A stretch of 43,554 bases of DNA, taken from a virus. This document shows, piece by piece, positions 1-43,554 of the stretch. How positions within the stretch are numbered: the first letter of the stretch is position 1; each line of letters begins with the position of its first letter. The notes under the pieces were generated by a model that was given only the letters and a program-made list of their open reading frames with translations, was not told the origin of the DNA and ran no database searches. The translations under genes and the position numbers were made by a program. Where the stretch lies: the IMG/VR virus record IMGVR_UViG_3300017646_000004; one strand, given 5' to 3'.

Positions 1-180
1 CTCGCGCGTGCCAACCTCGCGGATGCCAACCTCGCGGGTGCCAACCTCGCGGATGCCTACCTCGCGGGCGCCAACCTCGCGCGTGCCAACCTCGCGCGTG
101 CCAACCTCGCGGGTGCCAACCTCGCGGATGCCTACCTCGCGGATGCCAACCTCGCGGATGCCAACCTCGCGGATGCCAAA
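1..180 (+). repeat. 15-bp tandem repeat array (12 units), 3' part of the pentapeptide minisatellite
   Basis: Units ctcgcgNNNgcc(a/t)ac repeat head to tail from base 1. Variation is limited to the third codon (cgt/gat/ggt/ggc) and aac/tac. Confidence 0.95.
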
Positions 181-519
181 AATCTCACCGACGAGCAGCT
201 CCGCCCCATCATCTCCGACTACTGGATGATCCTCTCTCTGGCCCGGCCCGAGGTGCCTGCGCTTATTCGCGCACTTCGCGATGGCCGCGTGGACGGTTCG
301 ACCTACGAGGGCGAGTGCGCTTGCCTAGTCGGCACGCTGGAGAATGCGGGCGGCGATGGCATACCCCATCGGGCCAGCAGCCCGGCCGAACGCTGGTTCG
401 CCGCGATCCGCAAGGGCGATAAGCCCGGCGATGACAGCGCGGGAGGTTTCGCGGCAGGCAAGGCTCTTGAATGGGCCTTGCGCTATTGTGCCCTCACCGG
501 GATTGGGGTGCCGGCATGA
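1..519 (+). CDS. Pentapeptide-repeat protein, 3' part (5' part at 43102..43554)
   Basis: Frame 1 is open from base 1 to TGA 517-519. It encodes 12 x L-A-[RDG]-A-[NY], then [40 protein letters not shown]... The track ORF 8..229 (MPTSR...) is the wrong frame of the same repeat. Confidence 0.8.
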
Positions 520-809
520 ACGCCCCCGCCACCTTCCCCGATCCCCGCCTGCGCAGGGTGGAATCCGCCCTCGCCCGTGGTGCGAAGATCGATCATGCGA
601 TCAAGGCCCTTGAAGCCCTGAAAGCATCGGAGATCAGGTCCGCACAGGCCGGTGACAGCTGGTGCCTAGTCGAAGAATGGACTGCCGCCGATGTCCTGCA
701 GACGCTGTTCGAGGAAGATGACCTCGGAATCGTGAAGCGCAACTGCGCGGACATTCTTCGGGCCGAGCATTCCTACGATGTCGTTGAGGCGCGGAGGATC
801 AGGCCGTGA
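516..809 (+). CDS. Hypothetical early protein
   Basis: ATG 516 overlaps the upstream stop (ATGA). It lies within track ORF 471..809, and high third-position GC is consistent with coding. Confidence 0.5.
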
Positions 810-895
810 GCGTCGCGCAGGAAACCGCCATCGCCTTGGGGCTTCTCCTGCTCCTTTTGGCTGACATTTTCGTCATTGCGGGGATGACGCCGTGA
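806..895 (+). CDS. Possible 29-aa hydrophobic micro-protein
   Basis: GTG 806 overlaps the upstream stop and its own stop overlaps the next GTG (GTGA at both ends). Peptide [29 protein letters not shown]. It falls below the track length cutoff. Confidence 0.3.
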   Translation: MSVAQETAIALGLLLLLLADIFVIAGMTP

Positions 896-1110
896 GCGGT
901 GTCTTCGCCTCGAAGCTCGCGGCCCTTCCCTCGCAGGAGGAGCGCCTTGTCGATGCGGCCCTGCTCGCGGTGTTCAACCTTCGCGACAAGCTCGTCCATC
1001 TCGACCGCAACCACGAAGCCTGCCGTGTCGATGAGGCCATGGAAATACTGGAACAGGTGGCGCGGGGGGTCGTGCGTCCGTGCCACCAGCAAGAGAAAGG
1101 TCTTATCTGA
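892..1110 (+). CDS. Hypothetical early protein
   Basis: Track ORF with a GTG start coupled to the upstream stop. No recognisable motif. Confidence 0.5.
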   Translation: MSGVFASKLAALPSQEERLVDAALLAVFNLRDKLVHLDRNHEACRVDEAMEILEQVARGVVRPCHQQEKGLI

Positions 1111-1295
1111 TGACCGTCCAGCGACTTGGCGTCCCGCTTTCCGAGATCATGGAAAGCGAGGAGATCTACCAGATCAGGCGTTACCTCCAGGGCCGGTATT
1201 CGGTCACTCTGCAGGATGGTCGGCGCGGCATCGGTGGAACCGTTGGTGAGGCCCTGCGCATTGCCAAGGCCAGTGCGGGAGTGCTGGCGGCATGA
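1110..1295 (+). CDS. Hypothetical early protein (61 aa)
   Basis: ATG 1110 shares one base with the upstream TGA (TGATG). This is the internal Met of track ORF 1080..1295. Confidence 0.5.
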   Translation: MTVQRLGVPLSEIMESEEIYQIRRYLQGRYSVTLQDGRRGIGGTVGEALRIAKASAGVLAA

Positions 1296-1786
1296 ACGCG
1301 CCTCTCGAATTGGCGAGCATCAAGCGTATTGCGGAAGCCCTCGCCCCGCTCTGCGAAGATGACGAACAGCTGTTTCACGACATGATCGTGGGCGAGACGA
1401 GCATAGATTGGCTCGTTTCCCGCCTTCACGAACAGGTGGCTCGCGATTGCGAGATGCTCGTGGGTATCAAGGAGCGTGCGGCTGCGCTGTCTGAACGCAA
1501 GTCGCGGATCGAGGCCCGCGTCGAGGCATTCAAGCGCCAGATCGGCATGTGCCTGCGTGCTGCCTCTCTTACCAAGCTGGAACTTCCCGAAGTCACCTAT
1601 TCGGTGCGCGACGGAAAGCCCCAGCTTGTGATCGTCAACCCGGATGCGGTGCCCTCTGAATATCAGAGGATCCGAGCGGAGCCTGACAAGGCGGCAATCA
1701 ACGAAGCTTTTGCGGACACTGAGGTCCTGCCGAACTGGCTGGGCGTCGAACCTGCCCGCGACATTGTCTCAGCCCGAACGAAATAG
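1292..1786 (+). CDS. Siphovirus Gp157-like protein (recombination/replication accessory)
   Basis: 164 aa with a central coiled coil (SERKSRIEARVEAFKRQI), then LELPEVTYSVRDGKPQLVIVNPDAVPSEYQRIRAEPDKAAI. This pattern is typical of the Sipho_Gp157 family, recognised by eye. Confidence 0.6.
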   Translation: MNAPLELASIKRIAEALAPLCEDDEQLFHDMIVGETSIDWLVSRLHEQVARDCEMLVGIKERAAALSERKSRIEARVEAFKRQIGMCLRAASLTKLELPEVTYSVRDGKPQLVIVNPDAVPSEYQRIRAEPDKAAINEAFADTEVLPNWLGVEPARDIVSARTK

Positions 1787-1794
1787 GAGGGATT

Positions 1795-2421
1795 ATGGCT
1801 ATCATGGTCAGCGACAGCGGCGGCGGGGGCGACTTCTCCCCGATGCCTCAAGGCAATCACGTCGCAATCTGCAATATGGTCGTGGATCTTGGTCTGCAGC
1901 GGACTGTCTCGCAGATGTATGGCGAGAAGATCAAGCGGCAGGTCTATGTCCGCTGGGAGACTCCCGACGAACGCATTTCCTGGACGGACAAGGAAGGCAA
2001 CGAGCGCGAGGGTCCGCGCGTCATAGGGCAGATCTACACAGCTTCCCTGCATGAAAACGCAAAACTCCGCGGCGATCTCGAAAGCTGGCGCGGCAGGCCG
2101 TTCACACAGGAAGAACTCGCCGGCTTCGACATTTCCAAGCTGCTCGGCGTTCCATGCATGGTGAATGTCACCCATGCAGAGAGGAACGGCAAGACCTACG
2201 CCAATGTCGCGGCAGTCACCCCGTTGCCCAAGGCACTTCGGGAGAATCCGCCCAAGGCCGAAAGCAGCCTGCTGATCTACGACGAGGACAACCCCGGCTC
2301 CTACGACCTGCTTCCTGAATGGCTGCAAAAGAAGATCGATGATCAGGTGCGGCAAAGCTCACCCCCGAGTGGGAATGGCGGCCAACACGACGACGATCTC
2401 AACGACGATATCCCCTTTTGA
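1795..2421 (+). CDS. DUF669-like phage single-stranded-DNA-binding protein with an SSB-type acidic C-terminal tip
   Basis: RBS GGAGGG lies upstream. The 208-aa protein ends ...HDDDLNDDIPF. DDIPF matches the conserved tip of bacterial SSB (E. coli SSB ends DDDIPF). The position after Gp157 is typical. Confidence 0.65.
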   Translation: MAIMVSDSGGGGDFSPMPQGNHVAICNMVVDLGLQRTVSQMYGEKIKRQVYVRWETPDERISWTDKEGNEREGPRVIGQIYTASLHENAKLRGDLESWRGRPFTQEELAGFDISKLLGVPCMVNVTHAERNGKTYANVAAVTPLPKALRENPPKAESSLLIYDEDNPGSYDLLPEWLQKKIDDQVRQSSPPSGNGGQHDDDLNDDIPF

Positions 2422-2466
2422 TCAGCAGGAGACCCCGGGCACCTAACAAGGCCCGGGGAAACACCA

Positions 2467-2613
2467 GTGTTCACCTACCTCAAGCGCAAGCTGATCCAGC
2501 GCCGCCTCAAGGCCACCATGCGCCCGGATGCTGCCTATGCCAGGCACAGGGCAGCCCAGCTCTCTGGTGATCGCCGGGATAGGTTCCTGCGCAATATCGA
2601 GGGGCTGGTGTGA
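2467..2613 (+). CDS. Possible 48-aa basic micro-protein
   Basis: GTG 2467 to TGA 2611-2613 with no in-frame stop. The stop is coupled to the next ATG (TGATG). It falls below the track cutoff. Confidence 0.25.
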   Translation: MFTYLKRKLIQRRLKATMRPDAAYARHRAAQLSGDRRDRFLRNIEGLV

Positions 2614-2738
2614 TGGACCTCGCTCGCATCTGCGCGATCTCTTTTGAAGATGTCGTCGGGACGCTGCTGATCGGCATGGCACTCGGGGCGACGATGCTTT
2701 TGCTCGTCCAGATGGCAACCCGGGAGCGTGGAGAATGA
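2613..2738 (+). CDS. Possible 41-aa membrane micro-protein
   Basis: ATG 2613; peptide MDLARICAISFEDVVGTLLIGMALGATMLLLVQMATRERGE has one hydrophobic span. The stop overlaps the next ATG (ATGA). Confidence 0.3.
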   Translation: MDLARICAISFEDVVGTLLIGMALGATMLLLVQMATRERGE

Positions 2739-3088
2739 TCCGCGTCGATACCCGCCCTCGCAAGCGCAACTCTCCTCGTCCTGCTTGGAAGGTAGCAAAG
2801 GCATATCATCAGTTTTTGCGCGGCCGCCCCTGCGCCTGTGCCGGCCGCAATCCGAAATGCTCCGGCAGGATGCACGCTGCCCACGTCCCTCACAAAGCCT
2901 CGAAGGGCATGGGATCGAAGGCGGCTGACAGATGGGCGATCCCGCTGTCCGAGCAATGCCACCTGCACACCCAGCACCAGATTGGCTGGCAGTCCTATGC
3001 CAAGCTGTTCCTGGGCGGTGCGGATCCTGTCGCGATGGCGGACGCCTACTGGCGAGCCTGGCAGGGCGACAAAGGGGAGCTGGCCTGA
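2735..3088 (+). CDS. Cys/His-rich protein, DUF968/YbcO-like putative nuclease
   Basis: Track ORF. Motifs RGRPCACAGRNPKCSGRMHAAH and KGMGSKAADRWAIPLSEQCHLHTQH resemble lambdoid nin-region zinc-binding nucleases. Confidence 0.5.
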   Translation: MIRVDTRPRKRNSPRPAWKVAKAYHQFLRGRPCACAGRNPKCSGRMHAAHVPHKASKGMGSKAADRWAIPLSEQCHLHTQHQIGWQSYAKLFLGGADPVAMADAYWRAWQGDKGELA

Positions 3089-3468
3089 TGTCGCAAACCA
3101 TCATCCTGTCCAGCCACTCTCGCCGCTCCGAAGCGCGCCGGTTGATCGACATTGCCCCGCCCTATTCGGTGGTGAGCATCAAGGGCCCGACGCGCACCAA
3201 CGACCAGAACGCCAAGCTATGGGCGATGCTCAGCGACATCAGCCGAGCCAAGCCCGAGGGCCGGGCCTACCCGCCCGAGACGTGGAAGGTCCTCTTCATG
3301 CACTCACTGGGCTTCCAGCAGCGCTTTGAGCAGGCGTTGGACGGCCAAGGGGTGATCCCGGTCGGCTACCGCTCCAGCAGGCTCACGGTCCAGCAGATGA
3401 GCGATCTCATTGAGGTCATCCAAGAATATGCGGCGCGGCACGATATCGCGCTCAAGGAGGCAGCATGA
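3088..3468 (+). CDS. ninB: NinB/Orf-family recombination mediator
   Basis: ATG 3088 is coupled to the upstream stop. TNDQNAKLWAMLSDISRAKPEG matches the lambda NinB core (LDQNRKLWACLGDVS). Confidence 0.75.
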   Translation: MSQTIILSSHSRRSEARRLIDIAPPYSVVSIKGPTRTNDQNAKLWAMLSDISRAKPEGRAYPPETWKVLFMHSLGFQQRFEQALDGQGVIPVGYRSSRLTVQQMSDLIEVIQEYAARHDIALKEAA

Positions 3469-3773
3469 AAGAGACACCTTGGACAACTGGACCTTGGCAA
3501 CTGTGTGATCGCGGTGATTATGGCGATTTCGACGGGAATAGCCGCGTCATCTGTGCGCCCGACAATGACGAATACCTCGGGATGCGCCTTGCAGTCGTTC
3601 AAGTCAGCGAGGGCGATTTCTTCGAAGAGTCAGAAGTCAATGCCCGCCTTATGAACGCCGCGCCTGAGATGGCTGCGCTCATCAAGGCGTTCACCGAGGA
3701 CTGCAGCAACGACGCATGTGAATGGTGCGAAGATGCTCGCGCCCTCCTCGCCAAGATCGGCGGTGCCCAATGA
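3465..3773 (+). CDS. Hypothetical protein (NARLMNAAPEM motif, Ead/Ea22-like C-terminus)
   Basis: Track ORF with an ATGA overlap to ninB. GPW...NARLMNAAPEMAALI is a motif common in small phage early proteins. Confidence 0.55.
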   Translation: MKETPWTTGPWQLCDRGDYGDFDGNSRVICAPDNDEYLGMRLAVVQVSEGDFFEESEVNARLMNAAPEMAALIKAFTEDCSNDACEWCEDARALLAKIGGAQ

Positions 3774-3973
3774 CACCCTCCATCCACACAACCTACCTGG
3801 CCATGACCCGAACAGGCCGTGTGGTCGCCATGTTCGATCATCCGCAGCGGGCACGGTCTTTCATCGACGACAGGCACGCGAAGGGCGTCCACCTGAACCT
3901 GGTGGAGGAACGCACGATCCGGAAGGTCTTGAGGTCTGCCGTTGTGTCCAAGCTTGAGAGGAAATCGGCATGA
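3770..3973 (+). CDS. Hypothetical protein
   Basis: Internal Met of track ORF 3722..3973. ATGA overlap with the upstream stop. Confidence 0.5.
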   Translation: MTPSIHTTYLAMTRTGRVVAMFDHPQRARSFIDDRHAKGVHLNLVEERTIRKVLRSAVVSKLERKSA

Positions 3974-4257
3974 CGGATGCTGAAATAGACGCGCTGGTGG
4001 AGAAATTGGAACGCTGGAGCTCGTTTGGATATGGCGTGGATGCCTCCACTGCCATGCGCGAAGCTGTCGCCCTCATCCACTCCCTGCGCGATCATCTGTG
4101 TTTAGCGGATGAACTGCTCATGGAGGCGAAGGGCGCATTCCCGTTGCTCGGCAATCCGCTGCGGCCTGCCTATCTGAAAATCCGCGCCATCACCGGCGAC
4201 GATTACTACGAGCGCAAATGCCGCGCCCGCTCCCTCATCGAACAGCGGGAGGGTTGA
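3970..4257 (+). CDS. Hypothetical protein
   Basis: Track ORF with an ATGA overlap upstream. Confidence 0.55.
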   Translation: MTDAEIDALVEKLERWSSFGYGVDASTAMREAVALIHSLRDHLCLADELLMEAKGAFPLLGNPLRPAYLKIRAITGDDYYERKCRARSLIEQREG

Positions 4258-4258
4258 G

Positions 4259-4513
4259 ATGGCTAAGCATAAAATTGAGGTCCTGATCTGCGACCGCTGC
4301 GGCCATCGTGAAGAAATCCGCCGCGCCGAGCAACATTGGAAGTGGGGCCTGGCGGCCTATCGGGAGGTCAATGGAGGCAAGTGGGCGGCGTGGTCTCCGG
4401 GAGGTGACGATAATAGCTGCGCCGATATCTGCCCCAGCTGTCTCCATGAACTTCACGTGTGGTGGGAAGCCCCGAAAAACCAAGCGGAGGCCGCAGATGA
4501 CCCCCACCCCTGA
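4259..4513 (+). CDS. Small zinc-ribbon-like protein
   Basis: CDRCGH ... CPSCLH pairs of cysteines. RBS GGGAGGG lies upstream. Confidence 0.55.
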   Translation: MAKHKIEVLICDRCGHREEIRRAEQHWKWGLAAYREVNGGKWAAWSPGGDDNSCADICPSCLHELHVWWEAPKNQAEAADDPHP

Positions 4514-4558
4514 AATGCTGGCGATGGCCGCACTCCATGGTGCCAAGGAAGCGTTGAA

Positions 4559-4741
4559 ATGACGGCTGACCTCCCTCCCTTCGTCCGCCTGTCCCGTGTG
4601 TGCCAAGCCGCGCAGTCATGGGCCAATGCCGTCCAGTCCGACAGGGACCGGGATATCTCGATAGCACGGCGCAATGACATGCTCCTCAAGCATCTGGACG
4701 AGCTGGAGGAGGCTATCAGGGAAGTGAGGGGGGTGTTGTGA
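4559..4741 (+). CDS. Hypothetical protein (60 aa)
   Basis: Track ORF. Its stop overlaps the GTG of the excisionase-like gene. Confidence 0.45.
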   Translation: MTADLPPFVRLSRVCQAAQSWANAVQSDRDRDISIARRNDMLLKHLDELEEAIREVRGVL

Positions 4742-5025
4742 GCGAGCGCGCGCGCGTCTCCTACGTGATGCACAAGACCGGGCTATCCCGGCGCACGGTG
4801 CAATCGATGGCCGCCAGAGGCCTGATACCGGGCGCGGCGAAGCTGGGTTCGACATGGACGTTCGATAAGTTAAAACTCGCCCGCTGGATAAGGAATCGGG
4901 AAAGCGCGTGCCGGACAACCTCTACGAGCGAAACGGCGTTTTCTATGCCCGCATTCAAGTGGCAGGCAGGGACGTTAGAAGGTCCCTTAAAACAGGCTCT
5001 AAGGCGGAGGCAAAGCGCCGCCTGA
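4738..5025 (+). CDS. xis: Excisionase/AlpA-type HTH DNA-binding protein
   Basis: MHKTGLSRRTVQSMAARGLIPGAAKLGSTWTFDKLKLARWI fits the excisionase-family HTH, and the gene sits immediately upstream of int. The C-terminal tail overlaps the int start, so the true 3' end is uncertain. Confidence 0.6.
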   Translation: MSERARVSYVMHKTGLSRRTVQSMAARGLIPGAAKLGSTWTFDKLKLARWIRNRESACRTTSTSETAFSMPAFKWQAGTLEGPLKQALRRRQSAA

Positions 5026-5966
5026 AAGCCATGCTCGCCCAGCTCTCGCCTTATCACGGGACAGCCCGCCGCAGCGTTACCGACGTGCTCGACGCGGCCT
5101 TGCTCGATGCGAAGGGTCATTTGAAGGAAAAGACGCTGGATCGTTACACGCAATCGGCGCTGATCCTGAACCGTCACTTCACCGGATTCTTCGATGCGAT
5201 AGACCGGCGCGCGGTGCTCGACTTCATAGAGGCGCGCAAGGCGGACGGGGTTTCGATCCGCACGATCAAGAACGACCTTTCGGTGCTTTCTGTCGCGGCG
5301 GAATATGCGATTGAGCATGATCTTGCTGGCACAAATCCCGTCACACAAATCGGCAAGCGATCGCTGCGCTACAAGCCATCGGTTTTCGTCCTTCCGCCGG
5401 ACGCCGATATAGAGCTAGTGCTATCGAGCGTGGCCGGACCGCTGGAGCAGCTTTGCCGCCTCCTGAGGCATACCGGGATGCGCCGGGATGAGGCGGTGAA
5501 TCTGCGCTGGCAGGACGTGGATATGAAGCGCGGAGCCGCCACCCTGCCCATAACAAAAGCAGGCACATCAAGAACGGTCTCGTTGAGCGCGAAGGCCCTG
5601 GAAATCCTCAAGGGCCGCCCGCGCCAGATAGCAACCGATCTGATCTTCACCCGCAACGACGGACAGCCCTATACTGGCGTGTCGCAGGGCTGGCGGGAGG
5701 CAGTCTACAGGGCGCTCAAGAAGCGGCCAAAACTGCAACGATTCCGGCTTCACGATTTGCGGCACATCTACGCAATCGAATATCTGCGCGATGGCGGGAA
5801 CTTGTATGTCCTGCAAAAGCAGCTAGGGCACGGCAGCATCCGGCAGACGGAGTGGTATCTGCAATTTCTGACCCCGGATGAGCAGGAAAAAGTCAAATCG
5901 CAGTCGGCACAAAACCCGGCACAACTGCACCGGTTTACAGTTGCAGGCGGTGCAAAAAATGGCTAA
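4908..5966 (+). CDS. int: Tyrosine recombinase (phage integrase)
   Basis: GTG start. Contains RHTGMRRDEA (Arg I), HDLRHIYA (H-x-x-R) and LGHGSIRQTEWY (His/Tyr nucleophile region). Confidence 0.9.
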   Translation: MPDNLYERNGVFYARIQVAGRDVRRSLKTGSKAEAKRRLKAMLAQLSPYHGTARRSVTDVLDAALLDAKGHLKEKTLDRYTQSALILNRHFTGFFDAIDRRAVLDFIEARKADGVSIRTIKNDLSVLSVAAEYAIEHDLAGTNPVTQIGKRSLRYKPSVFVLPPDADIELVLSSVAGPLEQLCRLLRHTGMRRDEAVNLRWQDVDMKRGAATLPITKAGTSRTVSLSAKALEILKGRPRQIATDLIFTRNDGQPYTGVSQGWREAVYRALKKRPKLQRFRLHDLRHIYAIEYLRDGGNLYVLQKQLGHGSIRQTEWYLQFLTPDEQEKVKSQSAQNPAQLHRFTVAGGAKNG

Positions 5967-5988
5967 TTTCTGCGGTATAGAGCTAAGC

Positions 5989-6027
5989 GGACAGGTGGCC
6001 GAGCGGTTGAAGGCACCGGTCTTGAAA
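5989..6027 (+). other. 5' half of tRNA-Ser(UGA), probable attP core
   Basis: GGACAGGTGGCCGAGCGGTTGAAGGCACCGGTCTTGAAA comprises the acceptor 5' strand, D arm, anticodon-stem 5' strand and loop CTTGAAA. The match stops there: there is no anticodon-stem 3' strand, variable arm or T arm. It lies 23 nt after the int stop. Confidence 0.6.
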
Positions 6028-6219
6028 TTCCCTGCATGGGAAGCGCCGAAACGCCGAAACTCTAGGAAATCTGCCGGTTTTCGGCCACGCAGGACGCGAA
6101 TTTCGCGCATAGCTTACCGGTTCGCGTTGGCACGTAAGTCGGCACACTCGTTTGATGGGCTAGCGTGGGGTTGCCTCCCCGACGCCAGCCCTGACCGCAG
6201 AACCTGTGTTGGAGGTCCT

Positions 6220-6789
6220 ATGGCTGAAAAGGCAACTACTCGAATCCTTCCCTTACTGAAAGGGCGTGAAGGCAAACTGCGCATGATGCGCTTCTGGTCG
6301 AAGGTGGACATTCGCTCTCCCGAGGCGTGCTGGGAATGGCAAGCGAGCTTGAATTCCAATGGCTACGGTCGCTTCAAGATCGCAAGCTACAATATGGTGA
6401 CTGCAAGTCGCGTTGCGCTGATTTCGCATACCGGGCAAGAGCCTGTCGGTTCTCTCGCGCTCCACACCTGCGACAATCGCCGGTGCTGTAATCCTCACCA
6501 TCTGTATTGGGGGACGCATCAGGACAACATGGACGACAAGGTTGCCCGAGGCAGATGCTATGGGGGCGACCAGTCTGGTGTGAAGAACGGGGCCGCGAAG
6601 CTCAACGAAGAGCAATTCGCGTTGGTTGTCCAGCGCCTCAAAGACGGTTGGCCAAACACTCGGATCGCCGCCGATCTCCCGATAAGCCATTCAATGGTGA
6701 GCCTGATCCGGCTCGGGAAATTGTGGCGAAAGGATAGCGAGCGCCTCGGTTGGACGCCCAAGGCGCAGTTCCAGCGAAACGCAGCATAG
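6220..6789 (+). CDS. HNH homing-type endonuclease with C-terminal HTH
   Basis: RBS GGAGG. Contains NSNGYGRF...HTCDNRRCCNPHHLYWGTHQDNMDD (HNH_3-type) and C-terminal RIAADLPISHSMVSLIR. The upstream part of track ORF 5878..6789 reads through the tRNA fragment and is spurious. Confidence 0.8.
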   Translation: MAEKATTRILPLLKGREGKLRMMRFWSKVDIRSPEACWEWQASLNSNGYGRFKIASYNMVTASRVALISHTGQEPVGSLALHTCDNRRCCNPHHLYWGTHQDNMDDKVARGRCYGGDQSGVKNGAAKLNEEQFALVVQRLKDGWPNTRIAADLPISHSMVSLIRLGKLWRKDSERLGWTPKAQFQRNAA

Positions 6790-6797
6790 GAGCCCCC

Positions 6798-7061
6798 ATG
6801 TCTGACCTGAAACAAGCGGTGGCGCGGGCAATCAAAGAGGCGCGCGCATTGCCCGGCACAAAGCCGGTTGCGAAGCTGAGCGACGTGGATCATCGTGCAG
6901 CCCAAGCCGCCCTCACCACCATATTCGACCGCCTGATGGAGCCGAGTGAGGGGATGATCGTGGCTGCAATCACACGGCCTCCCGCTGGTGATATGTATTT
7001 CAGTATCTGGCAAGCCATGCTCACCAAGGCGAAGGAGGAGGCGGGGATTGAAAGCCCCTAG
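6798..7061 (+). CDS. Hypothetical protein
   Basis: Internal Met of track ORF 6750..7061, 9 nt after the HNH stop. Confidence 0.5.
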   Translation: MSDLKQAVARAIKEARALPGTKPVAKLSDVDHRAAQAALTTIFDRLMEPSEGMIVAAITRPPAGDMYFSIWQAMLTKAKEEAGIESP

Positions 7062-7101
7062 ATTCCTCTGCCGCAGCCACGTCTATCAGTGGACGTCGCA
7101 A

Positions 7102-7503
7102 ATGCTCCGCACCGCGCGGGCCGTCTATGGAGACAGCCGTGAATATCACCTGATCGTCAAGCGCGTGCTGATCGAGAAACGCCGGGCGCTGAAAGCACTT
7201 CAACCGGCCCATCCGCCTAGCCCTCTCCGCATGGGTAACGCTTGCGGTGCTGGCGGGGATCTTCGTATGGTGGACGATATGAAAACAGAGATTGAATGGC
7301 ACCCGATCAAGACGGCGCCGAACCACACAGAGGTTCTCGTTGCCAACAAGCGCGAGACCTGTGCGGCTATGAAGATTGACGGCGATTGGCTTCTTTCGTG
7401 TGGGGGCGAACTTGTAACCGGAAGCCATACTCATCCAGATTCTTTGGCCGAGGACATAGGGTTCCGCCCGACGCATTGGGCGCACTTACCGAAGCTGGCA
7501 TGA
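7102..7503 (+). CDS. DUF551-like protein
   Basis: The C-terminal half, EWHPIKTAPNHTEVLV...RPTHWAHLPKL, fits DUF551. The start is uncertain (alternative ATG 7267). Confidence 0.55.
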   Translation: MLRTARAVYGDSREYHLIVKRVLIEKRRALKALQPAHPPSPLRMGNACGAGGDLRMVDDMKTEIEWHPIKTAPNHTEVLVANKRETCAAMKIDGDWLLSCGGELVTGSHTHPDSLAEDIGFRPTHWAHLPKLA

Positions 7504-7543
7504 AACCCGCCCTCGCCCTGTTCTGGTGGTAATGGAGTTGAAG

Positions 7544-7693
7544 ATGAGTGAATGGAGACCTGTCATGAATCCGGCGGGCGCTGGCTACTTTCCCGGCTTT
7601 GACCGGGAACGAGCCTATGAGTTCCGGAGGCAGGGCGAGGAAGAGACATTCTCCTTCCGCATGTGCGATCAATCACCCTGCTTCAATGCGTGA
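7544..7693 (+). CDS. Possible 49-aa protein
   Basis: RBS GGAG 6 nt upstream of ATG 7544. Open to TGA 7691-7693. It falls below the track cutoff. Confidence 0.3.
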   Translation: MSEWRPVMNPAGAGYFPGFDRERAYEFRRQGEEETFSFRMCDQSPCFNA

Positions 7694-7725
7694 TTATATA
7701 CCTGACAAAGCGCAAGGATAGGGAT

Positions 7726-7935
7726 ATGGAAAACGAGCGTGACATGCCGGTTGAAATCGAGATTACTGAGGAGATGATTGAGGCGGGTGAGAGCGTTGTC
7801 GAGCGCTACGGACCTTATCAAGATTCACGAGTTTTAGCTTTGATGGTTTATACTGCCATGGAATCGGCTCGATGTTTAGTCCGTCGAAAAGCAATGCGTT
7901 CTCGACATTTTGCCCAAACCTTGTTGCGGCTGTAA
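7726..7935 (+). CDS. Hypothetical acidic protein (lower-GC segment)
   Basis: Internal Met of track ORF 7663..7935. AT-richer codons than its neighbours. Confidence 0.4.
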   Translation: MENERDMPVEIEITEEMIEAGESVVERYGPYQDSRVLALMVYTAMESARCLVRRKAMRSRHFAQTLLRL

Positions 7936-7960
7936 CCGGACGAGATCGGCATTCAAGCAC

Positions 7961-8176
7961 ATGCCCGGCGGCCAATTCGCATTCTGGTTCTTGCAGCCCG
8001 GCGACGTTACGGCCGTGCTCGAAGAGCTCAATCTCAAGGAGTACGCGTTCACGGTGAGGACGATCAACCCACACCCTCCGGGGGTGCTTTCGGCTGCGCT
8101 GGATGAGTCGATGCGACAAGAGGGGATCGTCGTTCGGGAAGTGCCCTTAGACGCACCCGTTGACCAAGGCCTCTAG
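7961..8176 (+). CDS. Hypothetical protein, last gene of the rightward operon
   Basis: Track ORF 7910..8176; Met 7961 avoids overlap with the previous gene. The 3' end converges on the lysis genes. Confidence 0.4.
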   Translation: MPGGQFAFWFLQPGDVTAVLEELNLKEYAFTVRTINPHPPGVLSAALDESMRQEGIVVREVPLDAPVDQGL

Positions 8177-8404
8177 CTCCCCACCCCACTTGCGCAGTTC
8201 CAGCGCGGATTCAGCCAGGATCATCGCATCGGTCACGGGATTGCCGGTGAGCTGGTCGCCCACTTTCCCCGGCTCGGGCGGTATCTGCTCCGCCTTCGCG
8301 CAAGGCACCGGGACGGGAACCTGAACTTCCTTGATCTGGACGGCGATGGGCTCGTTGGATGCACAGGCGGTGAGCATCAGGGCTAGGCAGGGAATCAGGC
8401 GCAT
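8147..8404 (-). CDS. Outer-membrane lipoprotein, o-spanin candidate
   Basis: Signal peptide with lipobox LMLTAC, then a Pro-rich mature part (VPVPVPC, IPPEPG). It is the last gene of the lysis cassette. Confidence 0.6.
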   Translation of the reverse strand: MRLIPCLALMLTACASNEPIAVQIKEVQVPVPVPCAKAEQIPPEPGKVGDQLTGNPVTDAMILAESALELRKWGGELEALVNGCV

Positions 8405-8574
8405 GGTAAGGGTTTCCTAATGCTGCGGCGGCGCTGAAAGTGGAAGCGCATGAACCCCTGGCTCTGGTAGCTCCTGAATGGAAACATCAGTCCAGAACCT
8501 TTGCACCAGGGTGGGCGAACAGCGAGCAGCCGGAATAGCCCGCCGGCAGCCGGAGTGACGCCCGGCCCGCAGCA

Positions 8575-8955
8575 TCACAGCCCCTCCGCTTCCATCACAG
8601 ACCGAGGCGTCACACATTCCACCTGCTCGCCCGTGGAAGCCCGCTCAGCGCGTATCCGGGCGATCTGCTGGTCCAGTGCCTGCGAAACCGCCTTTTGCTT
8701 CTCCAGCGCCTCCGTGGCGGCTTTCTGGCGGTCCTGACCTTCCTTCACATAGGCTTCGGATCGGGAGATGCATTGGTCCAGCGAGGCAGTCGTTACCGCG
8801 TGGGCGGCTTTCTCCATGGCCACGGACTGAAGGGCATCGTCGCGCTGGCCGGAGATGACATCGGCTCGCCAGCAGACGAAGACGAGGATTGCGGCAAGGC
8901 CGAGGGCGATGAAGCCCCGGATGCCGAGGAAGGACAAGACGGTCGCCAGCATCAT
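8575..8955 (-). CDS. i-spanin candidate (N-terminal TM plus coiled coil)
   Basis: Start MMLATVLSFLGIRGFIALGLAAILVF (TM) is followed by a periplasmic coiled coil. The ATG overlaps the holin stop (ATGA). Confidence 0.6.
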   Translation of the reverse strand: MMLATVLSFLGIRGFIALGLAAILVFVCWRADVISGQRDDALQSVAMEKAAHAVTTASLDQCISRSEAYVKEGQDRQKAATEALEKQKAVSQALDQQIARIRAERASTGEQVECVTPRSVMEAEGL

Positions 8956-9209
8956 TCCTCCCCCTTCTCGATCACCTTGGCCTTGGCCACCGATCGATCC
9001 TTTAGCGCGATCGCGCCGGCCGTTGCCGTGATGCAGGCCGCGATCCCGGCCGGATAGGCCAGGCAGAAGCTGTCGAAGCTGGCAGTGATCTTCCCGGCCC
9101 ACACCAGCGCAGGGGCCGACACGATATAGACCACCGAGCCGAACGCGCCGATGATGCGCTGGACCTCGTATTCCCCGCCGATTCCCTTGAGGGCGTTGAG
9201 GAGCTTCAT
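8952..9209 (-). CDS. Holin candidate
   Basis: 85 aa with hydrophobic spans (IIGAFGSVVYIVSAPALVWA, AYPAGIAACITATAGAIAL) and a charged C-terminus. ATGA overlap with the endolysin stop. Confidence 0.55.
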   Translation of the reverse strand: MKLLNALKGIGGEYEVQRIIGAFGSVVYIVSAPALVWAGKITASFDSFCLAYPAGIAACITATAGAIALKDRSVAKAKVIEKGEE

Positions 9210-9763
9210 GACGATGTCCTGTAAAGCGCCTGCTCTCGCTGGCGTCGCTTGACGAGGCCGGGCAACGTCTTCCCCGCTGCTTTCACCCACTTGGGGAACT
9301 CGTTCGCCGCGCCAACATAGTCCCCCTCATTGTGCTTGCGCAGGAGGGTGGAAGTCCGAAGCGCCTCAGCCCCTACATTGAAGGCGAAGCTCACCAGCGC
9401 GGAGAACTGGTTGTCGGTCGCATTCGCGCCAACCAACTTCGCCACGGCATCTTCGAAGCGGGCGATGTCGGAGCGGAGCAGTTCATCCGCCTTCGCCTCG
9501 GTAATCACGAGGCCAGGCGATACGTCCGCTCCCGTGTGGCCATAGCCGATGGTCCACGGCGCACCTCCGGTCCCCGGATCGGGATAGGCCTTGAGGCGCA
9601 GGCCCTCGCTTTCCTTGATGATGTCGAGGCCAGCGGCATTGATCGTGCGGCGGGTCGGTTCCGTGATTCCAAGGACCTTCGCGAGCGCCCCCAACGTGAC
9701 GGGGCCTAGCTTCCCATCAGCCGGCACGCCCACATGGCGCTGAATATCGGCAAGCGTGGTCAT
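9206..9763 (-). CDS. Endolysin: peptidoglycan-binding domain plus GH24 lysozyme
   Basis: N-terminal IQRHVGVPADGKLGPVTLGAL (PG_binding_1-like), then ESEGLRLKAYPDPGTGGAPWTIGYGHT (T4/lambda-type lysozyme signature). Confidence 0.85.
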   Translation of the reverse strand: MTTLADIQRHVGVPADGKLGPVTLGALAKVLGITEPTRRTINAAGLDIIKESEGLRLKAYPDPGTGGAPWTIGYGHTGADVSPGLVITEAKADELLRSDIARFEDAVAKLVGANATDNQFSALVSFAFNVGAEALRTSTLLRKHNEGDYVGAANEFPKWVKAAGKTLPGLVKRRQREQALYRTSS

Positions 9764-10155
9764 TTCGCCTTCTCCTGCTTCTCCGCTGAGATGATGAGCT
9801 GCGCGATCTGCTTCGCGTCTCCGAAGCCCTGGACGATCGCCTCGAGCCGCAGCACCTTCGCCTCGCTCTCGGCATGGCGCTCCTGGCACTCGGCAAGGGC
9901 GGTCTCGGTGCTTGTCACCCGTTCGCGCAGGGCCGTCACCTCGATGTCGTGCCGCTCGCGCAGGTCCGCGATTTCCTTCTCCAGCCTGTCCAGAAGCTGC
10001 TGCGTGCTGCGGTCGATCCTGTCCGCCCTCTTGTCCATTCGGCCTCCCAGCCATTCGAGAAGCCAGCGGACGAACCAGATGCCGCCAGTCAGGCTGATGC
10101 CGGCCGTCGCCCCGGCAGTTGCCCACCGAGCGAGGAGTTCGAGCCAGTCGCTCAT
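9760..10155 (-). CDS. Membrane-anchored coiled-coil protein (possible holin or lysis regulator)
   Basis: N-terminal TM (AGATAGISLTGGIWFVRWLLEWL) and a long heptad-like region. ATGA overlaps on both sides. Confidence 0.5.
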   Translation of the reverse strand: MSDWLELLARWATAGATAGISLTGGIWFVRWLLEWLGGRMDKRADRIDRSTQQLLDRLEKEIADLRERHDIEVTALRERVTSTETALAECQERHAESEAKVLRLEAIVQGFGDAKQIAQLIISAEKQEKAK

Positions 10156-11051
10156 GGCAAGTCCAACAGCCGCGCCCTGAATATCTGGCGCGCCTGCTCA
10201 ACCTGGCCAGCATCAAGCCGATCGGGGATCACCACCGTTCGCCATATTTGACATCCGCCATTGACGGTCTCCGAGCCTCCAAGGCGAATCCGGGCGTTGG
10301 CGTAGGTGGAGCTTCCTCCAGACAGGACCGACCAGAAATCAGTGCGCGAAGCGACGACGCTGTCGTTTAGGTAGAGCGCCCCGTTTCCGTCGTCCGCATG
10401 CACGGTTATTGCGGCGAAGTTCCACCCCGGCGCGAGCAAGCTGGCGCTGGTCATCGACGCAGCGCCCTGGGCGCTGTTTCGTTGGCCTGTTGCCTGGAGA
10501 AACCCAGATGTGCTTCGCCGCAGATACAGGCCGGCGTTCGCGCCATTTGCAAACGTGTGTTCGAATATCCGTCTCTCGTTGGTTCCGCCGACCTGCATGT
10601 TGAACGCGCAGAGCAGCGTGAGCCCGCGAATCCCACTGAGCGCTGAACCGATCGCAGTCTGCAAGCGATCATCCGTTGCTGCCCCGCCGCGATAGAAATC
10701 GAATACTTCGATGCCGCCCGGCGTGGTGGCCAGCGCGGGTTCGGTGGCCATCGGAGACAAGTCTAGAGCGGCCCCTGCAAGAGAGTAGGCCTTCTCCACA
10801 GTGGTATCGAGGCGGATCAGGGCGGGATCGGCCCAGAAGATCGGCTCAACCCCCTTGATGGCGGTGATCTCATCCCAATCCGCGATTTGCGGCAGATAGC
10901 TGATGGCCGGGCAGGTCAGCCCGTCATCGATTGCCGCCTGGAGCGCGCCAGTGGGCGTCGGAGAAAATCCCCCGATATCGAGGATGCGCGGAAGATTGCT
11001 GATGCCTCCGGTGGCCGGCAGCGCCTGCAGGACAAGGGCCTGTGTGGTCAT
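10152..11051 (-). CDS. LamG/concanavalin-like lectin-fold protein, putative accessory receptor-binding protein
   Basis: The C-terminal half (WNFAAITVHADDGNGALYLNDSVVASR...IRLGG) looks like a LamG jelly-roll. It follows the tailspike. Confidence 0.5.
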   Translation of the reverse strand: MTTQALVLQALPATGGISNLPRILDIGGFSPTPTGALQAAIDDGLTCPAISYLPQIADWDEITAIKGVEPIFWADPALIRLDTTVEKAYSLAGAALDLSPMATEPALATTPGGIEVFDFYRGGAATDDRLQTAIGSALSGIRGLTLLCAFNMQVGGTNERRIFEHTFANGANAGLYLRRSTSGFLQATGQRNSAQGAASMTSASLLAPGWNFAAITVHADDGNGALYLNDSVVASRTDFWSVLSGGSSTYANARIRLGGSETVNGGCQIWRTVVIPDRLDAGQVEQARQIFRARLLDLP

Positions 11052-11053
11052 GT

Positions 11054-13462
11054 TCAGTTCCCCAGGATTTTCGAGAGATTGACAATGCCGACGTGTAGCA
11101 CCCGACGCGGGATCGCTGGACCTGTCACGGATGAGGGCAGCGCCACTCGCTTGGTGTAAGCAATGGCAATCGTGTTCCCGCGCAGATGACACATCGACGA
11201 GTAGTCGAAGCTGTTGGTAATCGTGACGGTGCTGGGGAGCGGATTGCCCCGAAAATCGACGTCGGTAGTCGTGTAGTTTCCCGCCAGGTTGAAGCGAGCT
11301 TGCCGGTTCAGCAGTTCGTCGTAGCTGATCTCGATACCGAGTCGGCAACGGCTTCCCTCGGGGCTCTCCGCCAAACTCTCCGGATAGCAATGCACCAGGC
11401 GGCTAGGCCGACTGTCCGAAATGCCCGAGAGTCGCAGCAGGTGGCCCGCGCAGACCGACGCAGTGTAAGGGCTGACAACGTGCGATTTGAATGTCTGCCC
11501 GGCATCTTCCCACCGGCTGATGACGCGATGCTGTCTGCCGGTGGTGGAGCTGCGCGCCGAGGAGATGATCGTGTTATCCGGCCCTTCGCACATGGAGTTC
11601 TCCATGCTTCCGAGCCCGGGAATGGCGGACATCGCCCCCGGCACCCACTCTCGCGCACCTGCGGGATCGAAGACGTAAGGGCGAATATACCAGTAGAGAT
11701 CGGTATTCGCGCCTTCGGGGTAAACCGTCATGCCCCAACCGGGAACGACCATTAGCCCGTTCGACATCGTGAAGCCGCCGCCCGGGCCGCAGCCCAGCGC
11801 GCGCCAGTCCGGGTCGTTGAGGTGATCCAGCCATGTTGCCGTGTCGGCCGTTGCGGGCAGCGTGATCGGATCGCCGGCAGCGTTGGTCCAGCTCACGCCA
11901 TCGTCGGCCGAGACGATCTCGTAGATCTCGAATGAACGTAGAGGATCATCCGGATAGTCGGCCTGGCTGACATTGCGAGACATACGCAATGTTCCGTAAT
12001 GGAACTTGAACATCATCCGGATCTCGCCGGTGATCGGATCGAAGACGAAGTTCGGTGTGGCCGTCTGCCAGAGGTTTCCGCCGGCAGCGAGCACCTGCCA
12101 CGCGCTCCAGGTCGCGTCCACCGGATCATCGCACTGCCAGAGATCGTCCGAGTAGCGGTGGATGATCACGCTGTTCTCGTAGTCAGCGGGGTTTTGGCCC
12201 GGATTGGCAGGATCGTCCGGCACTGATTTGTCGCGATTTTCGCAGGCGACATGCACTCGTTTGGTTACGGGATTGATGAAGATGGTCGGAATGTGCATCA
12301 CAGCCTTCGGCACCACATCCGGGTCGCTCGGAAGGTCGGAGGTAACCCCGATCGGGATCGCGTTGAATATCCCGGCGACATCGGCCTGCCGTTCGATGTC
12401 CTCGCGATAGGCGGAGGTAGAACCCGAAATGGAGCCGCTGGAGCCTTCGCCGCTCTGGCGAATAAAATCCAGGACATAGCCATTCGGATCGGCTGTGATC
12501 GTGAGCTTGATGAACGGATCGTCGGCATCGGGAAGATCGATGATCTCGTATTTCGCGCCGCCGGCAGCAGCACGCACCTCGGCGCTCAAGTTCTCCCCGC
12601 CCGCCCAAAAGTCGTATGCGCCGTTTGCGGCGCGAAGGCCCCACGCCGTTTCGCCATCAGGGGTGTTGAACAGCGCTGCCGCTACATAGGGCGAAAGCGG
12701 GCCGTAAGCCGGGAGGTATTCGAGGTGCTCGTTAACGTAGGCTGATGTTTCCTCTTTCAAAGTTTGCGTATCATCCCTCGCTTCCTCTGCACGGTCGGCG
12801 TCACTGGCAACCGCGGCCGCTACATCTGCCGCCGCAGTGTTGGCGGCCTCCTCTGCCCTGTCCGCTTCACCCTGAGCACGGTCAGCCTGCTCCTTGGCCT
12901 CCGAGGCATCCCCGCCAGCAGCTTCGGCAAAATCCACCAGAGGCTTGGACTGCCACAAGACTTCGAACAGGACCTGGTTGGGATCGTCGGCAACGGTCAC
13001 GCCTTCACCGGCCATATCGCCGTTGAAAATCTTCATCGCCCCCGGCGCGGCAAGCTCGTAATAGAGCATGTCGTCGGCGGTGTAGAAGCCGATGGTGTAG
13101 TTGCTCTTGACCTCTCCGTTCCAGGTAGGAAACTGCGAGACCGAAACGACAAGCGTGGACCCGCTTTCAACGGTCAGCGAAACCTCGTCGATCAGCGAGA
13201 TCGTCGTGTTCGTATCGATGGAGCCGACCTTGACCTTGATCGTCCCGGCAATCGCCAGAGGCACCTTGATGCTGCTGACCGTGCCGTATTTCTCGAACCC
13301 CTTCCCCTGCCAGCGCGTGTAGCCGCCACCGATCGTCTGGTTGGCAATGTTCGCGCCCGGCCCATAAGGGTCCTGCTCGACAGGAAGGTAAAAGTCGTCC
13401 GAGGTCAGTCCACCGGCGCGGCGGATCTTGTCCTCGTCCAGCGGGTCGGTGAAATAGTCCAT
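11054..13462 (-). CDS. Tailspike with a sialidase-like (BNR/Asp-box) beta-propeller
   Basis: 802 aa with Asp-boxes SADDGVSW and WEDAGQTF, and an Ala/Asp/Glu-rich coiled segment (ADRAEEA repeats) after the N-terminal domain. Confidence 0.7.
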   Translation of the reverse strand: MDYFTDPLDEDKIRRAGGLTSDDFYLPVEQDPYGPGANIANQTIGGGYTRWQGKGFEKYGTVSSIKVPLAIAGTIKVKVGSIDTNTTISLIDEVSLTVESGSTLVVSVSQFPTWNGEVKSNYTIGFYTADDMLYYELAAPGAMKIFNGDMAGEGVTVADDPNQVLFEVLWQSKPLVDFAEAAGGDASEAKEQADRAQGEADRAEEAANTAAADVAAAVASDADRAEEARDDTQTLKEETSAYVNEHLEYLPAYGPLSPYVAAALFNTPDGETAWGLRAANGAYDFWAGGENLSAEVRAAAGGAKYEIIDLPDADDPFIKLTITADPNGYVLDFIRQSGEGSSGSISGSTSAYREDIERQADVAGIFNAIPIGVTSDLPSDPDVVPKAVMHIPTIFINPVTKRVHVACENRDKSVPDDPANPGQNPADYENSVIIHRYSDDLWQCDDPVDATWSAWQVLAAGGNLWQTATPNFVFDPITGEIRMMFKFHYGTLRMSRNVSQADYPDDPLRSFEIYEIVSADDGVSWTNAAGDPITLPATADTATWLDHLNDPDWRALGCGPGGGFTMSNGLMVVPGWGMTVYPEGANTDLYWYIRPYVFDPAGAREWVPGAMSAIPGLGSMENSMCEGPDNTIISSARSSTTGRQHRVISRWEDAGQTFKSHVVSPYTASVCAGHLLRLSGISDSRPSRLVHCYPESLAESPEGSRCRLGIEISYDELLNRQARFNLAGNYTTTDVDFRGNPLPSTVTITNSFDYSSMCHLRGNTIAIAYTKRVALPSSVTGPAIPRRVLHVGIVNLSKILGN

Positions 13463-13758
13463 TATTCCTCGGGCTCCTCGGGCGTCTCGGATTCAACGGC
13501 ATCCACGGCCACCATCTGACCCTTGAGGAGATAGACCTGTTCCACATGGTCCTGGGGCCAAGGTTCGCCGCCCGTGGCGTCGCTCAGGCCCTTGCCGAAC
13601 CGGACAGTGCTGGGGCTGGTGGCGATCACACGATAGAGGCCGGAGCGGTCGATATCGGCGGTCGATCCATCGGCTACTTCGATGGCATCGCCCATCTGCG
13701 CACCGCGAGCATGGCCCCAGCGGCGAGTGATATCGTTATAAGTAAGGGTGACAGCCAT
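13462..13758 (-). CDS. Hypothetical tail-module protein (98 aa)
   Basis: RBS GGGAGG. The stop shares one base with the tailspike ATG. Confidence 0.5.
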   Translation of the reverse strand: MAVTLTYNDITRRWGHARGAQMGDAIEVADGSTADIDRSGLYRVIATSPSTVRFGKGLSDATGGEPWPQDHVEQVYLLKGQMVAVDAVESETPEEPEE

Positions 13759-13772
13759 GATAAAGGACCTCC

Positions 13773-15071
13773 CTAAGCGATCTTTTCGAACATGATGAAA
13801 CTGCCCTTGGCGACAGTAAACGTGTAGGTTCCGTTGAGTGACCTCATCTGGAATTTGAAAATTCCGGTCGATGATGTGCTGGTTACGAGAACACCTTCGA
13901 TCGTAACGACATTCCACAGGCCGTTGCCAAGTGATGACATGTTGGCCTGAGGCGAAATCGCGCTTGTAAAAAGCCCCATGATCGGGAACCGCCTCTCTTC
14001 CGAGAGGCCGAAATTCTCGCCCTTGCAATTTATGCTATAGCCACCGCTGACATTGCTCACCGCCGTGAAGTTCAGCTTGTATCGGCGGTTGCTGGTGATG
14101 TCGCACAGGGCCATCATCTTGATGCGATACGTGGAATTCGGATCCAGCGCGGACACGTCGATCTCAAGCCCGGTATCCACCAGCGTCGAGGAATTGCTGG
14201 TGAAGTTGCTCGATAGCGTCGAATAGGTTGCGGCAGTCCCGCCACCGCCTCCACTATCTCCGGGGCCGATGGTGATGAGCGTCGAAGGATTAACCGCCAG
14301 CTTGAGCCGGGCGTTCGTGGTATCGAAATAAACGCCGTAGGGCAGAAGCGCGCTGGCAGCCGCAAGGGCGCTGAGGTTCGCTTCCGTGTCGTAATGCGGG
14401 GCGAAATCGGTGCCGGTGATCTGGCCGCCGGTGATGTTGACGCTGTTCGAATTCTGCGCCGCCATCGTTCCCGTAGGCGCGGGCGAGAGATCGGCGATCG
14501 GGGAACCGGAAAGCGAGCCGCCCGTCACCTGATAGACGGTGAAATCGTTCCCCTGGCTCTCATCCTTGAGGACGAAGACAAATCCATTCGGCAGCGTCGG
14601 AGCGGCGGAAATGGCAGCCGCCTTGCTGGCGAAGAAACTATAGGGCTCGCCAAGGGCGGCAATGATCCCAACCGCCTGGTTCGCCGTCTGAGCCGACTGG
14701 ACGGCGGATAGAGCGGCATTGGATGCGGCCTGGGCATTGGATGCCACCTGCGACGCCAGTGTCCCCAGTTCGCCCGCCAGAACGTCTGCGATCCCCGGAA
14801 TGTATGGATCGACCTCGTCAAGCAGCTGGTTGTCCTCGTCATACAGCCGAATGCGATAGATGACGTTGCTGCTGTAGTAGATCGGCGGGAACACGCCTGC
14901 CGCATTGGCCACCACCGGATTGGGCAACGGGGTTTCCATCGTCTCATCGGAGAACACCGGCGATTCCGTTGTGGTGCCGGTCAAATAGAAATATAGCTTG
15001 GCCCCAGGCAGGATCAGCCCGTTAGCGCTCAGCGCCGGACGAAACGGAAGAAGGAACAGCTCAGCAGCCAT
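13773..15071 (-). CDS. Tail fiber protein
   Basis: N-terminus GAKLYFYLTGTTTESPVFSDETMETPLPNPVVANAAGVFPPIYY is typical of podophage fibers. Ala/Ser/Gln-rich stalk with a distinct C-terminal domain. Confidence 0.65.
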   Translation of the reverse strand: MAAELFLLPFRPALSANGLILPGAKLYFYLTGTTTESPVFSDETMETPLPNPVVANAAGVFPPIYYSSNVIYRIRLYDEDNQLLDEVDPYIPGIADVLAGELGTLASQVASNAQAASNAALSAVQSAQTANQAVGIIAALGEPYSFFASKAAAISAAPTLPNGFVFVLKDESQGNDFTVYQVTGGSLSGSPIADLSPAPTGTMAAQNSNSVNITGGQITGTDFAPHYDTEANLSALAAASALLPYGVYFDTTNARLKLAVNPSTLITIGPGDSGGGGGTAATYSTLSSNFTSNSSTLVDTGLEIDVSALDPNSTYRIKMMALCDITSNRRYKLNFTAVSNVSGGYSINCKGENFGLSEERRFPIMGLFTSAISPQANMSSLGNGLWNVVTIEGVLVTSTSSTGIFKFQMRSLNGTYTFTVAKGSFIMFEKIA

Positions 15072-15122
15072 GGCCGGTCTCCCGTGAAAGACTTCCTGTC
15101 GTGGAAATTTTGGATGGCTGCG

Positions 15123-17753
15123 TCATTGCTGTGGTATTTCCTGCCGACCGTCGCCTTCATCCTGAGCGGCGGCACGGTTTGGTGATTTGGAAAGCCCTTC
15201 GCTCAGGAATTGCTGAATCGAGCGAATATCGTTCGCGATAATCGGCTCTTTCGCTGCGAGGACGCCGAGCTGCTCGGTAAAACGCCGTCCTGCCACTTCC
15301 GGGGCCGCGCTTGATTTGGCTGTTTTTGCCAGCAGGCGGGCGAAGCCGGGAGATGCCATCAGCCGGCCGGTCAGATACTGAGATCCGGCACCCAGAATGA
15401 GGGCAGCCGGATTGGCGAGATACAGCGCCACACCGGCTCCGACGTTCGAAAACGCCGCAGTTGTGGTGTTGGAGAAGTTCTCCATTGAACGGCTCGCCTT
15501 CATGCCCTCCGCGAGGGTGGCAATGTCGTTCAAATCATCCCTGAGCTGCTTGTTGCGGAACAAAGATGCCTTCGCCTGAGGCGTCATTTTGTTCCAATTG
15601 GTCAGGAAGGTAGATGGAGAGAACGCTTCCCCAGCGGCATCCTGCGCGCCGGGCGTGGCTTTACCGAGGCGATCGACAATAACCGCCCTTACCTGCCCCG
15701 CTTCCTCGGGCGTCATTTGGGCGAGAAGGCGAGATAGACGCGCATTGCCACCGGTGCCCCCCCGGGCCATCGCCTCGATGGATTGCAGGACCTGTTCACC
15801 GCCCTTGGTGCCGTCCCGCCCGACAATAGGCTGCAACACCTGATCGATGTGTTCGACGCGCTGTTTCCAGAATTCATCGGCGCGCTTGAATGTATTGGCC
15901 GCGTCTTCCCTCCCGGCCTGCCGCAGGCCAAGATCGATATCGCTCGACAGATTGTCGAGGATGCCCTTCCACATGGCCTGATCGCTGTTTGAGCGGAGCT
16001 GGCCGTTATAGACGCCGTCCGACAGTCGCGAGCGTGCATCACGCAGTCCCGTCACGCTAACGCCATTTTCAATGGCACTCTTGAAGCCCTCAAGCTCCTG
16101 AATAGTTGAGGCCGGGGCCGAAGGGTCTTCCTTCAACCGGGCAAGCCGCTGGTCGATTTCGCTGATGGTCTGGAGCGGCTTTATCTTGACCCCTCTCGCC
16201 ATAGTCCGGGCGCGTTCATAGAGGCGTGCGCCGCGCTCCGAAGTCTCGCGGGAATATCGCTGGCCGGCCGCGCGGATATTTTCGCCCGCGGCGTCGGTGG
16301 TAACAAGCTCTCCCTCACCTTCGGCAATCCGACGAACGGCCTGGCCCAACTGGCGGGTGTTCTCTTGGGCTTGACGAACAACCGGACCGGAAGAAAGGGG
16401 GGAAGCCTTTGTCCCGGACGTGACGGCCCTCGTCGCCGGGCCTCCGACATCAGCCGGAAGCACCTGGACGCCTTGGCGCGCACTGGCCAGACCCACGGGA
16501 TTAGCGCCGTGCGGGCGGAATGCGCTCAAAGCCGAATCGGCGGCCTTGTATCCCGCCAATCCGCCAGCGAGGGCACCGGCATATTCTCCACCGGGAATCC
16601 CGCTTTCCCGACCGGCATAGGAACCAGCACCGGCAAGCGCGCCCGCCGCAGTATCGCGAATAGGCGTGCGGCCGAGAACGGATGCAACCTCGCGCAGCAC
16701 CCCGGGATTCAGGATCGATGTAGCCGCGCGGGCCCCAGCGCCACCAGCCAGTGCGCCGGCACCGAACTTGTTTACCTGGCTGACAAGGGAATCTGGATCA
16801 CCTTGGGGAAGGCCCGTAGCATCACGCAGGATCTGGCCGAGATCATAGACCGTATTCCCATAACCGGTGGCGTCGTAGAATAGTTGCCCGACCGGGTTGA
16901 CCACAAGGCCCGCAACGTCACCAGCTCCTTCAACAACGTCCCCTAGCCCGATACCGAAATCACGCGCAGCATCAGCGGCGGAGCGGTAACCCAGGAAGGA
17001 ACCGCCAGTGTCCGGCGTGACCGGGCCAGATGGGGGCGGAGTTTCATCGGGAGCGGCGTTCGCGCCTTCATAAGTGATCGCCTGCCCAGCGCCGAGACCG
17101 TCGCCTTGCTCTTCCTGCTGGGAATCCGGACCTTCGATCTTATCGAGAACACCCTGGTAGGCCGCGATGACCTTATCCATGTTCGCCTGGAACTGGGCAT
17201 CGCTCTGGCTCTGATCGATTGATGCGATCGTATCACGCAGCAGGGAAAGCTCGCGTTCCGATATGGCCCCGAGCGCACCACCGGTGGGGCTCTGCTCACG
17301 CATTTTCTGCAGGCGGTCAAAGGCGGTATTCGCACCAATCGTATTGAGCAGGGCCGAAACGTCCGCCGCAGAGGTCCCGCCAATTCCCGCAGCTTGCGAT
17401 GCGCCAAAGCCGGTTGCGAACCAGCCGCTCTGCGAAAGCTCCTTCGCGCGCTTGGCCGCATCGATCACATTGCGGATCTGGCCAACGGAATCGCTGATCG
17501 CCGCGTCGGCGGCTTGCTGCTTTTGCGCTGCCTCCGCCTGCTCCTGATCGAATTTCGCCTGATCGCGGTCAGCCGCTTCCTGCCGCAGGCGCAAATTCTC
17601 AAGTTCGATAGGATCGGGCTGCTTGGGCCTGCCCTGGATGACCCCCGGCGCGGATTGCGTGGCGGGATACGCCGTCGCCGGCTGCGCGGCAGGCGCGTTG
17701 CCTGCCCCTGCGGCACCGACGATCGGAAAGGCGTCCCAAGGATCGGTTGCCAT
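15123..17753 (-). CDS. Large internal virion/ejection protein (876 aa)
   Basis: Start MATDPWDAF shares one base with the upstream TGA. Gly/Ala-rich with coiled segments. The position corresponds to the P22 gp16/gp20 class. Confidence 0.55.
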   Translation of the reverse strand: MATDPWDAFPIVGAAGAGNAPAAQPATAYPATQSAPGVIQGRPKQPDPIELENLRLRQEAADRDQAKFDQEQAEAAQKQQAADAAISDSVGQIRNVIDAAKRAKELSQSGWFATGFGASQAAGIGGTSAADVSALLNTIGANTAFDRLQKMREQSPTGGALGAISERELSLLRDTIASIDQSQSDAQFQANMDKVIAAYQGVLDKIEGPDSQQEEQGDGLGAGQAITYEGANAAPDETPPPSGPVTPDTGGSFLGYRSAADAARDFGIGLGDVVEGAGDVAGLVVNPVGQLFYDATGYGNTVYDLGQILRDATGLPQGDPDSLVSQVNKFGAGALAGGAGARAATSILNPGVLREVASVLGRTPIRDTAAGALAGAGSYAGRESGIPGGEYAGALAGGLAGYKAADSALSAFRPHGANPVGLASARQGVQVLPADVGGPATRAVTSGTKASPLSSGPVVRQAQENTRQLGQAVRRIAEGEGELVTTDAAGENIRAAGQRYSRETSERGARLYERARTMARGVKIKPLQTISEIDQRLARLKEDPSAPASTIQELEGFKSAIENGVSVTGLRDARSRLSDGVYNGQLRSNSDQAMWKGILDNLSSDIDLGLRQAGREDAANTFKRADEFWKQRVEHIDQVLQPIVGRDGTKGGEQVLQSIEAMARGGTGGNARLSRLLAQMTPEEAGQVRAVIVDRLGKATPGAQDAAGEAFSPSTFLTNWNKMTPQAKASLFRNKQLRDDLNDIATLAEGMKASRSMENFSNTTTAAFSNVGAGVALYLANPAALILGAGSQYLTGRLMASPGFARLLAKTAKSSAAPEVAGRRFTEQLGVLAAKEPIIANDIRSIQQFLSEGLSKSPNRAAAQDEGDGRQEIPQQ

Positions 17754-18121
17754 CAGAGTCCCATCCTTCGAATGATGTCGCTGCCGTAGCGCTGAGTCTT
17801 GCGACCCCATTTCGACTGATCCGAACCGCCGAAATAATACATCGCAGCCCGGCGTGGATCGCCGTTTCCATAGTCCCAGGCTTCCCGAACGGCGGCCTCG
17901 GTGATTGCGTCCTGATACCGCCTGGCCTCAGCGCTGGTGCCGCGCATAAGGTCAGGGCGGTAAGGAAGCCCGATGCGAGCGGCCAATGCCCTCGTCGTAT
18001 CCGGCATGACCTGGCCTATCCCCATGGCACCGGATCCTTCGGCATTGGGCACGCCGTAACGGCCGCCGGATTCCTGCCCGATGATCGCGCGCTTGAACGA
18101 GCGATAATCATTGGGGAAACC
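17753..18121 (-). CDS. Lytic transglycosylase (SLT) domain segment without its own start codon
   Basis: FKRAIIGQESGGRYGVPNAEGSGAMGIGQVMPDT is an SLT catalytic signature. The upstream part of track ORF 17753..18280 is Arg-rich nonsense. It is probably joined to 18108..18905 by a +1 shift. Confidence 0.7.
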   Translation of the reverse strand, partial: GFPNDYRSFKRAIIGQESGGRYGVPNAEGSGAMGIGQVMPDTTRALAARIGLPYRPDLMRGTSAEARRYQDAITEAAVREAWDYGNGDPRRAAMYYFGGSDQSKWGRKTQRYGSDIIRRMGL

Positions 18122-18905
18122 CGCCAGCGGCGTTGCCACCGCTGCCTCCCGGAACCACTCGAATATTGCCGTTCGGATCGATGAACCGCGTGCCGGGCGG
18201 CAGGCTCCGCGCCTGCTCCACGCTCTGCACCTGCACGGGCGCATCCTGTGAGCCGACATAGCCGGATACCGCGCTAGCATTGCGGGTATCCACCAGCGTG
18301 CCGCCCTCGGGAATGACCTGATAGTGAGGTTCGGTCGCGCTGATGAAATCCTTCACCATCCCCGCTTTCGCGAGCGCGCCCTGCAAAGCCTGTTCGCTGT
18401 ATTGCCCCGCCTGTTGCGCAAGGCCCCGAATTCCAAGGCGCTCGCCTTCGACCACGGCGGCATCCCAAGCGGCCGCGCGCTGTTCGGGCGGCAAGCGGGA
18501 GATGTTCAGCGCGGCATTGCCAATGTAATCGGCGCTCTGTTTGATCTGGTCTTTCTGCGCTGTGCTAAGCTTCTGCCACGCGTTAATGTCTATCCCGGCG
18601 AGTTGCCCCAGCGCGGCTGCATCACCCTGGGCCGCTCGCTGCTGCAAATCCGCCTGAATCTGCTGCATCTGAGCTTTTTGCATCTGCGCCTGCCGCGAGG
18701 CTTCACGGTCCTGCAATTGAAGCCCGAGGGCCGGATTGTATTTCGCTACTTCCGCCACGCCTTCCGGGGTGGGATTGGTGACATAGGCCGCCAGCGCGCT
18801 TTCGGTGCGCCGGTTCCTCGCATCCTCCCGGCCTTTGTCGAAGGCGCTCAGAATGCTCTGGCCGATACCTGCCGTGGCGTTGGTGAGGGGGGTATAATCA
18901 ACCAT
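18108..18905 (-). CDS. Ejection-protein N-terminal part (frame upstream of the SLT domain)
   Basis: Start MVDYTPLT. Gln-rich coiled region. Ends ...GGNAAGGFPQ-stop, inside the GGGTTTCCCC site. Confidence 0.55.
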   Translation of the reverse strand: MVDYTPLTNATAGIGQSILSAFDKGREDARNRRTESALAAYVTNPTPEGVAEVAKYNPALGLQLQDREASRQAQMQKAQMQQIQADLQQRAAQGDAAALGQLAGIDINAWQKLSTAQKDQIKQSADYIGNAALNISRLPPEQRAAAWDAAVVEGERLGIRGLAQQAGQYSEQALQGALAKAGMVKDFISATEPHYQVIPEGGTLVDTRNASAVSGYVGSQDAPVQVQSVEQARSLPPGTRFIDPNGNIRVVPGGSGGNAAGGFPQ

Positions 18906-19056
18906 TACCGCCCTCCCCTTCCTGCTCTTCGGCTTCTTGGGCTTCCTCCGCCTCAAGCTCGGCGATGCGTCGTTCGATCAGGGCAACGTTACTGGCGTAA
19001 CCAGCCCTGCCCTTGCGGGCTTTCAGCTTGGCGCGCAGGTCGTCGAGGGTGGACAT
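18898..19056 (-). CDS. Small acidic coiled-coil protein (52 aa)
   Basis: Internal Met of track ORF 18898..19104, overlapping both neighbours. Confidence 0.4.
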   Translation of the reverse strand: MSTLDDLRAKLKARKGRAGYASNVALIERRIAELEAEEAQEAEEQEGEGGNG

Positions 19057-19823
19057 CACAGGCTCCCCAGGACGCCGCCGATCGTGGAGCCGATGCCGCT
19101 CCACATGTTCGCGGTGTTCGTGCCCTTGGCTATTGCGGCATTTGCATTCGCATTGCCTGCACCCACCTGAAGATTGGCGATATTGCTGCCGTAGTTCGAA
19201 TTGAGGTTCGACAGCGCTGTCCCGTAATTGCTGGTCAGACCGGAAAGCGCGTTGCCGTAGTTCGTGCTGAGGTTCGCCAGAGACGAGGACGCCGAGAGCC
19301 CCGTGTTCTGCTGGCCGGTCAGATAGCCCATGTAGTTGCTGAATTCGTTGCTGGCGAAGTTCTGGCCGTATTCGGTCAGGGCCTTCTGCGCGGCACCCGA
19401 TTGCAACAGGCCGTTCGCCGCGTAGTTGGAGTTGACCGCGTCGTAGCCCTCCTGGAGCCGGGACTGATAGCCGGTCGAATCCTTGTAGGTATCGAACGCT
19501 GCCTGCTGCGCCTCGGTCGATCCGGTCAGCCCCAGCAGGGCATTGATCTGCGACGTCGCTGCGGTCCCACCCGAGGCATAGGGCGATAGCGCGCTCGATG
19601 CCGTCTCATACGCGCTGTTCTGATAGTCGATCGACTGGTCCAGCGCGCTTTTCAGGGCGGAGGAAGACGTGTTATAGGAGTCCGTGAGCGTGCCCTGCGC
19701 CGCTGTAATCGCGGCCTGCTGTGCGGCATTCGCCTTGTCCACGGCCTTATTGGAGGAGCTTGCGCCCAGCAGGCTACCGGCGACGCCGGCAACCGCGCCA
19801 ATAGCTGACGTAATCCCGACCAT
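19056..19823 (-). CDS. Ser/Asn/Ala-rich internal virion protein
   Basis: 255 aa with an N-terminal hydrophobic segment and short repeats (SxNYGxALSxL three times). Confidence 0.5.
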   Translation of the reverse strand: MVGITSAIGAVAGVAGSLLGASSSNKAVDKANAAQQAAITAAQGTLTDSYNTSSSALKSALDQSIDYQNSAYETASSALSPYASGGTAATSQINALLGLTGSTEAQQAAFDTYKDSTGYQSRLQEGYDAVNSNYAANGLLQSGAAQKALTEYGQNFASNEFSNYMGYLTGQQNTGLSASSSLANLSTNYGNALSGLTSNYGTALSNLNSNYGSNIANLQVGAGNANANAAIAKGTNTANMWSGIGSTIGGVLGSL

Positions 19824-20266
19824 CAGGATAGCTCCTTGATGAATATATGTTCGCTGGGAATGTAGCCGTTCATTCGATACAATCTTTCAAGGGCTGCGGA
19901 TCGCATGTGATGTTCACATGCCATATTAATGGTCCGCGCCCCGAGATTGCGGGCGGCCAACTCTGCCTTTTCCCGTAGAAGTCGTCCGGCGCTACTGCCC
20001 GGATCGGTCCACCAGAAAAGCTCCGTCGCAGTTAACACATTGCGGTTGAAGTGCCAAGGGTGAACTATAACGCCGATCATTGCCGACAGGTCTTCGGGGA
20101 CAAGGCAGATATGATCTGCGATCAACCCCTTGAGAAGCTCAGTGCAACTTTGCTCGTCATAAGGAACATCGATCCTCGACCATGCGATATCGATGAACCT
20201 CTTCCCCATTTCGAGAAGCCGGGGGATGTCCGTCTCGGTCGCAGACCGAATGACGCTGTCGCTCAT
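19823..20266 (-). CDS. GNAT-family N-acetyltransferase
   Basis: 147 aa with a GNAT-like core (SAGRLLREKAELAARNLGARTINM...RLYRMNGY). Visibly lower GC than the flanking virion genes. Confidence 0.7.
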   Translation of the reverse strand: MSDSVIRSATETDIPRLLEMGKRFIDIAWSRIDVPYDEQSCTELLKGLIADHICLVPEDLSAMIGVIVHPWHFNRNVLTATELFWWTDPGSSAGRLLREKAELAARNLGARTINMACEHHMRSAALERLYRMNGYIPSEHIFIKELS

Positions 20267-20607
20267 GAGAGGACTTCGATCAGCCTCAAATCGTCGATCA
20301 GCTGCTTCACGCGCTGCGCCAGTTGCTCGACATCAACCGTGCTCGTGGCGAAGGTCGCCCTGCTTCCCGTTCCGCTTGCGGTGCCCCAGCCCGGCGTCTG
20401 GCCCTTCTGGACATAGTCTGCCAGCATCGCTGCAACATCGGTCGAAAGCGTGTCCACGGCATCGGCCAGGGCGATCACTTGATCCTCTACGCCGGAGATG
20501 TATTCGAGCTGCGCCTGCCATTTCTTCTGAAAGGCGATTGTCGGCCTGCCGTCCTTGTCGCAAATCGGTTCGCTCGCGAGAAGGAGAAGGCCCGTGCGCA
20601 ACATCAC
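20263..20607 (-). CDS. Short tail needle/plug protein (P22 gp26-like C-terminus)
   Basis: QTPGWGTASGTGSRATFA...VEQLAQRVKQLIDDL resembles the gp26 tail RQTGWTAATGTANKGVFDA...IQAIANALI. It follows the gp10-like gene, as in P22. Confidence 0.5.
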   Translation of the reverse strand: MMLRTGLLLLASEPICDKDGRPTIAFQKKWQAQLEYISGVEDQVIALADAVDTLSTDVAAMLADYVQKGQTPGWGTASGTGSRATFATSTVDVEQLAQRVKQLIDDLRLIEVLS

Positions 20608-22139
20608 ACGCCCCCCGGATCGGTTAGCAGCACGTCATCGATATCGGGATCGGTCAGGATCGTCGTCGTATCATCGGGATCGGAGATATACGTGTCGTCG
20701 CTTCCCGGCCCGACGCCGCCGCCTCTTGCCCCGGGCCATCTGCTGCGACCGGTCAGCCGTTCGTTGTAATATGCCCCTGATACCCTGAACGGAACGGGGT
20801 CGGTCACCCTGATCTCGAACAGCGCCCCCGGAGCATCGAACATGCCGAGCGCGCGCCACTGGACCGACTTGCGATAAGCGCCTTGCTCTCCGAGTCCGGT
20901 CTGCCGCCACTCGGACCATGTCTGCCCGCCATCGCGGGTGTGTCGCAGTTCGACGATCGGATTGGCGAAGGTCCCCACGACATATCCGGTCTGACCGGGA
21001 TTGGTGCGGAGCGAGACATTGTTGATCCTGATCGCATCACCGATAACGACCAGGCCGCACCGGAACATGCGCTCGACTTCGGCCCCGAGATCACTGTCAC
21101 CGCTGAATACCAGCAGGTATCCGTCATCCTTCGATCCGAATAGCGGGCTGTCGCTCCCCGGAATATTGATCGCGGATCCACCAAGAAAGCCATCACGACC
21201 ATATGTGCGCTGTTCGGACCATTCGCGGGTCTGCGCATCGAACAGCAGATCGGTGTTATCCAGGCGGATGCGCAGGAATTCATGGCCTTCGAAGAAATAG
21301 CTGTCCGCCAGGCACGTCTGGGACGCGGAGATGATCTCCTGCACACCGGCATCGCTGATCGGGAGCGGAACCGCACCGCCGTTCTGGTAGACGATGTTGC
21401 CGGGCGAGACCCAGGCGAATGTGCTGTCCCACAATGTGATGCAGCCTGTATCCCTGACACCCTTGGTGAACACCCTGCCGATCGTCGGGGCCCAGGGCGC
21501 GTCGTCGTCCCCGGTCGGGCCGTGGAATTCGATCGTATCGACCCCGGCAAGAATAAGGTGGCTTTCCCACACCACGATATCCACCAGTTTGTCCGGCTCG
21601 CTTTCGGCGCTGGCGTAGTCGAGCCCATCGATCACGATGTCTCCGTTTTCGTCCAGCATATTGGCAAGGGGCTTGGTCCAATAATAATGATGGGTCCCGG
21701 CCCGCAGGAAGATGAACCGGCCGCCTTGCTCCGCGACCGCAGTGACAAGCGCATCGTCGGGGAACGCCACTGCCCGATAGGTCTCGCCATCGTAGAAGCT
21801 GACATTCTCGCCGGCGGTCGCGATCACGCCGATTTCATTGCCTGCGACGGAAGGATCTCCGCCTCCGGTCAACTCGCCCGCCTCGTTGGCTCCGACATAC
21901 ATCGATGACCCCGAGATCGCCACGATCTGGCCACCGACCACCCCATCTGCGCGATACAGCTTGCGGACCGGACCTTCGCCCAGCAGGACATCTGTTCGAT
22001 CAAGGCCGGGGCGCGATTGAAGCGCGAACTGCGTGGGCTCCGTGATCGCTTCCTCGGGGAACATGTTGACCAGAGGAAGCCGCGGCAAATCGCCCCGGGA
22101 GCGCCTGATCGTGCCGGGAACCAGCGAGAGGGCAGGCAT
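20604..22139 (-). CDS. P22 gp10-like tail hub / packaged-DNA stabilisation protein
   Basis: LPLVNMFPEE...SRPGL, TIEFHGPTG, FFEGHEFLRIRL and FEIRVTDPVPFRVSG parallel P22 gp10 blocks (YLPVNML, TIEYFSLTG, RFDSHELLIIHL, FKLRVITKSPVTLSG). Confidence 0.7.
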   Translation of the reverse strand: MPALSLVPGTIRRSRGDLPRLPLVNMFPEEAITEPTQFALQSRPGLDRTDVLLGEGPVRKLYRADGVVGGQIVAISGSSMYVGANEAGELTGGGDPSVAGNEIGVIATAGENVSFYDGETYRAVAFPDDALVTAVAEQGGRFIFLRAGTHHYYWTKPLANMLDENGDIVIDGLDYASAESEPDKLVDIVVWESHLILAGVDTIEFHGPTGDDDAPWAPTIGRVFTKGVRDTGCITLWDSTFAWVSPGNIVYQNGGAVPLPISDAGVQEIISASQTCLADSYFFEGHEFLRIRLDNTDLLFDAQTREWSEQRTYGRDGFLGGSAINIPGSDSPLFGSKDDGYLLVFSGDSDLGAEVERMFRCGLVVIGDAIRINNVSLRTNPGQTGYVVGTFANPIVELRHTRDGGQTWSEWRQTGLGEQGAYRKSVQWRALGMFDAPGALFEIRVTDPVPFRVSGAYYNERLTGRSRWPGARGGGVGPGSDDTYISDPDDTTTILTDPDIDDVLLTDPGGV

Positions 22140-22140
22140 C

Positions 22141-22836
22141 TCAGTAGCTCCACCAGGGCCCTTCCACGGGCTCCATCGTGTAGGAAGCTGGGCGATAGCT
22201 ATCGAGCATTTCCTGCTCCAGCAGGCCCGCCCGGATCGCCAGCTCTTGCGCGGGCTGCACCCCGAAAATCCCCGCGCAGCGGATGGCGAGATTGCTGTAT
22301 ACGGTCTCCAGCAGCTCGTCGGGGATATCCACTTCCTGCGTGGCATCGGTGATCGCGTCCATCTTGCGATCGATATCGAGATGATAGGTCACAGGCCTGT
22401 TCGGAACGGGCCAGACATAGAGCGTGACCGCCTTGGCAGAGGGCTCCACGTAATACATCGTGGGATTTCCCGGTGAATCCTTGCGGGGCAGGATGCGATA
22501 GTCATCCCGCTCCCAGCGCTGCATCGGCCTGTCATTCCATTGGTCGATCTGGCAACGCGCCCCGTTCACTTCGCGCACATAGTCCGGGAGGGTGAAGCTC
22601 ATCACATTGAGCGGCTGATCGATGGAGATCGTCTCCTGCTTCCAGATCACGCCTTTGAGCTGCCAGGACTTCACCATCCCATTGAGGCGCAGCAGGCACT
22701 TTTGAAGCTCGATATCCTCGGGTTGCTCGCCCAAGGGGAGAATGGCGTTTTCTTCCAGTGCGGTCGTGACGATATCCCGGGCGGTCATCCTGAACTCGGT
22801 CGTTCCGCTGGTTCCGGTCGCAATGCTCGCCATCAC
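22141..22836 (-). CDS. Head-to-tail adaptor candidate (gp4 position)
   Basis: 231-aa ORF directly upstream of the gp10-like gene. The assignment is by synteny only. Confidence 0.45.
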   Translation of the reverse strand: MMASIATGTSGTTEFRMTARDIVTTALEENAILPLGEQPEDIELQKCLLRLNGMVKSWQLKGVIWKQETISIDQPLNVMSFTLPDYVREVNGARCQIDQWNDRPMQRWERDDYRILPRKDSPGNPTMYYVEPSAKAVTLYVWPVPNRPVTYHLDIDRKMDAITDATQEVDIPDELLETVYSNLAIRCAGIFGVQPAQELAIRAGLLEQEMLDSYRPASYTMEPVEGPWWSY

Positions 22837-23843
22837 AGATCCTCGCGCGTCGTGGTATTCGGGCTATTGTCGGGATAAGGCATGCGCGACGATATGCGCG
22901 GCACGCCCTCGGGCACGATCCGGGGCGGCTTCAAATCCCTGGGCTTGGGATCCCAATCCTTCTCGCACACCCAGATACCGGTCCATTCCTTGCGCAGCTT
23001 GCTCAGCGGATATTCGAAACCGCATCGCTCGCAGACATATTTGACCCCGCCTTCCGGCATCACGAAGGCTTCACCAAAGGCGTAGAATATGTCCGCCCGG
23101 ACGACAGCGTTCATTGCCCCGATGCGCACGCCGGGTCCGGTCGTGACCGTTCCTGCCGCCTCGAACCCATCGGCCGGAACAATGGCCGCCATGGAGCCGA
23201 ACGCAATGTCGTTCAGTGTGCCCGTCGCGGTCAGGATATCTGCCGGCACCGTGGCGGCAAGAGACCCGGAAATCCCGTCCTTTACTTCACCGACTGCCGC
23301 GAATGTATCGGCGCTCGCTACAGTCGAGAAAGACCCCTCGACAGCAACGGCGTCCGGGACCTGAACCTCAAGAAACGATACGCCTATGCCGCGATCAAGC
23401 GAACTTGGAGGGTTGTAGAAAATGCGGACATAGACACTTTCCCAATCGCTAATCCCCGAAAGGTCCACTGCGAGGGATTTGCTCACCCATCCGTTTATTC
23501 CGCCATCCGCCACAGACCAAGTGTTCTGGTCTATCAGCGTGCCGCCGCTGCCAGGATAGCCTTGGAACACTTGCGCATTAAATGTGCCTGCCGGGGTGTT
23601 GGCGGCCACGCCGTTATTGACATTCTGCGCTCTGATATTGACCGAATAGGCCCCGGCCTGCGGATCGCGAACGCCACTCAGCTTGAATGTGATGGTCTGG
23701 TTCTGGCCGTTCAGCGACCAGATGTAATCGCTATCGGACGGATTCGCCTCATCAATGCAATCGTAAAATCCCGCGCCGCCGGTCTTGCGCCAACGGCTGT
23801 TGGACGGATCGGCATCGGCAATCGGGCGGAGGAACTGGCTCAC
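22833..23843 (-). CDS. Virion protein with four ~23-aa tandem repeats and a C-terminal Cys motif
   Basis: Repeats centred on VASADTFAAVG / TVPADILTATG / IVPADGFEAAG / VVRADIFYAFG, then YVCERCGFEYPLSKLRKEWTGIWVCEKDWDPKPR. Confidence 0.55.
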   Translation of the reverse strand: MSQFLRPIADADPSNSRWRKTGGAGFYDCIDEANPSDSDYIWSLNGQNQTITFKLSGVRDPQAGAYSVNIRAQNVNNGVAANTPAGTFNAQVFQGYPGSGGTLIDQNTWSVADGGINGWVSKSLAVDLSGISDWESVYVRIFYNPPSSLDRGIGVSFLEVQVPDAVAVEGSFSTVASADTFAAVGEVKDGISGSLAATVPADILTATGTLNDIAFGSMAAIVPADGFEAAGTVTTGPGVRIGAMNAVVRADIFYAFGEAFVMPEGGVKYVCERCGFEYPLSKLRKEWTGIWVCEKDWDPKPRDLKPPRIVPEGVPRISSRMPYPDNSPNTTTREDL

Positions 23844-23855
23844 AGGCCCGCTCCC

Positions 23856-24224
23856 TTAGCCGTGGGTGATCGACGCGGCCGTCAACGTGACAGTCTGACC
23901 GGCAAGGATCGCCACGCTGTCGAGGATGATATCGGTCCCCGAGGTGCCGACGGTGATTCCCGTGATCACATCGACATTGCCCGACGTGCGGATGCGAGCT
24001 TCGGCGGCGGTCCCGCTGGCATCGGCGGAAAGATCGGAACGAGGAAACCCGCTGAACGTCAACACGCCCCCGGCGACCGTCCCGGCCGGATTGCCCAGCT
24101 CGATCACCGCCAGAACCGATGCCATGCCGGCGGTTCCGATCTCGATCTTGCCCGCGCTGCCGATGGCCGAAACCACATTCGCGAGGTTCGCGTTCTTGAG
24201 CGAGGTGCTATAGACGATCGCCAT
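23856..24224 (-). CDS. Hypothetical capsid-module protein (122 aa)
   Basis: Track ORF directly downstream of the major capsid gene. Gly/Thr/Ala-rich beta-type sequence. Confidence 0.5.
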   Translation of the reverse strand: MAIVYSTSLKNANLANVVSAIGSAGKIEIGTAGMASVLAVIELGNPAGTVAGGVLTFSGFPRSDLSADASGTAAEARIRTSGNVDVITGITVGTSGTDIILDSVAILAGQTVTLTAASITHG

Positions 24225-24246
24225 GTCAGATCCTTTGAGAAGATGT

Positions 24247-24270
24247 GCCCAGCCTTTTAGGGCGCTGGGC
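24247..24270 (-). terminator. Stem-loop after the major capsid gene (possible partial terminator)
   Basis: GCCCAGC-N10-GCTGGGC in the 79-nt gap after the capsid stop. No clear U tract. Confidence 0.25.
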
Positions 24271-24303
24271 CTTCCCTCAAGTCAGGGTGGATGAGGCCCC
24301 GAC

Positions 24304-25218
24304 TTAGCCCGAGCCCGGATTGCCGAAGACACCGCGCCAGTCGGCCACGCCCGGAACATAACGCTCCGTCGCTTTGGCCTTGGCGTTCTCGGTGTCGAAG
24401 TCGTCGTCCTTCTTGAACTCCAACGCGCGGCGCTGGAACGAGAGAAGTCCGTTGCCGACATCGGTGGTCAGGAACCACGCGTCCAGGTCTTCGAGCCAGG
24501 GATCGACCACCACCTTCTTGATGCGTCCGGTCACCCGAAGCGCATTGACGTTGTTGGTGTTGGTCGTGTCCGTTGCCGAACCGGACTGGAGTTCGCTTTC
24601 CAGGATGCGGATCGCGTTCGCCCAGTTCGACGGATGGACCACCAGCGTTGCCGCCTGTGCCCCGATCTTGATCCCGCGCGCGTTCTCCATGAGCATGATC
24701 TGCGTCACGGCATCTTCGAGCGAGGTTTCCGACAGATCCGCAGCGGTCAGCAGATTGCTCTGCAAGCCACCAATGGTCGGGTGAGAGGCCGAGAAGATCG
24801 GCACCCCATCCCCGCCCAGGAACGTGGTGAAGCCGCGATTCAGCACATTCGCATGCACGATGCACTTGGTCGCGTTCATCGAGCGGGCCAGCTCGCGCGA
24901 GTAGCTTTCGCTCACCTGCCGATACTGGTTGTCCTCGATGGCTTCCCGCGTCACGATATAGCCGAGGCCGTAGACCTCGTTCGTGAAGCGCGTCTTGTAG
25001 CCTTCCCGGAAGTCGTCATACTTGATCGACGCACCTTCGGCCTTCTTCGGGGCGAGCCCGAGGCCAACGGTTTCCGCGATTTCCTCATAGGCCTTGTCGC
25101 TCGTTTCCATCTGGAAATACTCGCGATAAGCCTTGGGTGCCTCCTTGTAGCGCGCACCGAACCAGAGCTTGATGCCGGGCCAAAGCGCGGAGGGATGATT
25201 GGAACGAGTGGTAGTCAT
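24304..25218 (-). CDS. Major capsid protein (HK97-fold, lambda gpE / Mu gpT-like)
   Basis: 304 aa. LWPGIKLWFGARYKE...FQMETSDKAYEEIAETVGLG...EGASIKYDD...YGLGYIVTREAIEDNQY looks like the gpE/gpT class. Position is after the scaffold. Confidence 0.7.
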   Translation of the reverse strand: MTTTRSNHPSALWPGIKLWFGARYKEAPKAYREYFQMETSDKAYEEIAETVGLGLAPKKAEGASIKYDDFREGYKTRFTNEVYGLGYIVTREAIEDNQYRQVSESYSRELARSMNATKCIVHANVLNRGFTTFLGGDGVPIFSASHPTIGGLQSNLLTAADLSETSLEDAVTQIMLMENARGIKIGAQAATLVVHPSNWANAIRILESELQSGSATDTTNTNNVNALRVTGRIKKVVVDPWLEDLDAWFLTTDVGNGLLSFQRRALEFKKDDDFDTENAKAKATERYVPGVADWRGVFGNPGSG

Positions 25219-25230
25219 GTCACCGCCTCC

Positions 25231-25803
25231 TTAAGCCGGCGTGACCGGCAGCAGCCGGACAAGCCATTTGGCGTTGTTGCCGAGTTCGTTGTCCTCCCGC
25301 TGGATCAGCCCAACGAGAAGCGCCTGAACGCCGGAGCCCTTGGTAGAGCTGTCGATCTCCACACCCGAAAGCTTGGAGGCAGTGTTGCCAGCACCGTAGA
25401 TGAAGTTGACCTTCTTTCCGATGTCGGCAGCGGTAAGGGCACCGCCCACGCTGTCCTCCTGCACCTCGAACTCGATGTCATCGGCGTTATCCATGACGAG
25501 GACGTAATCCTCGGTGGATGCAGCGCGATAACCGTTGTCCACGGCGCTCTTGGAGCCTGCGGCAGCGCCGGGCTTCGGCACGAATCCGACCACAACACCA
25601 TCGACCTGGTTGGTCCCGGTCGTGCGGGTAACGGCCCCGATACCATTGGCATCGCCGCCATTGGCGCGGGTGACGGGGTCGCCCACGAACAGCGCCGTGG
25701 TGTCCGACGCGGGCACGTAATACAGGTTCACGCCGCCATTGTAGGGCGCGGACCCGTTATCGCATTTCGGGAGCAGCCCGAACGCGGCATCAGAATTAGC
25801 CAT
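25231..25803 (-). CDS. Putative head decoration protein
   Basis: 190-aa ORF immediately upstream of the capsid gene, the lambda gpD position. Beta-rich, with no enzymatic motif. Confidence 0.4.
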   Translation of the reverse strand: MANSDAAFGLLPKCDNGSAPYNGGVNLYYVPASDTTALFVGDPVTRANGGDANGIGAVTRTTGTNQVDGVVVGFVPKPGAAAGSKSAVDNGYRAASTEDYVLVMDNADDIEFEVQEDSVGGALTAADIGKKVNFIYGAGNTASKLSGVEIDSSTKGSGVQALLVGLIQREDNELGNNAKWLVRLLPVTPA

Positions 25804-25823
25804 GACAGCCTCCTGAATAGGTT

Positions 25824-26243
25824 TCAGTCAGGGGCCATGTAGAAATCGGCCCCGGATTCGACGGCTGAACTCTTGTTCGGATGCTTGCGGGTATCGGCCT
25901 CGCGATCCCTGAGCCTCGCCAGCATGGCTTTGCGGTCTTCCACCACAAATCGCTCGGGCTTCATCAGGAGAACGTGCTTTACAGGCCTGCCTTCTGATCC
26001 GGGTCCAGCATGGATTTTCGCGACATCGGGAACCACGTCCCAATCGTCTTCGGTGGTAAGCCGCTGAACCTTGCCTTGATCGTCGACACACCAGAAAAAG
26101 TTCATTCCCGGATGCGCATCCTTCACGCTCTGCGGAATGTCCAATTTCTTGGCGCTGCCCGACTTACGGCGGCGGCGCTCTCCTGCCTCTACTTCCGCCC
26201 TTCTAGGGCGACCCGGACGGCGAGGGGTTTCTTCGATATCCAT
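25824..26243 (-). CDS. Hypothetical head-module protein with an Arg-rich N-terminus
   Basis: Track ORF between the scaffold and decoration genes. Confidence 0.45.
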   Translation of the reverse strand: MDIEETPRRPGRPRRAEVEAGERRRRKSGSAKKLDIPQSVKDAHPGMNFFWCVDDQGKVQRLTTEDDWDVVPDVAKIHAGPGSEGRPVKHVLLMKPERFVVEDRKAMLARLRDREADTRKHPNKSSAVESGADFYMAPD

Positions 26244-26245
26244 TA

Positions 26246-27040
26246 TTACGCTCCATTTTCCTCAAAGTAAATACGCGCGTAATCTTCTTTGCTTCCGACA
26301 CCGCGCGCCTCAAGATCGGCAGCGATTTTCTTGGCTTCGGGTGGCAGGGCCGCGAATCCCTTGGCGGCAGGGCGCGAACCGCGTGCACCGGGCACGCTCA
26401 GCGGCGCTTCCTTGGCCTTGGGCTTCGGTTGCTCGAAATACTCGGGAAACAAGCCTTTGGCCTCGCGCTCCACGATTTGCACCTGCTTGGCCGGCGAAAG
26501 GCCCTGGCGCGCAAGTTCGTCGGCGCGGTTGATCGCCCAGGCAGTGGCCTCCTTGTCCTTCTGGAACCAGGTGGAATTGCGCTCCACGAAGTCCTGAACC
26601 TCCGGAGGCGTGGACTGCGGCGCAGGCTGAGCCTTGGCGTCAAGCTGCTTGAGCTTGGCATCGACCTGCTGGAACTTCTCGGCATTGCCCTCTTCGAAGG
26701 CCTCCTGCCATTCGCCCCGGAGCTTGGCGCGTTCTTCCTCGATCCGCTGCGCCAGCAGCTCGCCAGAAGTGCGAGAGATGTTGTCGATCTGCGCTTTGAG
26801 GCTATCGACCGAGCTTTTCAGGTTGTGATTGTAATCGACGGTCTTGCGGAGGAATTCATGCGCCGGACGCCATTTGTCCGGCGAGCCGCGCCAGCTATCC
26901 TTCGGCGTCCATCCCATGGATGACGCAAGGTCTTCGATGCTGGGCGGTGCGGGCGGTTCGCTCTCATCCTGAACGGTTTCATCGGCGCTGGTATCGTCCA
27001 GCACCACGGCGTCGTCGTCGTCTTCGCCATCAATGTGCAT
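26246..27040 (-). CDS. Scaffolding protein candidate
   Basis: 264 aa with an acidic N-terminus (DGEDDDDAVV) and long helical, charged segments. Located between the portal and capsid genes. Confidence 0.55.
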   Translation of the reverse strand: MHIDGEDDDDAVVLDDTSADETVQDESEPPAPPSIEDLASSMGWTPKDSWRGSPDKWRPAHEFLRKTVDYNHNLKSSVDSLKAQIDNISRTSGELLAQRIEEERAKLRGEWQEAFEEGNAEKFQQVDAKLKQLDAKAQPAPQSTPPEVQDFVERNSTWFQKDKEATAWAINRADELARQGLSPAKQVQIVEREAKGLFPEYFEQPKPKAKEAPLSVPGARGSRPAAKGFAALPPEAKKIAADLEARGVGSKEDYARIYFEENGA

Positions 27041-27377
27041 TATCGTCCTCCACTACGGCCCTGAGATCCGTATCCGGCATGATGCGGTATTTGCGGCCAT
27101 CTTCTCCTTCGACCTCGCTGCCTGCGTATCGCTGGAAAAGAACTACGTCCCCGATCCGGGGAAGCTCATTGATCCCGGTCCAGTCGCCACCCTGAAAGGC
27201 CATGGGCGAGACCCCGACGAGCCGGCCTTTTTCGGAGGCGGCATCCTCGCGGTCCTTGTGGCGCTCGGGCAGGATCAATCCGCCGGCGGTGCGTTCCTCG
27301 AGAACCTCCACAGCCACCAGCACGTTGTATCCCATCGGCCGCAATCCCGGCCGGCACTCGTCAATCGTCGGTATCAT
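27030..27377 (-). CDS. GroES/Cpn10-like co-chaperonin
   Basis: LRPMGYNVLVAV..ERTAGGLILPE...EKGRLVGVSP...PRIGDVVLFQRYAGSEVEGEDGRKYRIMPDTDLRAVVE aligns by eye with E. coli GroES ([71 protein letters not shown]). Confidence 0.75.
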   Translation of the reverse strand: MIPTIDECRPGLRPMGYNVLVAVEVLEERTAGGLILPERHKDREDAASEKGRLVGVSPMAFQGGDWTGINELPRIGDVVLFQRYAGSEVEGEDGRKYRIMPDTDLRAVVEDDNAH

Positions 27378-27597
27378 CGAGACTTTCCCAATCCTCGAAC
27401 TTGGCTTCGGGTATTTCCAGATAGCAGTCAGCCCGCGTGCGAGCTTCGGCCAGGAACTCTTTGTCGAGATTGCCTTTCCATGCAGCATCGGCCCACAGGG
27501 CTTTCTGCGCTTCGGCATGGCGGCGCATGCGGTCCATGACCCACTCGGTCACGGGGTGCTGCAGCCAGTCGGCAAACATCTCTTCGGTGATCGGCAT
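27361..27597 (-). CDS. Hypothetical protein (78 aa) downstream of portal
   Basis: Track ORF. The start shares one base with the portal stop. Confidence 0.45.
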   Translation of the reverse strand: MPITEEMFADWLQHPVTEWVMDRMRRHAEAQKALWADAAWKGNLDKEFLAEARTRADCYLEIPEAKFEDWESLDDTDD

Positions 27598-29684
27598 CAG
27601 GCGTTCTCCGCCGCGCCATGCTCAAGGCCCTGGATCGCGGCGTGCGCCACTTCCTTGGCCTGCTCGAATTTCAGCTTCTCATCGTCCAGAACCGTGTCGG
27701 CACCGGCCTTCTGCGCCAGCGCGATGTTTCTGACCGCTTCGCTTTCCTTCTTCTTCGCATCGGCCACCAGATTGGCCAGCTGGGCCTCGTCGATCGGGCT
27801 TGGCGGCTGTGGCTGCGGCGCAGGCAGGATCTTCTCGATGTCCTCGATATCTGCCGCCTCGAACGCGCGGCGAAGGATTTCGCGGGGATCACCGCCGACT
27901 GCGGCAACCTGCTCGAACGTGCCCATCAGGAACTGCGCCCGACTGAGCCGCTGCATCTTCGTCACGCTGGTCGGATCGCTGACCGGCCGGATATCGAAGT
28001 CCGATGCGTTGAAATCAGCCTCGATATTCGCTTCTGGATCGTCCAGAAGCTCGACGTAATCCTTCTGCGCCTGCTCATCCGCATACTTGCCGATGTTGTT
28101 GAAAAGCAGCGTGAACTCGTCCTTGAATCCGCGATATACCCGCTTGTAGATCGCGGTGAACACCTGCAGGCCCTGTTCGATCATGGCGAGCGTCGTGCCC
28201 ACCTGCCCCGTGTTCTTCGCGTCTCCGGTCAGCACATCCTTGATGGAAGCAATCTGCTCCGCTGCGCCCAGGATCAGCTCAAGCAGCTGGAACATCACCG
28301 GCGAGAGATTGGGCAGCGTCCGCTCGAATATCCCATCGCGCATAACCGCGCCCTGGACATCGACCGTCTTGTATTCGCCGGGCCGGAAAATGAGCTTGGA
28401 ACTCTGGCCCCTGCCCTGGATCCTCAGGCCAGAGGCGATGAACCCGCCGCCTGCCGCAATCGCGCTGTTGGCGTCGATCATCTGGTTGATGATCGTGTTG
28501 ATGACCTGGCCATACTGATCCAGCAGATGGGCAAGCCCGATGGAATAGAACTTGCCCTCGGGATGGGGCAGGAACTCAACCTTGGTGTAGAACTTCCGCC
28601 GCTCGATATAGGCAAGGCCATCGCCAACGAGCTTGACCTGATCCGGGCCGAAGTCGGGCACCACACGCAGCAGCTGCTTCGACTTGTGATCGATCGTCAC
28701 GATATACGGTTCGGGAACGCCATCTCCATCCAGATCGAAGTGGCACTGCTGTTCGATCAGCATCCGGCAGTCATGTTCTTCGGGATCGAGGACGATCGGC
28801 CGGTATTTGCCCACGCGGATGTCGCGCAGGATATGGATCGGATAGACCCCGTGGATTTCCTCGGTGATCTGCGGCGCTTCCTCCAACGACCGGGCGTCAT
28901 TGTTCACCACCAGATTCAGCGCCGGTATGAAGCACGATTTATGCTCCCTGCTGTAATACCAGGTCTTCCGGAAGGCACAGCCCACGGCAGGCAGCTGGAA
29001 CAGCATGGAATCCGTGTCCGCCTCCCACCCGTCCATGCGGTAGAAGATCGTGGTGTTCATGTAGTCGCGGACACGGGCCGCGCGCTTGGCCTTGGCTCCC
29101 GGCGGCCTCTGCCATGCGGGCTCGGGCTGGGCTCCCTGCGGCAAGGGCTGCATGCCCTGCGGCGTGACCACCATCGGACCCTGCTGCGTCATCGCTACCG
29201 GCATACCGCCCAGCACAAACACAGGCTGGCCGTTCTGGTCCATCACCGGCATGCCATTGTCGCTGCCCACGACCTTGACCGATACCGCCTCGTCGCCCTT
29301 CACAAGGGCCGGATAGGCACGGGCGTTGAACTGCATCACCGCATAGGGCAGCAGCGGATAGTGGACGTTCGAAGCACGTGGCCACGGGAAGTTCTTCTCC
29401 CCCCAATCGCACTTGGCCATGTCTTCCAAGGCGCGCTTGGCCACCGTCTCCCAATCGGTGCGGGAGCGCTTGTCCTCCTCGTAGTTCTCGATGACCTCGT
29501 CGGTCAGCCTGGCAAGGACAGTGTCCTCCACCAGATCAGAGATATCGCCCTCAGCCTCGGCGAACTGCATCAGCACAGCAAGCGCATCCAGAGTGGACAC
29601 GGCCTCAAGCTGCTCTTCTTCGGGCGAGGATATAGTGGCGACGAACTCGGGCGTTTCAGGATCGACTATGGGAGCTGATGCCAT
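27597..29684 (-). CDS. Portal protein
   Basis: 695-aa ORF immediately downstream of terL. Its size and position fit a P22-class portal. No independent motif check was possible. Confidence 0.75.
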   Translation of the reverse strand: MASAPIVDPETPEFVATISSPEEEQLEAVSTLDALAVLMQFAEAEGDISDLVEDTVLARLTDEVIENYEEDKRSRTDWETVAKRALEDMAKCDWGEKNFPWPRASNVHYPLLPYAVMQFNARAYPALVKGDEAVSVKVVGSDNGMPVMDQNGQPVFVLGGMPVAMTQQGPMVVTPQGMQPLPQGAQPEPAWQRPPGAKAKRAARVRDYMNTTIFYRMDGWEADTDSMLFQLPAVGCAFRKTWYYSREHKSCFIPALNLVVNNDARSLEEAPQITEEIHGVYPIHILRDIRVGKYRPIVLDPEEHDCRMLIEQQCHFDLDGDGVPEPYIVTIDHKSKQLLRVVPDFGPDQVKLVGDGLAYIERRKFYTKVEFLPHPEGKFYSIGLAHLLDQYGQVINTIINQMIDANSAIAAGGGFIASGLRIQGRGQSSKLIFRPGEYKTVDVQGAVMRDGIFERTLPNLSPVMFQLLELILGAAEQIASIKDVLTGDAKNTGQVGTTLAMIEQGLQVFTAIYKRVYRGFKDEFTLLFNNIGKYADEQAQKDYVELLDDPEANIEADFNASDFDIRPVSDPTSVTKMQRLSRAQFLMGTFEQVAAVGGDPREILRRAFEAADIEDIEKILPAPQPQPPSPIDEAQLANLVADAKKKESEAVRNIALAQKAGADTVLDDEKLKFEQAKEVAHAAIQGLEHGAAENA

Positions 29685-29686
29685 CG

Positions 29687-30976
29687 CTAATATCCTGTCG
29701 CCTCGTTGACATCGTCGTAAGATGAGTAGTCATCCTCATCTCGCGGGTATTCCGGCTCTTCGTAGAACACGCACATGAGTCCAAATGCATCGGCACCGTG
29801 ACTTGCCCAATCGTGTTCGGGCCCCAGTCCGATATTGCGCGTTTCGTCGATCTTTTCGTGATACCAGCCCAGCGCGGTCAGCCCGGCCTCGCACTTGCCT
29901 GCGTCGAACCACATGCGCGGGAACAGCCTGCGCCCCGCCTCGATCCGCTTGAGCGCCGCGCCCTTGCCCTGGTTCTTAACCGTCCTGACCTGAAACCCGG
30001 CCTGCCTGATATGGTCCTCGAACCGCACGGCACTGACCGCATCGTGTTGGGCCGCGTCATGCGGCAGGACACATATGGCCGTCCCATAGCCCTTGGACCG
30101 CAGCCATTCGAGATGCGCAGCCAGCGGTTGCCTGGTGGCCTCGTAGTAATCGACGACCTTGATCTGCTGGCCGACGAACTGGCAGATCCAGATCGCGGTC
30201 GCATCCCGGACGCCGATGTCCCAGAACGCCCAATACTGCATCAGCGGATCGGCCGGCAAGATCCCGACGCGACCATCCAGCTTCGCCTGGGCGATATGGC
30301 GGGCGTAGTATGCCCCGTCGCTTACCGTGACGTAGCCACCTTCCCAGATGTGGTCATACTGGTCAGGCTGCTGGCGAAGGCAGTCTTGCCGCTCCTGCTC
30401 CAACTCGGCGGGGAACCAAGGATTGTCATTCCAGTTGGCGGTGACCAGAACCGAGCCGGTCGGCCTCGCATCGCCACAGAACATCTTGTCCACTGCGTCG
30501 CTCTTGAGGCGCGGATTCCAAGTGAACCACAGTTCCGAGCCCGGCGCGCGGATAGTCGGACGCAGGAGATTGAGGCTGCGGGAGGAAAGCGTCTGAGCTT
30601 CTTCCACCCAAGCCCGCTTGAAGCCCTCCAGAGACTTGATGCTCTCCGCCGTGTGGTCCTGCATCCCCTGGAAGATGATGACCCCATCTCCGGGCGTTTG
30701 GATGCGATCGGTGAACACCTTGAAGCCATCGGCCTCGCCCAAGCCGAACTCAGTCAGCTTGGCCTCCAGCAGGCGCTTGGCGGAGTCTTTCAGGCTCTTC
30801 TGGATCTCGCGGATGCAGACCGAAAGAAGCCCGCGCTCATACAGGCTGTCATCGATCAGCGCCCCGGCGCGATCATGCGACTTACCGGAGCCGCGCCCTC
30901 CCTTTACCCCCTTGTATCGTGCTGGTTGATAGAGTGGCTTGAATACCTCAGCCGTTGGTATTCGAAGGGCTGACAT
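29687..30976 (-). CDS. terL: Terminase large subunit
   Basis: Walker A GGRGSGKS, WVEEAQ (Walker B-like), and C-terminal nuclease-like HDWASHGADAF. Confidence 0.9.
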   Translation of the reverse strand: MSALRIPTAEVFKPLYQPARYKGVKGGRGSGKSHDRAGALIDDSLYERGLLSVCIREIQKSLKDSAKRLLEAKLTEFGLGEADGFKVFTDRIQTPGDGVIIFQGMQDHTAESIKSLEGFKRAWVEEAQTLSSRSLNLLRPTIRAPGSELWFTWNPRLKSDAVDKMFCGDARPTGSVLVTANWNDNPWFPAELEQERQDCLRQQPDQYDHIWEGGYVTVSDGAYYARHIAQAKLDGRVGILPADPLMQYWAFWDIGVRDATAIWICQFVGQQIKVVDYYEATRQPLAAHLEWLRSKGYGTAICVLPHDAAQHDAVSAVRFEDHIRQAGFQVRTVKNQGKGAALKRIEAGRRLFPRMWFDAGKCEAGLTALGWYHEKIDETRNIGLGPEHDWASHGADAFGLMCVFYEEPEYPRDEDDYSSYDDVNEATGY

Positions 30977-31316
30977 ACTCGCGCACGATTTTGTGCAGAT
31001 GCTCGCCGTCCTTGCCCGGGCCGCTCACCTGCAGCGGGAGCAGCTTCGGGTAGATCGTGGACCAGAAGGCGTATTCGTTCTTCTCGCTCTCCCGAGCCCA
31101 GGCGACGAGACGTTCGGCGCCGCCAAGCTCTTCGGCGGCGAGCGCGATTGCATCCTTGGCCGCCTGAGTGGTCTTGTTCTTGACCCCTTTCGGCCGCCCC
31201 CTGCCCTTCTGGGCTTCGAATGCCGTATTCGATCCGTTTTTTTCGGCCATCACAGCAACCTGTTTGCGAGACACACGACTAGTGCGCGTTCGATGGTCAT
31301 GGGGCTTGTTCCTCAT
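30948..31316 (-). CDS. Terminase small subunit candidate
   Basis: Basic N-terminus with GRGRPKGVKNK. It sits directly upstream of, and overlaps, terL. Alternative start at 31250. Confidence 0.45.
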   Translation of the reverse strand: MRNKPHDHRTRTSRVSRKQVAVMAEKNGSNTAFEAQKGRGRPKGVKNKTTQAAKDAIALAAEELGGAERLVAWARESEKNEYAFWSTIYPKLLPLQVSGPGKDGEHLHKIVREYVSPSNTNG

Positions 31317-31500
31317 GATGAAGGAAACCGATGGGGTCTTTCACCCGCCAGATGGAATTGCCGTCGCTATCGACCAAGCCAGTGTTGATTGGTCCGCTCT
31401 CGGTTACGTCGATGTTGGTAAGCAGCGGACCTTCGTTCCATCCGTCGCATTCCATGTTGGAGCGAACCATGGATGAGCCGCGGATCACGTAGCGAGGCAT
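31297..31500 (-). CDS. Hypothetical protein, first gene after the terminator
   Basis: RBS GGAGG 5 nt upstream of ATG 31500. Confidence 0.45.
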   Translation of the reverse strand: MPRYVIRGSSMVRSNMECDGWNEGPLLTNIDVTESGPINTGLVDSDGNSIWRVKDPIGFLHHEEQAP

Positions 31501-31510
31501 ACGAACCTCC

Positions 31511-31545
31511 AAACGCAAAAAGGCCCGTCGCTATGACGAGCCTTT
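31511..31545 (-). terminator. Rho-independent terminator
   Basis: Minus-strand RNA AAAGGCUCGUC-AUAGC-GACGGGCCUUUUUGCGUUU: a 10-bp stem with one mismatch, then a U tract. It abuts the RBS of the next gene. Confidence 0.65.
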
Positions 31546-31575
31546 CAGGCGCAGTGCGCCATCGTTAATTTCTCA

Positions 31576-32196
31576 TCAACTAACTTCGGGTGCCTCTAAT
31601 ACATACGCTCGCTCTTGGCGGCGTCTTGAATAGAGGCTGTTCACACGAGCGGTAAGATTGTTCATTGCCATCGCGCTATCTGAAATAAGCACATCGGCGT
31701 GACGCGCCGCCTTAATGGCAAGTTCAAGCACCTCGCTGGCGTCTGTGGCTAGCCATTCTCCACGAACATGGATCCCCATTTCGCGAGCCGCTCTTAAGAC
31801 CAACCTTTCAATTTTCTCCGCATCTGGGCACTTTTCGGTCCAGACCAATCCGCCGATTTTTAGCTCTGCGTAATGCGCATTCTGCAAATGCGCTCTGCGA
31901 CGCAGGGGAATCGCTGAAATGCCAACCTTGCAGAAGCCTTCCCCCACGGCCTCTATTGCATAGACCGATGTCGATGCCTTGGATTGGTTGGAATCGAATA
32001 TCTCGGCCATTAGGCCCGCCATTTTGGCGTTCGGCTCAGCCTGCCTACAGAGGCTCACCTGCGGGGCTATAGCACACCGAGGATTAAAGAATTTCTGATT
32101 GCATTCTATAGGATATGCATGTGGGTTGGGGCGAAATTTGCGCACGACCTGAGTATATGCACAATTCTCCATCACGATTTCCTGACATGAACACAT
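31576..32196 (-). CDS. T5orf172 (GIY-YIG-superfamily) domain protein
   Basis: VYAIEAVGEGFCKVGISAIPLRRRAHLQ...ERLVLRAAREMGIHVRGEWL fits T5orf172. Clearly AT-richer codon usage, with its own terminator. Confidence 0.65.
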   Translation of the reverse strand: MCSCQEIVMENCAYTQVVRKFRPNPHAYPIECNQKFFNPRCAIAPQVSLCRQAEPNAKMAGLMAEIFDSNQSKASTSVYAIEAVGEGFCKVGISAIPLRRRAHLQNAHYAELKIGGLVWTEKCPDAEKIERLVLRAAREMGIHVRGEWLATDASEVLELAIKAARHADVLISDSAMAMNNLTARVNSLYSRRRQERAYVLEAPEVS

Positions 32197-32209
32197 TTTT
32201 CAGGCATGG

Positions 32210-32758
32210 TCAAGCGGTCAACTGTTTCAGCACGTGGATAGCCAGATCGAGCCGGGTCTGATCCATCGGCTCTACGACCATGGCCTTGCTGCGCTGGGCG
32301 AAGCAGAGGCGATCGATCCAGTCGGGGCCGCAATCGGGATTGATGTCGATCACCAGTTGATAGAACGGCTTGCGGTAGCGTGCGCCCTGGCTACGGACGA
32401 AATCCAGCGTTTCATTCAGCCACTCCTCGCGGCGCTTTGCCTTCGCGCTGTCCATGCTGATCACGCTGCCCGAGGTCTTGTCCCCGATGGCACATGTGAT
32501 CCGCCCATGGGTGTAGGTGGCCCAATAGGCTGCGAAGATTGAGCGCGCCATGTCCAGCATCGCCTTGGCTTCGTTGCCCTCCCCCAGAAGCCCCGAACGG
32601 TATGCGCGGCCGATCGCATCGCATCCGTCCTGTCCGTAGAGCGTCTGCATCAGCTGGGCGTGATCGCTGCCCTTGACGCGCCGGCCGATACCGACACGCG
32701 AGAGGCGGCCGTTCTTCTCCCGCTTCCCCTGTTTTCTCTTTCTGCCTTTGGTGGACAT
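32210..32758 (-). CDS. Hypothetical protein (182 aa, basic N-terminus)
   Basis: Start MSTKGRKRKQGK shares one base with the helicase stop. Confidence 0.5.
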   Translation of the reverse strand: MSTKGRKRKQGKREKNGRLSRVGIGRRVKGSDHAQLMQTLYGQDGCDAIGRAYRSGLLGEGNEAKAMLDMARSIFAAYWATYTHGRITCAIGDKTSGSVISMDSAKAKRREEWLNETLDFVRSQGARYRKPFYQLVIDINPDCGPDWIDRLCFAQRSKAMVVEPMDQTRLDLAIHVLKQLTA

Positions 32759-35271
32759 CAGGCGACCTCTTGGAACGTGCTGGTGCGGTAATCGAACATC
32801 ACTTCCACCTCGTCGCGCCGGCCGGGGTATCCTTGCCTCACCTTGCACACGGTGATCTTGGCGCGGTTCTCCTTGAAGTTCGGGCGGTGATAGCTGAGGC
32901 CGTAGTCGGCCTTGTTGGCCCAGTTTGCTGAATTGCCGGAAACGGAAGCCTTGCCATTTCGCCTTGTGACATAAGCCCCGGTCGGAACGGTTAGGCACCA
33001 CACATCGCCCGAATATGGCACCTTGCTAAGCGAACGGTAGGTCCGGACAGCAGCTTCGCGCCGCCCTTCGCTCCCGAATGACAGCATCCAAGAGGGCGCG
33101 TGACGCTCGCTTTGCGATGCCCTTTCATGCCAGCAGCAACTAATTCCGAGCTCAATTGCCATCCGCTGCAACTGGTCGCGCAAGGTGGCGCTGGTCGTGG
33201 TCGCAGAATAGGTCCCATTCGTCCTTAGGTGGCCGTCTCCATCCAGATAAGCCGAGAGGAACGCCCGCTTGAGTTCAGGCGTCCCCGCCATAATCGGCTC
33301 AGGGATTCGCTTGTTCGCAGAGCCCTTTCCGCAATGCTCGCGAAGCCACGCCACCACTTCGCGAGCGCCGCGCACCCCGATGTAGTAGGAATTGCCAGGC
33401 AGCTTGCCGCCCTTTCCGCCGGGAGCGCTGCGCGTCACCGTGAACGGCACTTCCATCGCGGTCAAAAGCGCCTCGATCTTGTGCGCGCCATCGGTGTCTG
33501 CCGCCTGGGCGATGCTGACCCCGGAACTCTGCCAGCAACCTTCGGAAACGAACCAGCCCGCCAGCTTTGCCAGCAACGGACTAATTTCATCCGCGCCCGC
33601 GTCCTGCAAAGGCGCAGCAATCGGAATGGCGAATGGTGCCGAAGGCAGATCCTGCGCCTCGCAAAAGCTCCACTTGTCCTTTTCCCACCGGACAGGCCGA
33701 CCAATGCCAGTTTCAGCCTGCGTTCCGGTCGGATCAGCCCACTTCGGCTTTACGAGCATCCGGTGATCCGGCGTCACGCACTGGTCGAAACCGTATCCCT
33801 TGAAGCGGTAAAGGTCGCCTACAAAGGGCTTGCGGATTATCCGGCTCGGCTTCTGGTAGGTGAGGCCGCTAGTCTCGGGGTCGAAGCATCCGATTTCGTC
33901 ATCATAGGTTAGCGCGTCGTGACGCAGCCAGCCCCGCTTGGTGAGGACCTCGGTATCTTCCGAATGGCACCCGCTTATGTCGTAGAGCCCCGGCACACTC
34001 TTGCTGCCCTGCTGGGGCTTCGTCGGATGAGCGACCACCCAAAAGGCGACGTCATACTGCTTGGCGAAGCGCTTGATGGCTCGGATGGCGCGGCCGATGT
34101 AGTCGGTCTCGGTCTCGTCTCTCCGCCGCTTGTGTTCCAGCTCGTTCCATGGATCGAGAATGATCATCTTCGCACCGTGCCGTGTGACTGCAACGCGGCA
34201 CAGATCGAGGAAGGTATCGAGGTCCAGCTCGGTATCCTCGTCCACCGTCTGCGAGATCACGGTGAGCCGCTCCCGGATGCATTCATCAGCCGCCTTGCGC
34301 TTCGGGTGACTGGCCAGCTCGTGCTTCGCGCATTGCAAGATCGCCAAGCGAAGCCCGTCGTGCAGGATCGGCTTCACGTCCGTCTCGAAGCTCGCCACGC
34401 AAACCGGGAAATGATGGACCATGGTGTGCCCGATGATGGCGTTCATGAGCGTGGATTTGCCCATGTTGGCATAGCCGGTCAGCACCGTGAGCGTCCCCGG
34501 AACAACCCGGATCATTTCCTCGATTGGCGATACCCCGACCGAGTAGCTCCTGACTTCACCGCGCTCGGGGAAATCGTCGATGGTGTAGATGCCCTGCACC
34601 GGATAGGGCTTGGCCGTGCTGATGCACTCCGCCACGCGCTGAGGGCCGTATTCCTTGAGAACCTCGTTCAGGTCCTTGCACGGGAAGGGATACTCGACAA
34701 ACCGGCAGCGATCGGCTCCGAACAATGCCGCCATGTCGGCTCGGAGGTAGTGGCCCGCCGGATCATCGTCGGCCGCCAGAATGAACTCCCTGACCCCCTT
34801 CAAGGTCTCCAGATGGCGATCAACCCACTCGTAGCGCTTCGCCTGGTCAAGGTCGGCAGTCACGGCGGAGGGCGCGCCGTTCGGAACCGAGACGGTGTAG
34901 GGAAACCCCGACTGGATCGCCGCCAGCGCATCCCACTCCCCCTCCGTGATAACGACAGGCATCTGCCCGTTGCGAACCTTGGGGTCGCTCAGGCAATCCA
35001 CGTTCCACAGCGAGAGCGGAGCGCCGCTGTCCATGCGATGCTGCTTCTCGCTCGTGAGCCGATACTTGTGGTTGATGACCTCGCCAGCCTCCACGTAGGG
35101 AACCGCCAGCCAGTTGCCCTTGCTGTCCCGCACGGTCTCTAAGCCGAGCCGTTCTGCCAGCTCCGGATCCAGCCCCCTCGCCGTGAGCCAATCCCTGTGC
35201 CGTTCGTGAAGTGTCATTGTCCGATCCAGTCCATCCGCAATTGTGGCAGTAGGCCACCCATCCTCGCTCAT
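32758..35271 (-). CDS. T7 gp4-like primase-helicase (TOPRIM plus RecA-type helicase) interrupted by an intein
   Basis: TOPRIM motifs VVITEGEWDALAA and ILAADDDPAG. Walker A GYANMGKST and Walker B MIILDPWNE. Helicase motif YDISG/SANWANKAD is split by 346 aa. Confidence 0.85.
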   Translation of the reverse strand: MSEDGWPTATIADGLDRTMTLHERHRDWLTARGLDPELAERLGLETVRDSKGNWLAVPYVEAGEVINHKYRLTSEKQHRMDSGAPLSLWNVDCLSDPKVRNGQMPVVITEGEWDALAAIQSGFPYTVSVPNGAPSAVTADLDQAKRYEWVDRHLETLKGVREFILAADDDPAGHYLRADMAALFGADRCRFVEYPFPCKDLNEVLKEYGPQRVAECISTAKPYPVQGIYTIDDFPERGEVRSYSVGVSPIEEMIRVVPGTLTVLTGYANMGKSTLMNAIIGHTMVHHFPVCVASFETDVKPILHDGLRLAILQCAKHELASHPKRKAADECIRERLTVISQTVDEDTELDLDTFLDLCRVAVTRHGAKMIILDPWNELEHKRRRDETETDYIGRAIRAIKRFAKQYDVAFWVVAHPTKPQQGSKSVPGLYDISGCHSEDTEVLTKRGWLRHDALTYDDEIGCFDPETSGLTYQKPSRIIRKPFVGDLYRFKGYGFDQCVTPDHRMLVKPKWADPTGTQAETGIGRPVRWEKDKWSFCEAQDLPSAPFAIPIAAPLQDAGADEISPLLAKLAGWFVSEGCWQSSGVSIAQAADTDGAHKIEALLTAMEVPFTVTRSAPGGKGGKLPGNSYYIGVRGAREVVAWLREHCGKGSANKRIPEPIMAGTPELKRAFLSAYLDGDGHLRTNGTYSATTTSATLRDQLQRMAIELGISCCWHERASQSERHAPSWMLSFGSEGRREAAVRTYRSLSKVPYSGDVWCLTVPTGAYVTRRNGKASVSGNSANWANKADYGLSYHRPNFKENRAKITVCKVRQGYPGRRDEVEVMFDYRTSTFQEVA
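32932..33969 (-). mobile_element. Intein (346 aa) with a LAGLIDADG homing-endonuclease domain
   Basis: Starts CHSEDTEVLTKRGW (Cys1). Block B is VTPDHRMLV. LAGLIDADG motifs are LAGWFVSEG and LSAYLDGDGH. Ends VWCLTVPTGAYVTRRNGKASVSGN, followed by Ser+1. Confidence 0.85.
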
Positions 35272-35368
35272 CCCTCGTCACGCTGAGGCAGCGGTCCCGC
35301 TTGTTCTTCCGCCGGTGGCTGCATTCGGGACAGAGATGCTTGCCGGGCTTGTGGGGAAAGGTCAGCAT
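35231..35368 (-). CDS. Primase zinc-ribbon segment, in a different frame from the primase-helicase body
   Basis: MLTFPHKPGKHLCPECSHRRKNKRDRCLSVTRDERGWVAYCHNCGW (CxxC-24-CxxC). The ATG is coupled to the upstream stop. The frame is offset by one from ORF 32758..35271. Confidence 0.6.
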
Positions 35369-36063
35369 ATCGGCATCTCCCACGGCTCGTCTGAGCCCGA
35401 AGAGCGGATCGCCGCCTGGTGTTTCTTGTTGAGGCTGCCGGAAACGATGTGGAACCAGCCCTTGCGGGTCTTCTCGTCCTGCCCGTCGAGCCAGTCGTCC
35501 AGCGCGCCCAGCTCGGCCACGATGTCGCTGAGGCCGTGATACCGCTTGCGCCATCGATCGAGATCGGCCGCGTTCAGCTTCACCGTTCGGCCGAAAAACG
35601 CGTAATGAGTATTTCTTTCTTCTTTCCCTTCTTTACCTTCTTCTTCTTTGTCCCGCTGTTGTCCCGCTGTTGTCTCGGTTTCGGAAACATCGCTGTCCCG
35701 CTCGCCATCTTCCCTGTCCTGATATTTCGCATAATTACATATGGTTATGATGCTTTGGCCCTGTCCCGCTCTGTGTCCCGCTGTTGTCCCGATTTTTGAA
35801 CGTGTCTGAATCATGCCTTCTCGACGCAATTCTGCGATAAATCGGTCGGTTTTGCTCTTCGACCAACCCCATGCGTCGGCCAGGTAGCGCAGTGAAAATG
35901 TGAGTTCCCCGCGCTCCAATTCGATCAGATCGCCCTTGATCCGGACCCGCGATGGCTTCCAGCAGGCGTTCTCGATCAGCCATAGCCAGGCGTCTCTCCG
36001 CTCCGGAGAGTTCAAGGCGGGATTGTCCCTCCAGCCCCTGTGAAGCTTGATGAAGCCGGCCAT
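35362..36063 (-). CDS. Replication initiator / replisome-organiser-like protein
   Basis: N-terminal wHTH-like MAGFIKLHRGWRDNPALNSPERRDAWLWLIENA..., an acidic Lys/Glu linker and a C-terminal domain. Iterons lie inside the gene. Confidence 0.6.
   Translation of the reverse strand: MAGFIKLHRGWRDNPALNSPERRDAWLWLIENACWKPSRVRIKGDLIELERGELTFSLRYLADAWGWSKSKTDRFIAELRREGMIQTRSKIGTTAGHRAGQGQSIITICNYAKYQDREDGERDSDVSETETTAGQQRDKEEEGKEGKEERNTHYAFFGRTVKLNAADLDRWRKRYHGLSDIVAELGALDDWLDGQDEKTRKGWFHIVSGSLNKKHQAAIRSSGSDEPWEMPIC
35650..35792. repeat. Iteron cluster (GTCCCGCT), probable origin of replication
   Basis: Exact GTCCCGCT at 35650, 35661, 35695, 35763 and 35775, with degenerate copies at 35672 and 35786. 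An AT-rich core at 35721..35752 lies between the two clusters, and a CT tract at 35612..35649 is adjacent. Confidence 0.6.
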
Positions 36064-36311
36064 CACGCGTCCTCCAGGGCCGCAAGGGCGATCCATTCTT
36101 CGGCCTCGGCGGGGCTCAGATGGCCGTGTTCCATCGCAAGCAGGATGCGCGCCTTCTTCTCCGAAGGATCGGCTTCACGGTCGATGAGAGACTGGACCAG
36201 GCGGCGGGAATGGGCCCGGAAGGACGTCGGATCCTCGACCGGAAGCTGATCCATCGATCGGTGCCCTGGGCACGGGAAAGGTCCCTGATAGGCTGTGGGG
36301 CGCTCAGCCAT
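36063..36311 (-). CDS. Hypothetical protein (82 aa)
   Basis: Internal Met of track ORF 36063..36350, overlapping both neighbours. Confidence 0.45.
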   Translation of the reverse strand: MAERPTAYQGPFPCPGHRSMDQLPVEDPTSFRAHSRRLVQSLIDREADPSEKKARILLAMEHGHLSPAEAEEWIALAALEDA

Positions 36312-36648
36312 GTCCAACCTCCACGATGACCTTGGAGGCGCGCTCAGCACCGATAGAGATCACCGGGTGGAAATAGCGGTCGTTGATCCCTATCGCCTGT
36401 GCGATGCCGTCCAGAGCAGCCTTGCAGGCGGACAGACAGTTATCCCGATCGGGCACAGGCCCGTAGCGCTGGGGGAAGATGGTGATCTTCACCGGAATCG
36501 GGCCGTTGCCGAACTTCGGAGGGGTCGCCTGCTTCGCCAACCAATAGGCGTATTCCCTTAGCTTCTTGGTCTCGCGAGCCTTCGCTGCCCAATGAGGGCG
36601 GGCATTGGGCCACAGTTCCTTGGCGGGATATGGGAGGGAGAGTTTCAC
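36304..36648 (-). CDS. rusA: RusA-family Holliday-junction resolvase
   Basis: LSLPYPAKELWPNARPHW...VPDRDNCLSACKAALDGIAQAIGINDRYF matches the RusA pattern (DxDN...K...D). Confidence 0.75.
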   Translation of the reverse strand: MKLSLPYPAKELWPNARPHWAAKARETKKLREYAYWLAKQATPPKFGNGPIPVKITIFPQRYGPVPDRDNCLSACKAALDGIAQAIGINDRYFHPVISIGAERASKVIVEVGHG

Positions 36649-37109
36649 GCGTCCCGCCTCCGCCGATACTGATCAAGGGCAGCATGGACCGCAGCAAAGC
36701 GCTCGCTCCGCTCACAATAGGCGGGAACGCGCCTGACCAGATTGATCACCGTACTGTGATCGAGGCTCAACAGCCTCCCGATCTGAGGATAGGACCAGCC
36801 CCTGCCTTTCAGGACATCGGCTACCAATGCGCGAACTTCCACGCGCTCGGTTGAGCGGTCCTTCTCCAGCGCCTGCGCTACGGTCAGGCCATATTCCTTG
36901 GCCACGACACCCAGCAGCAGGCTGCCGAACGCCGGCTGATGCGGCTCAAGCCTTGTGGAGGCGATCCTGACCTTCTGCTTGCCGGGAACAGGCAGGTCGA
37001 AATGGCGATAGATCGCCGCCCGAAGAAGCTCCGAACCGTGTCTGGACATCATCCGGAACGCGGTGTCTTCCGGGATGCCCTCATTGCGAAGGCCGGCGAG
37101 GCTCAACAT
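36645..37109 (-). CDS. DnaA domain-IV-like HTH protein
   Basis: VAKEYGLTVAQALEKDRSTERVEVRALVADVLKGRGWSYPQIGRLLSLDHSTVINLVRRV resembles the DnaA C-terminal DNA-binding domain. Confidence 0.6.
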   Translation of the reverse strand: MLSLAGLRNEGIPEDTAFRMMSRHGSELLRAAIYRHFDLPVPGKQKVRIASTRLEPHQPAFGSLLLGVVAKEYGLTVAQALEKDRSTERVEVRALVADVLKGRGWSYPQIGRLLSLDHSTVINLVRRVPAYCERSERFAAVHAALDQYRRRRDA

Positions 37110-37252
37110 GCCTGCCACCCGAGCTTGTCGCGGATGCGGCGGAAGTATCCGGATGCCTGCCCTTTCGTAAGCCGCATGCGCTCCCGAATCTGGACGAGCG
37201 AAAGGCCTTGCGACAGCAGCTCGGCGAATTGATCCTGGCGGGAGAGTGTCAT
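37103..37252 (-). CDS. Possible 49-aa HTH micro-protein
   Basis: MTLSRQDQFAELLSQGLSLVQIRERMRLTKGQASGYFRRIRDKLGWQAC (LuxR/sigma region-4-like HTH). Coupled at both ends. It falls below the track cutoff. Confidence 0.4.
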   Translation of the reverse strand: MTLSRQDQFAELLSQGLSLVQIRERMRLTKGQASGYFRRIRDKLGWQAC

Positions 37253-37347
37253 GCCTCAGCACCTCCAAACAAGGGCCCAGCCACGCTCTCGGCGGGCATC
37301 TCGCGCAGGCGATCGAACACGTCGCCGACAAGGATGGTCACCGTCAT
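37249..37347 (-). pseudogene. 32-codon remnant resembling the N-terminus of an N6/N4 DNA methyltransferase
   Basis: MTVTILVGDVFDRLREMPAESV matches the usual start of amino-MTases, but no (D/S)PPY motif follows in any frame. Confidence 0.35.
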
Positions 37348-37526
37348 GCCGCCCTCGCCAGTGAGGTTGCAGGATGGAACCTCTTCGCCCAATCCGATGC
37401 TTCGGGAAGCAGCTCGGGATAGGCCAATGCCAGCACCCGCACATGCGGTAAGGCAAAGGTAACCTTACCCTTTCTGGTTAATGCGCGGTCTCGGGACAGG
37501 CACGTCTGCTGCATTGCAACAAGTCC

Positions 37527-38408
37527 TTATATCGCCATGTGGGCGGTATGGTTTTCGACAGGAGAAAGAGCCGCCGGGTGTCCGATGGCGGAAAGGATCG
37601 CGCGACCAATCAGCTCGGGGATTTGTGGGATTACGGCGTTTCCGAGGGCCCCAGTGCGGTCCACCCGGTCGGGAATCCCATCATCCATTCGACAAATTCC
37701 GGCTTCGGGCGAATCCCAAGCATCGGTTGCCCAAGGATTGTCAGCGTGAGACATCCAGCGCCAAAGGGCGTCCCCAAGGTGCAGTTGGTGTATCCCCGTG
37801 ATTTCCGGGGAGTAGGCAATAATCCAGACGCGCTCGCGCAGATGCGGGGCGCCAAAGATGGCCGCCGGTATGATTTCCCATTCCGCATCGAGCCTGCGCC
37901 GGGCCAGCGCCCCGAGAACTTCTCCCATCCATCGATCAAGCAGCTCTGGGCTGTTCTCCAAGATGACGAAGCGTGGTCGAAGTTCGCCAATAAGGCGGTC
38001 GATTTCGAAGAAGAGGCCGGAACGTTCACCATGCAGGCCAGCGCGCGCACCCGCTGCGCTGATATCCTGGCACGGAAAACCGCCCGTGATGACATCGATC
38101 GCTCCAAGATCACCTCCGGCAAGCTCCCGCACGTCTCGGTGGCAAGGGACGTCTGGCCAGTGTTTCGCAAGGATACGACGGGGGAACTCTTCGATCTCAC
38201 AGAAGGCGACGGTTTCGAAGCCACCGGTTCTCTCCAGTCCAAGCGAAAAGCCGCCGATGCCGGAGAACAGGTCCAGCACCCTGAGCTTGCGGAAGGAAGC
38301 CGCTGGGCCAAGGGGGTCAGCCCGGCGGCAGGTATCGGACGCTGCATCAGGCACGCACGGGCGAGCCGCAGAAGGGCAATCCTTCGACGATGCAGTGAGC
38401 CCGCTCAT
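37527..38408 (-). CDS. DNA (cytosine-5)-methyltransferase
   Basis: Motif I DLFSGIGG, motif IV GGFPCQDIS, ENS, RER and motif X GNAV. Short target-recognition region. Confidence 0.9.
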   Translation of the reverse strand: MSGLTASSKDCPSAARPCVPDAASDTCRRADPLGPAASFRKLRVLDLFSGIGGFSLGLERTGGFETVAFCEIEEFPRRILAKHWPDVPCHRDVRELAGGDLGAIDVITGGFPCQDISAAGARAGLHGERSGLFFEIDRLIGELRPRFVILENSPELLDRWMGEVLGALARRRLDAEWEIIPAAIFGAPHLRERVWIIAYSPEITGIHQLHLGDALWRWMSHADNPWATDAWDSPEAGICRMDDGIPDRVDRTGALGNAVIPQIPELIGRAILSAIGHPAALSPVENHTAHMAI

Positions 38409-38650
38409 GCTGCGTCCTTGGGGAGGTGGGATTCGAGGGAAGACTTCGCCTGCCACGGCTCGACCGCCTCAAGCGTGTCGATCTGCTCCTCGGTCAGGTC
38501 GGAAATGCTGGGATGTTTCCAGCCGGTTCGTCGCAGAATGTGGATCGCAAGCGAACGAGATGGCGAGCGAACGCCGTTCAAAATCATGCTCGCATAGGAC
38601 TGGCTAATGCCGGTCACATACTGGAGTTCGGAAATGGATGGCTTCGACAT
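38405..38650 (-). CDS. Cro-like HTH regulator, first gene of the leftward early operon
   Basis: ISELQYVTGISQSYASMILNGVRSPS is an HTH. The gene is divergent from the repressor gene and has no SD upstream of its ATG. Confidence 0.6.
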   Translation of the reverse strand: MSKPSISELQYVTGISQSYASMILNGVRSPSRSLAIHILRRTGWKHPSISDLTEEQIDTLEAVEPWQAKSSLESHLPKDAA

Positions 38651-38656
38651 GCCGCA

Positions 38657-38738
38657 TATATCACATATCGTGATGTTCGATGCAACAGCCGAATATCACA
38701 GAATGTGTGGCGAAAGCGGTATCACAGTCTGCGATAAT
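38657..38738. promoter_or_regulatory. Immunity switch: three ATCAC-N5-GYGAT-type operators and divergent promoters
   Basis: ATCACATATCGTGAT 38660..38674, ATCACAGAATGTGTG 38695..38709 and ATCACAGTCTGCGAT 38721..38735. Leftward TTGCAT-17-GATATA (38685..38657). Rightward -10 GATAAT 38733..38738. Confidence 0.5.
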
Positions 38739-38744
38739 GCTGGA

Positions 38745-39086
38745 ATGGGCTATCAGGAGAAAAACGGCGGTCTGAACCATCTTCGTGCCTGGCGCGAATA
38801 CCGCAAGCTCACTCAGCAGGAATTGGCTGAGGCGGCCGATACGACCCAGCATCAGATCGCATATCTTGAGAGCGGAGAAAGGGCATTGTCCGCCAAGTGG
38901 CTCCGCCGACTCGCGCCTGCGCTAAGGATCACGCCGGGATTTCTTTTGGATCACGATCCGAACGATCTCACTGATGACATCATAGACATCTGGGCCACAG
39001 CCGATGATCGCCAGAAGATGCAGATAACAACGATCACCAAGGCCATAGTCCAAGGTGACAAAAAGACTGGAACGAATAGCAGCTAG
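38745..39086 (+). CDS. XRE-family HTH repressor (CI analogue, no peptidase domain)
   Basis: LRAWREYRKLTQQELAEAADTTQHQIAYLESGERALSAKWLRRLAPAL is an XRE HTH. The ATG lies 7 nt after GATAAT and has no SD. Confidence 0.7.
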   Translation: MGYQEKNGGLNHLRAWREYRKLTQQELAEAADTTQHQIAYLESGERALSAKWLRRLAPALRITPGFLLDHDPNDLTDDIIDIWATADDRQKMQITTITKAIVQGDKKTGTNSS

Positions 39087-39106
39087 ATACGCGAAGGGGG
39101 GGGCTA

Positions 39107-39412
39107 GTGCACGGCGAAAAGCAAATCGCGGGCGCGGGAGTCGTCGCTGTCCTACTTGTGATGACTTTAGTGATTTGGTGGCACTCTAGTCGTGATAGTT
39201 CGCCATACGGCGCGCTTGTCAGACAGGTTGAGCGAGACCACGTCGGAAGTGCTAACGATCAATGGCTTGAGATGAAAAACCTGGCTGGAAAGTGGGAGCG
39301 AGTTGGACTTGTGTTCGGCTACATAGACGATTTCGGGGCATGCACCGACATTGCGACTGGCCTGAAAATGGTAAACCCCGTGCGTGAATATCGCTGCGCA
39401 GGGGCGAATTAA
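39107..39412 (+). CDS. Membrane-anchored small protein, paralog A
   Basis: GTG start after a G-rich RBS. N-terminal TM GVVAVLLVMTLVIWW. The C-terminal domain is about half identical to the next gene's. Confidence 0.6.
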   Translation: MHGEKQIAGAGVVAVLLVMTLVIWWHSSRDSSPYGALVRQVERDHVGSANDQWLEMKNLAGKWERVGLVFGYIDDFGACTDIATGLKMVNPVREYRCAGAN

Positions 39413-39439
39413 TCAGAGGATATAATGGGGCAGAGATAG

Positions 39440-39727
39440 ATGAAATTCGCTTTCTCAATTGCACTAGCACTCCTCTCGGCAGGTTGCGAAAATCGGCCCT
39501 ATAATGACAATATCGCCGGCTACGATGCCCTAGTTGAACATATTAAGGCGCATCGCGTTGGGCGTAACGCCGATCAATGGATTGAGATGAAGAACGTCTT
39601 CGGAGAGTGGGAGCGAACGGGGCTGATATTTGCCTACTCGGATGATTACGAGGAATGCCTAAAGGCCATAGCCGGCCTTAAAAAGGCAAATGCGGATCGC
39701 GAATATCGATGCACATCCGCCAACTAA
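39440..39727 (+). CDS. Lipoprotein, paralog B
   Basis: Signal peptide with lipobox LLSAGC. Shares ADQWxEMKNxxGxWERxGLxFxYxDD...GLKxxN..REYRCxxAN with paralog A. Confidence 0.65.
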   Translation: MKFAFSIALALLSAGCENRPYNDNIAGYDALVEHIKAHRVGRNADQWIEMKNVFGEWERTGLIFAYSDDYEECLKAIAGLKKANADREYRCTSAN

Positions 39728-39739
39728 TAGGGGCAAGCT

Positions 39740-40078
39740 ATGAGAATACGTTCGATGTCTGCCGCTGCACTAGCGCTGTGCCTTATGGCTACTCCCGCGC
39801 TCGCTGATGTCTGGGTCAACCCCCATGTCCGCAAGGATGGGACCTATGTGGAGGGGCATTGGCGGACCGAGCCCAATGCGACCCGACTCGACAACTATTC
39901 GACGCAATACAACGTCAATCCGTATAACGGAAAGCGTGGGACTGCCGATCCGGTGCCGATCACTCCCAAAAAACCAAACACCGGAATAGATATCACGCCT
40001 TACCTGCCTCCCAAGCCTATCGTGCCTGTTCCCGTGCCGCATTCAAGTTACCCCAAGAGTCGGTTGGGCTCACACTGA
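39740..40078 (+). CDS. Secreted protein (signal peptide, Pro-rich tail)
   Basis: Signal peptide ending ALA-DV. Contains VNPHVRKDGTYVEGHWRTEPNATRLDNYSTQYNVNPYNGKRGT. Confidence 0.6.
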   Translation: MRIRSMSAAALALCLMATPALADVWVNPHVRKDGTYVEGHWRTEPNATRLDNYSTQYNVNPYNGKRGTADPVPITPKKPNTGIDITPYLPPKPIVPVPVPHSSYPKSRLGSH

Positions 40079-40108
40079 AAAGGCGCATAAAGGCGCACAC
40101 CGGGAATA

Positions 40109-40468
40109 ATGGGGAATAATGCAGCTCCAGCCCTCCCCATGAAGGAGTTTTCCCGCGAGGTGTTGAAAAGCGGGGATGGCGGTGGCAAATTTGATGGCAT
40201 GAATAGTCGTGTAAACCAGAAGCTTAGCGACCTCCCCACCGCCGGCCAGATTCGAAACAACATCTGGGGTGCCGCTGCCGCGGTGCTCGGTATAATCTTG
40301 GCGGCGCTCGCGTTTGGCGGAGACCGCTTTGACGGCGGATTAGGCGCCTCATCTCTGCTCCATGAGCAAGCTGAGCAACAGGCTCAGAAAGACGCTGATC
40401 AGGACGGGCGCCTAGCGCTGATCGATCAGAAGCTTGATATCCTGATCAAGCAGACCTCAGGCAAGTAG
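40109..40468 (+). CDS. Single-pass membrane protein with a C-terminal coiled coil
   Basis: TM IWGAAAAVLGIILAALAF. The start is uncertain (alternative Mets downstream). Confidence 0.5.
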   Translation: MGNNAAPALPMKEFSREVLKSGDGGGKFDGMNSRVNQKLSDLPTAGQIRNNIWGAAAAVLGIILAALAFGGDRFDGGLGASSLLHEQAEQQAQKDADQDGRLALIDQKLDILIKQTSGK

Positions 40469-40573
40469 CCCCTCCCCTAGTATTGTATGAAGAGGGGGTA
40501 GAGGGGAGGAAGGCCGCCACTAGGACGGCCTTTCCGAACACAAGCCCGATGCTGAGGCAGAGCGGGACTATCT

Positions 40574-41407
40574 CTAGGCGGCCGACCTCGGCAAGGCTCT
40601 CTTGGCTTCACGCTCCGCTAATGCCGCCAGGGCGTTGTTGGCAATTTGCGCGGGCAGTTTCCGCTTGCTCACCTGACTTGCCAGGTAAGAAGGCATTTTA
40701 GTGGGGATATAAATCTCTCTTATCCACCGTCTGAATGTCGGTAGCGAGTCCTCCGGATAGCAGCTTGCCGGTTGGGGGTTTGAAAACGACTGCTGGAAAT
40801 AGTCCGGATAATAGTGATCGAAATATCGACGCGGGCCGAATTGATCCTCTAGGCCAGCATCCTTCCAGTGACGTCCCCAATGGAGGCCAACGCTGATATC
40901 AAGGATCATTTGCGTGCCCGGGGCCACTCCTCGCGAAATGAGGGTCGCGAAGATGTCAGCGATTTCCCGGAACACGCACCAATATCCTTCCGGGACATTA
41001 TCGTAGACAAGTGACACCCTATCCTCGAACTGCCGCCAGATCCGATCCGTGGGATCACGGCCCAGCATCCAGTCATAGACCCATTCGGTGACCTTGACTG
41101 CGAATTCTGGGGAAAGCCATTGAGCCAGGTGAATAGCAACCTGAGGGTGGACCCATGTTCCTCGCTGCTCATTTGCACCAGTTAATATGGATTGCGCCAA
41201 GAGGTCCCTGTGAATCTGCAGGGACCCTTCCAGCGCCGCGAGAAAGGCCTCTGTTGTGTCAAGGCGTCGGTACGAAGACCACTCCCTCCCTGCCGCCCGA
41301 CACATCGAGGTAGCATTGATGTAGCCGTCTTCCGCCCGCTGATGGATCAGACTACCCTGATGGGTGTGAGGGACCAAAGCGAGTTGCTTCTGGGTATCGT
41401 CAACCAC
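40574..41407 (-). CDS. KilA-N domain protein with an uncharacterised C-terminal domain
   Basis: GTG start with RBS GGAG. DGYINATSMCRAAGREWSSYRRLDTTEAFLAAL...GTWVHPQVAIHLAQWLSPEFAVKV is a KilA-N signature. Confidence 0.75.
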   Translation of the reverse strand: MVDDTQKQLALVPHTHQGSLIHQRAEDGYINATSMCRAAGREWSSYRRLDTTEAFLAALEGSLQIHRDLLAQSILTGANEQRGTWVHPQVAIHLAQWLSPEFAVKVTEWVYDWMLGRDPTDRIWRQFEDRVSLVYDNVPEGYWCVFREIADIFATLISRGVAPGTQMILDISVGLHWGRHWKDAGLEDQFGPRRYFDHYYPDYFQQSFSNPQPASCYPEDSLPTFRRWIREIYIPTKMPSYLASQVSKRKLPAQIANNALAALAEREAKRALPRSAA

Positions 41408-41516
41408 GGTATATTACTCCGTATAGGAGGCCACACGAGGTATTGACGCCGCCGCCCGTTTACACCATACGGGCCATGAGAATGTGGCTGTCAGGACCTG
41501 CGTGTCCTCAGTTACT

Positions 41517-41553
41517 AAAAGCCCCGCCGGTCCTCGTGACCTGCGGGGCTTTT
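41517..41553. terminator. Bidirectional rho-independent terminator
   Basis: AAAAGCCCCGC...GCGGGGCTTTT: a GC-rich stem flanked by an A tract and a T tract. Confidence 0.7.
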
Positions 41554-41681
41554 GATTATACATGCCGAATCGCACCCAAGTAACCCCGCAGGTAGACTCT
41601 TTGGGGAAAAACTCGGCGGCCAGCCCCGGTCACGATGGTTAATGTTCCATGTTGGGACAGATTAGCGCAGCCCAGACGATC

Positions 41682-41702
41682 ACCCGCTCCGGCGGGGTTT
41701 TT
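41682..41702 (+). terminator. Plus-strand terminator-like hairpin overlapping the stop of the 72-aa gene
   Basis: CCCGC-TCCG-GCGGG followed by GTTTTT. Confidence 0.4.
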
Positions 41703-41920
41703 CATGCCCACCGATGCGAGTAGGCGTCGAAGTCCAACCGCAGCCTCTTCCGCACCAGCAGCTCGTCGCTCACCTTGATAAGATTGACGCCGGGCGCGCG
41801 CGGCAGCTTTCGCGCCTGATCCAGTGCATCACCTAGATTGTGCGCCCAAAGACGGTGCGTGATGGGAACATCGTTCTCGACGTCGCCAATCACTTTGAAC
41901 TGCCTTGCCGTATACACCAT
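41702..41920 (-). CDS. Hypothetical protein (72 aa)
   Basis: RBS AAGGAG 9 nt upstream of the ATG. Confidence 0.45.
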   Translation of the reverse strand: MVYTARQFKVIGDVENDVPITHRLWAHNLGDALDQARKLPRAPGVNLIKVSDELLVRKRLRLDFDAYSHRWA

Positions 41921-42029
41921 GATGCGATGCTCCTTAACCCATTGCGTCGCCCCACCCTAGAGTCTGCATATTCTGTACACCCTTCGCAAGCCTCACCCAG
42001 CCCAGGAAAGGAGGGGGTAGCCCGGCTTC

Positions 42030-42425
42030 CTACTTCAGGCGCTTGCGGAAGTGATCGGTGAGGACGCCGATAACGAGACCACCGGTGAGGAGCGTGCGCA
42101 GGTCGCGGAGCTGAAGCTCGGAGAGCCAGTGCCAGGTGGTCGGTGTCAGCAAATGAAACAGCCAGAACAGCCCAATTAGCAACAAACTGCCCGACATCAC
42201 CCAAAGCGCAATCAGCGCCAAGCATTCGAAATGCCGCTTGAAACGCTGATCGCGATGGTGTTCCGCCCGAGCCGCCTCGCGCGCCAGCTCATCTCTGGAT
42301 TTCCCGCTGGCGAATTGCTCGGATTCTTGAGCTGCCTTGGAATCCCCACTCGCCGCAGCCTCCGCTTCGCTCGGGCTGGCGACAACGGGATTATCCTCCT
42401 CCTCAGGCAGTGCGTTGCTCCGCAA
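42030..42425 (-). CDS. Two-TM membrane protein with an acidic N-terminal region (toxin candidate)
   Basis: TMs CLALIALWVMSGSLLLIGLFWLF and LLTGGLVIGVL. No in-frame ATG lies before the first TM, so a TTG or other non-ATG start is implied. A GAGGAGGAGGA tract sits at the upstream stop. Confidence 0.5.
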   Translation of the reverse strand: MRSNALPEEEDNPVVASPSEAEAAASGDSKAAQESEQFASGKSRDELAREAARAEHHRDQRFKRHFECLALIALWVMSGSLLLIGLFWLFHLLTPTTWHWLSELQLRDLRTLLTGGLVIGVLTDHFRKRLK

Positions 42426-42864
42426 GCCGCTTGTAGTGATCTTCGATCAGGTCGATCGGGATGATCTTTCCGAAAGATCCAGGCTCATAGGTGAGCTCCC
42501 AAGGCGTCCCGCTTGCGTGCGTGATACGAGAAAGTTCCATCCCCGTGAACTTCCGATAGGCCTGATAGACCTGATCGATCACCGCCTTTTCCTGATCGTC
42601 CAACTTGCCGCGATCGAGAAAGTTGCCAACCCGCTTGGAAACCGGCGCTCCCCGATACTGCCGGACATGGCTATAGAGAGCCGGGATCACAGGGCCATAC
42701 TGCCAAGCCTCAACCCGGTCGTTGAACAGCGGGCGGCTATGCAGACCCAGCATCCAGCCATGGGCAATATAGGTCAGCTTCAACAGCTGCATCGGGGTCA
42801 ACGGGTCGCCCGCTTCCTCTGCCAGCTCCAGGAAGCGGTTGGCGACGGAAATGCTAGTAGCCAT
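42403..42864 (-). CDS. Panacea/DUF4065 (GepA/SocA-like) antitoxin-domain protein
   Basis: RBS GGAG. ISVANRFLELAEEAGDPLTPMQLLKLTYIAHGWMLGLHSRPLFNDRVEAWQYGPVIPALY matches the DUF4065 core (LQKLLYYAQGW...FEAWQYGPV). Confidence 0.8.
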   Translation of the reverse strand: MATSISVANRFLELAEEAGDPLTPMQLLKLTYIAHGWMLGLHSRPLFNDRVEAWQYGPVIPALYSHVRQYRGAPVSKRVGNFLDRGKLDDQEKAVIDQVYQAYRKFTGMELSRITHASGTPWELTYEPGSFGKIIPIDLIEDHYKRLAEQRTA

Positions 42865-42996
42865 CTGTCCACTCCAACTGCCTGCCCGTGTCGAGGGCGG
42901 ACCTGCAATATAGTGGACCTGCGCCGAATTGGCAATTCGCCCCAGCCACGCAGCAACCGACGCTTCGCCCGACAGGAAAGGAGGGGTCGAGAGAAT

Positions 42997-43047
42997 AATC
43001 ACAATACGTGATTTTATGGATTGACGCGATCATCACAATATGTGATT
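42997..43047. promoter_or_regulatory. Second operator locus: two perfect ATCAC-N5-GTGAT palindromes with divergent promoters
   Basis: ATCACAATACGTGAT 42998..43012 and ATCACAATATGTGAT 43032..43046. Minus-strand TTGTGA-16-TAAAAT (43038..43011). Plus-strand TTGACG at 43021..43026. Confidence 0.5.
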
Positions 43048-43101
43048 GCCATCCCCATCACCCGGCAGTCCCCAGCGACCCGGACAGGATGGAGATGAGA
43101 T

Positions 43102-43554
43102 ATGGCCGAGACCGGCACCACGATTGAGCAGTTCCCCGTCCGCGACCGCTGGACCGGTGAAGTCAAGTTCACCGCTGAGATCGCCGTAACGCCCGACATG
43201 ACGCCAGCGATCAAGCTGGGGCTGGCAGTGAAGTGGGGGGTCAAGGCGCGTGCCAACCTCGCGGATGCCAACCTCGCGGATGCCAACCTCGCGGGTGCCA
43301 ACCTCGCGGATGCCAACCTCGCGGGTGCCAACCTCGCGGATGCCTACCTCGCGGGCGCCAACCTCGCGGATGCCAACCTCGCGGATGCCAACCTCGCGCG
43401 TGCCAACCTCGCGGATGCCTACCTCGCGGGCGCCAACCTCGCGGATGCCAACCTCGCGGATGCCAACCTCGCGGATGCCTACCTCGCGGGCGCCAACCTC
43501 GCGGATGCCAACCTCGCGGATGCCAACCTCGCGCGTGCCAACCTCGCGGATGCC
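43102..43554 (+). CDS. Pentapeptide-repeat protein, 5' part (continues at 1..519)
   Basis: [57 protein letters not shown], then A-N-L-A-[DGR] units in frame 1 to the window end. The track shows only a wrong-strand ORF here. Confidence 0.8.
43243..43554 (+). repeat. 15-bp tandem repeat array (about 21 units), 5' part of the pentapeptide minisatellite
   Basis: The same ctcgcgNNNgcc(a/t)ac unit as at 1..180, running to the last base of the window. Confidence 0.95.

Follow-up and report, generated by a model that had tools for sequence, protein, structure and literature searches.

A probable programmed +1 frameshift that joins a lytic transglycosylase domain to an ejection protein in a P22-like short-tailed phage

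Two overlapping frames at the end of an ejection-protein gene

In a 43,554-nucleotide stretch of viral DNA, here called the window, a lytic transglycosylase domain lies in the +1 frame behind the stop codon of an upstream open reading frame. We asked how this domain could be expressed. The original prediction, made from the letters of the window, was that the upstream ORF ends in AAGGFPQ-stop and that an SLT domain continues in the +1 frame, and the sequence confirms both (Table 1). On the minus strand the 0-frame ORF runs from the ATG at 18905 to ...GGC GGG TTT CCC CAA TGA, and the +1 frame at the junction reads ...CTG GCG GGT TTC CCC AAT GAT TAT CGC... (LAGFPNDYRSFKRAIIGQESGG) and stays open as far as the TGA at 17755-17753. 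As also predicted, both frames encode G-F-P across the junction, over GGGTTTCCCC (18122..18113, minus strand). A slip at UUU_C and a slip at CCC_C would yield the same product, reading GGFPNDYR, with a total conceptual trans-frame length of 383 aa. The -1 frame, in which an ATG overlaps the stop (CAATGA), is shut after ~25 codons, and a -1 arrangement was found in none of the 67 unique split cassettes described below.

The +1 segment matches the Pfam SLT family PF01464 (E=1.1e-4; 22.2 bits, gathering cut-off 21.3) as well as several PHROG endolysin and transglycosylase families, and GQESGG, with the catalytic Glu in its E-S motif, is found in this frame. Elsewhere the two parts are encoded as one uninterrupted gene. 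Single-ORF matches to the 383-aa product are 378-400 aa long and cover 92-99% of its length; P0004 and P0005 align with it at 99% coverage and 47% identity with the junction ungapped, the GGFP crossing being GGFPNDYRSFKRAIIGQESGG in the window and GGFPVSFYQFKRAIIGQETGG in P0004. In-frame fused homologues comprise P0004-P0019, L010 and L089; Sphingopyxis phage VSN-002, likewise fused in frame, is a putative further member.

Searches with the N-terminal domain returned no Pfam, PHROG or meaningful PDB sequence match, and an AlphaFold model of the fused homologue P0004 has a helical N-terminal part, at low confidence (pLDDT 60, pTM 0.31). The 265-aa ORF lies between a gp7-like gene and an 876-aa internal-protein gene, whose ATG overlaps the SLT stop (TGATG). 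This position fits a middle ejection protein of the P22 gp20 or T7 gp15 type, between gp7-like and gp16-like genes.

Table 1. Features of the junction and its gene neighbourhood, in window coordinates.
Feature	Position	Strand	Remarks
P22 gp7-like ejection protein, two genes upstream	19056..19823	-	PF25688 E=7.6e-6, under its cut-off; phrog_598 'DNA ejection' E=2e-26
0-frame ORF, 265 aa	18108..18905	-	helical N-terminal domain of ejection (internal virion) protein; ends GGSGGNAAGGFPQ, then stop
GGGAGG, Shine-Dalgarno-like, inside Pro-Gly-Gly codons (CCG GGA GGC)	18145..18150	-	
Hairpin CAGCGGUG-GCAA-CGCCGCUG, 8 bp incl. one G-U pair, GNRA tetraloop, -14.1 kcal/mol	18125..18144	-	
GTG, +1 frame, 5 nt past GGGAGG, within hairpin 5' arm	18137..18139	-	rival start, 128-aa SLT protein
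5-nt spacer GCGGG, hairpin to slip codon	18120..18124	-	
UUU_C, conserved candidate +1 slip site	18116..18119	-	P-site tRNA-Phe could move from UUU (18119-18117) to UUC (18118-18116)
CCCC run, possible alternative slip site CCC_C, this window only	18113..18116	-	unconserved in relatives
0-frame stop TGA	18108..18110	-	two codons past UUU
+1-frame segment, 121 aa, FPNDYRSFKRAIIGQESGG...RRMGL, then stop	17753..18118	-	contains SLT lytic transglycosylase domain
Next gene, 876-aa internal virion or ejection protein	15123..17753	-	phrog_2534 'released from the phage upon host infection', E=2.7e-11

A cassette shared among relatives

The junction belongs to a conserved 45-base cassette that consists of GGAGG, an 8-bp hairpin with a GNRA loop, a 5-nt spacer and UUU_C (or UUU_U), followed by a nearby 0-frame stop and a +1 ORF. 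The GGAGG and the hairpin upstream of the slip region were not part of the original prediction. We collected 67 unique split cassettes, every one of them +1, and two in-frame fusions, 69 in all. Recurrence in 67 distinct relatives, in the +1 frame every time, places the arrangement far beyond chance, with the qualification that the cassettes share ancestry and the constant frame is thus partly inherited rather than the outcome of 67 independent events.

The cassettes came from several searches. In all ten short homologues from a protein-similarity search the +1 frame runs open through the junction and encodes an enzyme domain, and all ten have N-TTT-C at the conserved Phe; GGAGG was present in every cassette retrieved by protein similarity, where it formed no part of the search. 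IMG/VR and metagenomes supplied five further cases. Two scans with DNA patterns placed no constraint on the hairpin arms, the Phe wobble base or anything downstream. Complementarity at six of six arm positions was found in 43 of 54 matches, and at seven of seven in 18 of 49. In every well-paired match TTT is followed by C or T. With the exception of one in-frame fusion, these matches also have a 0-frame stop close by and an extended +1 ORF, with SLT, Peptidase_M15_3 or other domains. Matches with poorer arm pairing show none of these features (TTT-Y, nearby stop, long +1 ORF). A 34-nt pattern locates such sites directly.

Conservation is centred on the phenylalanine codon. The slip site is TTT-C in 61 split cassettes, TTT-T in six and TTC in none, and with the two fusions included UUU_C or UUU_U occurs in 69 of 69 and UUC_N never. 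The slip region originally proposed, GGG_TTT_CCC_C, is accordingly upheld for its UUU_C part, and CCC_C is absent as a conserved feature in relatives. The spacer is constant at 5 nt. The 0-frame stop lies 0-10 codons past UUU (at most three in 58/67) and directly in the A site, as UUU_UGA, in five cassettes. The codon 3' of UUU varies, with no common slow-to-decode A-site codon evident; it is CGN in 26 of the 67 and CCC in the window itself. Those +1 ORFs that end on their contig span 75-130 codons and encode SLT, M15 peptidase or other domains. Within the window genes TTT is uncommon (50 TTT against 239 TTC, 17% of Phe codons), as is GGA (117 of 814 Gly codons), and these codon counts speak for nucleotide-level selection.

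The hairpin is conserved as a structure. Among 49 unique cassettes both sides have changed at all eight pairs, giving 28 distinct stems, and the covariation score was 0.746 against 0.328 for shuffled alignments, a value reached by none of 500 shuffles; since this alignment had been pre-filtered for seven paired positions, the unbiased figures are those of the unfiltered scans above. Covariation was lost when the partner columns were slid. Stems that diverge widely while their pairing is kept suggest selection on structure and speak against sequence homology for recombination. The mean folding energy of the cassette hairpins is -13.6 kcal/mol, and the loops favour GNRA and UNCG, a preference that points to RNA.

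The same cassette is found between at least four unrelated N-terminal domains and at least six different types of enzyme domain, and its conservation spans N-terminal domains that are 25-50% identical or unrelated as well as several enzyme domain types. Carriers include one cyanophage and one prophage, the latter in a genome from the order to which an Erythrobacter assembly belongs; it was the only true prophage cassette from a genome contig scan together with 401 genomes of that order. Nucleotide searches of cultured phages, with the region and with the consensus cassette, gave no match, and tblastn of cultured phages with the conceptual fused proteins gave enzyme-domain matches only, save for Pam1 and VSN-002. 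Literature searches brought up no account of such a cassette.

In the cultured cyanophage Pam1 the genes are arranged as in the window, and Pam1_14 ends in the cassette. A peptidase domain of ~100 aa that is missing from the annotation, except for its last 49 aa (ORF15), continues in the +1 frame after Pam1_14. The conceptual trans-frame protein would run through Pam1_14 to ...PPPAGF and then RTGSKPKLTNNAQALVKR...HFVLGE, with the junction peptide ...PPPAGFRTGSK. Pam1_14, a homologue of the 265-aa ORF, has been detected in virions by mass spectrometry (PMC9382816), and the Pam1 authors report for it only an HHpred probability of 0.88 to a P22 translocase. In the virion mass-spectrometry table ORF14 is flagged and ORF15 is not, which is weak counter-evidence because the search database was without the rest of the +1 segment. 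Public gene calls truncate such enzyme domains, leave them unnamed or miss them; in L002 the SLT ORF was called from an internal Met beyond the catalytic Glu.

Possible routes to expression of the +1 frame

Conservation of frame, slip codon and hairpin in 67 cassettes lends support to programmed +1 frameshifting, one of the two options raised originally, and we consider it likely that ribosomes undergo a programmed +1 frameshift at this junction, in the ejection-protein gene of a P22-like short-tailed phage. As expected of such a site, the +1 ORF overlaps the end of the upstream ORF and has no conserved initiation site. Under this model most ribosomes would read GGG UUU CCC CAA UGA and release the 265-aa helical protein. 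A fraction would slip one base forward, with tRNA-Phe on UUU in the P site re-pairing with UUC, a CCC-to-CCC slip being equally possible in this window, and would complete the 383-aa protein with its C-terminal SLT lytic transglycosylase. Plain and enzyme-armed copies would thus occur side by side in the virion, and the armed ones would cut peptidoglycan during genome ejection. That ribosomes shift here, at whatever rate, we infer from comparative sequence data.

The shift is probably stimulated by the upstream hairpin. Synthetic hairpins next to the E site have this effect in E. coli 70S translation (PMC6321510). By analogy, the hairpin may act by refolding behind the ribosome, possibly together with pairing between GGAGG and 16S rRNA. 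At 25 nt from UUU, the GGAGG is too far away for prfB-type action on a linear mRNA.

The main rival is that two genes overlap here by ~30 nt: GGAGG would be a genuine Shine-Dalgarno sequence, with initiation of the enzyme ORF inside the cassette (in the window at the GTG, 18139-18137) giving a free 128-aa SLT protein. The +1 SLT frame had been described as having no start codon of its own; the window does contain this GTG and an ATG at 18280, and what stands of that description is that neither is kept in relatives. The GTG lies 5 nt past GGGAGG and was chosen by the gene callers in two other assemblies to begin their 128-aa SLT call. Spacing of this kind is found more widely, with an ATG, GTG or TTG 4-12 nt past GGAGG in 25 of the 67 cassettes and an ATG 11 nt past it in all those with an AGCAAT loop, and a start built into the cassette would by itself produce a constant +1 frame. 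However, the other 42 have no start codon at that distance, and 16, including Pam1, L002, L026 and L029, have no +1-frame ATG, GTG or TTG anywhere between GGAGG and 30 nt beyond TTT. The candidate starts would moreover be buried in a hairpin of -12 to -16 kcal/mol, separate initiation leaves the invariant UUU_Y unexplained, and, as the in-frame fused homologues show, the enzyme functions when attached to the C-terminus of this very protein. We accord separate initiation a small but appreciable chance.

The original prediction also offered a one-base error in the C4 run, to which a recent inactivating mutation there can be added, the true gene being an in-frame fusion or the copy a pseudogene. 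Homopolymer runs are error-prone, in-frame fused homologues do exist, and the fused L010 differs from its split relative L073 by a single base just past the slip site. We nevertheless regard an error or recent mutation as very unlikely, since two further assemblies from other samples carry the junction unchanged over 2 kb, so that three assemblies agree, and since the 66 other distinct cassettes, mostly without a C run, have the same +1 arrangement (for example TTT CTC CGT TGA, TTT CGC CCC TAA and TTT CAA CGG TAA), one of them in the finished genome of the cultured Pam1. The cassette could instead serve mainly as a recombination joint for swapping enzyme modules, or in mRNA processing, stability or pausing, with the +1 offset a tolerated by-product and the enzyme expressed otherwise or hardly at all. 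The many combinations of unrelated N-terminal and enzyme domains are as expected of such a joint, and the cassette is retained in the in-frame fusions L010 and L089. Yet +1 ORFs that end on their contig are intact for their whole length with domains recognisable across very divergent phages, pairing is kept despite differing stems, the loop preference points to RNA, and a recombination joint would require neither UUU over UUC nor a 0-frame stop so close by; we give another purpose only a slim chance. Two further candidates were rejected: a phage suppressor tRNA or quadruplet decoding, as the window contains no tRNA gene, and transcriptional slippage, as the sole conserved run is T3.

To our knowledge, very few bacterial or phage +1 recoding sites have been known so far: prfB, a handful of genes in Listeria phages, and isolated examples elsewhere. 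If ribosomes truly shift at these junctions, the cassettes would add a whole family to this list of bacterial and phage sites, widespread and, unlike any before it, marked by a conserved hairpin upstream. A mechanism so far seen only in engineered constructs could then be examined in a natural setting. Programmed shifting would also suggest how podoviruses set the number of wall-cutting enzymes per virion, for which Pam1 provides a cultured test system. For annotation, the consequence is that enzyme domains now truncated, unnamed or missed, as in L002 and Pam1, can be looked for behind such junctions.

Comparison with known recoding sites and ejection proteins

A close bacterial parallel is E. 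coli prfB, encoding RF2, in which a P-site tRNA also slips +1 on a NUU_U-type site and is stimulated by an upstream duplex near the E site, the role for which the hairpin is a candidate here. The five UUU_UGA cassettes place the stop in the A site just as CUU_UGA does in prfB. In contrast to prfB, the slip codon is UUU (Phe) rather than CUU (Leu), the stop is usually one to three codons downstream, and the upstream element is an intramolecular 8-bp hairpin at 5 nt instead of an SD:anti-SD helix at 3 nt, with GGAGG a further distance away. The window, with UUU_CCC_CAA_UGA and a GGGAGG that ends 25 nt before UUU, is thus not of the prfB type. Purpose would differ as well, two structural products here and autoregulation in prfB.

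The UUU_CGN motif is used by influenza A PA-X. It has also been reported as the +1 frameshift motif of amalgaviruses (PMC5052127), where, as proposed here, tRNA-Phe re-pairs from UUU to UUC. The CGN codons in 26 of the 67 cassettes fit this motif, and the UUU_CCC of the window does not. Amalgaviruses, unlike the phages, are eukaryotic viruses translated by 80S ribosomes, and the cassette adds a conserved upstream hairpin and GGAGG.

On 70S ribosomes, stable hairpins that adjoin the E site promote +1 frameshifting (PMC6321510). The synthetic refolding hairpins (PMC6321510, PMC3639245) resemble the cassette in that a stable, GC-rich hairpin lies immediately 5' of the shift site, where it was proposed to mimic an internal SD duplex. 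They differ in being engineered constructs, assayed in vitro on CUU_UGA without RF2, and we found no described natural bacterial or phage example of an upstream hairpin in the literature. We tentatively propose, at slightly less than even odds in our own estimation, that GGAGG, a GNRA hairpin, 5 nt and UUU_Y together form a portable 5'-side +1 stimulator, and so the synthetic refolding hairpin would gain its first natural equivalent in a bacterium or phage. GGAGG might be bound by the anti-SD, with the hairpin looping out 20 nt and so restoring a prfB-like spacing, and the element might serve as a standard joint in phages of at least two bacterial phyla that fixes the ratio of plain to armed copies and accepts swappable wall-degrading modules.

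Among phages, Listeria phage PSA (and A118/A500) likewise makes a short and a C-terminally extended product from structural genes, capsid and tail, by +1 slippage, and the same extension has been reached in phages by a -1 shift, a +1 shift or in-frame fusion (PMC5009743). PSA, however, slips on a proline codon with a downstream pseudoknot or stop, whereas the cassette has a Phe codon and an upstream structure, and the extension in PSA is of capsid or tail rather than an enzyme on an ejection protein. Wall-cutting domains on internal or ejection proteins, for genome entry, are found in T7 gp16, with its N-terminal transglycosylase, and in cyanophage A4 gp28, with LT and M23 domains (PMC8954989, PMC12002296). 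In A4, two alternating copies of gp28 were modelled differently and the enzyme domains described for one only (PMC8954989, PMC12002296). In T7 gp16 and A4 gp28 the enzyme is an ordinary in-frame domain, whereas in the window it would be added to the C-terminus of a small, putative middle ejection protein through a change of frame.

The split gene and its 383-residue conceptual product

By its gene content, the window (G+C = 60%) looks like a short-tailed phage genome. The gene order around P0001, the 265-aa ejection-protein ORF, places it in the position of the middle ejection protein, and P0001 itself had no profile match and no PDB match. A 147-aa ORF between the gp10-like and gp7-like genes appears GNAT-like by eye and occupies the position of the annotated acetyltransferase Pam1_11 in Pseudanabaena phage Pam1; no Pfam match was recorded for its counterpart in relative locus L030.

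Coordinates of features in the window and in related loci
Feature	Locus	Coordinates	Strand	Remark
Primase/helicase	window	32758-35271	minus	
Large terminase	window	29687-30976	minus	
Portal	window	27597-29684	minus	
Major head protein	window	24304-25218	minus	
Adaptor	window	22141-22836	minus	
P22 gp10-like protein	window	20604-22346	minus	
147-aa ORF	window	19823-20266	minus	
P22 gp7-like ejection protein	window	19056-19823	minus	
P0001	window	18108-18905	minus	ATG 18905
GGGAGG	window	18150-18145	minus	
Hairpin	window	18144-18125	minus	CAGCGGUG-GCAA-CGCCGCUG
Spacer	window	18124-18120	minus	
UUU	window	18119-18117	minus	
SLT segment	window	17753-18118	minus	+1 frame
876-aa internal virion protein	window	15123-17753	minus	
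+1 enzyme ORF gene call	L002	3863-4144		
+1 enzyme ORF gene call	L023	1186-1521		
+1 enzyme ORF gene call	L026	1682-2017		
+1 enzyme ORF gene call	L030	2767-3153		
Pam1 +1 peptidase domain	L145	4480-4793		ON014753.1, about 11201-11515
VSN-002 in-frame fusion	L146	2185-3357		MZ127829.1

The P0001 ORF ends GGC GGG TTT CCC CAA TGA (stop 18110-18108, minus strand), and in the +1 frame the same bases read ...GGT TTC CCC AAT GAT TAT CGC... and stay open until a TGA at 17755-17753, as a re-reading of the sequence confirmed for the coordinates and translations of the original prediction. The +1 segment matched the Pfam profile PF01464 (SLT lytic transglycosylase) at 22.2 bits (cut-off 21.3), and was also matched by several PHROG endolysin and transglycosylase families. 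It had been described as start-less, which is incorrect: that frame holds a GTG at 18139-18137, 5 nt 3' of GGGAGG and taken as the start by gene callers in two other assemblies, and a further ATG at 18280.

We joined both parts between GGF and P into a conceptual 383-aa product, the same protein (junction GGFPNDYR) whether the slip is placed at UUU_C or at CCC_C. It matches single-ORF proteins of 378-400 aa over 92-99% of its length, and the alignment with the in-frame fused homologue P0004 runs without a gap across the junction (window GGSGGNAAGGFPNDYRSFKRAIIGQESGG, P0004 GGSGGNVTGGFPVSFYQFKRAIIGQETGG). An AlphaFold model of P0004 (pLDDT 60, pTM 0.31) was not reliable enough to support a fold search; its N-terminal part is helical, and residues 265-308, comprising the linker and the beginning of the enzyme domain, are low-confidence.

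A conserved cassette at the junctions of relatives

Searching with the 383-aa product returned numerous shorter proteins (252-283 aa), which stop 1-7 residues past the same G-x-F motif. In the DNA of ten of these, an enzyme domain (SLT, of two kinds, or Peptidase_M15_3) was encoded in the +1 frame, which stayed open through the junction, with N-TTT-C at the conserved Phe in all ten. Five further split loci from IMG/VR and metagenome scans were likewise all +1, one of them with an unrelated N-terminal domain, and a scan of 401 genomes from the order to which an Erythrobacter assembly belongs gave a single true prophage cassette. The cassette lies behind N-terminal domains that are unrelated to one another, and so marks where modules meet in several families of ejection proteins.

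The N-terminal domains upstream of the cassette were of at least four unrelated kinds (L032, L035, L036, L037, L043, L045, L099, L122, L123), one recurrent domain having the motif NDTVNDY..DPVV.IPLPG...Y.GPRSG. The +1 ORFs of L036, L077 and L083 share a domain, NNPGALRVPGS.QFQ.F...QQGIQ.QEA.LGRY..., that has no Pfam match and may represent cargo, wall-acting or of another type, not described before. Public gene calls of the +1 enzyme ORFs begin at whichever Met or Val exists (past the catalytic Glu in L002, at a GTG within the hairpin in L030), which truncates the domains and leaves some of them unnamed.

Immediately 5' of TTT, followed by C or T, these loci share GGAGG (invariably encoded as GGA GGY), a hairpin directly 3' of it with 8 bp and a GNRA tetraloop (GCAA in most cases, with UCCG or another loop in a few), and a 5-nt spacer. 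The window's genes use TTT 50 times against 239 for TTC, and GGA for 117 of 814 Gly codons. Linker amino acids co-vary in ways that preserve stem pairing (G-S..A-T, S-G..A-A, A-G..A-S etc.). Across 49 unique cassettes there were 28 distinct stems and two-sided changes at 8/8 pairs; the covariation score was 0.746 compared with 0.328 in shuffles, was reached by 0/500 of them, and pairing was lost when partner columns were slid. In the minimum-free-energy fold of the window's 18095-18165 (minus strand), GGGAG also pairs with UCCCC just 3' of UUU, enclosing the hairpin, a pairing that seems tied to the window's C4 run and absent from relatives.

Because the 49-cassette alignment had been pre-filtered for pairing, an unbiased test was needed, and we scanned IMG/VR with two DNA patterns fixing only GGAGG, the loop, the spacer-initial GG (RG in the second) and TTY. 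All 6 arm positions were complementary in 43 of 54 matches, where chance predicts ~0.3% per match, and all 7 in 18 of 49. The 61 fully paired matches all had TTT followed by C or T, never TTC, and all but one, an in-frame fusion, had a 0-frame stop 0-10 codons on and a long +1 ORF; matches with poorer arm pairing had none of TTT-Y, nearby stop or long +1 ORF. The +1 products comprised three SLT kinds, several Peptidase_M15_3 and three other kinds without Pfam assignment. Our overall tally stands at 67 unique split cassettes, all +1 (61 UUU_C, 6 UUU_U), and two true in-frame fusions, with no downstream domain in the -1 frame among them. The 0-frame stop follows UUU by 0 (5 cassettes), 1 (12), 2 (27), 3 (14), 4 (2), 7 (6) or 10 codons (1).

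A cultured carrier and in-frame forms

Phage Pam1, which is in culture, has the window's gene order. Its Pam1_14, a 269-aa virion protein by mass spectrometry, ends GGA GGT CAG GCG GCT CCC CCG CCT GCT GGC TTT TCG GAC TGG CTC TAA, in which GGAGG is followed by a hairpin of 7 bp (-11.6 kcal/mol) and, after a 5-nt spacer, by UUU_U. Behind it, in the +1 frame, lies a peptidase domain of ~100 aa resembling that behind many IMG/VR cassettes; annotation covers just the final 49 aa (hypothetical protein Pam1_15), and Pam1_15 carries no flag in the virion mass-spectrometry table. By eye, the domain's H..D / HWH motifs resemble those of a zinc (LAS-type) peptidase. No frameshift is mentioned in the paper on the Pam1 genome, and our literature searches found no published description of this cassette.

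In L089 (on 7 contigs) and L010 the whole cassette is kept and the enzyme continues in frame, the +1 frame closing after 6 and 3 codons, respectively. Fused L010 (3600-3660, TTT CCC GAC CCA CTG AAG) and split L073 (TTT CCC GGA CCC CAC TAA; +1 reading TTC CCG GAC CCC ACT AAG) carry the same M15 module and differ by one base just past the slip site, which, as far as these sequences go, shows that split and fused forms would interconvert easily. In Sphingopyxis phage VSN-002, which is cultured, a protein annotated as a DNA/protein translocase carries the peptidase domain fused in frame, with a different linker and no cassette; the comparison covered its peptidase domain and linker. These three fusions indicate that, in several lineages, an ejection protein of this type bears the enzyme at its C-terminus.

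Readings of the split and known +1 frameshifting systems

A one-base error, which the original prediction had offered as one option, or a pseudogene is very unlikely to explain the +1 offset: the 2 kb around the junction are identical in two other assemblies from different samples, the 383-aa product aligns gap-free with single-ORF proteins, and relatives with quite different junctions (e.g. TTT CTC CGT TGA, TTT CGC CCC TAA, TTT CAA CGG TAA, TTT CCC TAG) are still +1. This diversity makes a homopolymer error common to all impossible. Separate initiation of the enzyme ORF is possible for the window, given its GTG at +5 after GGGAGG, and for cassettes with an AGCAAT loop, which have an ATG at +11; however, 42 of the 67 cassettes have no suitably spaced start and 16 no start codon nearby, candidate starts sit within the hairpin, and both the invariant UUU_Y and the fused homologues would go unexplained. 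A recombination joint or other RNA function fits the module shuffling, but does not account for the structure-preserving covariation, for UUU over UUC or for the nearby stop.

Programmed +1 ribosomal frameshifting, the other option originally proposed, would be the most economical reading of the split cassettes, and is supported and considerably extended by the conserved cassette in relatives, all +1 where split. We think it probable that ribosomes really shift at the window junction. On this reading tRNA-Phe, paired with UUU, would move forward onto UUC or UUU. GGAGG lies 25 nt upstream of UUU, and we speculate that it might still be paired to 16S rRNA, with the hairpin looping out the intervening 20 nt.

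UUU-pyrimidine sites are prone to +1 shifts in E. coli, and the UUU_CGN motif, present as CGN directly after UUU in 26/67 cassettes, is shared by influenza PA-X. UUU_CGN is reported as a +1 motif of amalgaviruses (PMC5052127), and PA-X frameshifting, for which no stimulator is evident, occurs at a very low level (PMC5009743). A stable hairpin adjoining the E site promotes +1 frameshifting by E. coli 70S ribosomes and has been proposed to mimic the internal SD duplex (PMC6321510); by analogy, the conserved hairpin, which stops 5 nt short of UUU, would fit a stimulator of this E-site type.

Follow-up and report, generated by a model that had tools for sequence, protein, structure and literature searches.

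The window, a stretch of 43,554 nucleotides of viral DNA, has as its longest open reading frame (ORF) the gene for a primase-helicase precursor, at positions 32758..35271 (837 codons plus stop). This ORF and, unless noted otherwise, all features described below lie on the minus strand. The probable start is codon 19 (MTLHERH, ATG at 35215..35217), as in the database gene call P0001 of 819 aa and in nearly all homologs, and the first 18 codons of the 837-codon ORF overlap a conserved upstream zinc-ribbon reading frame. As translation probably starts at codon 19, the residue numbers given in the original prediction for this gene are probably 18 too high. The computed sizes are 819 aa and 91.4 kDa for the precursor, 473 aa and 53.5 kDa for the spliced product, and 37.9 kDa for the intein that separates the two parts of the gene.

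The primase-helicase gene and its interruption

The N-extein (33970..35217) contains a TOPRIM primase and a RecA/DnaB-type helicase that extends to the first half of motif H4, and it matched the Pfam models Toprim_2, AAA_25 and DnaB_C. We located the TOPRIM motifs ITEGEWD (34930..34950) and LAADDDPAG (34753..34779), the Walker A motif GYANMGKST (34450..34476), and YDISG (33970..33984), the first half of H4, at the end of the N-extein. The C-extein of 57 aa (32761..32931) completes H4 with its second half (SANWANKAD) and contributes the RecA fold's C-terminal strands. When joined, the exteins aligned over their full length to the T7 gp4 structures 5ikn, 6n7i and 1q57 (4e-9; 1e-12 with the family profile). 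A TOPRIM domain fused to a DnaB/RecA-type helicase with Walker A and H4 motifs places the protein with the T7 gp4 and Twinkle type, in agreement with the gp4-like TOPRIM and helicase motifs originally reported. The N-terminal Cys4 zinc-binding domain is absent from the same polypeptide, with ORF residue 28 aligning to gp4 residue 80. A CxxC...CxxC element lies upstream of the gene in another reading frame; a Pfam search of this element gave no confirming model. The corresponding gene of a related contig (L001) is disrupted in its primase part.

The insert comprises ORF residues 435-780 (32932..33969), i.e. 346 residues in frame, preceded by YDISG and followed by SANWANKAD. Both the coordinates and the residue numbers are those of the original prediction, which had proposed that the helicase motif becomes continuous once 346 residues are removed. 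About 117 of the 120 best homologs listed were without the insert; these proteins are 72-78% identical and 470-496 aa long, and they include the closest extein relatives of the window. Nine aligned homologs were continuous across the site (...DISGSANWANKAD...). When seven intein-less homologs (73-77% identical) were aligned, exactly these 346 residues fell into a gap, between flanks (DISG|SANWANK(A/P)D) that were essentially invariant. Judged from these alignments, the insertion at DISG|SANWANK(A/P)D is far beyond chance. 

With the insert removed, the match to Pfam DnaB_C covered profile positions 17-254 of 255 instead of 17-172, and its score rose from 32.8 to 47.1 bits. The joined exteins also aligned through motif H4 of T7 gp4 ('lydisgsanwankad' vs 'ITDLRGSGALRQLSD'), so that the check by extein joining that had been suggested gave a continuous alignment to DnaB_C, to the intein-less orthologs of about 470 aa and to gp4. 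The joined junction would read ...LYDISGSANWANK..., and the intein-less site at locus L003 reads ...CTGTACGATATTTCAGGA|TCGGCCAACTGGGCGAACAAG.... An in-frame insert at a conserved site that is missing from orthologs, and whose removal leaves a continuous host sequence, is what is expected of an intein. The insert interrupts helicase motif H4. In DnaB, H4 is likewise known to harbour inteins, at insertion site a, which is occupied by endonuclease-containing class 1 inteins with Ser+1 (PMC6195587). A literature search for an intein in a phage primase-helicase gave no match.

An intron was ruled out, as the ORF is continuous and the boundaries are at the protein level, and a bacterial intein-like domain was ruled out by the presence of a +1 nucleophile and a C-terminal Asn. 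Two antisense ORFs lie within the intein on the plus strand, at 33229..33912 and 33392..33766, and are of the ordinary off-frame kind in a genome with 60% GC.

Domains and conserved residues of the intein

The insert begins with CHSEDTEVLTKRGW, ends with ...KASVSGN, and combines a HINT splicing domain with a LAGLIDADG homing-endonuclease domain that interrupts it. Block A (CHSEDTEVLTKRG, 33931..33969) starts with Cys1 (33967..33969), the predicted first nucleophile, which was present in 97/97 and 119/119 members of two sets of related inteins. Block B (GFDQCVTPDHRMLV, 33751..33792) contains Thr66 (B:7), His69 (B:10), Arg70 (B:11) and Met71 (B:12), and it aligned to GFDQKVSPNHRM of the AceL NrdHF intein. 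Conservation of these four residues in the family was 95/97, 95/97, 83/97 and 56/97, respectively. Cys1 together with Thr66 and His69 provides the residue-1 nucleophile and the block B Thr-x-x-His typical of inteins.

The first LAGLIDADG motif (LAKLAGWFVSEG, 33538..33573) includes LAGWFVSEG with Glu143 at the catalytic position, aligned to LAKLLGYYVSEG of PI-PkoII and formed a helix in the predicted model. The second (FLSAYLDGDG, 33232..33261), with Asp245 at the catalytic position, aligned to FLEGYFIGDG of PI-PkoII. Pfam LAGLIDADG_3 matched intein residues 232-290, with a score of 41.9 bits for the insert (cut-off 22.5). The two acidic residues, this profile match, and fold matches to I-DmoI and PI-SceI identify a two-motif LAGLIDADG endonuclease.

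Block F (GDVWCLTVPTGAYVTRR, 32959..33009) aligned to FHCLSVPGKSF of AceL NrdHF and contains Cys325 at position F:4 (32995..32997). This mechanistically interesting residue, which the original prediction had overlooked, is near-invariant in the family (93/97). The usual F:13 His is missing from block F, and the near-invariant Arg-Arg of RRNGK is present (RRNGK in about 95/97 members). Block G (NGKASVSGN plus Ser+1, 32929..32958) contains Ser344 (G:5), Gly345 (G:6) and Asn346 (G:7), with Ser+1 at 32929..32931. Gly G:6 and Asn G:7 were found in 97/97 members, and the Gly-Asn end in 118/119 of the second set, or 215/216 overall. The +1 residue was always Ser, Cys or Thr (49, 40 and 8 cases in the set of 97). 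Thus the C-terminal Asn and the +1 nucleophile are in place, and the common but not obligatory penultimate His is replaced by Gly345; consequently, both histidines that usually assist Asn cyclisation (F:13 and G:6) are missing. The window copy carries every family-invariant residue (C1, T66, H69, R70, C325, RRNGK, G345, N346 and S+1).

The Cys start, the TPDH of block B, both LAGLIDADG motifs (LAGWFVSEG and LSAYLDGDGH), and the VSGN end before Ser+1 had all been recognised in the original prediction. The penultimate Gly had been noted correctly as well, but its description as an atypical splice junction does not stand, since Gly is the rule in this family and is common to an intein with proven splicing.

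No Pfam Hint or Intein_splicing model (PF14890, PF07591, PF01079) matched the window sequence at E up to 1, and NCBIfam models gave only sub-threshold matches of the insert to intein-containing enzymes, confined to the endonuclease region. A few family members carry a precomputed PF14890 annotation. Because these libraries returned no Hint model, intein identity rests on sequence matches to solved structures, the family profile and the predicted fold. In the comparison with intein and LAGLIDADG models that had been proposed as a check, LAGLIDADG_3 matched and the Pfam splicing-domain models did not; solved inteins matched in sequence and in predicted fold. The insert sequence matched the solved inteins AceL NrdHF (2e-8) and PI-PkoII (1.6e-5). 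The family profile matched PI-PkoII (9e-22), VMA (V-ATPase) inteins (1e-17) and AceL NrdHF (2e-13), as well as the PI-SceI, KlbA, RecA, NrdJ-1 and DnaX inteins. In a phmmer search of the PDB with a mini-intein construct, only the N-lobe aligned to 6ZGQ, and the relation of the C-lobe comes from a MAFFT alignment with the AceL NrdHF sequence from a paper supplement containing OCR noise.

The AlphaFold2 model of the insert had a pLDDT of 94 and a pTM of 0.92. Its best fold matches were full-length endonuclease-containing inteins, with E-values from 5e-17 (TliVMA) to 1e-11, and the best mini-intein match was AceL NrdHF (target TM-score 0.78-0.79). The Foldseek probability was 1.00 for the VMA, PI-SceI, PI-PfuI, PI-PkoII and AceL NrdHF inteins, as expected for a HINT fold. 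From these data we conclude that the insert is a genuine full-size intein with its own LAGLIDADG homing-endonuclease domain.

Probable splicing route

The most plausible reading of these features, and one that we hold with reasonable confidence, is that a full-length intein in motif H4 of the primase-helicase is probably active and splices by the class 1 route from Cys1. We infer the following steps. A precursor of about 91 kDa would be translated, and the HINT domain would excise the 38-kDa intein and ligate ...YDISG with SANWANKAD..., so that a functional primase-helicase of about 53.5 kDa results. With Thr66 and His69 of block B as activating residues, Cys1 would undergo the N-S acyl shift; cyclisation of Asn346 would free the intein, and an O-N shift would restore the peptide bond. 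Arg70 (B:11), and possibly the Arg-Arg of RRNGK, would act on the scissile carbonyl in place of the penultimate and block F histidines. Cys325 occupies the position where class 1 inteins usually have Asp, and it may serve to fine-tune the two junctions or to coordinate them. 

Inteins of class 1 that carry Cys at F:4 have been recognised as a category (PMC3196547; PMC4031507). The Gly-Asn end is compatible with splicing because efficient splicing is seen in the AceL NrdHF intein, whose HRM and GN|S features are the same; there, the substitution G145H abolishes activity and R69A slows it (PMC7891396). The class 1 route is favoured because Cys1 never varies (216/216) while F:4 does, being Asp or Gly in four of the 97 members, all of which keep Cys1. 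Since the sole relative characterised so far has the block F Cys and not residue 1 as its nucleophile, we infer the class 1 assignment from conservation.

The same intein might instead use a class 3 route or a relay between two thiols, which we consider possible but clearly less likely. Here Cys325 would attack the N-terminal junction itself or take over the thioester from Cys1, forming a branched intermediate at block F that would then be transferred to Ser+1, as in AceL NrdHF. This proposal is consistent with the presence of Cys F:4 in 93 of 97 family members, even at overall identities of 22-30%. It is also consistent with the fact that AceL NrdHF, the closest characterised intein in both sequence and fold, with HRM, CL(S/T)VP and (S/T)GN|S in common, requires its Cys124 (F:4) and has Met rather than Trp at B:12 (PMC7891396). 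Moreover, Ser+1 is typical of class 3, and some inteins with the WCT triplet begin with Ser or Cys (PMC2807308). However, one would not expect an invariant Cys1 in inteins that can do without residue 1, as those of class 3 can, and the four members with Asp or Gly at F:4 that retain Cys1 argue in the same direction. Class 3 inteins lack Cys, Ser or Thr at position 1, and with Cys1 present the window intein also falls outside the operational definition of the class as having no Cys at position 1 together with Cys at F:4 (PMC7891396). In place of the WCT triplet (Trp B:12, Cys F:4, Thr G:5), it has Met71, Cys325 and Ser344 (M-C-S), so that only the Cys agrees; G:5, Ser here, is Cys, Ser or Thr in the family, as opposed to the class 3 Thr.

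It is very unlikely that the intein is a decayed, non-splicing copy, which would leave the helicase dead or dependent on a co-infecting phage or host. An inactive phage-derived intein, Arsp-FB24 Arth_1007, provides a precedent (PMC3196547), and the two missing assisting histidines, the lack of a Pfam Hint match and the disrupted primase part in contig L001 would fit such decay. Yet none of the 216 relatives has these histidines, nor does a relative proven to splice quickly; the 837-codon reading frame is intact, and the family-invariant residues and the catalytic residues of the endonuclease are all kept. In addition, no second helicase was found among the ten long ORFs of the window scanned against PHROGs. 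The notion that the insert is no intein at all, but a domain insertion that is kept for good or a free-standing LAGLIDADG gene that became fused into the helicase, could draw on the curated Pfam match being limited to the endonuclease part, but it is effectively refuted by the ortholog gap with Cys1 and Asn|Ser exactly at its boundaries, by alignments running from residue 1 to 346 with inteins in ThyX, GTP cyclohydrolase I and methyltransferases, and by the predicted fold of the flanking lobes as a HINT domain matching solved inteins, and the insert moreover splits a RecA-core motif involved in DNA binding and catalysis.

Distribution and relation to known inteins

The genes with the closest exteins (74-78% identical) are without the intein. 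In the nearest intein-bearing genes the exteins are 57-64% identical and the inteins 64-66% identical, and in distant helicases the corresponding values are 33-40% and 37-52%. This sequence distribution suggests intein mobility. The LAGLIDADG endonuclease, with Glu143 and Asp245 kept, would cut intein-less alleles at the DISG/SANW coding site, and we propose that the intein therefore spreads by homing among related phages. GC content is flat across the primase-helicase gene. GC3 is 0.70 in the intein compared to 0.82 and 0.86 in the exteins; as this value is within the range of other window genes (0.66-0.79), it says little about recent acquisition. A homing intein in a motif essential for phage replication is a well-known kind of selfish element, and the window copy is one more, expected case. 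An appropriate annotation of the gene would be an intein-containing primase-helicase with a mature protein of 473 aa from which the insert is excluded.

The family signature is Cys1...T-P-x-H-R-M...Cys(F:4)-L-T-V-P...R-R-N-G-K...Gly-Asn|Ser/Cys/Thr. More than 200 clusters at 50% identity matched at E up to 1e-30, with thousands of weaker matches, some to the endonuclease domain alone, and the 216 related inteins (97 + 119) occur in many host proteins. The Gly-Asn end, Arg B:11 and Cys F:4 are fixed features of a widespread metagenomic intein clade, the sole characterised relative of which splices quickly by the class 3 route. Because of this combination the clade offers a test bed for splicing without both assisting histidines and for the evolution of class 3 from class 1, in which the window copy would represent the full-length Cys1 members. 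Its members might also be useful as fast-splicing tools.

More speculatively, this very large and apparently unnamed clade may include AceL NrdHF as a derived Ala1 member or close relative, so that class 3 would have arisen twice and Cys1 members might relay; we regard this scenario as tentative and rather improbable. If AceL NrdHF is derived, it would represent a second origin of class 3 from class 1 ancestors in which the block F cysteine was already present, independent of the WCT inteins, which are reportedly monophyletic. Accessions of roughly 1,700 WCT class 3 inteins are given in Table S4 of PMC7891396. Cys1 members including the window intein may then relay from Cys1 to Cys F:4 to the +1 residue, or use either entry point.

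The Ssp and Rma DnaB inteins are presumably also located at H4 (ESG|SIEQDAD), and the Ssp DnaB mini-intein was a much weaker fold match (target TM-score 0.51). The Ssp DnaB extein sequence gave no match in a search of the literature. Like the site a inteins Msm DnaBi2 and Mtu DnaB (PMC6195587), the window intein contains an endonuclease, is of the class 1 type with Cys1 and Ser+1, and interrupts a DnaB-family hexameric helicase in its H4 DNA-binding loop; the two sites may be equivalent to the residue. In contrast to those inteins, it resides in a TOPRIM-helicase fusion of the gp4/Twinkle type from a phage and not in a cellular DnaB, and it has a Gly-Asn rather than a His-Asn end and Cys rather than Asp at F:4; DnaB H4 inteins were not among its sequence matches. 

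With the canonical class 3 inteins MP-Be DnaB, Msm DnaBi1 and Mch DnaB1 (WCT; PMC2807308) it has in common Cys F:4, Ser or Thr at +1, an association with phages and helicases, and the frequent LAGLIDADG domains; their solved structures were absent from the profile matches at E up to 0.01 and from the top 50 fold matches. PI-SceI, PI-PfuI, PI-PkoII and TliVMA have the same two-domain architecture (query TM-score about 0.6), but they are only 10-14% identical in sequence, their hosts are archaea or yeast, and they end with His-Asn and have an Asp-type block F. 

The best sequence match among solved mini-inteins was the AceL NrdHF split intein (2e-8 to 1e-9; PDB 6ZGQ; Hoffmann et al. 2020, PMC7891396). 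It is the one split intein known in class 3, to which it has been proven to belong, with the block F Cys as nucleophile and an M-C-T triplet. Both inteins have the block B motif GFDQxV(S/T)PxHRM with Arg B:11 and Met B:12 and the block F motif CL(S/T)VP with Cys F:4, both are missing the F:13 and G:6 histidines and end with SV(S/T)GN|S, and both apparently come from phage-like contigs. AceL NrdHF differs in having Ala1 instead of Cys1, Thr instead of Ser at G:5, and DEHGN where RRNGK is invariant in the family of the window intein. AceL NrdHF is also naturally split, in NrdHF, with a separate GIY-YIG endonuclease gene, whereas the window intein is contiguous, carries an in-frame LAGLIDADG endonuclease, and resides in a helicase.

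Host gene and insertion site

The longest minus-strand ORF (32758..35271) contains 837 codons plus a stop. Its translation placed the insert at ORF residues 435-780 (32932..33969, minus strand), between YDISG and SANWANKAD, and each proposed intein hallmark was located: the insert starts with CHSEDTEVLTKRGW, ends with KASVSGN, and contains TPDH, LAGWFVSEG and LSAYLDGDGH. While the nucleotide coordinates of the original prediction stood, its residue numbers are probably 18 too high because the gene called here in the protein database (P0001) encodes 819 aa and the equivalent of codon 19 (MTLHERH) is the start in nearly all homologs.

The whole ORF matched Pfam Toprim_2, AAA_25 and DnaB_C, in agreement with the predicted TOPRIM and RecA-type helicase host. 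The DnaB_C match ended at residue 410 of the unspliced ORF; the computationally spliced 491-aa sequence matched profile positions 17-254 of 255, and removal of the insert raised the score from 32.8 to 47.1 bits. The joined exteins also aligned along their length with T7 gp4 structures (5ikn, 6n7i and 1q57). A database search identified 1,335 homologs. About 117 of the best 120 were of intein-less size (470-496 aa, 69-78% identical); some of these are annotated as "bifunctional DNA primase/helicase" or as "twinkle protein", and prophages in Croceicoccus and Novosphingobium genomes are represented among them. Aligned homologs read ...PGLYDISGSANWANKADYGLTY... uninterrupted, bearing out the claim that the helicase motif is whole only without the insert, and the window protein has a gap-free 346-residue insertion precisely between G and S. 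A profile of 18 intein-less homologs aligned with T7 gp4 at helicase motif H4 ("lydisgsanwankad" against "ITDLRGSGALRQLSD"), from which we infer that the insertion site is H4, the DNA-binding loop adjoining the arginine-finger region. We take the Ssp and Rma DnaB inteins to be located at the equivalent site, between ESG and SIEQDAD. H4 of cellular DnaB is a documented intein site ("insertion site a") containing endonuclease-containing class 1 inteins with Ser+1 (PMC6195587).

Identity, family and distribution of the intein

The N-terminal 70 residues of the insert matched the AceL NrdHF intein (PDB 6ZGQ; 2e-8), and its middle matched PI-PkoII (1.6e-5) with both LAGLIDADG motifs aligned. Pfam LAGLIDADG_3 matched well above the cut-off as anticipated, whereas the Pfam Hint and Intein_splicing models did not match the insert sequence, the sole negative result on intein identity. 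A profile of 60 relatives matched solved inteins, including PI-PkoII, VMA inteins, AceL NrdHF, PI-SceI and PI-PfuI, as well as the KlbA, RecA, NrdJ-1 and DnaX inteins. An AlphaFold2 model built on the alignment of this profile (pLDDT 94, pTM 0.92) had full-length endonuclease-containing inteins as its best PDB matches (TliVMA at 5e-17, then PI-SceI, PI-PfuI and PI-PkoII). AceL NrdHF was the top endonuclease-free splicing-domain match (target TM-score 0.78-0.79), and the Ssp DnaB mini-intein scored 0.51.

With just the insert as query, 106 relatives were retrieved, and in 97 of them both ends aligned. Alignments spanned residue 1 to residue 346 despite differing host proteins, among them ThyX, GTP cyclohydrolase I, DnaB-like helicases and methyltransferases; such fixed ends give the insert the look of a mobile, self-contained element. 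Residue 1 was Cys in 97/97 relatives, B:7 Thr and B:10 His in 95/97 each, B:11 Arg in 83/97, B:12 Met in 56/97 (Val 15, Phe 10) and F:4 Cys in 93/97 (Asp 2, Gly 2), with an RRNGK motif in about 95/97. At the C-terminal junction, G:5 was Cys (40), Ser (36) or Thr (10), G:6 was Gly and G:7 Asn in 97/97 each, and +1 was Ser (49), Cys (40) or Thr (8). F:4 corresponds to Cys325 in the window intein, a residue overlooked previously; Asp is usual at this position in class 1 inteins.

When 1.84 billion cluster representatives were scanned exhaustively with phmmer, there were 10,209 matches at E <=1e-3, 3,837 at <=1e-10 and 201 at <=1e-30, the weaker tiers including endonuclease-domain-only matches. 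Of the best 150 matches, 119 are full-length; Cys is the first residue in every one of these, Gly-Asn the last two in 118, and many share the helicase site between YDISG and SA(H/N)W. The original prediction was right about the penultimate Gly but not in calling the junction atypical, because the recurrence of the Gly-Asn end in both sets of relatives indicates that this residue is fixed in the lineage. Giant proteins of 1,200-3,700 aa (P0236, P0247, P0254, P0292, P0294 and others) each contained several relatives of the intein, with up to 10 matched stretches in a single protein in the phmmer scan. Such proteins host multiple inteins, and their source is presumably large phages or giant viruses.

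Neither LAGLIDADG motif has lost its catalytic acidic residue (Glu143 in the first, Asp245 in the second). The distribution of the intein is sporadic: the closest exteins (74-78% identical) lack it, the two nearest intein-bearing genes (encoding P0002 and P0003) have exteins 57-64% and inteins 64-66% identical to those of the window, and helicases with exteins only 33-40% identical carry a same-site intein that is 37-52% identical. The pattern is in line with the intein having spread horizontally, by homing into a conserved target; repeated intein loss is a possible source of the same sporadic distribution. GC3 was 0.70 in the intein and 0.82 and 0.86 in the exteins, which is weak evidence of recent acquisition because other window genes span 0.66-0.79. 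GC3 was only 0.59 over the last 46 intein codons, and overall GC was equal in intein and exteins.

Genome context and neighboring ORFs

The window represents the genome of a phage or prophage and has genes for a portal protein, large terminase and head-closure protein. A DnaD-like helicase loader gene lies immediately upstream of the primase-helicase, and this replication module recurs in related loci beside S24-peptidase repressor and terminase genes. In the intein-bearing locus L001 (NCBI GCA_008636205.1, contig VTLG01004051.1), the TOPRIM and helicase parts are in different frames at about 5420-6000 and the sequence lacks about 30 conserved residues (YPFPCKDLNEVL...), so that P0003 is the helicase-plus-intein part only (607 aa). 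The break may be genuine or may have arisen in assembly.

A conserved CxxC...CxxC zinc-ribbon coding segment (MLTFPHKPGKHLCPECSHRRKNKRDRCLSVTRDERGWVAYCHNCGWTGS; 35222..35368, minus strand) lies inside ORF 34847..35554 (minus strand). It begins on the helicase-loader stop codon and ends about 5 codons upstream of the primase ATG, and a +1 shift is required to enter the primase frame. Counterparts are present in related loci (L001, about 5255-5400; L002, about 1250-1440; L003, about 3847-3990), and the arrangement and shift direction were identical in all four loci examined, one of them intein-less. T7 gp4 has a zinc-binding domain whereas the window primase ORF does not, and the segment could encode a separate small protein or form a frameshift fusion. 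No slippery motif was evident, and Pfam zinc-ribbon models gave no significant match to the segment.

A 263-codon ORF in another frame (32210..33001, minus strand) extends over the final 244 nt of the primase-helicase gene and thus over part of the intein C-terminal coding region; it had no match in PHROG. Its true start is probably an internal codon because the downstream gene in the homologous locus L003 encodes just 68 aa, with a 17-nt overlap. Both contig ends (1..179 and 43251..43554) lie in one 15-bp tandem array (CTCGCGGATGCCAAC; about 12 and about 20 copies), and the contig starts and ends with the same 27 bases. The array reads as Leu-Ala-Asp-Ala-Asn and resembles a pentapeptide-repeat protein gene. 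The assembly of what is probably a circular or circularly permuted genome seems to have broken within the array, making the copy number uncertain.

Splicing route and comparison with known inteins

AceL NrdHF, the closest characterized relative, comes from a phage-like Antarctic contig and is split in nature (Hoffmann et al. 2020, PMC7891396). The authors noted its poor conservation relative to other inteins and its unusual M-C-T triplet, which replaces W-C-T. Both assisting histidines (F:13 and G:6) are absent. Experiments identified a class 3 route via Cys124 (F:4); G145H abolished activity, and Arg69 (B:11) contacts the C-scissile carbonyl, with R69A slowing splicing (PMC7891396). Using the sequence from the supplement of that paper, both lobes could be aligned: GFDQKVSPNHRM against GFDQCVTPDHRM in the N-lobe, and FHCLSVPGKSF...HGNRSVTGN (then S) against VWCLTVPTGAY...NGKASVSGN (then S) of the window intein in the C-lobe. 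Given this likeness, Arg70 in place would account for the predicted ability of the window intein to function without a penultimate His.

A class 1 route starting from Cys1 is favored for the window intein on comparative grounds, because Cys1 is invariant in 216/216 relatives whereas true class 3 inteins can vary freely at position 1, because the four relatives without the F:4 Cys still keep Cys1, and because class 1 inteins that carry an F:4 Cys form a recognized, polyphyletic category (PMC3196547; PMC4031507). Splicing through Cys325, by class 3 chemistry or as a relay, would follow the precedent of AceL NrdHF but is less likely given this conservation pattern at Cys1 and F:4.

The original intein finding is correct and well observed, and the kind of element is already known: phage helicases, primases, terminases and thymidylate synthases all have well-documented inteins (PMC5050341; bioRxiv 10.1101/2025.01.02.630785). 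What goes beyond the routine is a very large clade combining Cys1, Cys at F:4 and a Gly-Asn end, whose sole characterized relative is an "unusual" class 3 intein, a kinship that hints either that class 3 chemistry arose independently a second time or that a two-thiol mechanism operates.

Follow-up and report, generated by a model that had tools for sequence, protein, structure and literature searches.

Four small envelope-directed genes behind the repressor of a temperate phage are probable accessory cargo from uncharacterised families

Results

Four genes directly downstream of an XRE-family repressor

The DNA analysed here (the window; 43,554 nucleotides, IMG/VR virus record IMGVR_UViG_3300017646_000004) is an essentially complete temperate phage genome of ~43.5 kb. 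It encodes an integrase, an endolysin, a DNA-ejection protein, head closure, major head and portal proteins and a terminase, as well as a primase-helicase, a helicase loader and RusA, and a single array of 15-nt repeats contains both contig ends, which overlap by 27 nt. The portal protein is at most 36% identical to those of deposited phages. Many of the records that it matches are alphaproteobacterial phages (Caulobacter, Pelagibacter, Roseobacter), and the host is probably a sphingomonad or another alphaproteobacterium.

The immunity region contains a 113-aa XRE-family repressor (38745..39086, + strand; HTH_31, E 4.5e-9; HTH_3, E 4.4e-8), the PHROG matches of which are transcriptional regulators and repressors, and, divergent from it, a small Cro-like HTH gene (38405..38650, - strand; HTH_3, E 1.6e-4). 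A start at 38607 would give the longest repressor ORF but an overlap with the cro-like gene, and the alignments with the repressor relatives of loci L034-L037 begin at the first residue of the 113-aa protein. A closely similar Cro-like protein of 77 aa is encoded at the equivalent position of a related phage locus, L055.

Directly 3' of the repressor, four + strand ORFs, which we call A, B, C and D, occupy positions 39107-40468. The repressor stops at 39086 and the four genes start at 39107, 39440, 39740 and 40109, the successive gaps from the repressor to D being 20, 27, 12 and 30 nt. Gene A has a GTG start codon with GAAGGGGGGGG just upstream. All four are real genes, because B, C and D each have their own family of homologues (39, 40 and 21 clusters, respectively) and A, the exact sequence of which is a called protein in a public collection, is itself a cluster representative there (P0105). 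The original prediction, made from the sequence alone, had described four genes placed on the strand of the repressor and directly behind it, with a GC content lower than that of the phage core, and encoding a TM-anchored protein (A), a lipoprotein (B) and a secreted protein (C) among their products. All of this was borne out. The ORFs are separated by short gaps only. The lowest GC content of the window is found in the 39-40 kb kilobase (0.527 vs 0.604 overall), and the GC3 values of A, B, C and D (0.56, 0.53, 0.61 and 0.64) are below those of the terminase, portal and primase-helicase genes (0.76-0.79). The targeting signals of A-D were read with rules (hydrophobicity, lipobox and AxA rules) and gave the predicted destinations for A, B and C.

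Two GC-rich hairpins found by RNA folding (40471..40532), CCCCUCCCCU...AGAGGGGAGG and AAGGCCGCC-ACUA-GGACGGCCUU, separate gene D from a convergent BstA-type abortive-infection gene with a KilA-N N-terminus (40574..41407, - strand; phrog_6287, E 1.3e-63; PADLOC BstA, E 2.3e-54; KilA-N, E 2.6e-22). Because their energy is not above that of shuffled sequences (z -0.95) and they have no T-run, a terminator role is one that we infer; the hairpins probably end both convergent transcripts. No terminator-like hairpin was found on the + strand inside the A-D block. A promoter scan returned one promoter-like site, within B (39476-39505), which was set aside as evidence since shuffled sequences are expected to give the same number of sites.

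Genes A and B share a two-cysteine domain

Gene A (39107..39412, + strand; 101 aa) encodes an N-terminal membrane anchor followed by a diverged 68-aa domain with two cysteines, Cys79 and Cys97. Its hydrophobic segment (residues 7-25, IAGAGVVAVLLVMTLVIWW; KD 2.39) has neither a lipobox Cys nor an AxA cleavage site, so that the anchor is probably not cleaved. Gene B (39440..39727, + strand) encodes a 95-aa lipoprotein. Its lipobox (...ALLSAG-C16) satisfies the lipobox rule, and the column of the lipobox Cys is at least 90% conserved in a family alignment of 30 sequences. The mature part is a 68-aa alpha/beta domain, in which Cys73 and Cys91 are invariant in the family alignment. BLASTP aligned A and B without gaps (35 identities over 68 residues, 51%; E 5e-26), which covers the motif quoted in the original prediction and agrees with its statement that the two mature domains are about half identical. 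The core of the domain has a mean column identity of 73% in the family.

An AF2 model of B (pLDDT 85) comprises a single alpha-beta-beta-alpha-beta domain. Foldseek found no match to this model at E ≤0.001 in the PDB (best E 1.1), and in BFVD (best E 0.04) only uncharacterised small phage proteins and no usable relative. The family profile gave 0 matches among all PDB sequences at E values up to 10, and 10 distant relatives had no match in Pfam, which holds no model for this family.

An exhaustive profile search extended the A/B domain family to 244 clusters, nearly all of 85-115 aa. A lipobox was recognised by a regular expression in 73 of 149 wider relatives, and lipoprotein, Sec-type and membrane-anchored forms all occur as single genes across the family. 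The two anchors of A and B are therefore best regarded as family-wide variation, with no design specific to this phage. The branch leading to A is long (0.76; median, 0.15), and the third codon positions of A and B are only 50% identical. A recent tandem duplication was rejected on these grounds, and A is an old, fast-evolving copy that is not the sister of B. The proposal that one domain had been deliberately duplicated to two membrane locations was accordingly not supported. No second A/B tandem was found, and JGI metagenome contigs yielded no close relative of A.

Members of the family are not confined to phages. Single genes also sit between housekeeping genes on sphingomonad chromosomes, in at least five distinct contexts devoid of phage genes: between FadB and GyrB, between purS-purQ and TonB, in a riboflavin/aminotransferase region, in the RecJ region and at a site downstream of LexA. 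These occurrences do not support a phage-specific origin of the domain, and make a general periplasmic role, unrelated to phages, possible. All-against-all BLAST, complemented by PDB sequence searches with two neighbours of unknown function, revealed no conserved neighbours of the chromosomal B homologues. A motif-pattern scan of 185,579 species, with one genome each, retrieved 10 loci, indicating a sporadic distribution. Several other members are located in phages or proviruses, and one of them lies behind a same-strand repressor in the Novosphingobium barchaimii provirus L008.

Gene C encodes a secreted protein and gene D a single-pass membrane protein

The product of gene C (39740..40078, + strand; 112 aa) is predicted to be secreted by the Sec pathway. 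It has a signal peptide at residues 1-22 (cleaved between ...TPALA and DV), the last residue of which, A22, is invariant in the family. This is followed by a conserved motif (RKDGTYVxGH...PN...DNYS..N.NPY.G) and a tail rich in Pro (12 of its 43 residues). AF2 modelled C poorly (pLDDT 70, pTM 0.30), which is consistent with a short motif and a disordered tail. C matches phrog_29674 (E 1.4e-12; function not assigned), and this was the only match obtained with A-D in Pfam, PHROGs, NCBIfam and PADLOC. Some relatives of C (a few only) carry a precomputed PF08789 match, which was rejected as a clue to C, since it falls in their C-terminal tails, outside the shared motif. Two members of the C family lie behind same-strand repressors, in L055, the cro and repressor genes of which resemble those of the window, and in L056. 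L055 carries C together with a different lipoprotein and MazE/PemK.

Gene D (40109..40468, + strand; 119 aa) encodes a protein with one TM segment (residues 52-70; KD 2.23), an invariant GDRFDGG just after it and an acidic/Gln-rich C-terminal helix; in the database, the gene is called from Met11. The charges that flank the TM segment (+1 before, -1 after) suggest an N-in/C-out topology. D had been described as a single-pass membrane protein with a coiled coil. The TM segment was confirmed, and the coiled coil received weak support, a heptad-like pattern being found only in the last ~20 residues (LALIDQKLDILIKQ). Neither D itself, compared with PHROG, Pfam, NCBIfam and PADLOC models, nor 19 of its relatives, compared with Pfam, gave a match. 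Short D-like proteins of L029 and L008 did match phrog_1193, an XhlA-type 'hemolysin' (E 1.7e-4 and 5.3e-4), and the short XhlA-like protein of L029 resembles the N-terminal half of the window's D. Matches to this PHROG were limited to these short forms and to the relative in L050 (E 1.7e-4 to 7e-3).

Members of the D family are found behind same-strand repressors in L043-L045, L047 and L050. Most D relatives follow a small cytoplasmic ORF of 85-102 aa, which belongs to type X1 (phrog_26297) in L020 and L043-L045, to type X2 in L017 and L018 and to other types in L029, L046 and L047. In three genomes, the resulting X-D(-Y) arrangement is passenger DNA in IS1595-family elements that are delimited by inverted repeats of 23-25 nt. 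Proximity to a repressor can therefore be accidental for D relatives, as in L017. We considered an IS1595 remnant beside the window's D and rejected it, as the window lacks the inverted-repeat motif.

The slot behind the repressor holds variable accessory genes

The slot that holds A-D also contains the BstA homologue and a Panacea-domain protein (Pfam), which has been read as part of a PanA/PanT pair. BstA next to A-D marks the slot as an accessory/defence hot-spot. This agrees with the published description of the stretch that follows cI, a mosaic hot-spot with rexAB and bstA among its contents, the promoter serving it being highly active in lysogens (PMC8585504). In L029-L042, phages with repressors 46-55% identical to that of the window, the slot is occupied by other small ORFs, for TM or secreted proteins. 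Three features of repressor-proximal moron cargo are thus present: the deviating base composition of A-D, a content that varies among phages with related immunity regions (L029-L042, L055) and a position between the repressor and the next early control region.

When all four genes were compared by tblastn with 56 related loci, no two of them were ever found together, and the view of the block as one module was not sustained. B, C and D had no tblastn match in 50,697 GenBank phage records. Their families do recur singly behind repressors, which were confirmed as same-strand repressors by Pfam HTH or S24 matches, and this fits expression together with the repressor.

Discussion

We consider it rather likely that A-D are accessory genes (morons) that were captured independently of one another, that they are probably expressed in lysogens and that their products act on the envelope. 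They would belong to an accessory hot-spot of ~3.9 kb that lies between the repressor and a second, OL-like control region, A-D filling the half that is read in the direction of the repressor and BstA, a 72-aa ORF and PanT/PanA the convergent half. The four genes would represent four separate acquisitions, each from its own uncharacterised family. Read-through from the maintenance promoter of the repressor, which we assume, would yield a repressor-A-B-C-D transcript ending at the hairpins described above, and the four products would then be made in lysogens. A would reside in the inner membrane and expose its domain to the periplasm, B would be lipid-anchored at a periplasmic face, C would be in the periplasm or at the cell surface, and D would be an inner-membrane protein with its N-terminus inside and its C-terminal helix in the periplasm. 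Co-transcription, expression in lysogens, these topologies and any exclusion function are deduced from the arrangement and the sequences of the genes. The likeliest benefit would be an altered envelope of the lysogen, hindering the adsorption or DNA entry of other phages or countering other envelope-acting agents, and each of the four proteins would probably act on its own, not as part of one machine. Superinfection exclusion by A-D would be plausible, but the searches revealed no link of any of the four to a receptor or to phage DNA entry.

The original prediction went further and noted that A-D look like a superinfection-exclusion or receptor-masking module. On this view, the same binding domain would work at two membrane sites with C and D as partners. 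That four consecutive products are all directed to the envelope, that A and B have a common domain on different anchors, and that the position parallels those of ltp and sie2009 (exclusion; PMC3952083) and of rexAB and bstA (abortive infection; PMC8585504) would fit such a module. Yet no two of the genes occur together in the 56 related loci, the A/B tandem was found only here and A lacks a close relative in the JGI contigs, the divergence of A from B is old, the three anchoring modes occur as single genes throughout the family, and none of the four proteins is similar to any known exclusion protein. We regard a single module as quite improbable. The last of these observations, which holds for both sequence and fold, is in line with the prediction's own remark that the block matched no named system.

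Two other explanations appear unlikely, though somewhat less so. The A/B domain may represent a general periplasmic family, for instance a stress protein, or an inhibitor or immunity protein that counters a toxin or enzyme acting in the periplasm. The phage copies would then have been captured from the host and would serve the lysogen by raising the dosage or by adding a variant specificity, in either case with no relation to phage entry. The single-gene members in chromosomal contexts without phage genes point in this direction, as do the uniform size and diverse anchoring of the 244 clusters. The well-conserved core with its two invariant Cys is as expected of a folded, disulfide-bonded periplasmic binder, and the sporadic distribution is typical of accessory or immunity genes. 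Yet no conserved toxin or enzyme neighbour was found in any context examined, several members reside in phages or proviruses, and no fold or sequence relative of known function was found. Alternatively, and with a similarly low probability, D could be an XhlA-, holin- or RexB-like membrane effector, acting for example in abortive infection or addiction with the small upstream cytoplasmic protein as its partner, A-C being unrelated cargo. The frequent cytoplasmic ORF before D relatives, their transport in IS1595-family elements, which is typical of selfish or defence cargo, and the link to phrog_1193 through the short proteins of L029 and L008 and the N-terminal half of D would all be explained in this way. 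Against it, D itself matches no model, and what links it to XhlA is a weak similarity in coiled-coil and TM segments, where spurious matches arise easily. Furthermore, no X-type partner precedes the window's D, this place being taken by the secreted protein C, and the endolysin lies 30 kb from D.

The value of A-D is that of a lead list, and mechanistically nothing surprising has emerged so far. Few phage genes are made in every lysogen, and those immediately downstream of a prophage repressor belong to them. Defence systems, rexAB and bstA among them, have repeatedly come from this slot. Here it delivers three uncharacterised families (the A/B domain, C with its RKDGTYV motif and D with GDRFDGG), each recurring behind repressors of alphaproteobacterial phages, and database searches returned no experimental annotation for any of them. 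They are inexpensive and clearly delimited candidates for new functions at the envelope level, in phage defence or lysogenic conversion, of sphingomonads, the phage biology of which has, to our knowledge, been little studied. It is doubtful, but worth considering, that the A/B domain, the D family or both represent a new kind of defence protein of prophages and mobile elements. If so, the two-Cys domain could be a new envelope exclusion or immunity domain working from three anchoring modes, and the D family, present both in immunity regions and in IS1595-family cargo and mostly accompanied by a small cytoplasmic partner, could be a new Rex-like membrane effector.

Comparison with known systems

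XhlA (PF10779; phrog_1193, 'hemolysin') resembles D in having an N-terminal helical or coiled segment followed by one TM segment. Yet D has no XhlA profile match in Pfam or PHROGs and, unlike XhlA, continues after the TM segment with the conserved GDRFDGG and a C-terminal helix of ~50 aa. XhlA belongs to a lysis cassette that also encodes holin and endolysin, whereas D has no adjoining holin or endolysin gene, the endolysin being encoded at 9206-10216.

Llp of T5 and Cor of phi80/N15, both small lipoproteins of the outer membrane, act by blocking the FhuA receptor. B is comparable to them in its ~60-80 mature residues, its lipobox, its Cys pair and its being phage-encoded. It shows no similarity to them in sequence or fold (Foldseek and profile searches against the PDB; Pfam, PHROG and NCBIfam) and, unlike them, it belongs to a family that is widespread outside phages and also includes Sec-type and membrane-anchored forms.

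Exclusion lipoproteins of the Ltp type have tandem helix-turn-helix-like repeat domains, in contrast to the single alpha-beta-beta-alpha-beta domain in the model of B. Ltp of the Streptococcus thermophilus phage TP-J34 and Sie2009 of lactococcal phages are exclusion proteins encoded in the lysogeny module, beside the repressor or integrase gene, and they are expressed in lysogens and act at the cell envelope (PMC3952083). Like several products of the block, they are small lipoproteins or membrane proteins encoded next to a repressor; their hosts are Gram-positive, and B has no PDB match (Foldseek, best E 1.1; 0 profile matches) that would link it to them.

RexA and RexB form a two-gene pair, in which RexB is polytopic with 4 TM segments and RexA is cytoplasmic. 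This architecture is not that of A-D, which each have at most one hydrophobic segment, include no cytoplasmic protein and match no PADLOC model. Both rexAB (lambda) and bstA (BTP1; Owen et al. 2021, PMC8585504) act inside the cell by abortive infection, whereas A-D are envelope-directed and share no sequence with them, the BstA homologue of this phage being encoded on the opposite strand, convergent with A-D. Yet rexAB and bstA, like A-D, lie directly downstream of the repressor, and their slot resembles that of A-D in that its content varies between related phages and its base composition deviates.

Four envelope-directed genes follow the repressor

The four plus-strand ORFs that the original prediction had described behind the XRE repressor are present at exactly the coordinates it gave: A (39107-39412, 101 aa, with a GTG start and the Shine-Dalgarno-like run GAAGGGGGGGG in front), B (39440-39727, 95 aa), C (39740-40078, 112 aa) and D (40109-40468, 119 aa). 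The upstream HTH gene is of the XRE type, matching HTH_31 (E 4.5e-9) as well as PHROG families of transcriptional regulators and repressors; it likely starts at 38745, since relatives align from that residue on, and a small cro-like HTH gene (38405-38650) is divergent from it. The spacers repressor-A, A-B, B-C and C-D measure 20, 27, 12 and 30 nt. Each ORF has its own homologue family, so all four are real genes. Their lower GC, also predicted, was recovered as a GC3 well below that of core genes (0.53-0.64 versus 0.76-0.79).

Targeting was assigned by rules. A has a single strongly hydrophobic N-terminal segment (residues 7-25); with neither a Cys in lipobox position nor an AxA site for cleavage, this is probably an uncleaved membrane anchor. 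The lipobox of B is LLSAG-C16, and its Cys is kept in at least 90% of B's close family. The signal peptide of C is of the classic Sec type and ends in ALA|DV, with A22 invariant, and 12 of the last 43 residues of the protein are Pro. These assignments agree with the membrane-anchored protein, LLSAGC lipoprotein and secreted protein with a Pro-rich tail proposed previously. D was likewise found to be single-pass, with one central TM segment (residues 52-70) whose charge flanks suggest an N-in/C-out topology, but its proposed coiled coil is weak, a heptad-like pattern being seen only in the last ~20 residues.

The window is the genome of a temperate phage. Among its products are an integrase, a Mu-Gam-like protein, an endolysin, a DNA-ejection protein, head closure, major head protein, portal, large terminase, primase-helicase, a DnaD-like loader, RusA and a C5 methyltransferase. 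Identity of the portal to deposited phages does not exceed 36%. Both ends (1-120 and 43435-43554) lie within the same 15-nt (pentapeptide) repeat array and share a 27-nt exact overlap, so the sequence is probably a circular/closed or complete genome broken in the repeat. Beyond A-D, in convergent orientation, lie the gene for BstA (phrog_6287, E 1.3e-63; PADLOC BstA, E 2.3e-54), an ORF of 72 aa and genes for a Panacea-domain protein and its small membrane partner. The place where these genes lie, downstream of cI, has been described as a mosaic hot-spot for rexAB and bstA, with a promoter that is highly active in lysogens (PMC8585504). In two relative loci (L029:7640-8283 and L046:6497-7396), the operon after the hot-spot likewise opens with a protein running into a highly regular short-repeat array (DADAxA/PT-type), which parallels the window's pentapeptide-repeat gene. 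The C-D spacer holds a minus-strand terminator-like hairpin with a T-run (40082-40101), which could stop antisense transcription from the BstA side; the count of such sites equals the shuffle expectation.

The A/B domain and its carriers

The mature domain of B had been described as about half identical to A, and the two indeed have in common 68 aa at 51% identity, ungapped (E 5e-26). The core is highly conserved (DQWIEM.N..GEWERTGLIFGY.DD..EC.KAIAGLK..N..REYRC.PAN) and includes two invariant cysteines. AlphaFold2 gave a confident alpha-beta-beta-alpha-beta model (pLDDT 85). Compared with the PDB, it matched nothing significantly (best E 1.1), and the same was true of predicted phage structures, where the best E was 0.04 and every hit was uncharacterised. 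A profile of the domain found nothing among PDB sequences, and the Pfam, PHROG, NCBIfam and PADLOC models did not match it. Searched exhaustively against 1.84 billion representatives, the profile retrieved 244 clusters at E <=1e-3, 60 of them at E <=1e-10. Nearly all carriers are 85-115 aa long, with the domain C-terminal. A regex survey of the best 149 relatives found a lipobox in 73 and a hydrophobic N-terminus without a lipobox Cys, that is, a Sec signal or anchor, in 45, the other 31 being ambiguous or truncated. This variety of anchoring indicates that the use of one domain with two anchor types is a trait of the whole family rather than a design of this phage.

B-family genes occur in phages and in chromosomes. 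Phage settings comprise a contig bearing terminase and Mu-Gam genes (L004), a further IMG/VR contig (L016) and an IMG/VR provirus of Novosphingobium barchaimii (L008, identical to L015; 7048-9121), where the gene lies behind a same-strand HTH_3 repressor opposite a cro-like gene. The L008 row continues with an 83-aa ORF, an 80-aa ORF and a 115-aa protein that has a coil and a C-terminal TM and weakly matches XhlA-type phrog_1193; its build is that of the window's row, with other middle genes. Another possible phage setting is a contig of 43.8 kb (L001-L003), where the neighbours are DNA-ligase, HNH and RelE/HTH genes. Chromosomal copies, without phage genes, lie between a FadB-like gene and gyrB (L010/L012), after purS-purQ adjoining TonB and a TonB-dependent receptor (L026), by beta-lactamase, aminotransferase and riboflavin genes (L022-L025), near recJ (L027) and 36 nt downstream of a LexA-type gene (LexA_DNA_bind and Peptidase_S24; L007, 7206-8270). 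In another genome, a LexA-type gene adjoins an IS1595 element with a D homologue (L020:8428-9120). No conserved neighbour was found across the examined contexts, and a motif-pattern scan of one genome per species (185,579 species) yielded ten loci, mostly in Sphingomonadales. The distribution thus marks the B family as a sporadic accessory periplasmic protein, at times phage-borne, neither housekeeping nor phage-only. In Pleomorphomonas koreensis DSM 23070 (L011:8001-8279), an in-frame stop replaces the conserved Gln of DQW; either a pseudogene or faulty sequencing could account for this.

A and B had been viewed as one domain duplicated to two membrane locations. This was not supported, as both anchor types are family-wide and, in a maximum-likelihood tree, B clusters with two metagenomic proteins (support 97/93) and A is not its sister. 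The A branch is five times the median length, and its placement is without firm support. The domain DNA is 62% identical overall and 50% at third codon positions. Recent tandem duplication is ruled out by the long branch, the non-sister tree and the third-position identity; the two copies either diverged long ago or were acquired separately, and A has changed at an accelerated rate. A tandem A/B pair was absent from every other locus examined, and JGI metagenome contigs contained no close relatives of A.

C and D have relatives behind other repressors

Members of the C family have a Sec signal, the motif RKDGTYVxGH..PN...DNYS..N.NPY.G and, behind it, tails that vary. The sole named match of C is phrog_29674, of unassigned function, and a poor structure model hints at a short motif accompanied by disorder. 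The homologue closest to C (54% identical) follows a phage repressor at a distance of 18 nt in L055, and a second is two genes behind an HTH_3 repressor in L056. The cro-like and repressor proteins of L055 (5328-7593) resemble the window's; the row after them differs: the C homologue, here of 129 aa, is followed by a lipoprotein other than B (128 aa, LTISG-C), which contains a coiled segment, and then by MazE/PemK.

D-family proteins are usually 140-148 aa long. Their C-terminal helix is conserved (QDAKL.LMDQKLDILIKQT), and an invariant GDRFDGG comes just past the TM. A same-strand repressor precedes D relatives by one or two genes in P2-like proviruses (L043-L045), where the order is S24/HTH repressor, X1 (a small cytoplasmic ORF, 91 aa) and D, as well as in L047, with an HTH_3 repressor, and in L050. 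The N-terminus of the window's D is shorter than the family's and resembles a 109-aa coil-plus-TM protein that closes the post-repressor row of L029, a locus with a repressor 55% identical to that of the window. This protein and the similar row-end protein of L008 weakly match phrog_1193 (XhlA-type 'hemolysin'; E 1.7e-4 and 5.3e-4); D itself matched no Pfam or PHROG model. D-family genes are also passengers of an IS1595-family element (L020:6403-8359, L018:6511-8355 and L017:6628-8469). Besides the D homologue, the unit, ~1.85-1.96 kb and bounded by 23-25-nt inverted repeats (core TATCCCCTTGGCATACG), carries a small ORF, X1 or X2 (91-102 aa), a further one of 56 aa in L017 and L020 and, on the opposite strand, a Zn_ribbon_IS1595/DDE_Tnp_IS1595 transposase. 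Its three genomic locations are all different; one lies within a P2-like prophage of Novosphingobium aquae.

Proposed function of the block

A-D are thus real, envelope-directed, compositionally foreign genes of separate families in a repressor-proximal hot-spot; for B, C and D, family members are found behind repressors in other phages too. The original prediction had grouped the four as one superinfection-exclusion or receptor-masking module. Its observations were confirmed and its interpretation is partly supported: a single module appears improbable, as tblastn of A-D and their neighbours against 56 fetched loci never found two of the four families together, and the A/B split is old. Only L008 comes near to an exception: its post-repressor row includes a B homologue together with a distant XhlA-like protein. 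In phages with related repressors (L029-L042), the slot holds other small TM or secreted ORFs. Chromosomal copies favour the possibility that the A/B domain is a general periplasmic inhibitor or immunity protein merely borrowed by phages, which we consider unlikely. About equally doubtful is that D is an XhlA-, holin- or RexB-like membrane effector, usually paired with a small upstream partner; its carriage as IS1595-family cargo and the weak XhlA link speak for this, yet an X-type partner is absent from the window.

We lean towards independent, lysogen-expressed envelope accessory genes, a reading with which some of these alternatives are compatible. The gaps are short, no plus-strand terminator-like site was found inside the block, and hairpins, statistically not exceptional, lie past D (40471-40532); we therefore propose that A-D would be read through from the repressor's maintenance promoter. 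They would thereby be made in lysogens and might act separately on the envelope. As phage accessory regions go, this one is ordinary in kind, its genes belonging to protein families for which no profile model exists; not surprising in itself, the block is useful as a candidate list.

By analogy, the most natural benefit would be a block of superinfecting phages at adsorption or DNA entry, and that at least one of the four is an exclusion or defence protein is a tentative suggestion. Llp and Cor, which are not homologous to A-D, are analogues of this kind. Ltp and Sie2009, likewise without homology to A-D, are exclusion proteins and serve as the model for the proposed benefit (PMC3952083).

Follow-up and report, generated by a model that had tools for sequence, protein, structure and literature searches.

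The stretch of DNA analysed here, called the window below (43,554 nt), is a circular temperate phage genome whose host is probably an alphaproteobacterium. Between a cI-like region on one side and a second operator region on the other, it carries two genes on the minus strand. The upstream gene, panA (42403..42864; ATG at 42864, TGA at 42405-42403), encodes a stand-alone Panacea-domain antitoxin of 153 aa, assigned by its Pfam and PHROG matches. The downstream gene, panT (42030..42425; TTG at 42425, TAG at 42032-42030), encodes a 131-aa protein that BLASTP and a family HMM place, by homology, among T12/D11-type small membrane toxins. As had been proposed, their coding sequences overlap by 23 nt, sharing 42403-42425. 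Two genes away lies the BstA-family abortive-infection protein (40574..41407, minus strand), a neighbour and not a part of the pair, with an N-terminal KilA-N domain; it matches Pfam KilA-N (2.6e-22), phrog_6287 'BstA abortive infection system' (1.3e-63) and PADLOC BstA (2.3e-54). Among 99 related loci, BstA stands beside panA/panT in this phage only. The pair had also been assigned to an island of lower GC content. This holds only in part: 39.0-43.1 kb has 56.4% GC against 60.8% for the rest, but panT has 60.6% and panA 58.0%, for 60.4% in the whole window. Scans of 39-43.5 kb for tRNA and Rfam families gave no matches.

The original prediction recognized the Panacea (DUF4065) core in PanA and named a failed HMM search as grounds for its rejection. 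PanA turned out to match Pfam PF13274 SocA_Panacea strongly (73.2 bits for a cutoff of 25.7, E 4.3e-20), its residues 27-122 covering positions 1-112 of the 113 of the profile, and it also matches phrog_1281 (E 1e-40). It is without any domain beyond Panacea, an autoregulatory DNA-binding domain being absent, and a search of PDB sequences with PanA as query returned no match. Its homologues of ~150 aa number 890 at E <= 1e-10. Temperate phages often carry PanA homologues, with 147 records from phages and 24 loci in IMG/VR. Across 32 homologues, residues W54, Y56, G57, P58 and V59 of the WQYGPV motif (residues 54-59) are invariant, as is H116 in TH..GTPW. The G-P-V signature of Panacea has been described as critical for neutralisation (Kurata et al. 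2022, PMC8832971). The start of panA is placed at ATG 42864 and not at GTG 43002 because alignments with homologues of 150-155 aa begin at residue 1. A 199-aa form starting at this GTG was ruled out: homologues are ~150 aa long and the extension crosses an operator. The ATG is preceded at 7 nt by a ribosome-binding site, GGAG (42872..42875, minus strand), read from the sequence.

In PanT, the acidic N-terminal region and the two hydrophobic helices that had been predicted are both present, the helices being placed by Kyte-Doolittle analysis and by an AlphaFold2 model (mean pLDDT 88). The hydropathy scan displays a single strong segment (residues 65-94); in the model, a short loop connects two helices (44-93 and 103-130) into a C-terminal hairpin, with basic residues beside both cytoplasmic ends. 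Four regions can be described along the protein, all on the minus strand. Residues 1-43 (42297..42425) form an acidic and, in the model, mostly unstructured N-terminal region that includes the motif ESEQFASGK; coil over 1-17 gives way there to two short helices (18-25, 29-39). Residues 44-66 (42228..42296) correspond to a charged pre-membrane helix, E.H.R...F(R/K).HFE, defined by alignments and by the modelled helix 44-93; R58 is invariant there. Transmembrane helix 1 follows (residues 67-93, 42147..42227, from Kyte-Doolittle and the model) and ends with a W.(W/F)H motif, whose H91 is nearly invariant. The model assigns the last part (residues 94-130, 42036..42146) to the short loop, with P95, W98, W100 and L101, and to helix 2 (103-130, core 109-124), which ends with the basic HFRKRL; P95 and L101 are nearly invariant in the alignments. 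With about 15 hydrophobic residues (109-124), the core of this second helix is rather short to span a membrane.

At the junction between the two genes, panT has no ATG before its first helix, as originally noted: the TTG itself falls where PanA encodes ..YKRLA.., and no further ATG, GTG or TTG occurs in frame until codon 69, already inside hydrophobic helix 1. High-GC DNA yields long spurious ORFs, and the TTG has no recognisable Shine-Dalgarno sequence, so one may ask whether the downstream ORF is spurious, or is read from an internal start only, leaving the acidic region untranslated. We give this reading almost no weight. The homologue family is large, the next available start falls only within helix 1, and conservation of the acidic region keeps to this frame. 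At the related locus L001, which has the same arrangement and a 56%-identical PanT homologue, a TTG is also found at -23 and the ESEQFASGK motif is identical. Over residues 9-62, the differences between the two PanT sequences fall 15, 18 and 31 times on the first, second and third codon positions, and 14 of the 36 codon changes are synonymous. This excess of third-position and synonymous change shows that the N-terminal region of PanT is translated in this frame. Other starts in related loci lie at -26 to -35, keeping the relative frame, or give a 4-nt overlap (NTGA). The GAGGAGGAGGA tract that had been pointed out at the junction is indeed there, on the minus strand at 42404-42394, beginning one base into the stop codon of PanA; read as PanT codons it gives Glu-Glu-Glu-Asp, and the closest homologue carries TGGAGACGAT at the same place. 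As a ribosome-binding site for panT it was ruled out, since no start codon comes after it in frame and L001 does not conserve it. We likewise discarded a 57-aa ORF in the +1 frame that starts 17 nt past the PanA stop, an arginine-rich shadow ORF without conserved start.

With single-sequence searches PanT looks like an orphan. A word-indexed search with PanT as single query returned itself and one homologue only, tblastn gave no match in 50,697 phage records, and a word-indexed search with a 30-sequence PanT alignment returned 5 proteins, the Bartonella sequence not among them. Orphan status was ruled out by extracting the neighbourhoods of PanA loci and then building an iterative HMM seeded with the window PanT, which is how the family was found. 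In 58 of the 99 related loci the HMM matches the ORF that comes immediately after PanA, and it has no match elsewhere. Taken over all ORFs of the 99 loci, 59 out of 4,838 are matched, all on the PanA strand, and nearly all have their start within ~120 nt of the PanA end. The family comprises 1,134 representative clusters (50% identity) at E <= 1e-3; dozens of loci in bacteria and phages show the panA/panT arrangement, and many members are found in chromosomal contexts. With such HMM E-values, and with the gene pair conserved in other genomes, chance is far from accounting for the observation.

Connection to a validated toxin is made through two intermediates. PanT is 38% identical over 87 aa to YP_003344835.1 of Aggregatibacter phage S1249 (BLASTP, E 3e-26), which the family HMM also matches (3e-28). 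In Hymenobacter norwichensis DSM 15439 (locus L037), the HMM match reaches 4e-24 and the two genes have 0-nt spacing, the same as in the Dataset S1 entry. Dataset S1 assigns S1249 YP_003344835.1, H. norwichensis WP_022822065.1 and the PanT of Bartonella apis, WP_077993242.1 (marked 'TA', that is, validated), all to cluster T12 (Kurata et al. 2022, PMC8832971). The window PanT is thus tied to B. apis PanT via two other T12 members, and the A-then-T gene order and small overlap of the pair agree with Dataset S1. Judged from these sequence relationships, the pair is a member of an already described toxin-antitoxin family, Panacea antitoxin with Bartonella-type PanT, and not a new one. The idea that a membrane protein beside PanA represents a membrane-targeting toxin pair is hence backed both by T12 homology and by the recurring two-gene arrangement.

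Upstream of panA, the original prediction described a promoter, TTGTGA-16-TAAAAT, bracketed by two palindromes. This promoter-like sequence is present (43011..43038, minus strand; 9 of 12 consensus matches) and lies between the palindromes, overlapping them too, but another one, TTGCCA-17-TATATT (42907..42935, minus strand), scores better with 10 of 12 consensus matches and falls outside them. The latter is 43 nt upstream of the panA ATG, and its -35 is included in the inverted-repeat palindrome CGAATTGCCAATTCG. An inverted-repeat scan detected the two operator-like palindromes, ATCACAATACGTGAT (42998..43012) and ATCACAATATGTGAT (43032..43046), each of 15 nt and 34 nt from one another. Related sites occur in the intergenic region of the cro-like and cI-like genes, at 38660-38674, ~38694 and 38721-38735. 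ATCACAATACGTGAT and ATCACAATATGTGAT are more likely to belong to the second operator region of the phage than to a private promoter of the toxin-antitoxin genes; this region also faces a divergent early operon. For the pentapeptide-repeat gene, a plus-strand sigma-70 promoter was looked for, and the scan of 41400-43300 displayed no plus-strand promoter-like site.

Downstream of the pair, a 72-aa gene had been reported after a gap of 109 nt. It is found from 41920 to 41702 (orf72, 41702..41920, minus strand, from the ORF list and the sequence), with AAGGAG 9 nt before its ATG. Its inclusion in a three-gene block did not hold: orf72 is an orphan, without homologue in the 98 other loci or in 50,697 phage records, and is not part of a conserved module. 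It has no Pfam, PHROG or PADLOC match. The 109-nt gap contains no terminator-like hairpin or structured RNA, its fold being weaker than that of shuffled sequences (z = +3.0), and orf72 is probably co-transcribed with panA/panT.

We consider panA/panT quite likely to be a type II toxin-antitoxin module of the PanAT class, carried as phage accessory cargo, in which a hairpin membrane toxin is bound by PanA. The sequence analysis establishes that both proteins belong to these families, that their order and adjacency are conserved and that the N-terminal region of PanT is translated, and it predicts the hairpin; from published work on homologues, we infer toxicity, membrane target, binding interface and translational coupling. 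PanT would insert into the inner membrane as a helical hairpin with both termini inside (N-in/C-in) and, when free, would dissipate the membrane potential and permeabilise the membrane, halting all macromolecular synthesis. PanT of Bartonella apis inhibits transcription, translation and replication together; it causes depolarisation measured with DiSC3(5) and uptake of SYTOX Green, and its cognate PanA rescues the cells (Kurata et al. 2022, PMC8832971). In the same study, 8 PanTs were non-toxic in E. coli (Kurata et al. 2022, PMC8832971), so that family membership is no guarantee of toxicity. PanA would neutralise PanT by direct cytoplasmic binding, contacting the acidic N-terminal region and the charged helix ahead of membrane helix 1. 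Models of the same Bartonella toxin place the Panacea contacts on the unstructured N-terminal region and the short pre-transmembrane helix, and substitutions Y56A and H120E in Bartonella PanA abolish neutralisation (Ernits et al. 2023, PMC10440598). We propose that, by binding these two elements, PanA would hold PanT before, or without, productive insertion. As the weak TTG lies 23 nt inside panA, PanT synthesis is probably coupled to PanA synthesis and below it.

The Bartonella pairs are the nearest point of comparison. In the PanA-PanT of Bartonella apis and B. choladocola (T12, Kurata et al. 2022, PMC8832971; node D11, Ernits et al. 2023, PMC10440598), as in the window, a stand-alone Panacea gene lies upstream with a small toxin gene directly downstream, and Y56 as well as the histidine of the TH..PW motif are conserved in the window PanA. 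The window pair differs by its location on a temperate phage, the Bartonella one being chromosomal and marked 'NotPhage' in Dataset S1 (PMC8832971), and by its 23-nt overlap and TTG start in place of a 4-nt spacer. HokB-like small depolarising toxins are of type I, controlled by antisense RNA and not by a protein antitoxin. They are not homologous to PanT, which is expected to have the same physiological effect. HokB itself was the toxin to which membrane-acting PanTs were compared (Kurata et al. 2022, PMC8832971). Another parallel comes from the T3 pairs of E. coli STEC O31 and of Stx/lambdoid phages, for instance Escherichia phage PhiR47_1, annotated PanA/PanT. These are phage-borne, in the same gene order, and their PanA is 42% identical to that of the window. 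The T3 toxin, which has a charged N-terminus and a transmembrane C-terminus, is a shown membrane disruptor (Kurata et al. 2022, PMC8832971), but it is longer (182 aa against 131), and comparison of the window PanT with PhiR47_1 PanT gave no HMM match at E <= 10 and an hhalign probability of 1.2%. The PhiR47_1 genes are spaced by 22 nt, which is the spacing that Dataset S1 gives for STEC O31.

Could PanA work instead as a proteolytic adaptor of type VI, delivering PanT to a protease in place of binding it stoichiometrically? Caulobacter SocA, a Panacea protein, acts in this way, with a Panacea gene upstream and in an alphaproteobacterial setting that the window probably shares; many loci of the corresponding cluster T10 have the same -23 nt overlap, and the authors consider that one mode need not exclude the other (Kurata et al. 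2022, PMC8832971). Nevertheless we find an adaptor role improbable. The PanAs tested neutralise with ClpXP and Lon being dispensable (Kurata et al. 2022, PMC8832971), and interface substitutions in Bartonella PanA suppress neutralisation of a homologous toxin (Ernits et al. 2023, PMC10440598). From these interface mutants together with protease independence, we infer direct PanA-PanT binding, the type II criterion. Moreover, SocB is a soluble replication inhibitor that SocA, as adaptor, delivers to ClpXP for degradation (Kurata et al. 2022, PMC8832971), whereas in the window the toxin is a T12 membrane protein and does not fall in the SocB cluster. Membership of T10, as the common -23 overlap suggested, was ruled out on these same grounds. 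The -23 nt TTG junction that the window has in common with SocB-type loci may represent a fixed splice point for toxin swapping by Panacea antitoxins.

The biological role of the type II module is speculative; its likely benefit would be prophage retention, or killing of infected cells. The pair might serve mainly as a prophage abortive-infection or superinfection-exclusion system alongside BstA, PanA being a sensor and PanT being freed by an invading phage, or by loss of PanA synthesis, to kill the lysogen. Such a role concerns what the pair is for and is compatible with a toxin-antitoxin mechanism. We regard it as possible, though on balance doubtful. A BstA homologue is two genes off, in an accessory region between the cI-like operon and the second operator region; in phage S1249, an 'Abi alpha-like' gene is found close to the homologous pair; temperate phages often carry PanA homologues; and Panacea has been hypothesised to be a sensor (Ernits et al. 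2023, PMC10440598). On the other hand, BstA alone matches PADLOC-DB v2, PanA, PanT and orf72 all being without match at E <= 0.1, and its adjacency to the pair is restricted to this phage among the 99 loci. Many family members are chromosomal, and we found no phage-defence phenotype for T12-type PanAT in the literature. A role in the lysis programme, PanT being a holin-like timer and PanA its antiholin, appears very improbable to us. A small two-helix phage membrane protein with a charged C-terminus, and by homology able to permeabilise membranes, would suit it, yet the endolysin gene (9206-10216, phrog_7 at 1.7e-62) ends the late operon ~32 kb off, the pair sits in the immunity/accessory region and has no PHROG lysis match, and the same pair is common at non-phage chromosomal loci.

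The value of the type II assignment is mainly annotational, since it provides a phage-borne alphaproteobacterial example for a described toxin-antitoxin family. It gives an unnamed 131-aa protein, and about 1,100 clusters of its relatives, a label as PanT membrane toxins of the T12/D11 type. An unlikely extension is that panA, panT and orf72, possibly with bstA, constitute a repressor-linked prophage defence unit: with its promoter in the second operator region, the lysogenic repressor would set expression, and PanA as sensor would free PanT on infection by another phage. If true, this would be the first biological role for T12-type PanAT. Located beside BstA and repressor-type operators, the pair offers a natural system for questions about the trigger of PanAT and its part in phage defence.

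The upstream gene of the pair, panA, is read on the minus strand from an ATG at 42864, with a GGAG 7 nt 5′ of it, to a TGA at 42405-42403, and encodes 153 aa. The original prediction had recognized a Panacea (DUF4065) core in this protein and proposed a Panacea HMM search. PanA matches PF13274 (SocA_Panacea) over nearly the full model length with 73.2 bits (E 4.3e-20), against a curated Pfam cutoff of 25.7 bits, and the Pfam search returned no second domain. It also matches phrog_1281 (E 1e-40) and 890 homologues at E <= 1e-10, nearly all of 148-160 aa, the nearest named ones coming from sphingomonads and other Alphaproteobacteria. Across 32 aligned homologues, neither the GPV signature nor residues W54, Y56, H116 and W122 vary.

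The second gene, panT (minus strand, TTG 42425 to 42030), encodes a protein of 131 aa which single-sequence searches suggested to be an orphan: a word-indexed search retrieved one homologue (56% identity), and none was found in the phage collection. That homologue, in locus L001, lies behind a PanA of 68% identity, in the same arrangement and again with an overlap of 23 nt. The orphan appearance was overturned by a family HMM. We fetched 97 further loci carrying relatives of PanA, of which 24 came from IMG/VR and 73 from genomes. In most loci PanA is followed, on its own strand, by a gene for a protein of 105-170 aa whose N-terminal half is charged and which has one or two hydrophobic segments; this gene frequently overlaps panA by 4 nt. 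The HMM, seeded with the window protein and run for five rounds on 4,838 ORFs (both strands of 99 loci, minimum length 50 aa), gave 59 matches in 58 loci, 48 loci having matches at E <= 1e-10. All matches share the strand of PanA, and nearly all of them start no more than about 120 nt from its end, a positional specificity which serves as a control against compositional drift. Against 1.84 billion representatives, the profile matched 1,134 clusters at E <= 1e-3, 330 of them at E <= 1e-10, of similar length throughout.

The family alignment displays a charged helix E.H.R...F(R/K).HFE with invariant R58, a membrane helix closing with W.WH in which H91 is nearly invariant, a short P..W.WL loop, and a second helix closing with a basic HF(K/R)KRL tail. 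In the AlphaFold2 model of PanT (mean pLDDT 88, 62 sequences), residues 1-17 are coil, short helices span 18-25 and 29-39, and a loop separates the long helix 44-93 from a last helix at 103-130. Since basic residues occupy both cytoplasmic ends, an N-in/C-in hairpin would be the natural topology. PanT could also be read as a holin, which is argued against by its distance of ~32 kb from the lysis cassette. Two related loci deserve mention. L075 (4001-4649, IMGVR_UViG_3300033067_000664), a phage contig, carries an intact, 62%-identical PanA followed by a PanT ORF of only 76 aa, matched in its C-terminal half only and devoid of helix 1; the toxin may have decayed there while the antitoxin was kept. 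In L001, the nearest homologous locus, a 407-aa RelA_SpoT-domain gene (1199-2422, minus) lies immediately after PanT in convergent orientation.

At the junction between the two genes, the predicted overlap of 23 nt and the lack of any ATG ahead of helix 1 are both confirmed: beyond the TTG, no further ATG, GTG or TTG occurs in frame until codon 69, which falls within the first hydrophobic helix. TTG 42425 is the sole canonical start upstream of the acidic region, 5′ of the PanA stop, and falls where PanA encodes its conserved C-terminal ..DHYKRLA.. motif. A TTG occupies the equivalent position in L001, L077 and L002, and three further relatives start at a GTG located 26 nt into PanA, the relative frame being unchanged. 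Over PanT residues 9-62, window and L001 differ 15/18/31 times at codon positions 1/2/3, 14 of the 36 codons that changed did so synonymously, and the ESEQFASGK motif is unchanged; the acidic region 3′ of the PanA stop is translated. The GAGGAGGAGGA tract noticed earlier at the junction does lie there (42404-42394, minus), beginning one base into the stop codon of PanA. It encodes Glu-Glu-Glu-Asp in the panT frame and is followed by no in-frame start, and we therefore rejected it as a dedicated ribosome-binding site; the tract lacks conservation, L001 carrying TGGAGACGAT in its place. No obvious Shine-Dalgarno sequence was seen ahead of the panT TTG. It is a reasonable inference that panT translation is coupled to that of PanA, which would keep toxin output under antitoxin output.

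The Panacea domain was named in a study validating nine PanA-PanT pairs (Kurata et al. 2022, PMC8832971). Three PanTs described there have membrane-spanning segments, those of E. coli STEC O31 (cluster T3), Bartonella apis (T12) and Helicobacter (T4); these three toxins stop transcription, translation and replication all at once, and those of STEC O31 and B. apis provoke strong depolarisation and SYTOX Green uptake (PMC8832971). T12 members in Dataset S1 of that study, all ordered antitoxin then toxin, include B. apis WP_077993242.1 (marked ‘TA’), Aggregatibacter phage S1249 YP_003344835.1 and Hymenobacter norwichensis DSM 15439 WP_022822065.1 (0-nt spacing). The S1249 protein, its gene sequence taken from the phage collection, is 38% identical to the window PanT over 87 residues (E 3e-26), in an alignment spanning the pre-membrane helix and both membrane helices, and matches the family HMM at 3e-28. 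Our locus L037 comes from the H. norwichensis DSM 15439 strain and has the listed 0-nt spacing and an HMM match of 4e-24. On the other hand, the annotated PanT of Escherichia phage PhiR47_1, whose 22-nt spacing is that of the STEC O31 pair in Dataset S1, shows no detectable relation, with no match to the family HMM and an hhalign probability of 1.2%. The window toxin is thus, judging from these similarities, assigned to the T12 type. A Pseudomonas aeruginosa phage homologue also matches the HMM (1e-14).

The overlap itself hinted at T10, the SocB cluster, since a -23 nt overlap (window 42403-42425; L001 775-797) is also listed for many alphaproteobacterial SocB-type loci (Dataset S1, PMC8832971). 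We rejected this assignment for PanT: T10 toxins are soluble replication inhibitors, unrelated to PanT despite the common overlap. Toxin swaps may leave this junction intact.

The window is a complete, circularly permuted temperate phage genome. It begins and ends in one plus-strand pentapeptide-repeat gene (ATG 43102, 43102-43554 continuing in frame 0 through 1-519); as 27 bases are identical at its two ends, the contig is a circular assembly broken inside the repeat. The A(N/D)L.(D/G/R) repeats of this gene are encoded by 15-nt units, and comparable genes are present in P22-like Salmonella, Edwardsiella and Acinetobacter phages. The plus strand encodes an integrase (4908-5966), a Gam-like protein, NinB and an HNH endonuclease; the minus strand an endolysin (9206-10216), DNA-ejection proteins, major head protein, portal, large terminase and primase/helicase. 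A cI-like XRE repressor gene (about 38745-39086) diverges from a cro-like gene (38405-38650). Adjoining the latter, a 309-aa ORF (37527-38456, minus) resembles cytosine-C5 DNA methyltransferases by a GGFPCQDIS motif read from the translation only. Downstream of the cI-like gene lie two adjacent small paralogues (39107-39412 and 39440-39727, plus), one with an N-terminal membrane helix, the other with a lipoprotein signal (LSAGC), sharing the C-terminal motif DQW.EMKN..G.WER.GL.F.Y.DD...C...GLK..N..REYRC, and then two further small secreted or membrane ORFs (39740-40078 and 40109-40468). The ‘lower-GC island’ to which the pair had been ascribed holds for 39.0-43.1 kb as a whole (56.4% GC against 60.8% elsewhere), but not so well for PanT (60.6%) and PanA (58.0%).

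Between panA and the pentapeptide gene, two 15-nt palindromes of ATCACAATAYGTGAT type (42998-43012 and 43032-43046) bracket the promoter-like TTGTGA-16-TAAAAT (43038-43011, minus), as predicted, and are overlapped by it. A better consensus match, TTGCCA-17-TATATT (42935-42907), lies outside them; its -35 is overlapped by a 13+13-nt inverted repeat, CTGCGCCGAATTG C CAATTCGCCCCAG (42919-42945), which could be a separate regulatory site. Three diverged ATCACAATAYGTGAT copies occupy the cro-like/cI-like intergenic region (38660-38674, ~38694-38708 and 38721-38735), and 8 matches were counted at up to 3 mismatches against 0.9 expected, a number reached in no shuffle. As such sites are found in both intergenic regions, the panA-proximal pair looks like a second operator region of the phage. 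This putative operator faces both panA and the plus-strand early operon (pentapeptide gene, gam, ninB, int). The five-site layout resembles lambdoid O_R and O_L.

The 72-aa gene orf72 (41920-41702, minus) follows panT after the expected 109-nt gap, which contains no terminator, and has a good ribosome-binding site. No homologue exists in the related loci or in phage records, so orf72 does not belong to a conserved three-gene block. Two genes 3′ of panAT, and 294 nt beyond panA-panT-orf72, a BstA homologue with an N-terminal KilA-N domain (40574-41407, minus) matches KilA-N (2.6e-22), phrog_6287 (1.3e-63) and PADLOC (2.3e-54); no such gene was found in the 98 related PanA loci. BstA is said to have been described by Owen et al. 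in 2021 as a prophage abortive-infection protein typically adjoining the repressor locus. The window pair matched no PADLOC model, and we found in the literature no published phage-defence phenotype for T12-type PanAT.

Taken together, the original reading of a candidate toxin-antitoxin pair proves essentially right, and all its sequence statements hold, the ‘lower-GC island’ being the one weak point. The pair joins a toxin-antitoxin family described and validated in 2022-2023. Concerning neutralisation, ClpXP and Lon are dispensable for the PanAs tested (PMC8832971). The Bartonella toxin is called PanT-D11 in later work, and we therefore take node D11 to be equivalent to T12; Panacea is predicted there to touch the unstructured N-terminal region and short pre-transmembrane helix of this toxin, and PanA substitutions Y56A and H120E abolish neutralisation (Ernits et al. 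2023, PMC10440598). Like the Bartonella pair, the window pair combines a stand-alone Panacea protein having invariant Y56 and H116 with a toxin whose N-terminus is acidic and mostly disordered, followed by a conserved charged helix with its invariant Arg. These matching elements favour a model in which PanA would directly sequester a membrane-depolarising PanT in the cytoplasm.

What the first reader, a model, noticed from the sequence alone, without database searches (positions are those of the whole stretch)
43102..43554. Hyper-regular pentapeptide-repeat protein as the first gene of an operator-controlled early operon
Joined across the window ends, the gene encodes about 314 aa. About 31 consecutive A-N-L-A-[DGR] pentapeptides are flanked by unique N- and C-terminal domains.

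Unlike typical pentapeptide proteins, the repeats are nearly identical at the DNA level, forming a 15-bp minisatellite. This implies recent expansion or homogenisation and probable length variation.

The gene sits directly behind two perfect operator palindromes, at the head of the operon that ends in xis-int. That is the position where phages place host-takeover or anti-defence genes. Known pentapeptide proteins such as Qnr and MfpA act as DNA mimics on gyrase. A DNA-mimic anti-restriction or gyrase-modulating role is therefore a reasonable but untested idea.
Basis: partly seen in the sequence, partly recalled or inferred. Interest (0 to 1): 0.7.

Follow-up and report, generated by a model that had tools for sequence, protein, structure and literature searches.

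The report
Phage pentapeptide-repeat protein with expandable array
The first gene of a temperate phage's early operon encodes a rod-like repeat protein whose 15-base repeat count changes quickly between relatives; it ends in a conserved domain of unknown function, and it is not a Qnr/MfpA-type gyrase protector.

Summary
The gene is real. It starts at ATG 43102 and runs off the window end. It resumes at base 1 in the same frame and stops at 517-519. The product has three parts: a ~50-aa N-terminal domain, a run of A-[NY]-L-A-[DGR] pentapeptides encoded by a 15-bp tandem array with only 5 unit types, and a 114-aa C-terminal domain.

The count of "about 31" repeats rests on a 27-nt end overlap inside the array. 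Six independent contigs of the same phage all stop at or in the array. The outer 3 and 9 units are confirmed independently; the interior and the total are not.

The protein belongs to a large uncharacterised family of phage and prophage early genes, with 883 cluster representatives. Family members share both terminal domains and carry 2-35 repeats. Alleles with identical flanks differ in repeat number, and other members have ~25-copy arrays of similar DNA regularity.

The C-domain has no Pfam, PHROG, NCBIfam or PDB match. Scores against the Qnr and MfpA models lie far below their cut-offs. Array charge and length are not conserved across the family, so DNA mimicry is unlikely to be the family's function.

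Best reading: a variable-length beta-helix rod that carries a conserved C-terminal working domain. It is expressed early under operator control, and its target is unknown.

The parts
43102..43554 (+). 5' part of the gene: start codon, N-terminal domain (aa 1-50, 43102-43251) and repeat units 1-20 plus the first codon of unit 21
   Evidence: The N-domain is conserved in relatives and modelled as a beta-hairpin plus helix at pLDDT ~90.
1..519 (+). 3' part of the same gene: remaining repeat units (1-174, of which 1-27 duplicate the window's last 27 bases), C-terminal domain (175-516) and stop codon (517-519)
   Evidence: The C-domain family was found. Invariant residues are G, DGS.Y, C.CLVG, PAE.WF, I..GD.P and W.
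43251..43554 (+). 15-bp tandem array, 5' block (20.3 copies, 89% matches)
   Evidence: TRF; unit table. Only the first 3 units are confirmed by other assemblies.
1..179 (+). 15-bp tandem array, 3' block (11.9 copies, 91% matches)
   Evidence: TRF. The last 9 units are confirmed by ENA contig k141_251022, which starts at window 40.
42998..43012 (.). Operator-like inverted repeat 1, ATCACAATACGTGAT, just upstream of a TTGACGC -35-like hexamer at 43021
   Evidence: sequence.
43032..43046 (.). Operator-like inverted repeat 2, ATCACAATATGTGAT. It overlaps the spacer/-10 region of the presumed rightward promoter and a leftward promoter-like site.
38660..38674 (.). Third perfect ATCAC-N5-GTGAT site, with a 1-mismatch copy at 38721-38735, upstream of the HTH regulator gene
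   Evidence: This is the only other perfect match in the window.
38745..39086 (+). XRE-family HTH regulator, candidate binder of the operators (inferred)
   Evidence: Pfam HTH_31 and HTH_3; PHROG transcriptional regulator/repressor.
42403..42864 (-). Divergently transcribed neighbour: SocA/Panacea-domain protein
   Evidence: Pfam PF13274, E 4e-20; NCBIfam SocA_antitoxin, below its cut-off.
1292..1786 (+). Downstream operon member: Mu Gam-like / Sipho_Gp157 protein
4738..5025 (+). Downstream operon member: HTH_17 excisionase-like ORF
4908..5966 (+). Downstream operon member: tyrosine integrase
   Evidence: PHROG 1, E 2e-53.

Best explanation
This is the first gene of an operator-controlled early operon in a ~43.5-kb temperate phage. 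The host is probably an alphaproteobacterium.

The protein has three modules:
1. A ~50-aa alpha/beta N-terminal cap.
2. A pentapeptide-repeat rod, a right-handed four-sided beta-helix with four units per coil. It is encoded by an in-frame 15-bp tandem array.
3. A ~114-aa helical C-terminal domain of unknown function, with an invariant DGS.Y...C.CLVGT...PAE.WF...GD.P signature.

The two terminal domains define a large, uncharacterised family of phage and prophage early genes.

The array behaves as a variable-number tandem repeat. Slippage or unequal recombination adds and removes whole 15-bp units. The frame is always kept. Units are homogenised within a lineage and differ between lineages. The window carries a strongly expanded allele of at least ~30 units. 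The family median is ~7.

Inferred mechanism: the conserved C-terminal domain is the working part, binding or acting on a host or phage partner early in infection or induction. The beta-helix acts as a rigid spacer or scaffold whose length is tolerated or tuned.

The protein is not a Qnr/MfpA-type topoisomerase protector. Its target is unknown.
For: **Shown**
- Gene structure and array.
- PRP identity.
- Family of 296 close hits and 883 cluster representatives sharing the C-domain. Most also share the N-domain.
- Repeat number is 2-30 in 184 database proteins and 2-35 in 54 genomes.
- Alleles with identical flanks differ in unit number.
- Arrays of about 25 copies at 92-93% DNA identity occur in a 5.2-Mb chromosome contig and in another metagenome contig.
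- Unit DNA differs between lineages, for example CTC against CTG for Leu, while A-[DN]-L-x-x is kept. This points to constraint at the protein level.
- Within the window, variation is confined to the outward-facing positions i-1 and i+2.
- The AlphaFold model of relative P0007 has pLDDT 92 and pTM 0.85. It shows a cap, a beta-helix with a strand every 5 residues, and a helical domain. Its array superposes on MfpA, QnrB1, Np275 and AlbG at 1-2 A over 40-50 residues.
- In other members the same C-domain is fused to other repeat types, including hexapeptide-like, decapeptide and other repeats. The C-domain is the constant module.
- Relatives sit in phage early regions near repressors, HIRAN, recombination genes and integrase.
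- Three perfect operator sites occur only in front of this gene and in front of an HTH regulator gene.

**Inferred**
- The C-domain is the working part and the rod is a spacer.
- The gene is expressed early and repressed in the lysogen.
Against: - No function is known for any family member, and no partner gene is conserved next to it.
- The C-domain has no match in Pfam, PHROGs, NCBIfam, PDB sequences or PDB folds. Its role as the working part is argued from conservation alone.
- The AlphaFold model of the window protein itself puts residues 78-177 in long helices at pLDDT 50-80. The beta-helix for the expanded ANLAD stretch therefore rests on the Pfam profile and on relatives.
- The exact array length is unverified.
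- The array's net negative charge (-14) would also fit a function residing in the rod itself.
Confidence: 0.55

Rival explanations
1. DNA-mimic reading. The acidic beta-helix imitates B-DNA. It either binds DNA gyrase as Qnr/MfpA do, or it soaks up restriction or other DNA-targeting defence enzymes as Ocr/ArdA do.
For: - The window's array has 18 Asp against 4 Arg, -0.47 charge per unit. The whole-protein pI is 4.43.
- The beta-helix of a relative superposes locally on MfpA, QnrB1 and AlbG.
- The gene is first in an early operon that also carries a Gam-like end-protection gene. Phages often place anti-defence genes in such positions (general knowledge).
Against: - Qnr and MfpA models score 50 and 30 bits against cut-offs of 240 and 360.
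- There is no Ocr- or ArdA-like fold hit.
- Family members with the same end domains have 2-4 units, less than one coil. Array charge runs from -14 to +4, with a median of -0.22 per unit.
- The same C-domain occurs on non-PRP repeats.
- Both ends of the rod are capped by globular domains rather than a dimerisation helix.
- No paper in the searched library assigns such a role to a phage PRP.
Confidence: 0.12
2. The array length, and perhaps its interior order, is an assembly product. The true gene has a different number of units, and the circular join at the 27-nt overlap is not the real junction.
For: - Both window ends lie in the array. The only end overlap is 27 nt of repeat.
- Six independent contigs break at or in the array.
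- No JGI or IMG/VR contig enters the array.
- A 94-nt exact internal repeat at a 9-unit offset could be a real block duplication or a loop traversed twice.
Against: - The array is too long or too variable for short-read assemblers, which argues against a short true array.
- The outer 3 and 9 units are reproduced exactly by other assemblies.
- Relatives in long contigs, including assemblies labelled as nanopore, carry 21-35 units.
- Any whole number of units keeps the frame, so the ORF is not at risk.
Confidence: 0.3
3. Array-length variation is adaptive rather than merely tolerated. The locus acts as a contingency locus, and fast changes in rod length or surface let the phage escape a host sensor or retune binding to a variable host target.
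For: - Copy number changes faster than point substitution in the flanks.
- Independent large expansions with different unit types occur in many lineages and phyla.
- Substitutions are confined to surface positions.
- The solenoid type in front of the same C-domain has been swapped.
Against: - No link to any defence system was found. PADLOC gave no hit.
- Neutral slippage in a tolerant spacer explains the same pattern.
- There are no population data for this phage.
Confidence: 0.2
4. The repeat acts at the DNA level, for example as iterons of an origin, as a recombination hot spot or as protein-binding sites. Its coding capacity would then be incidental.
For: Thirty near-identical 15-bp units are the most repetitive DNA in the window. 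All three forward frames are open across the array.
Against: - The conserved N- and C-domains lie in the same frame on both sides.
- Relatives keep the pentapeptide pattern while the unit DNA differs.
- Short-array relatives have only 2-4 units.
- No replication initiator was identified next to the array.
Confidence: 0.04

Closest known systems
MfpA / Qnr / AlbG / McbG topoisomerase-interacting pentapeptide-repeat proteins
   Same: Both have tandem A(D/N)LXX repeats. The beta-helix of a family member superposes locally at 1-2 A over 40-50 residues. The window's array is acidic.
   Different: - Scores lie far below the family cut-offs.
- This protein adds a conserved N-terminal cap and a 114-aa C-terminal domain instead of a dimerisation helix.
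- It has no Qnr loops.
- Its repeats are near-identical and variable in number. Qnr/MfpA have degenerate repeats of fixed length.
- Relatives can have fewer than 4 units.
Cyanobacterial regular PRPs (Np275/Np276, Rfr32, Alr5209, HetL) and the designed 'beta1' solenoids
   Same: They are highly regular pentapeptide arrays. They give the best sequence matches in the PDB and in NCBIfam (HetL 113 bits, Alr5209 72 bits).
   Different: All scores are below the family cut-offs. These proteins lack the N- and C-terminal domains and are cellular proteins, not phage early genes.
PRP-plus-effector-domain proteins such as PipB2/PipB and NleL/SopA of enterobacterial type III secretion
   Same: A pentapeptide beta-helix is joined to a separate functional domain. 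They give weak NCBIfam hits through the repeats.
   Different: The terminal domains are unrelated, and the biology is unrelated (secreted effectors of animal pathogens). Only the repeats match.
Unannotated phage pentapeptide proteins (PHROGs 7713, 31265, 31567; BFVD entries from uncultured Caudovirales)
   Same: They are phage-encoded. Some share the N-terminal cap plus repeats.
   Different: None has a known function. The PHROG models do not cover the C-terminal domain: a C-domain query gave no PHROG hit.
Ocr / ArdA DNA-mimic anti-restriction proteins
   Same: They are acidic, elongated proteins made early by mobile elements.
   Different: They have different folds, helical bundles or other non-solenoid folds. 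No sequence or fold match was found here.

Membership tests
Pentapeptide-repeat proteins (Pfam PF00805) | Tandem A(D/N)LXX units scoring above the Pfam gathering threshold | tested here: met
   103.2 bits against a cut-off of 20.2, E 4.8e-30. PF13599 and PF13576 are also above their cut-offs.
Pentapeptide-repeat proteins (Pfam PF00805) | Right-handed quadrilateral beta-helix fold | tested here: inconclusive
   In the window protein the expanded middle is modelled as helices at pLDDT 50-80, where the alignment has no cover. Flanking repeats show a beta-bridge pattern. Relative P0007 gives a confident beta-helix (pLDDT 92) that matches MfpA, Qnr and Np275.
Qnr / MfpA topoisomerase-protecting PRPs | Score at or above the curated NCBIfam family cut-off | tested here: not met
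   Qnr 50.2 against 240; QnrA, B and S 32-49 against 450-460; MfpA 30.3 against 360.
Qnr / MfpA topoisomerase-protecting PRPs | About 180-220 aa made almost wholly of beta-helix coils, ending in a short dimerisation helix, with no further domains | tested here: not met
   A 50-aa N-terminal domain and a 114-aa helical C-terminal domain are conserved across the family.
Qnr / MfpA topoisomerase-protecting PRPs | Conserved anionic, DNA-sized surface | tested here: inconclusive
   The window array has net charge -14. Relatives range from -14 to +4 and from 2 to 35 units.
Qnr / MfpA topoisomerase-protecting PRPs | Binds gyrase or topoisomerase IV and alters its activity or its drug sensitivity | not testable with these tools
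   Needs supercoiling and cleavage assays.
DNA-mimic anti-restriction proteins (Ocr, ArdA) | Sequence or fold similarity to Ocr or ArdA | tested here: not met
   No such match in the PDB fold searches or in Pfam.
DNA-mimic anti-restriction proteins (Ocr, ArdA) | Alleviates restriction or BREX in vivo | not testable with these tools
   Needs plating assays.
Unnamed phage family: N-cap + repeat array + C-terminal 'DGS.Y..C.CLVGT' domain | C-terminal domain with invariant G, DGS.Y, C.C, LVG, PAE.WF, I..GD.P and W | tested here: met
   77% identity to the best hit, E 7e-52. All invariant columns are present in the window protein. 883 representatives at E<=1e-3.
Unnamed phage family: N-cap + repeat array + C-terminal 'DGS.Y..C.CLVGT' domain | N-terminal beta-hairpin-plus-helix domain (..RW.G.VQFTAEI...D....KLGLAVKWA) | tested here: met
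   Alignments A1 and A2; models.
Unnamed phage family: N-cap + repeat array + C-terminal 'DGS.Y..C.CLVGT' domain | Location in a phage or prophage early region | tested here: met
   Window; relatives L001, L008, L009 and L010.
Coding variable-number tandem repeat (minisatellite) | Head-to-tail near-identical units, in frame | tested here: met
   15-bp period, 89-91% matches, 5 unit types.
Coding variable-number tandem repeat (minisatellite) | Copy-number differences between otherwise identical alleles | tested here: inconclusive
   Not measurable for this phage, because every assembly breaks in the array. Shown in relatives: 20 pairs with >=93% identical flanks differ in unit number, several of them with 100% identical flanks.

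The most novel reading that the evidence does not exclude
A widespread, undescribed class of phage early proteins couples one conserved C-terminal working domain to a hypermutable beta-solenoid array. The arrays run from 2 to 35+ units and are sometimes swapped for a different solenoid type. The array would be a phage-borne contingency locus, whose rapid length and surface changes are selected in an arms race with a host sensor or a variable host target.
Probability: 0.2. Interest if true: 0.75.

Novelty: new variant of a known kind. Interest (0 to 1): 0.45.

Why it matters
Pentapeptide-repeat proteins are common in phages, yet I found no phage PRP with an assigned function in the searched literature.

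This family offers a handle on the problem:
- a conserved C-terminal domain with no known relative;
- a natural length series of the rod, from 2 to 35 units;
- a consistent early-gene location.

If the C-domain's partner were found, the length series would show directly whether the beta-helix is a spacer, a ruler or a binding surface.

There is also a practical point. These arrays systematically break short-read assemblies. Contigs of this phage and 8 of 54 related genome loci end in them. As a result, the genes are under-represented or truncated in databases.

For the original hypothesis, the result is mostly negative. Placing this gene with Qnr/MfpA or calling it a DNA mimic is not justified by sequence or by family comparison.

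Tried and rejected
- **Other assemblies.** I looked for a contig that crosses the array. Exact-protein look-ups of both neighbouring genes found six contigs, and all break at the array. Exact DNA patterns at both array borders found nothing in IMG/VR or JGI metagenomes. A look-up of the window's partial product found nothing.\n- **Related phages.** A search in the INPHARED phage collection matched only the repeat itself in unrelated PRP genes.\n- **C-domain identity.** I searched Pfam, PHROGs, NCBIfam, PADLOC, PDB sequences (single sequence and profile) and PDB and BFVD folds. Nothing matched beyond the repeats. DUF6197 hit 2 of 77 family members at E 0.02. I noted this but did not rely on it.\n- **Conserved partner gene.** No homologous downstream gene is shared among 56 loci.\n- **Larger end overlap.** I tested whether the two array blocks are one block counted twice. 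No overlap other than 27 nt exists at <=5% mismatch.\n- **Literature.** Searches for a phage PRP function found nothing relevant.\n- **AlphaFold on the full 314-aa protein.** The expanded region came out as low-confidence helices, so it is uninformative there. A Foldseek search with that model gave only noise.

Full report
**1. What is in the sequence**

An ORF starts at ATG 43102, 7-10 nt after a GGAG, and runs off the window's 3' end. The window's first bases continue the same reading frame to a TGA at 517-519.

TRF reports a 15-bp array of 20.3 copies at 43251-43554 (89% matches). It reports 11.9 copies at 1-179 (91% matches).

The first 27 and last 27 bases of the window are identical, and this is the only end overlap at <=5% mismatch. 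Removing the overlap gives a 314-aa product. It has 30 clean units, A-[NY]-L-A-[DGR], followed by a degenerate A-K-N-L-T. A plain join gives 323 aa with an irregular junction.

Only five unit sequences occur, and 17 of 30 are GCCAACCTCGCGGAT. Variation is confined to the first base of codon 2 (Asn/Tyr) and to codon 5 (GAT, GGT, GGC or CGT). These are the outward-facing positions i-1 and i+2 of the pentapeptide. Pfam PF00805 matches at E 4.8e-30.

**2. How far the array length can be trusted**

Exact-protein look-ups of the two neighbouring genes found six contigs of the same phage from five samples: ENA MEGAHIT, Logan and JGI assemblies. All are 100% identical to the window where they overlap. 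Every one stops at or in the array:
- four end at 43294, 43280, 43229 and 43228;
- two begin at 40 and 178.

The 43,255-bp ENA contig equals window 40-43294. It also starts and ends in the array.

The first 3 and last 9 units are therefore independently reproduced. The interior and the total are supported by this window alone. No IMG/VR or JGI contig crosses either array border.

The 27-nt overlap lies inside the repeat. By my estimate it could arise by chance with probability of about 0.1-0.2, given the unit frequencies. The array has at least 20 units attached to the N-domain and 12 attached to the C-domain. The sum is 30 if the overlap is real and more if sequence is missing.

A 94-nt exact internal repeat at a 9-unit offset is either a block duplication or an assembly loop. 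Any whole number of units keeps the frame, so the ORF itself is not in doubt.

**3. The genomic setting**

The window is a temperate phage genome with GC of about 0.60.

Downstream on the + strand lie:
- small ORFs;
- a Mu Gam-like/Sipho_Gp157 gene (1292-1786);
- a NinB homologue;
- an HTH_17 excisionase-like ORF (4738-5025);
- a tyrosine integrase (4908-5966);
- an HNH endonuclease ORF.

Upstream, on the opposite strand, lie:
- a SocA/Panacea-domain gene (42403-42864);
- two small ORFs;
- a BstA homologue (40574-41407).

The 237-bp intergenic region holds two copies of ATCAC-N5-GTGAT, at 42998 and 43032. They flank and overlap a TTGACGC -35-like element and leftward promoter-like sites.

The only other perfect copy in the window is at 38660, with a 1-mismatch copy at 38721. 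It lies just upstream of an XRE-family HTH gene (38745-39086). For the 16-nt motif, 5 matches at <=3 mismatches were found against 0.23 expected.

It is a reasonable inference that this regulator controls both promoters, but this is untested. 'First gene of an operator-controlled early operon' is therefore supported for this phage.

**4. What the protein is**

A search with the 115-aa C-terminal part found 296 relatives. A full HMMER scan found 883 cluster representatives at E<=1e-3.

Most are 170-200 aa and share three parts:
- the N-terminal domain (..RW.G.VQFTAEI...D....KLGLAVKWA);
- a pentapeptide array;
- the C-terminal domain, with invariant G, DGS.Y, C.CLVG, PAE.WF, I..GD.P and W.

Many sit on 35-45 kb contigs or in prophage early regions. 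Their neighbours include repressors, HIRAN, recombination genes, methylases and integrase. They are not always the first gene.

In GTDB genomes the family occurs in sphingomonads, Methylobacterium, Bosea, Azospirillum, Burkholderiales and several other phyla.

No neighbouring gene is conserved with it.

**5. The array is a variable-number repeat across the family**

Unit number ranges from 2 to 30 in 184 database proteins. The median is about 7, and 15 proteins have >=20 units. The range is 2 to 35 in 54 genome loci.

Twenty pairs with >=93% identical flanks differ in unit number. Several of these pairs have 100% identical flanks, for example 4 against 8 against 9 units, or 8 against 6. Those arrays are short enough to lie within single reads.

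Other members carry arrays as homogeneous as the window's:
- 25.3 copies at 92% in a 5.2-Mb chromosome contig;
- 25.6 copies at 93% in a JGI contig.

Their unit DNA differs from the window's (TCGGGGGCCAACCTG and TGCCGACCTGCGCGG), while the A-[DN]-L-x-x pattern is kept. This is concerted evolution under protein-level constraint.

Eight of the 54 genome loci begin at a contig edge right before the C-domain. One scaffold has a gap inside its array. Such arrays regularly break assemblies.

The window's allele is therefore a strongly expanded member of the family, not a unique oddity.

**6. Structure**

With a 78-sequence alignment, AlphaFold modelled the window protein with confident end domains (pLDDT about 90-97). 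It placed residues 78-177, which have no alignment cover, in long helices at pLDDT 50-80. This is not a reliable result. A Foldseek search with this model gave only noise.

Relative P0007 has 10 units and full alignment cover. Its model has pLDDT 92.4 and pTM 0.85. It shows a beta-hairpin plus helix, a strand or bridge every five residues through the array, and a five-helix C-domain with a small hairpin carrying DGS.Y..C.C.

The array of that model superposes on MfpA, QnrB1, AlbG and Np275 at 1-2 A over 40-50 residues. The C-domain matched nothing in the PDB. BFVD returned only unannotated phage PRPs. Pfam, PHROGs and NCBIfam have no model for the C-domain.

**7. How it most likely works**

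Shown:
- the three-module architecture;
- the rapid in-frame gain and loss of units;
- the constancy of the end domains;
- fusion of the same C-domain to other repeat types, including hexapeptide-like GNARV., decapeptide and other repeats.

Inferred: the C-domain is the working part, a binding or catalytic module with two invariant cysteines plus Asp, Glu and Tyr. The beta-helix is a rigid rod of about 4.8 A per four units, from the established geometry of PRPs. Its length is tolerated or tuned. The protein is made early, under repressor control, as an accessory host-interaction factor. The target is unknown.

**8. The DNA-mimic/gyrase idea**

For the idea:
- the window's array is acidic, with 18 Asp against 4 Arg, and the protein's pI is 4.43;
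- the gene sits where phages often keep anti-defence genes.

Against the idea:
- Qnr and MfpA models score 50 and 30 bits against cut-offs of 240 and 360;
- both rod ends carry globular domains rather than a dimerisation helix;
- relatives with the same end domains have less than one coil, or neutral to basic arrays, with charge from -14 to +4;
- no literature in the searched library supports the idea.

I give the idea about 0.12 for this allele. It is not a member of those families. A DNA-like action of this particular expanded rod remains testable.

**9. Verdict**

The evolutionary inference of expansion and length variation is right and is now documented in relatives. The functional analogy is not supported.

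The gene is an expanded member of a large, uncharacterised family of phage early genes. I rate it a new variant of a known kind, with moderate interest of 0.45. The more novel possibility is that the array is a selected contingency locus. It is not excluded, and I put it at about 0.2.

Noticed in passing
window 40574-41407 (-): Homologue of the prophage-encoded BstA abortive-infection protein, with KilA-N plus BstA_C domains. PHROG 6287 matches at E 1e-63 and PADLOC BstA at E 2e-54.
   Followed up: partly
window 42403-42864 (-) and 42030-42425 (-): A SocA/Panacea-domain protein (antitoxin-like) is followed by an overlapping 131-aa ORF with no family match. This may be a PanA-type toxin-antitoxin pair, transcribed divergently from the PRP operon.
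   Followed up: partly
window 37858-38607 (+) and 38745-39086 (+): A cytosine-5 DNA methylase gene (PF00145 in the identical ENA contig) lies directly before the HTH regulator whose upstream region carries the operator motif. The listed ORF start at 38607 probably overcalls the HTH gene, since the operator sites lie inside it.
   Followed up: partly
window 5878-6789 (+): An HNH endonuclease ORF overlaps the 3' end of the integrase gene by about 90 nt in another frame.
   Followed up: no
window 1-27 and 43528-43554: There is an exact 27-nt terminal overlap, which fits none of the assemblers' usual k-mer sizes that I know of. It lies wholly in the repeat, so it is weak evidence for the exact circular junction.
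   Followed up: yes
L056, L063 (hexapeptide-like GNARV./GDAWV. repeats); L062, P0126 (decapeptide ..SSPRIET.); P0104, P0109, L061 (other repeats): The same C-terminal domain is fused to entirely different tandem-repeat arrays in other genomes. The repeat module appears to be exchangeable.
   Followed up: partly
L045 (Sphingomonas yabuuchiae scaffold) and L020, L026, L029, L039, L048, L053, L054, L055: Relatives' arrays coincide with scaffold gaps or contig ends. This is a systematic assembly blind spot for the gene family.
   Followed up: partly
window protein residues 78-177 (model m48b91f1689bf): AlphaFold turns the Ala/Leu-rich ANLAD array into long helices where the alignment has gaps. A relative with alignment cover gives a beta-helix. 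Structure predictions of expanded repeats should be read with caution.
   Followed up: yes
Alignment A2 members: Two of 77 family members give a weak Pfam hit to DUF6197 (E 0.02). This could be a distant relative of the C-terminal domain.
   Followed up: no
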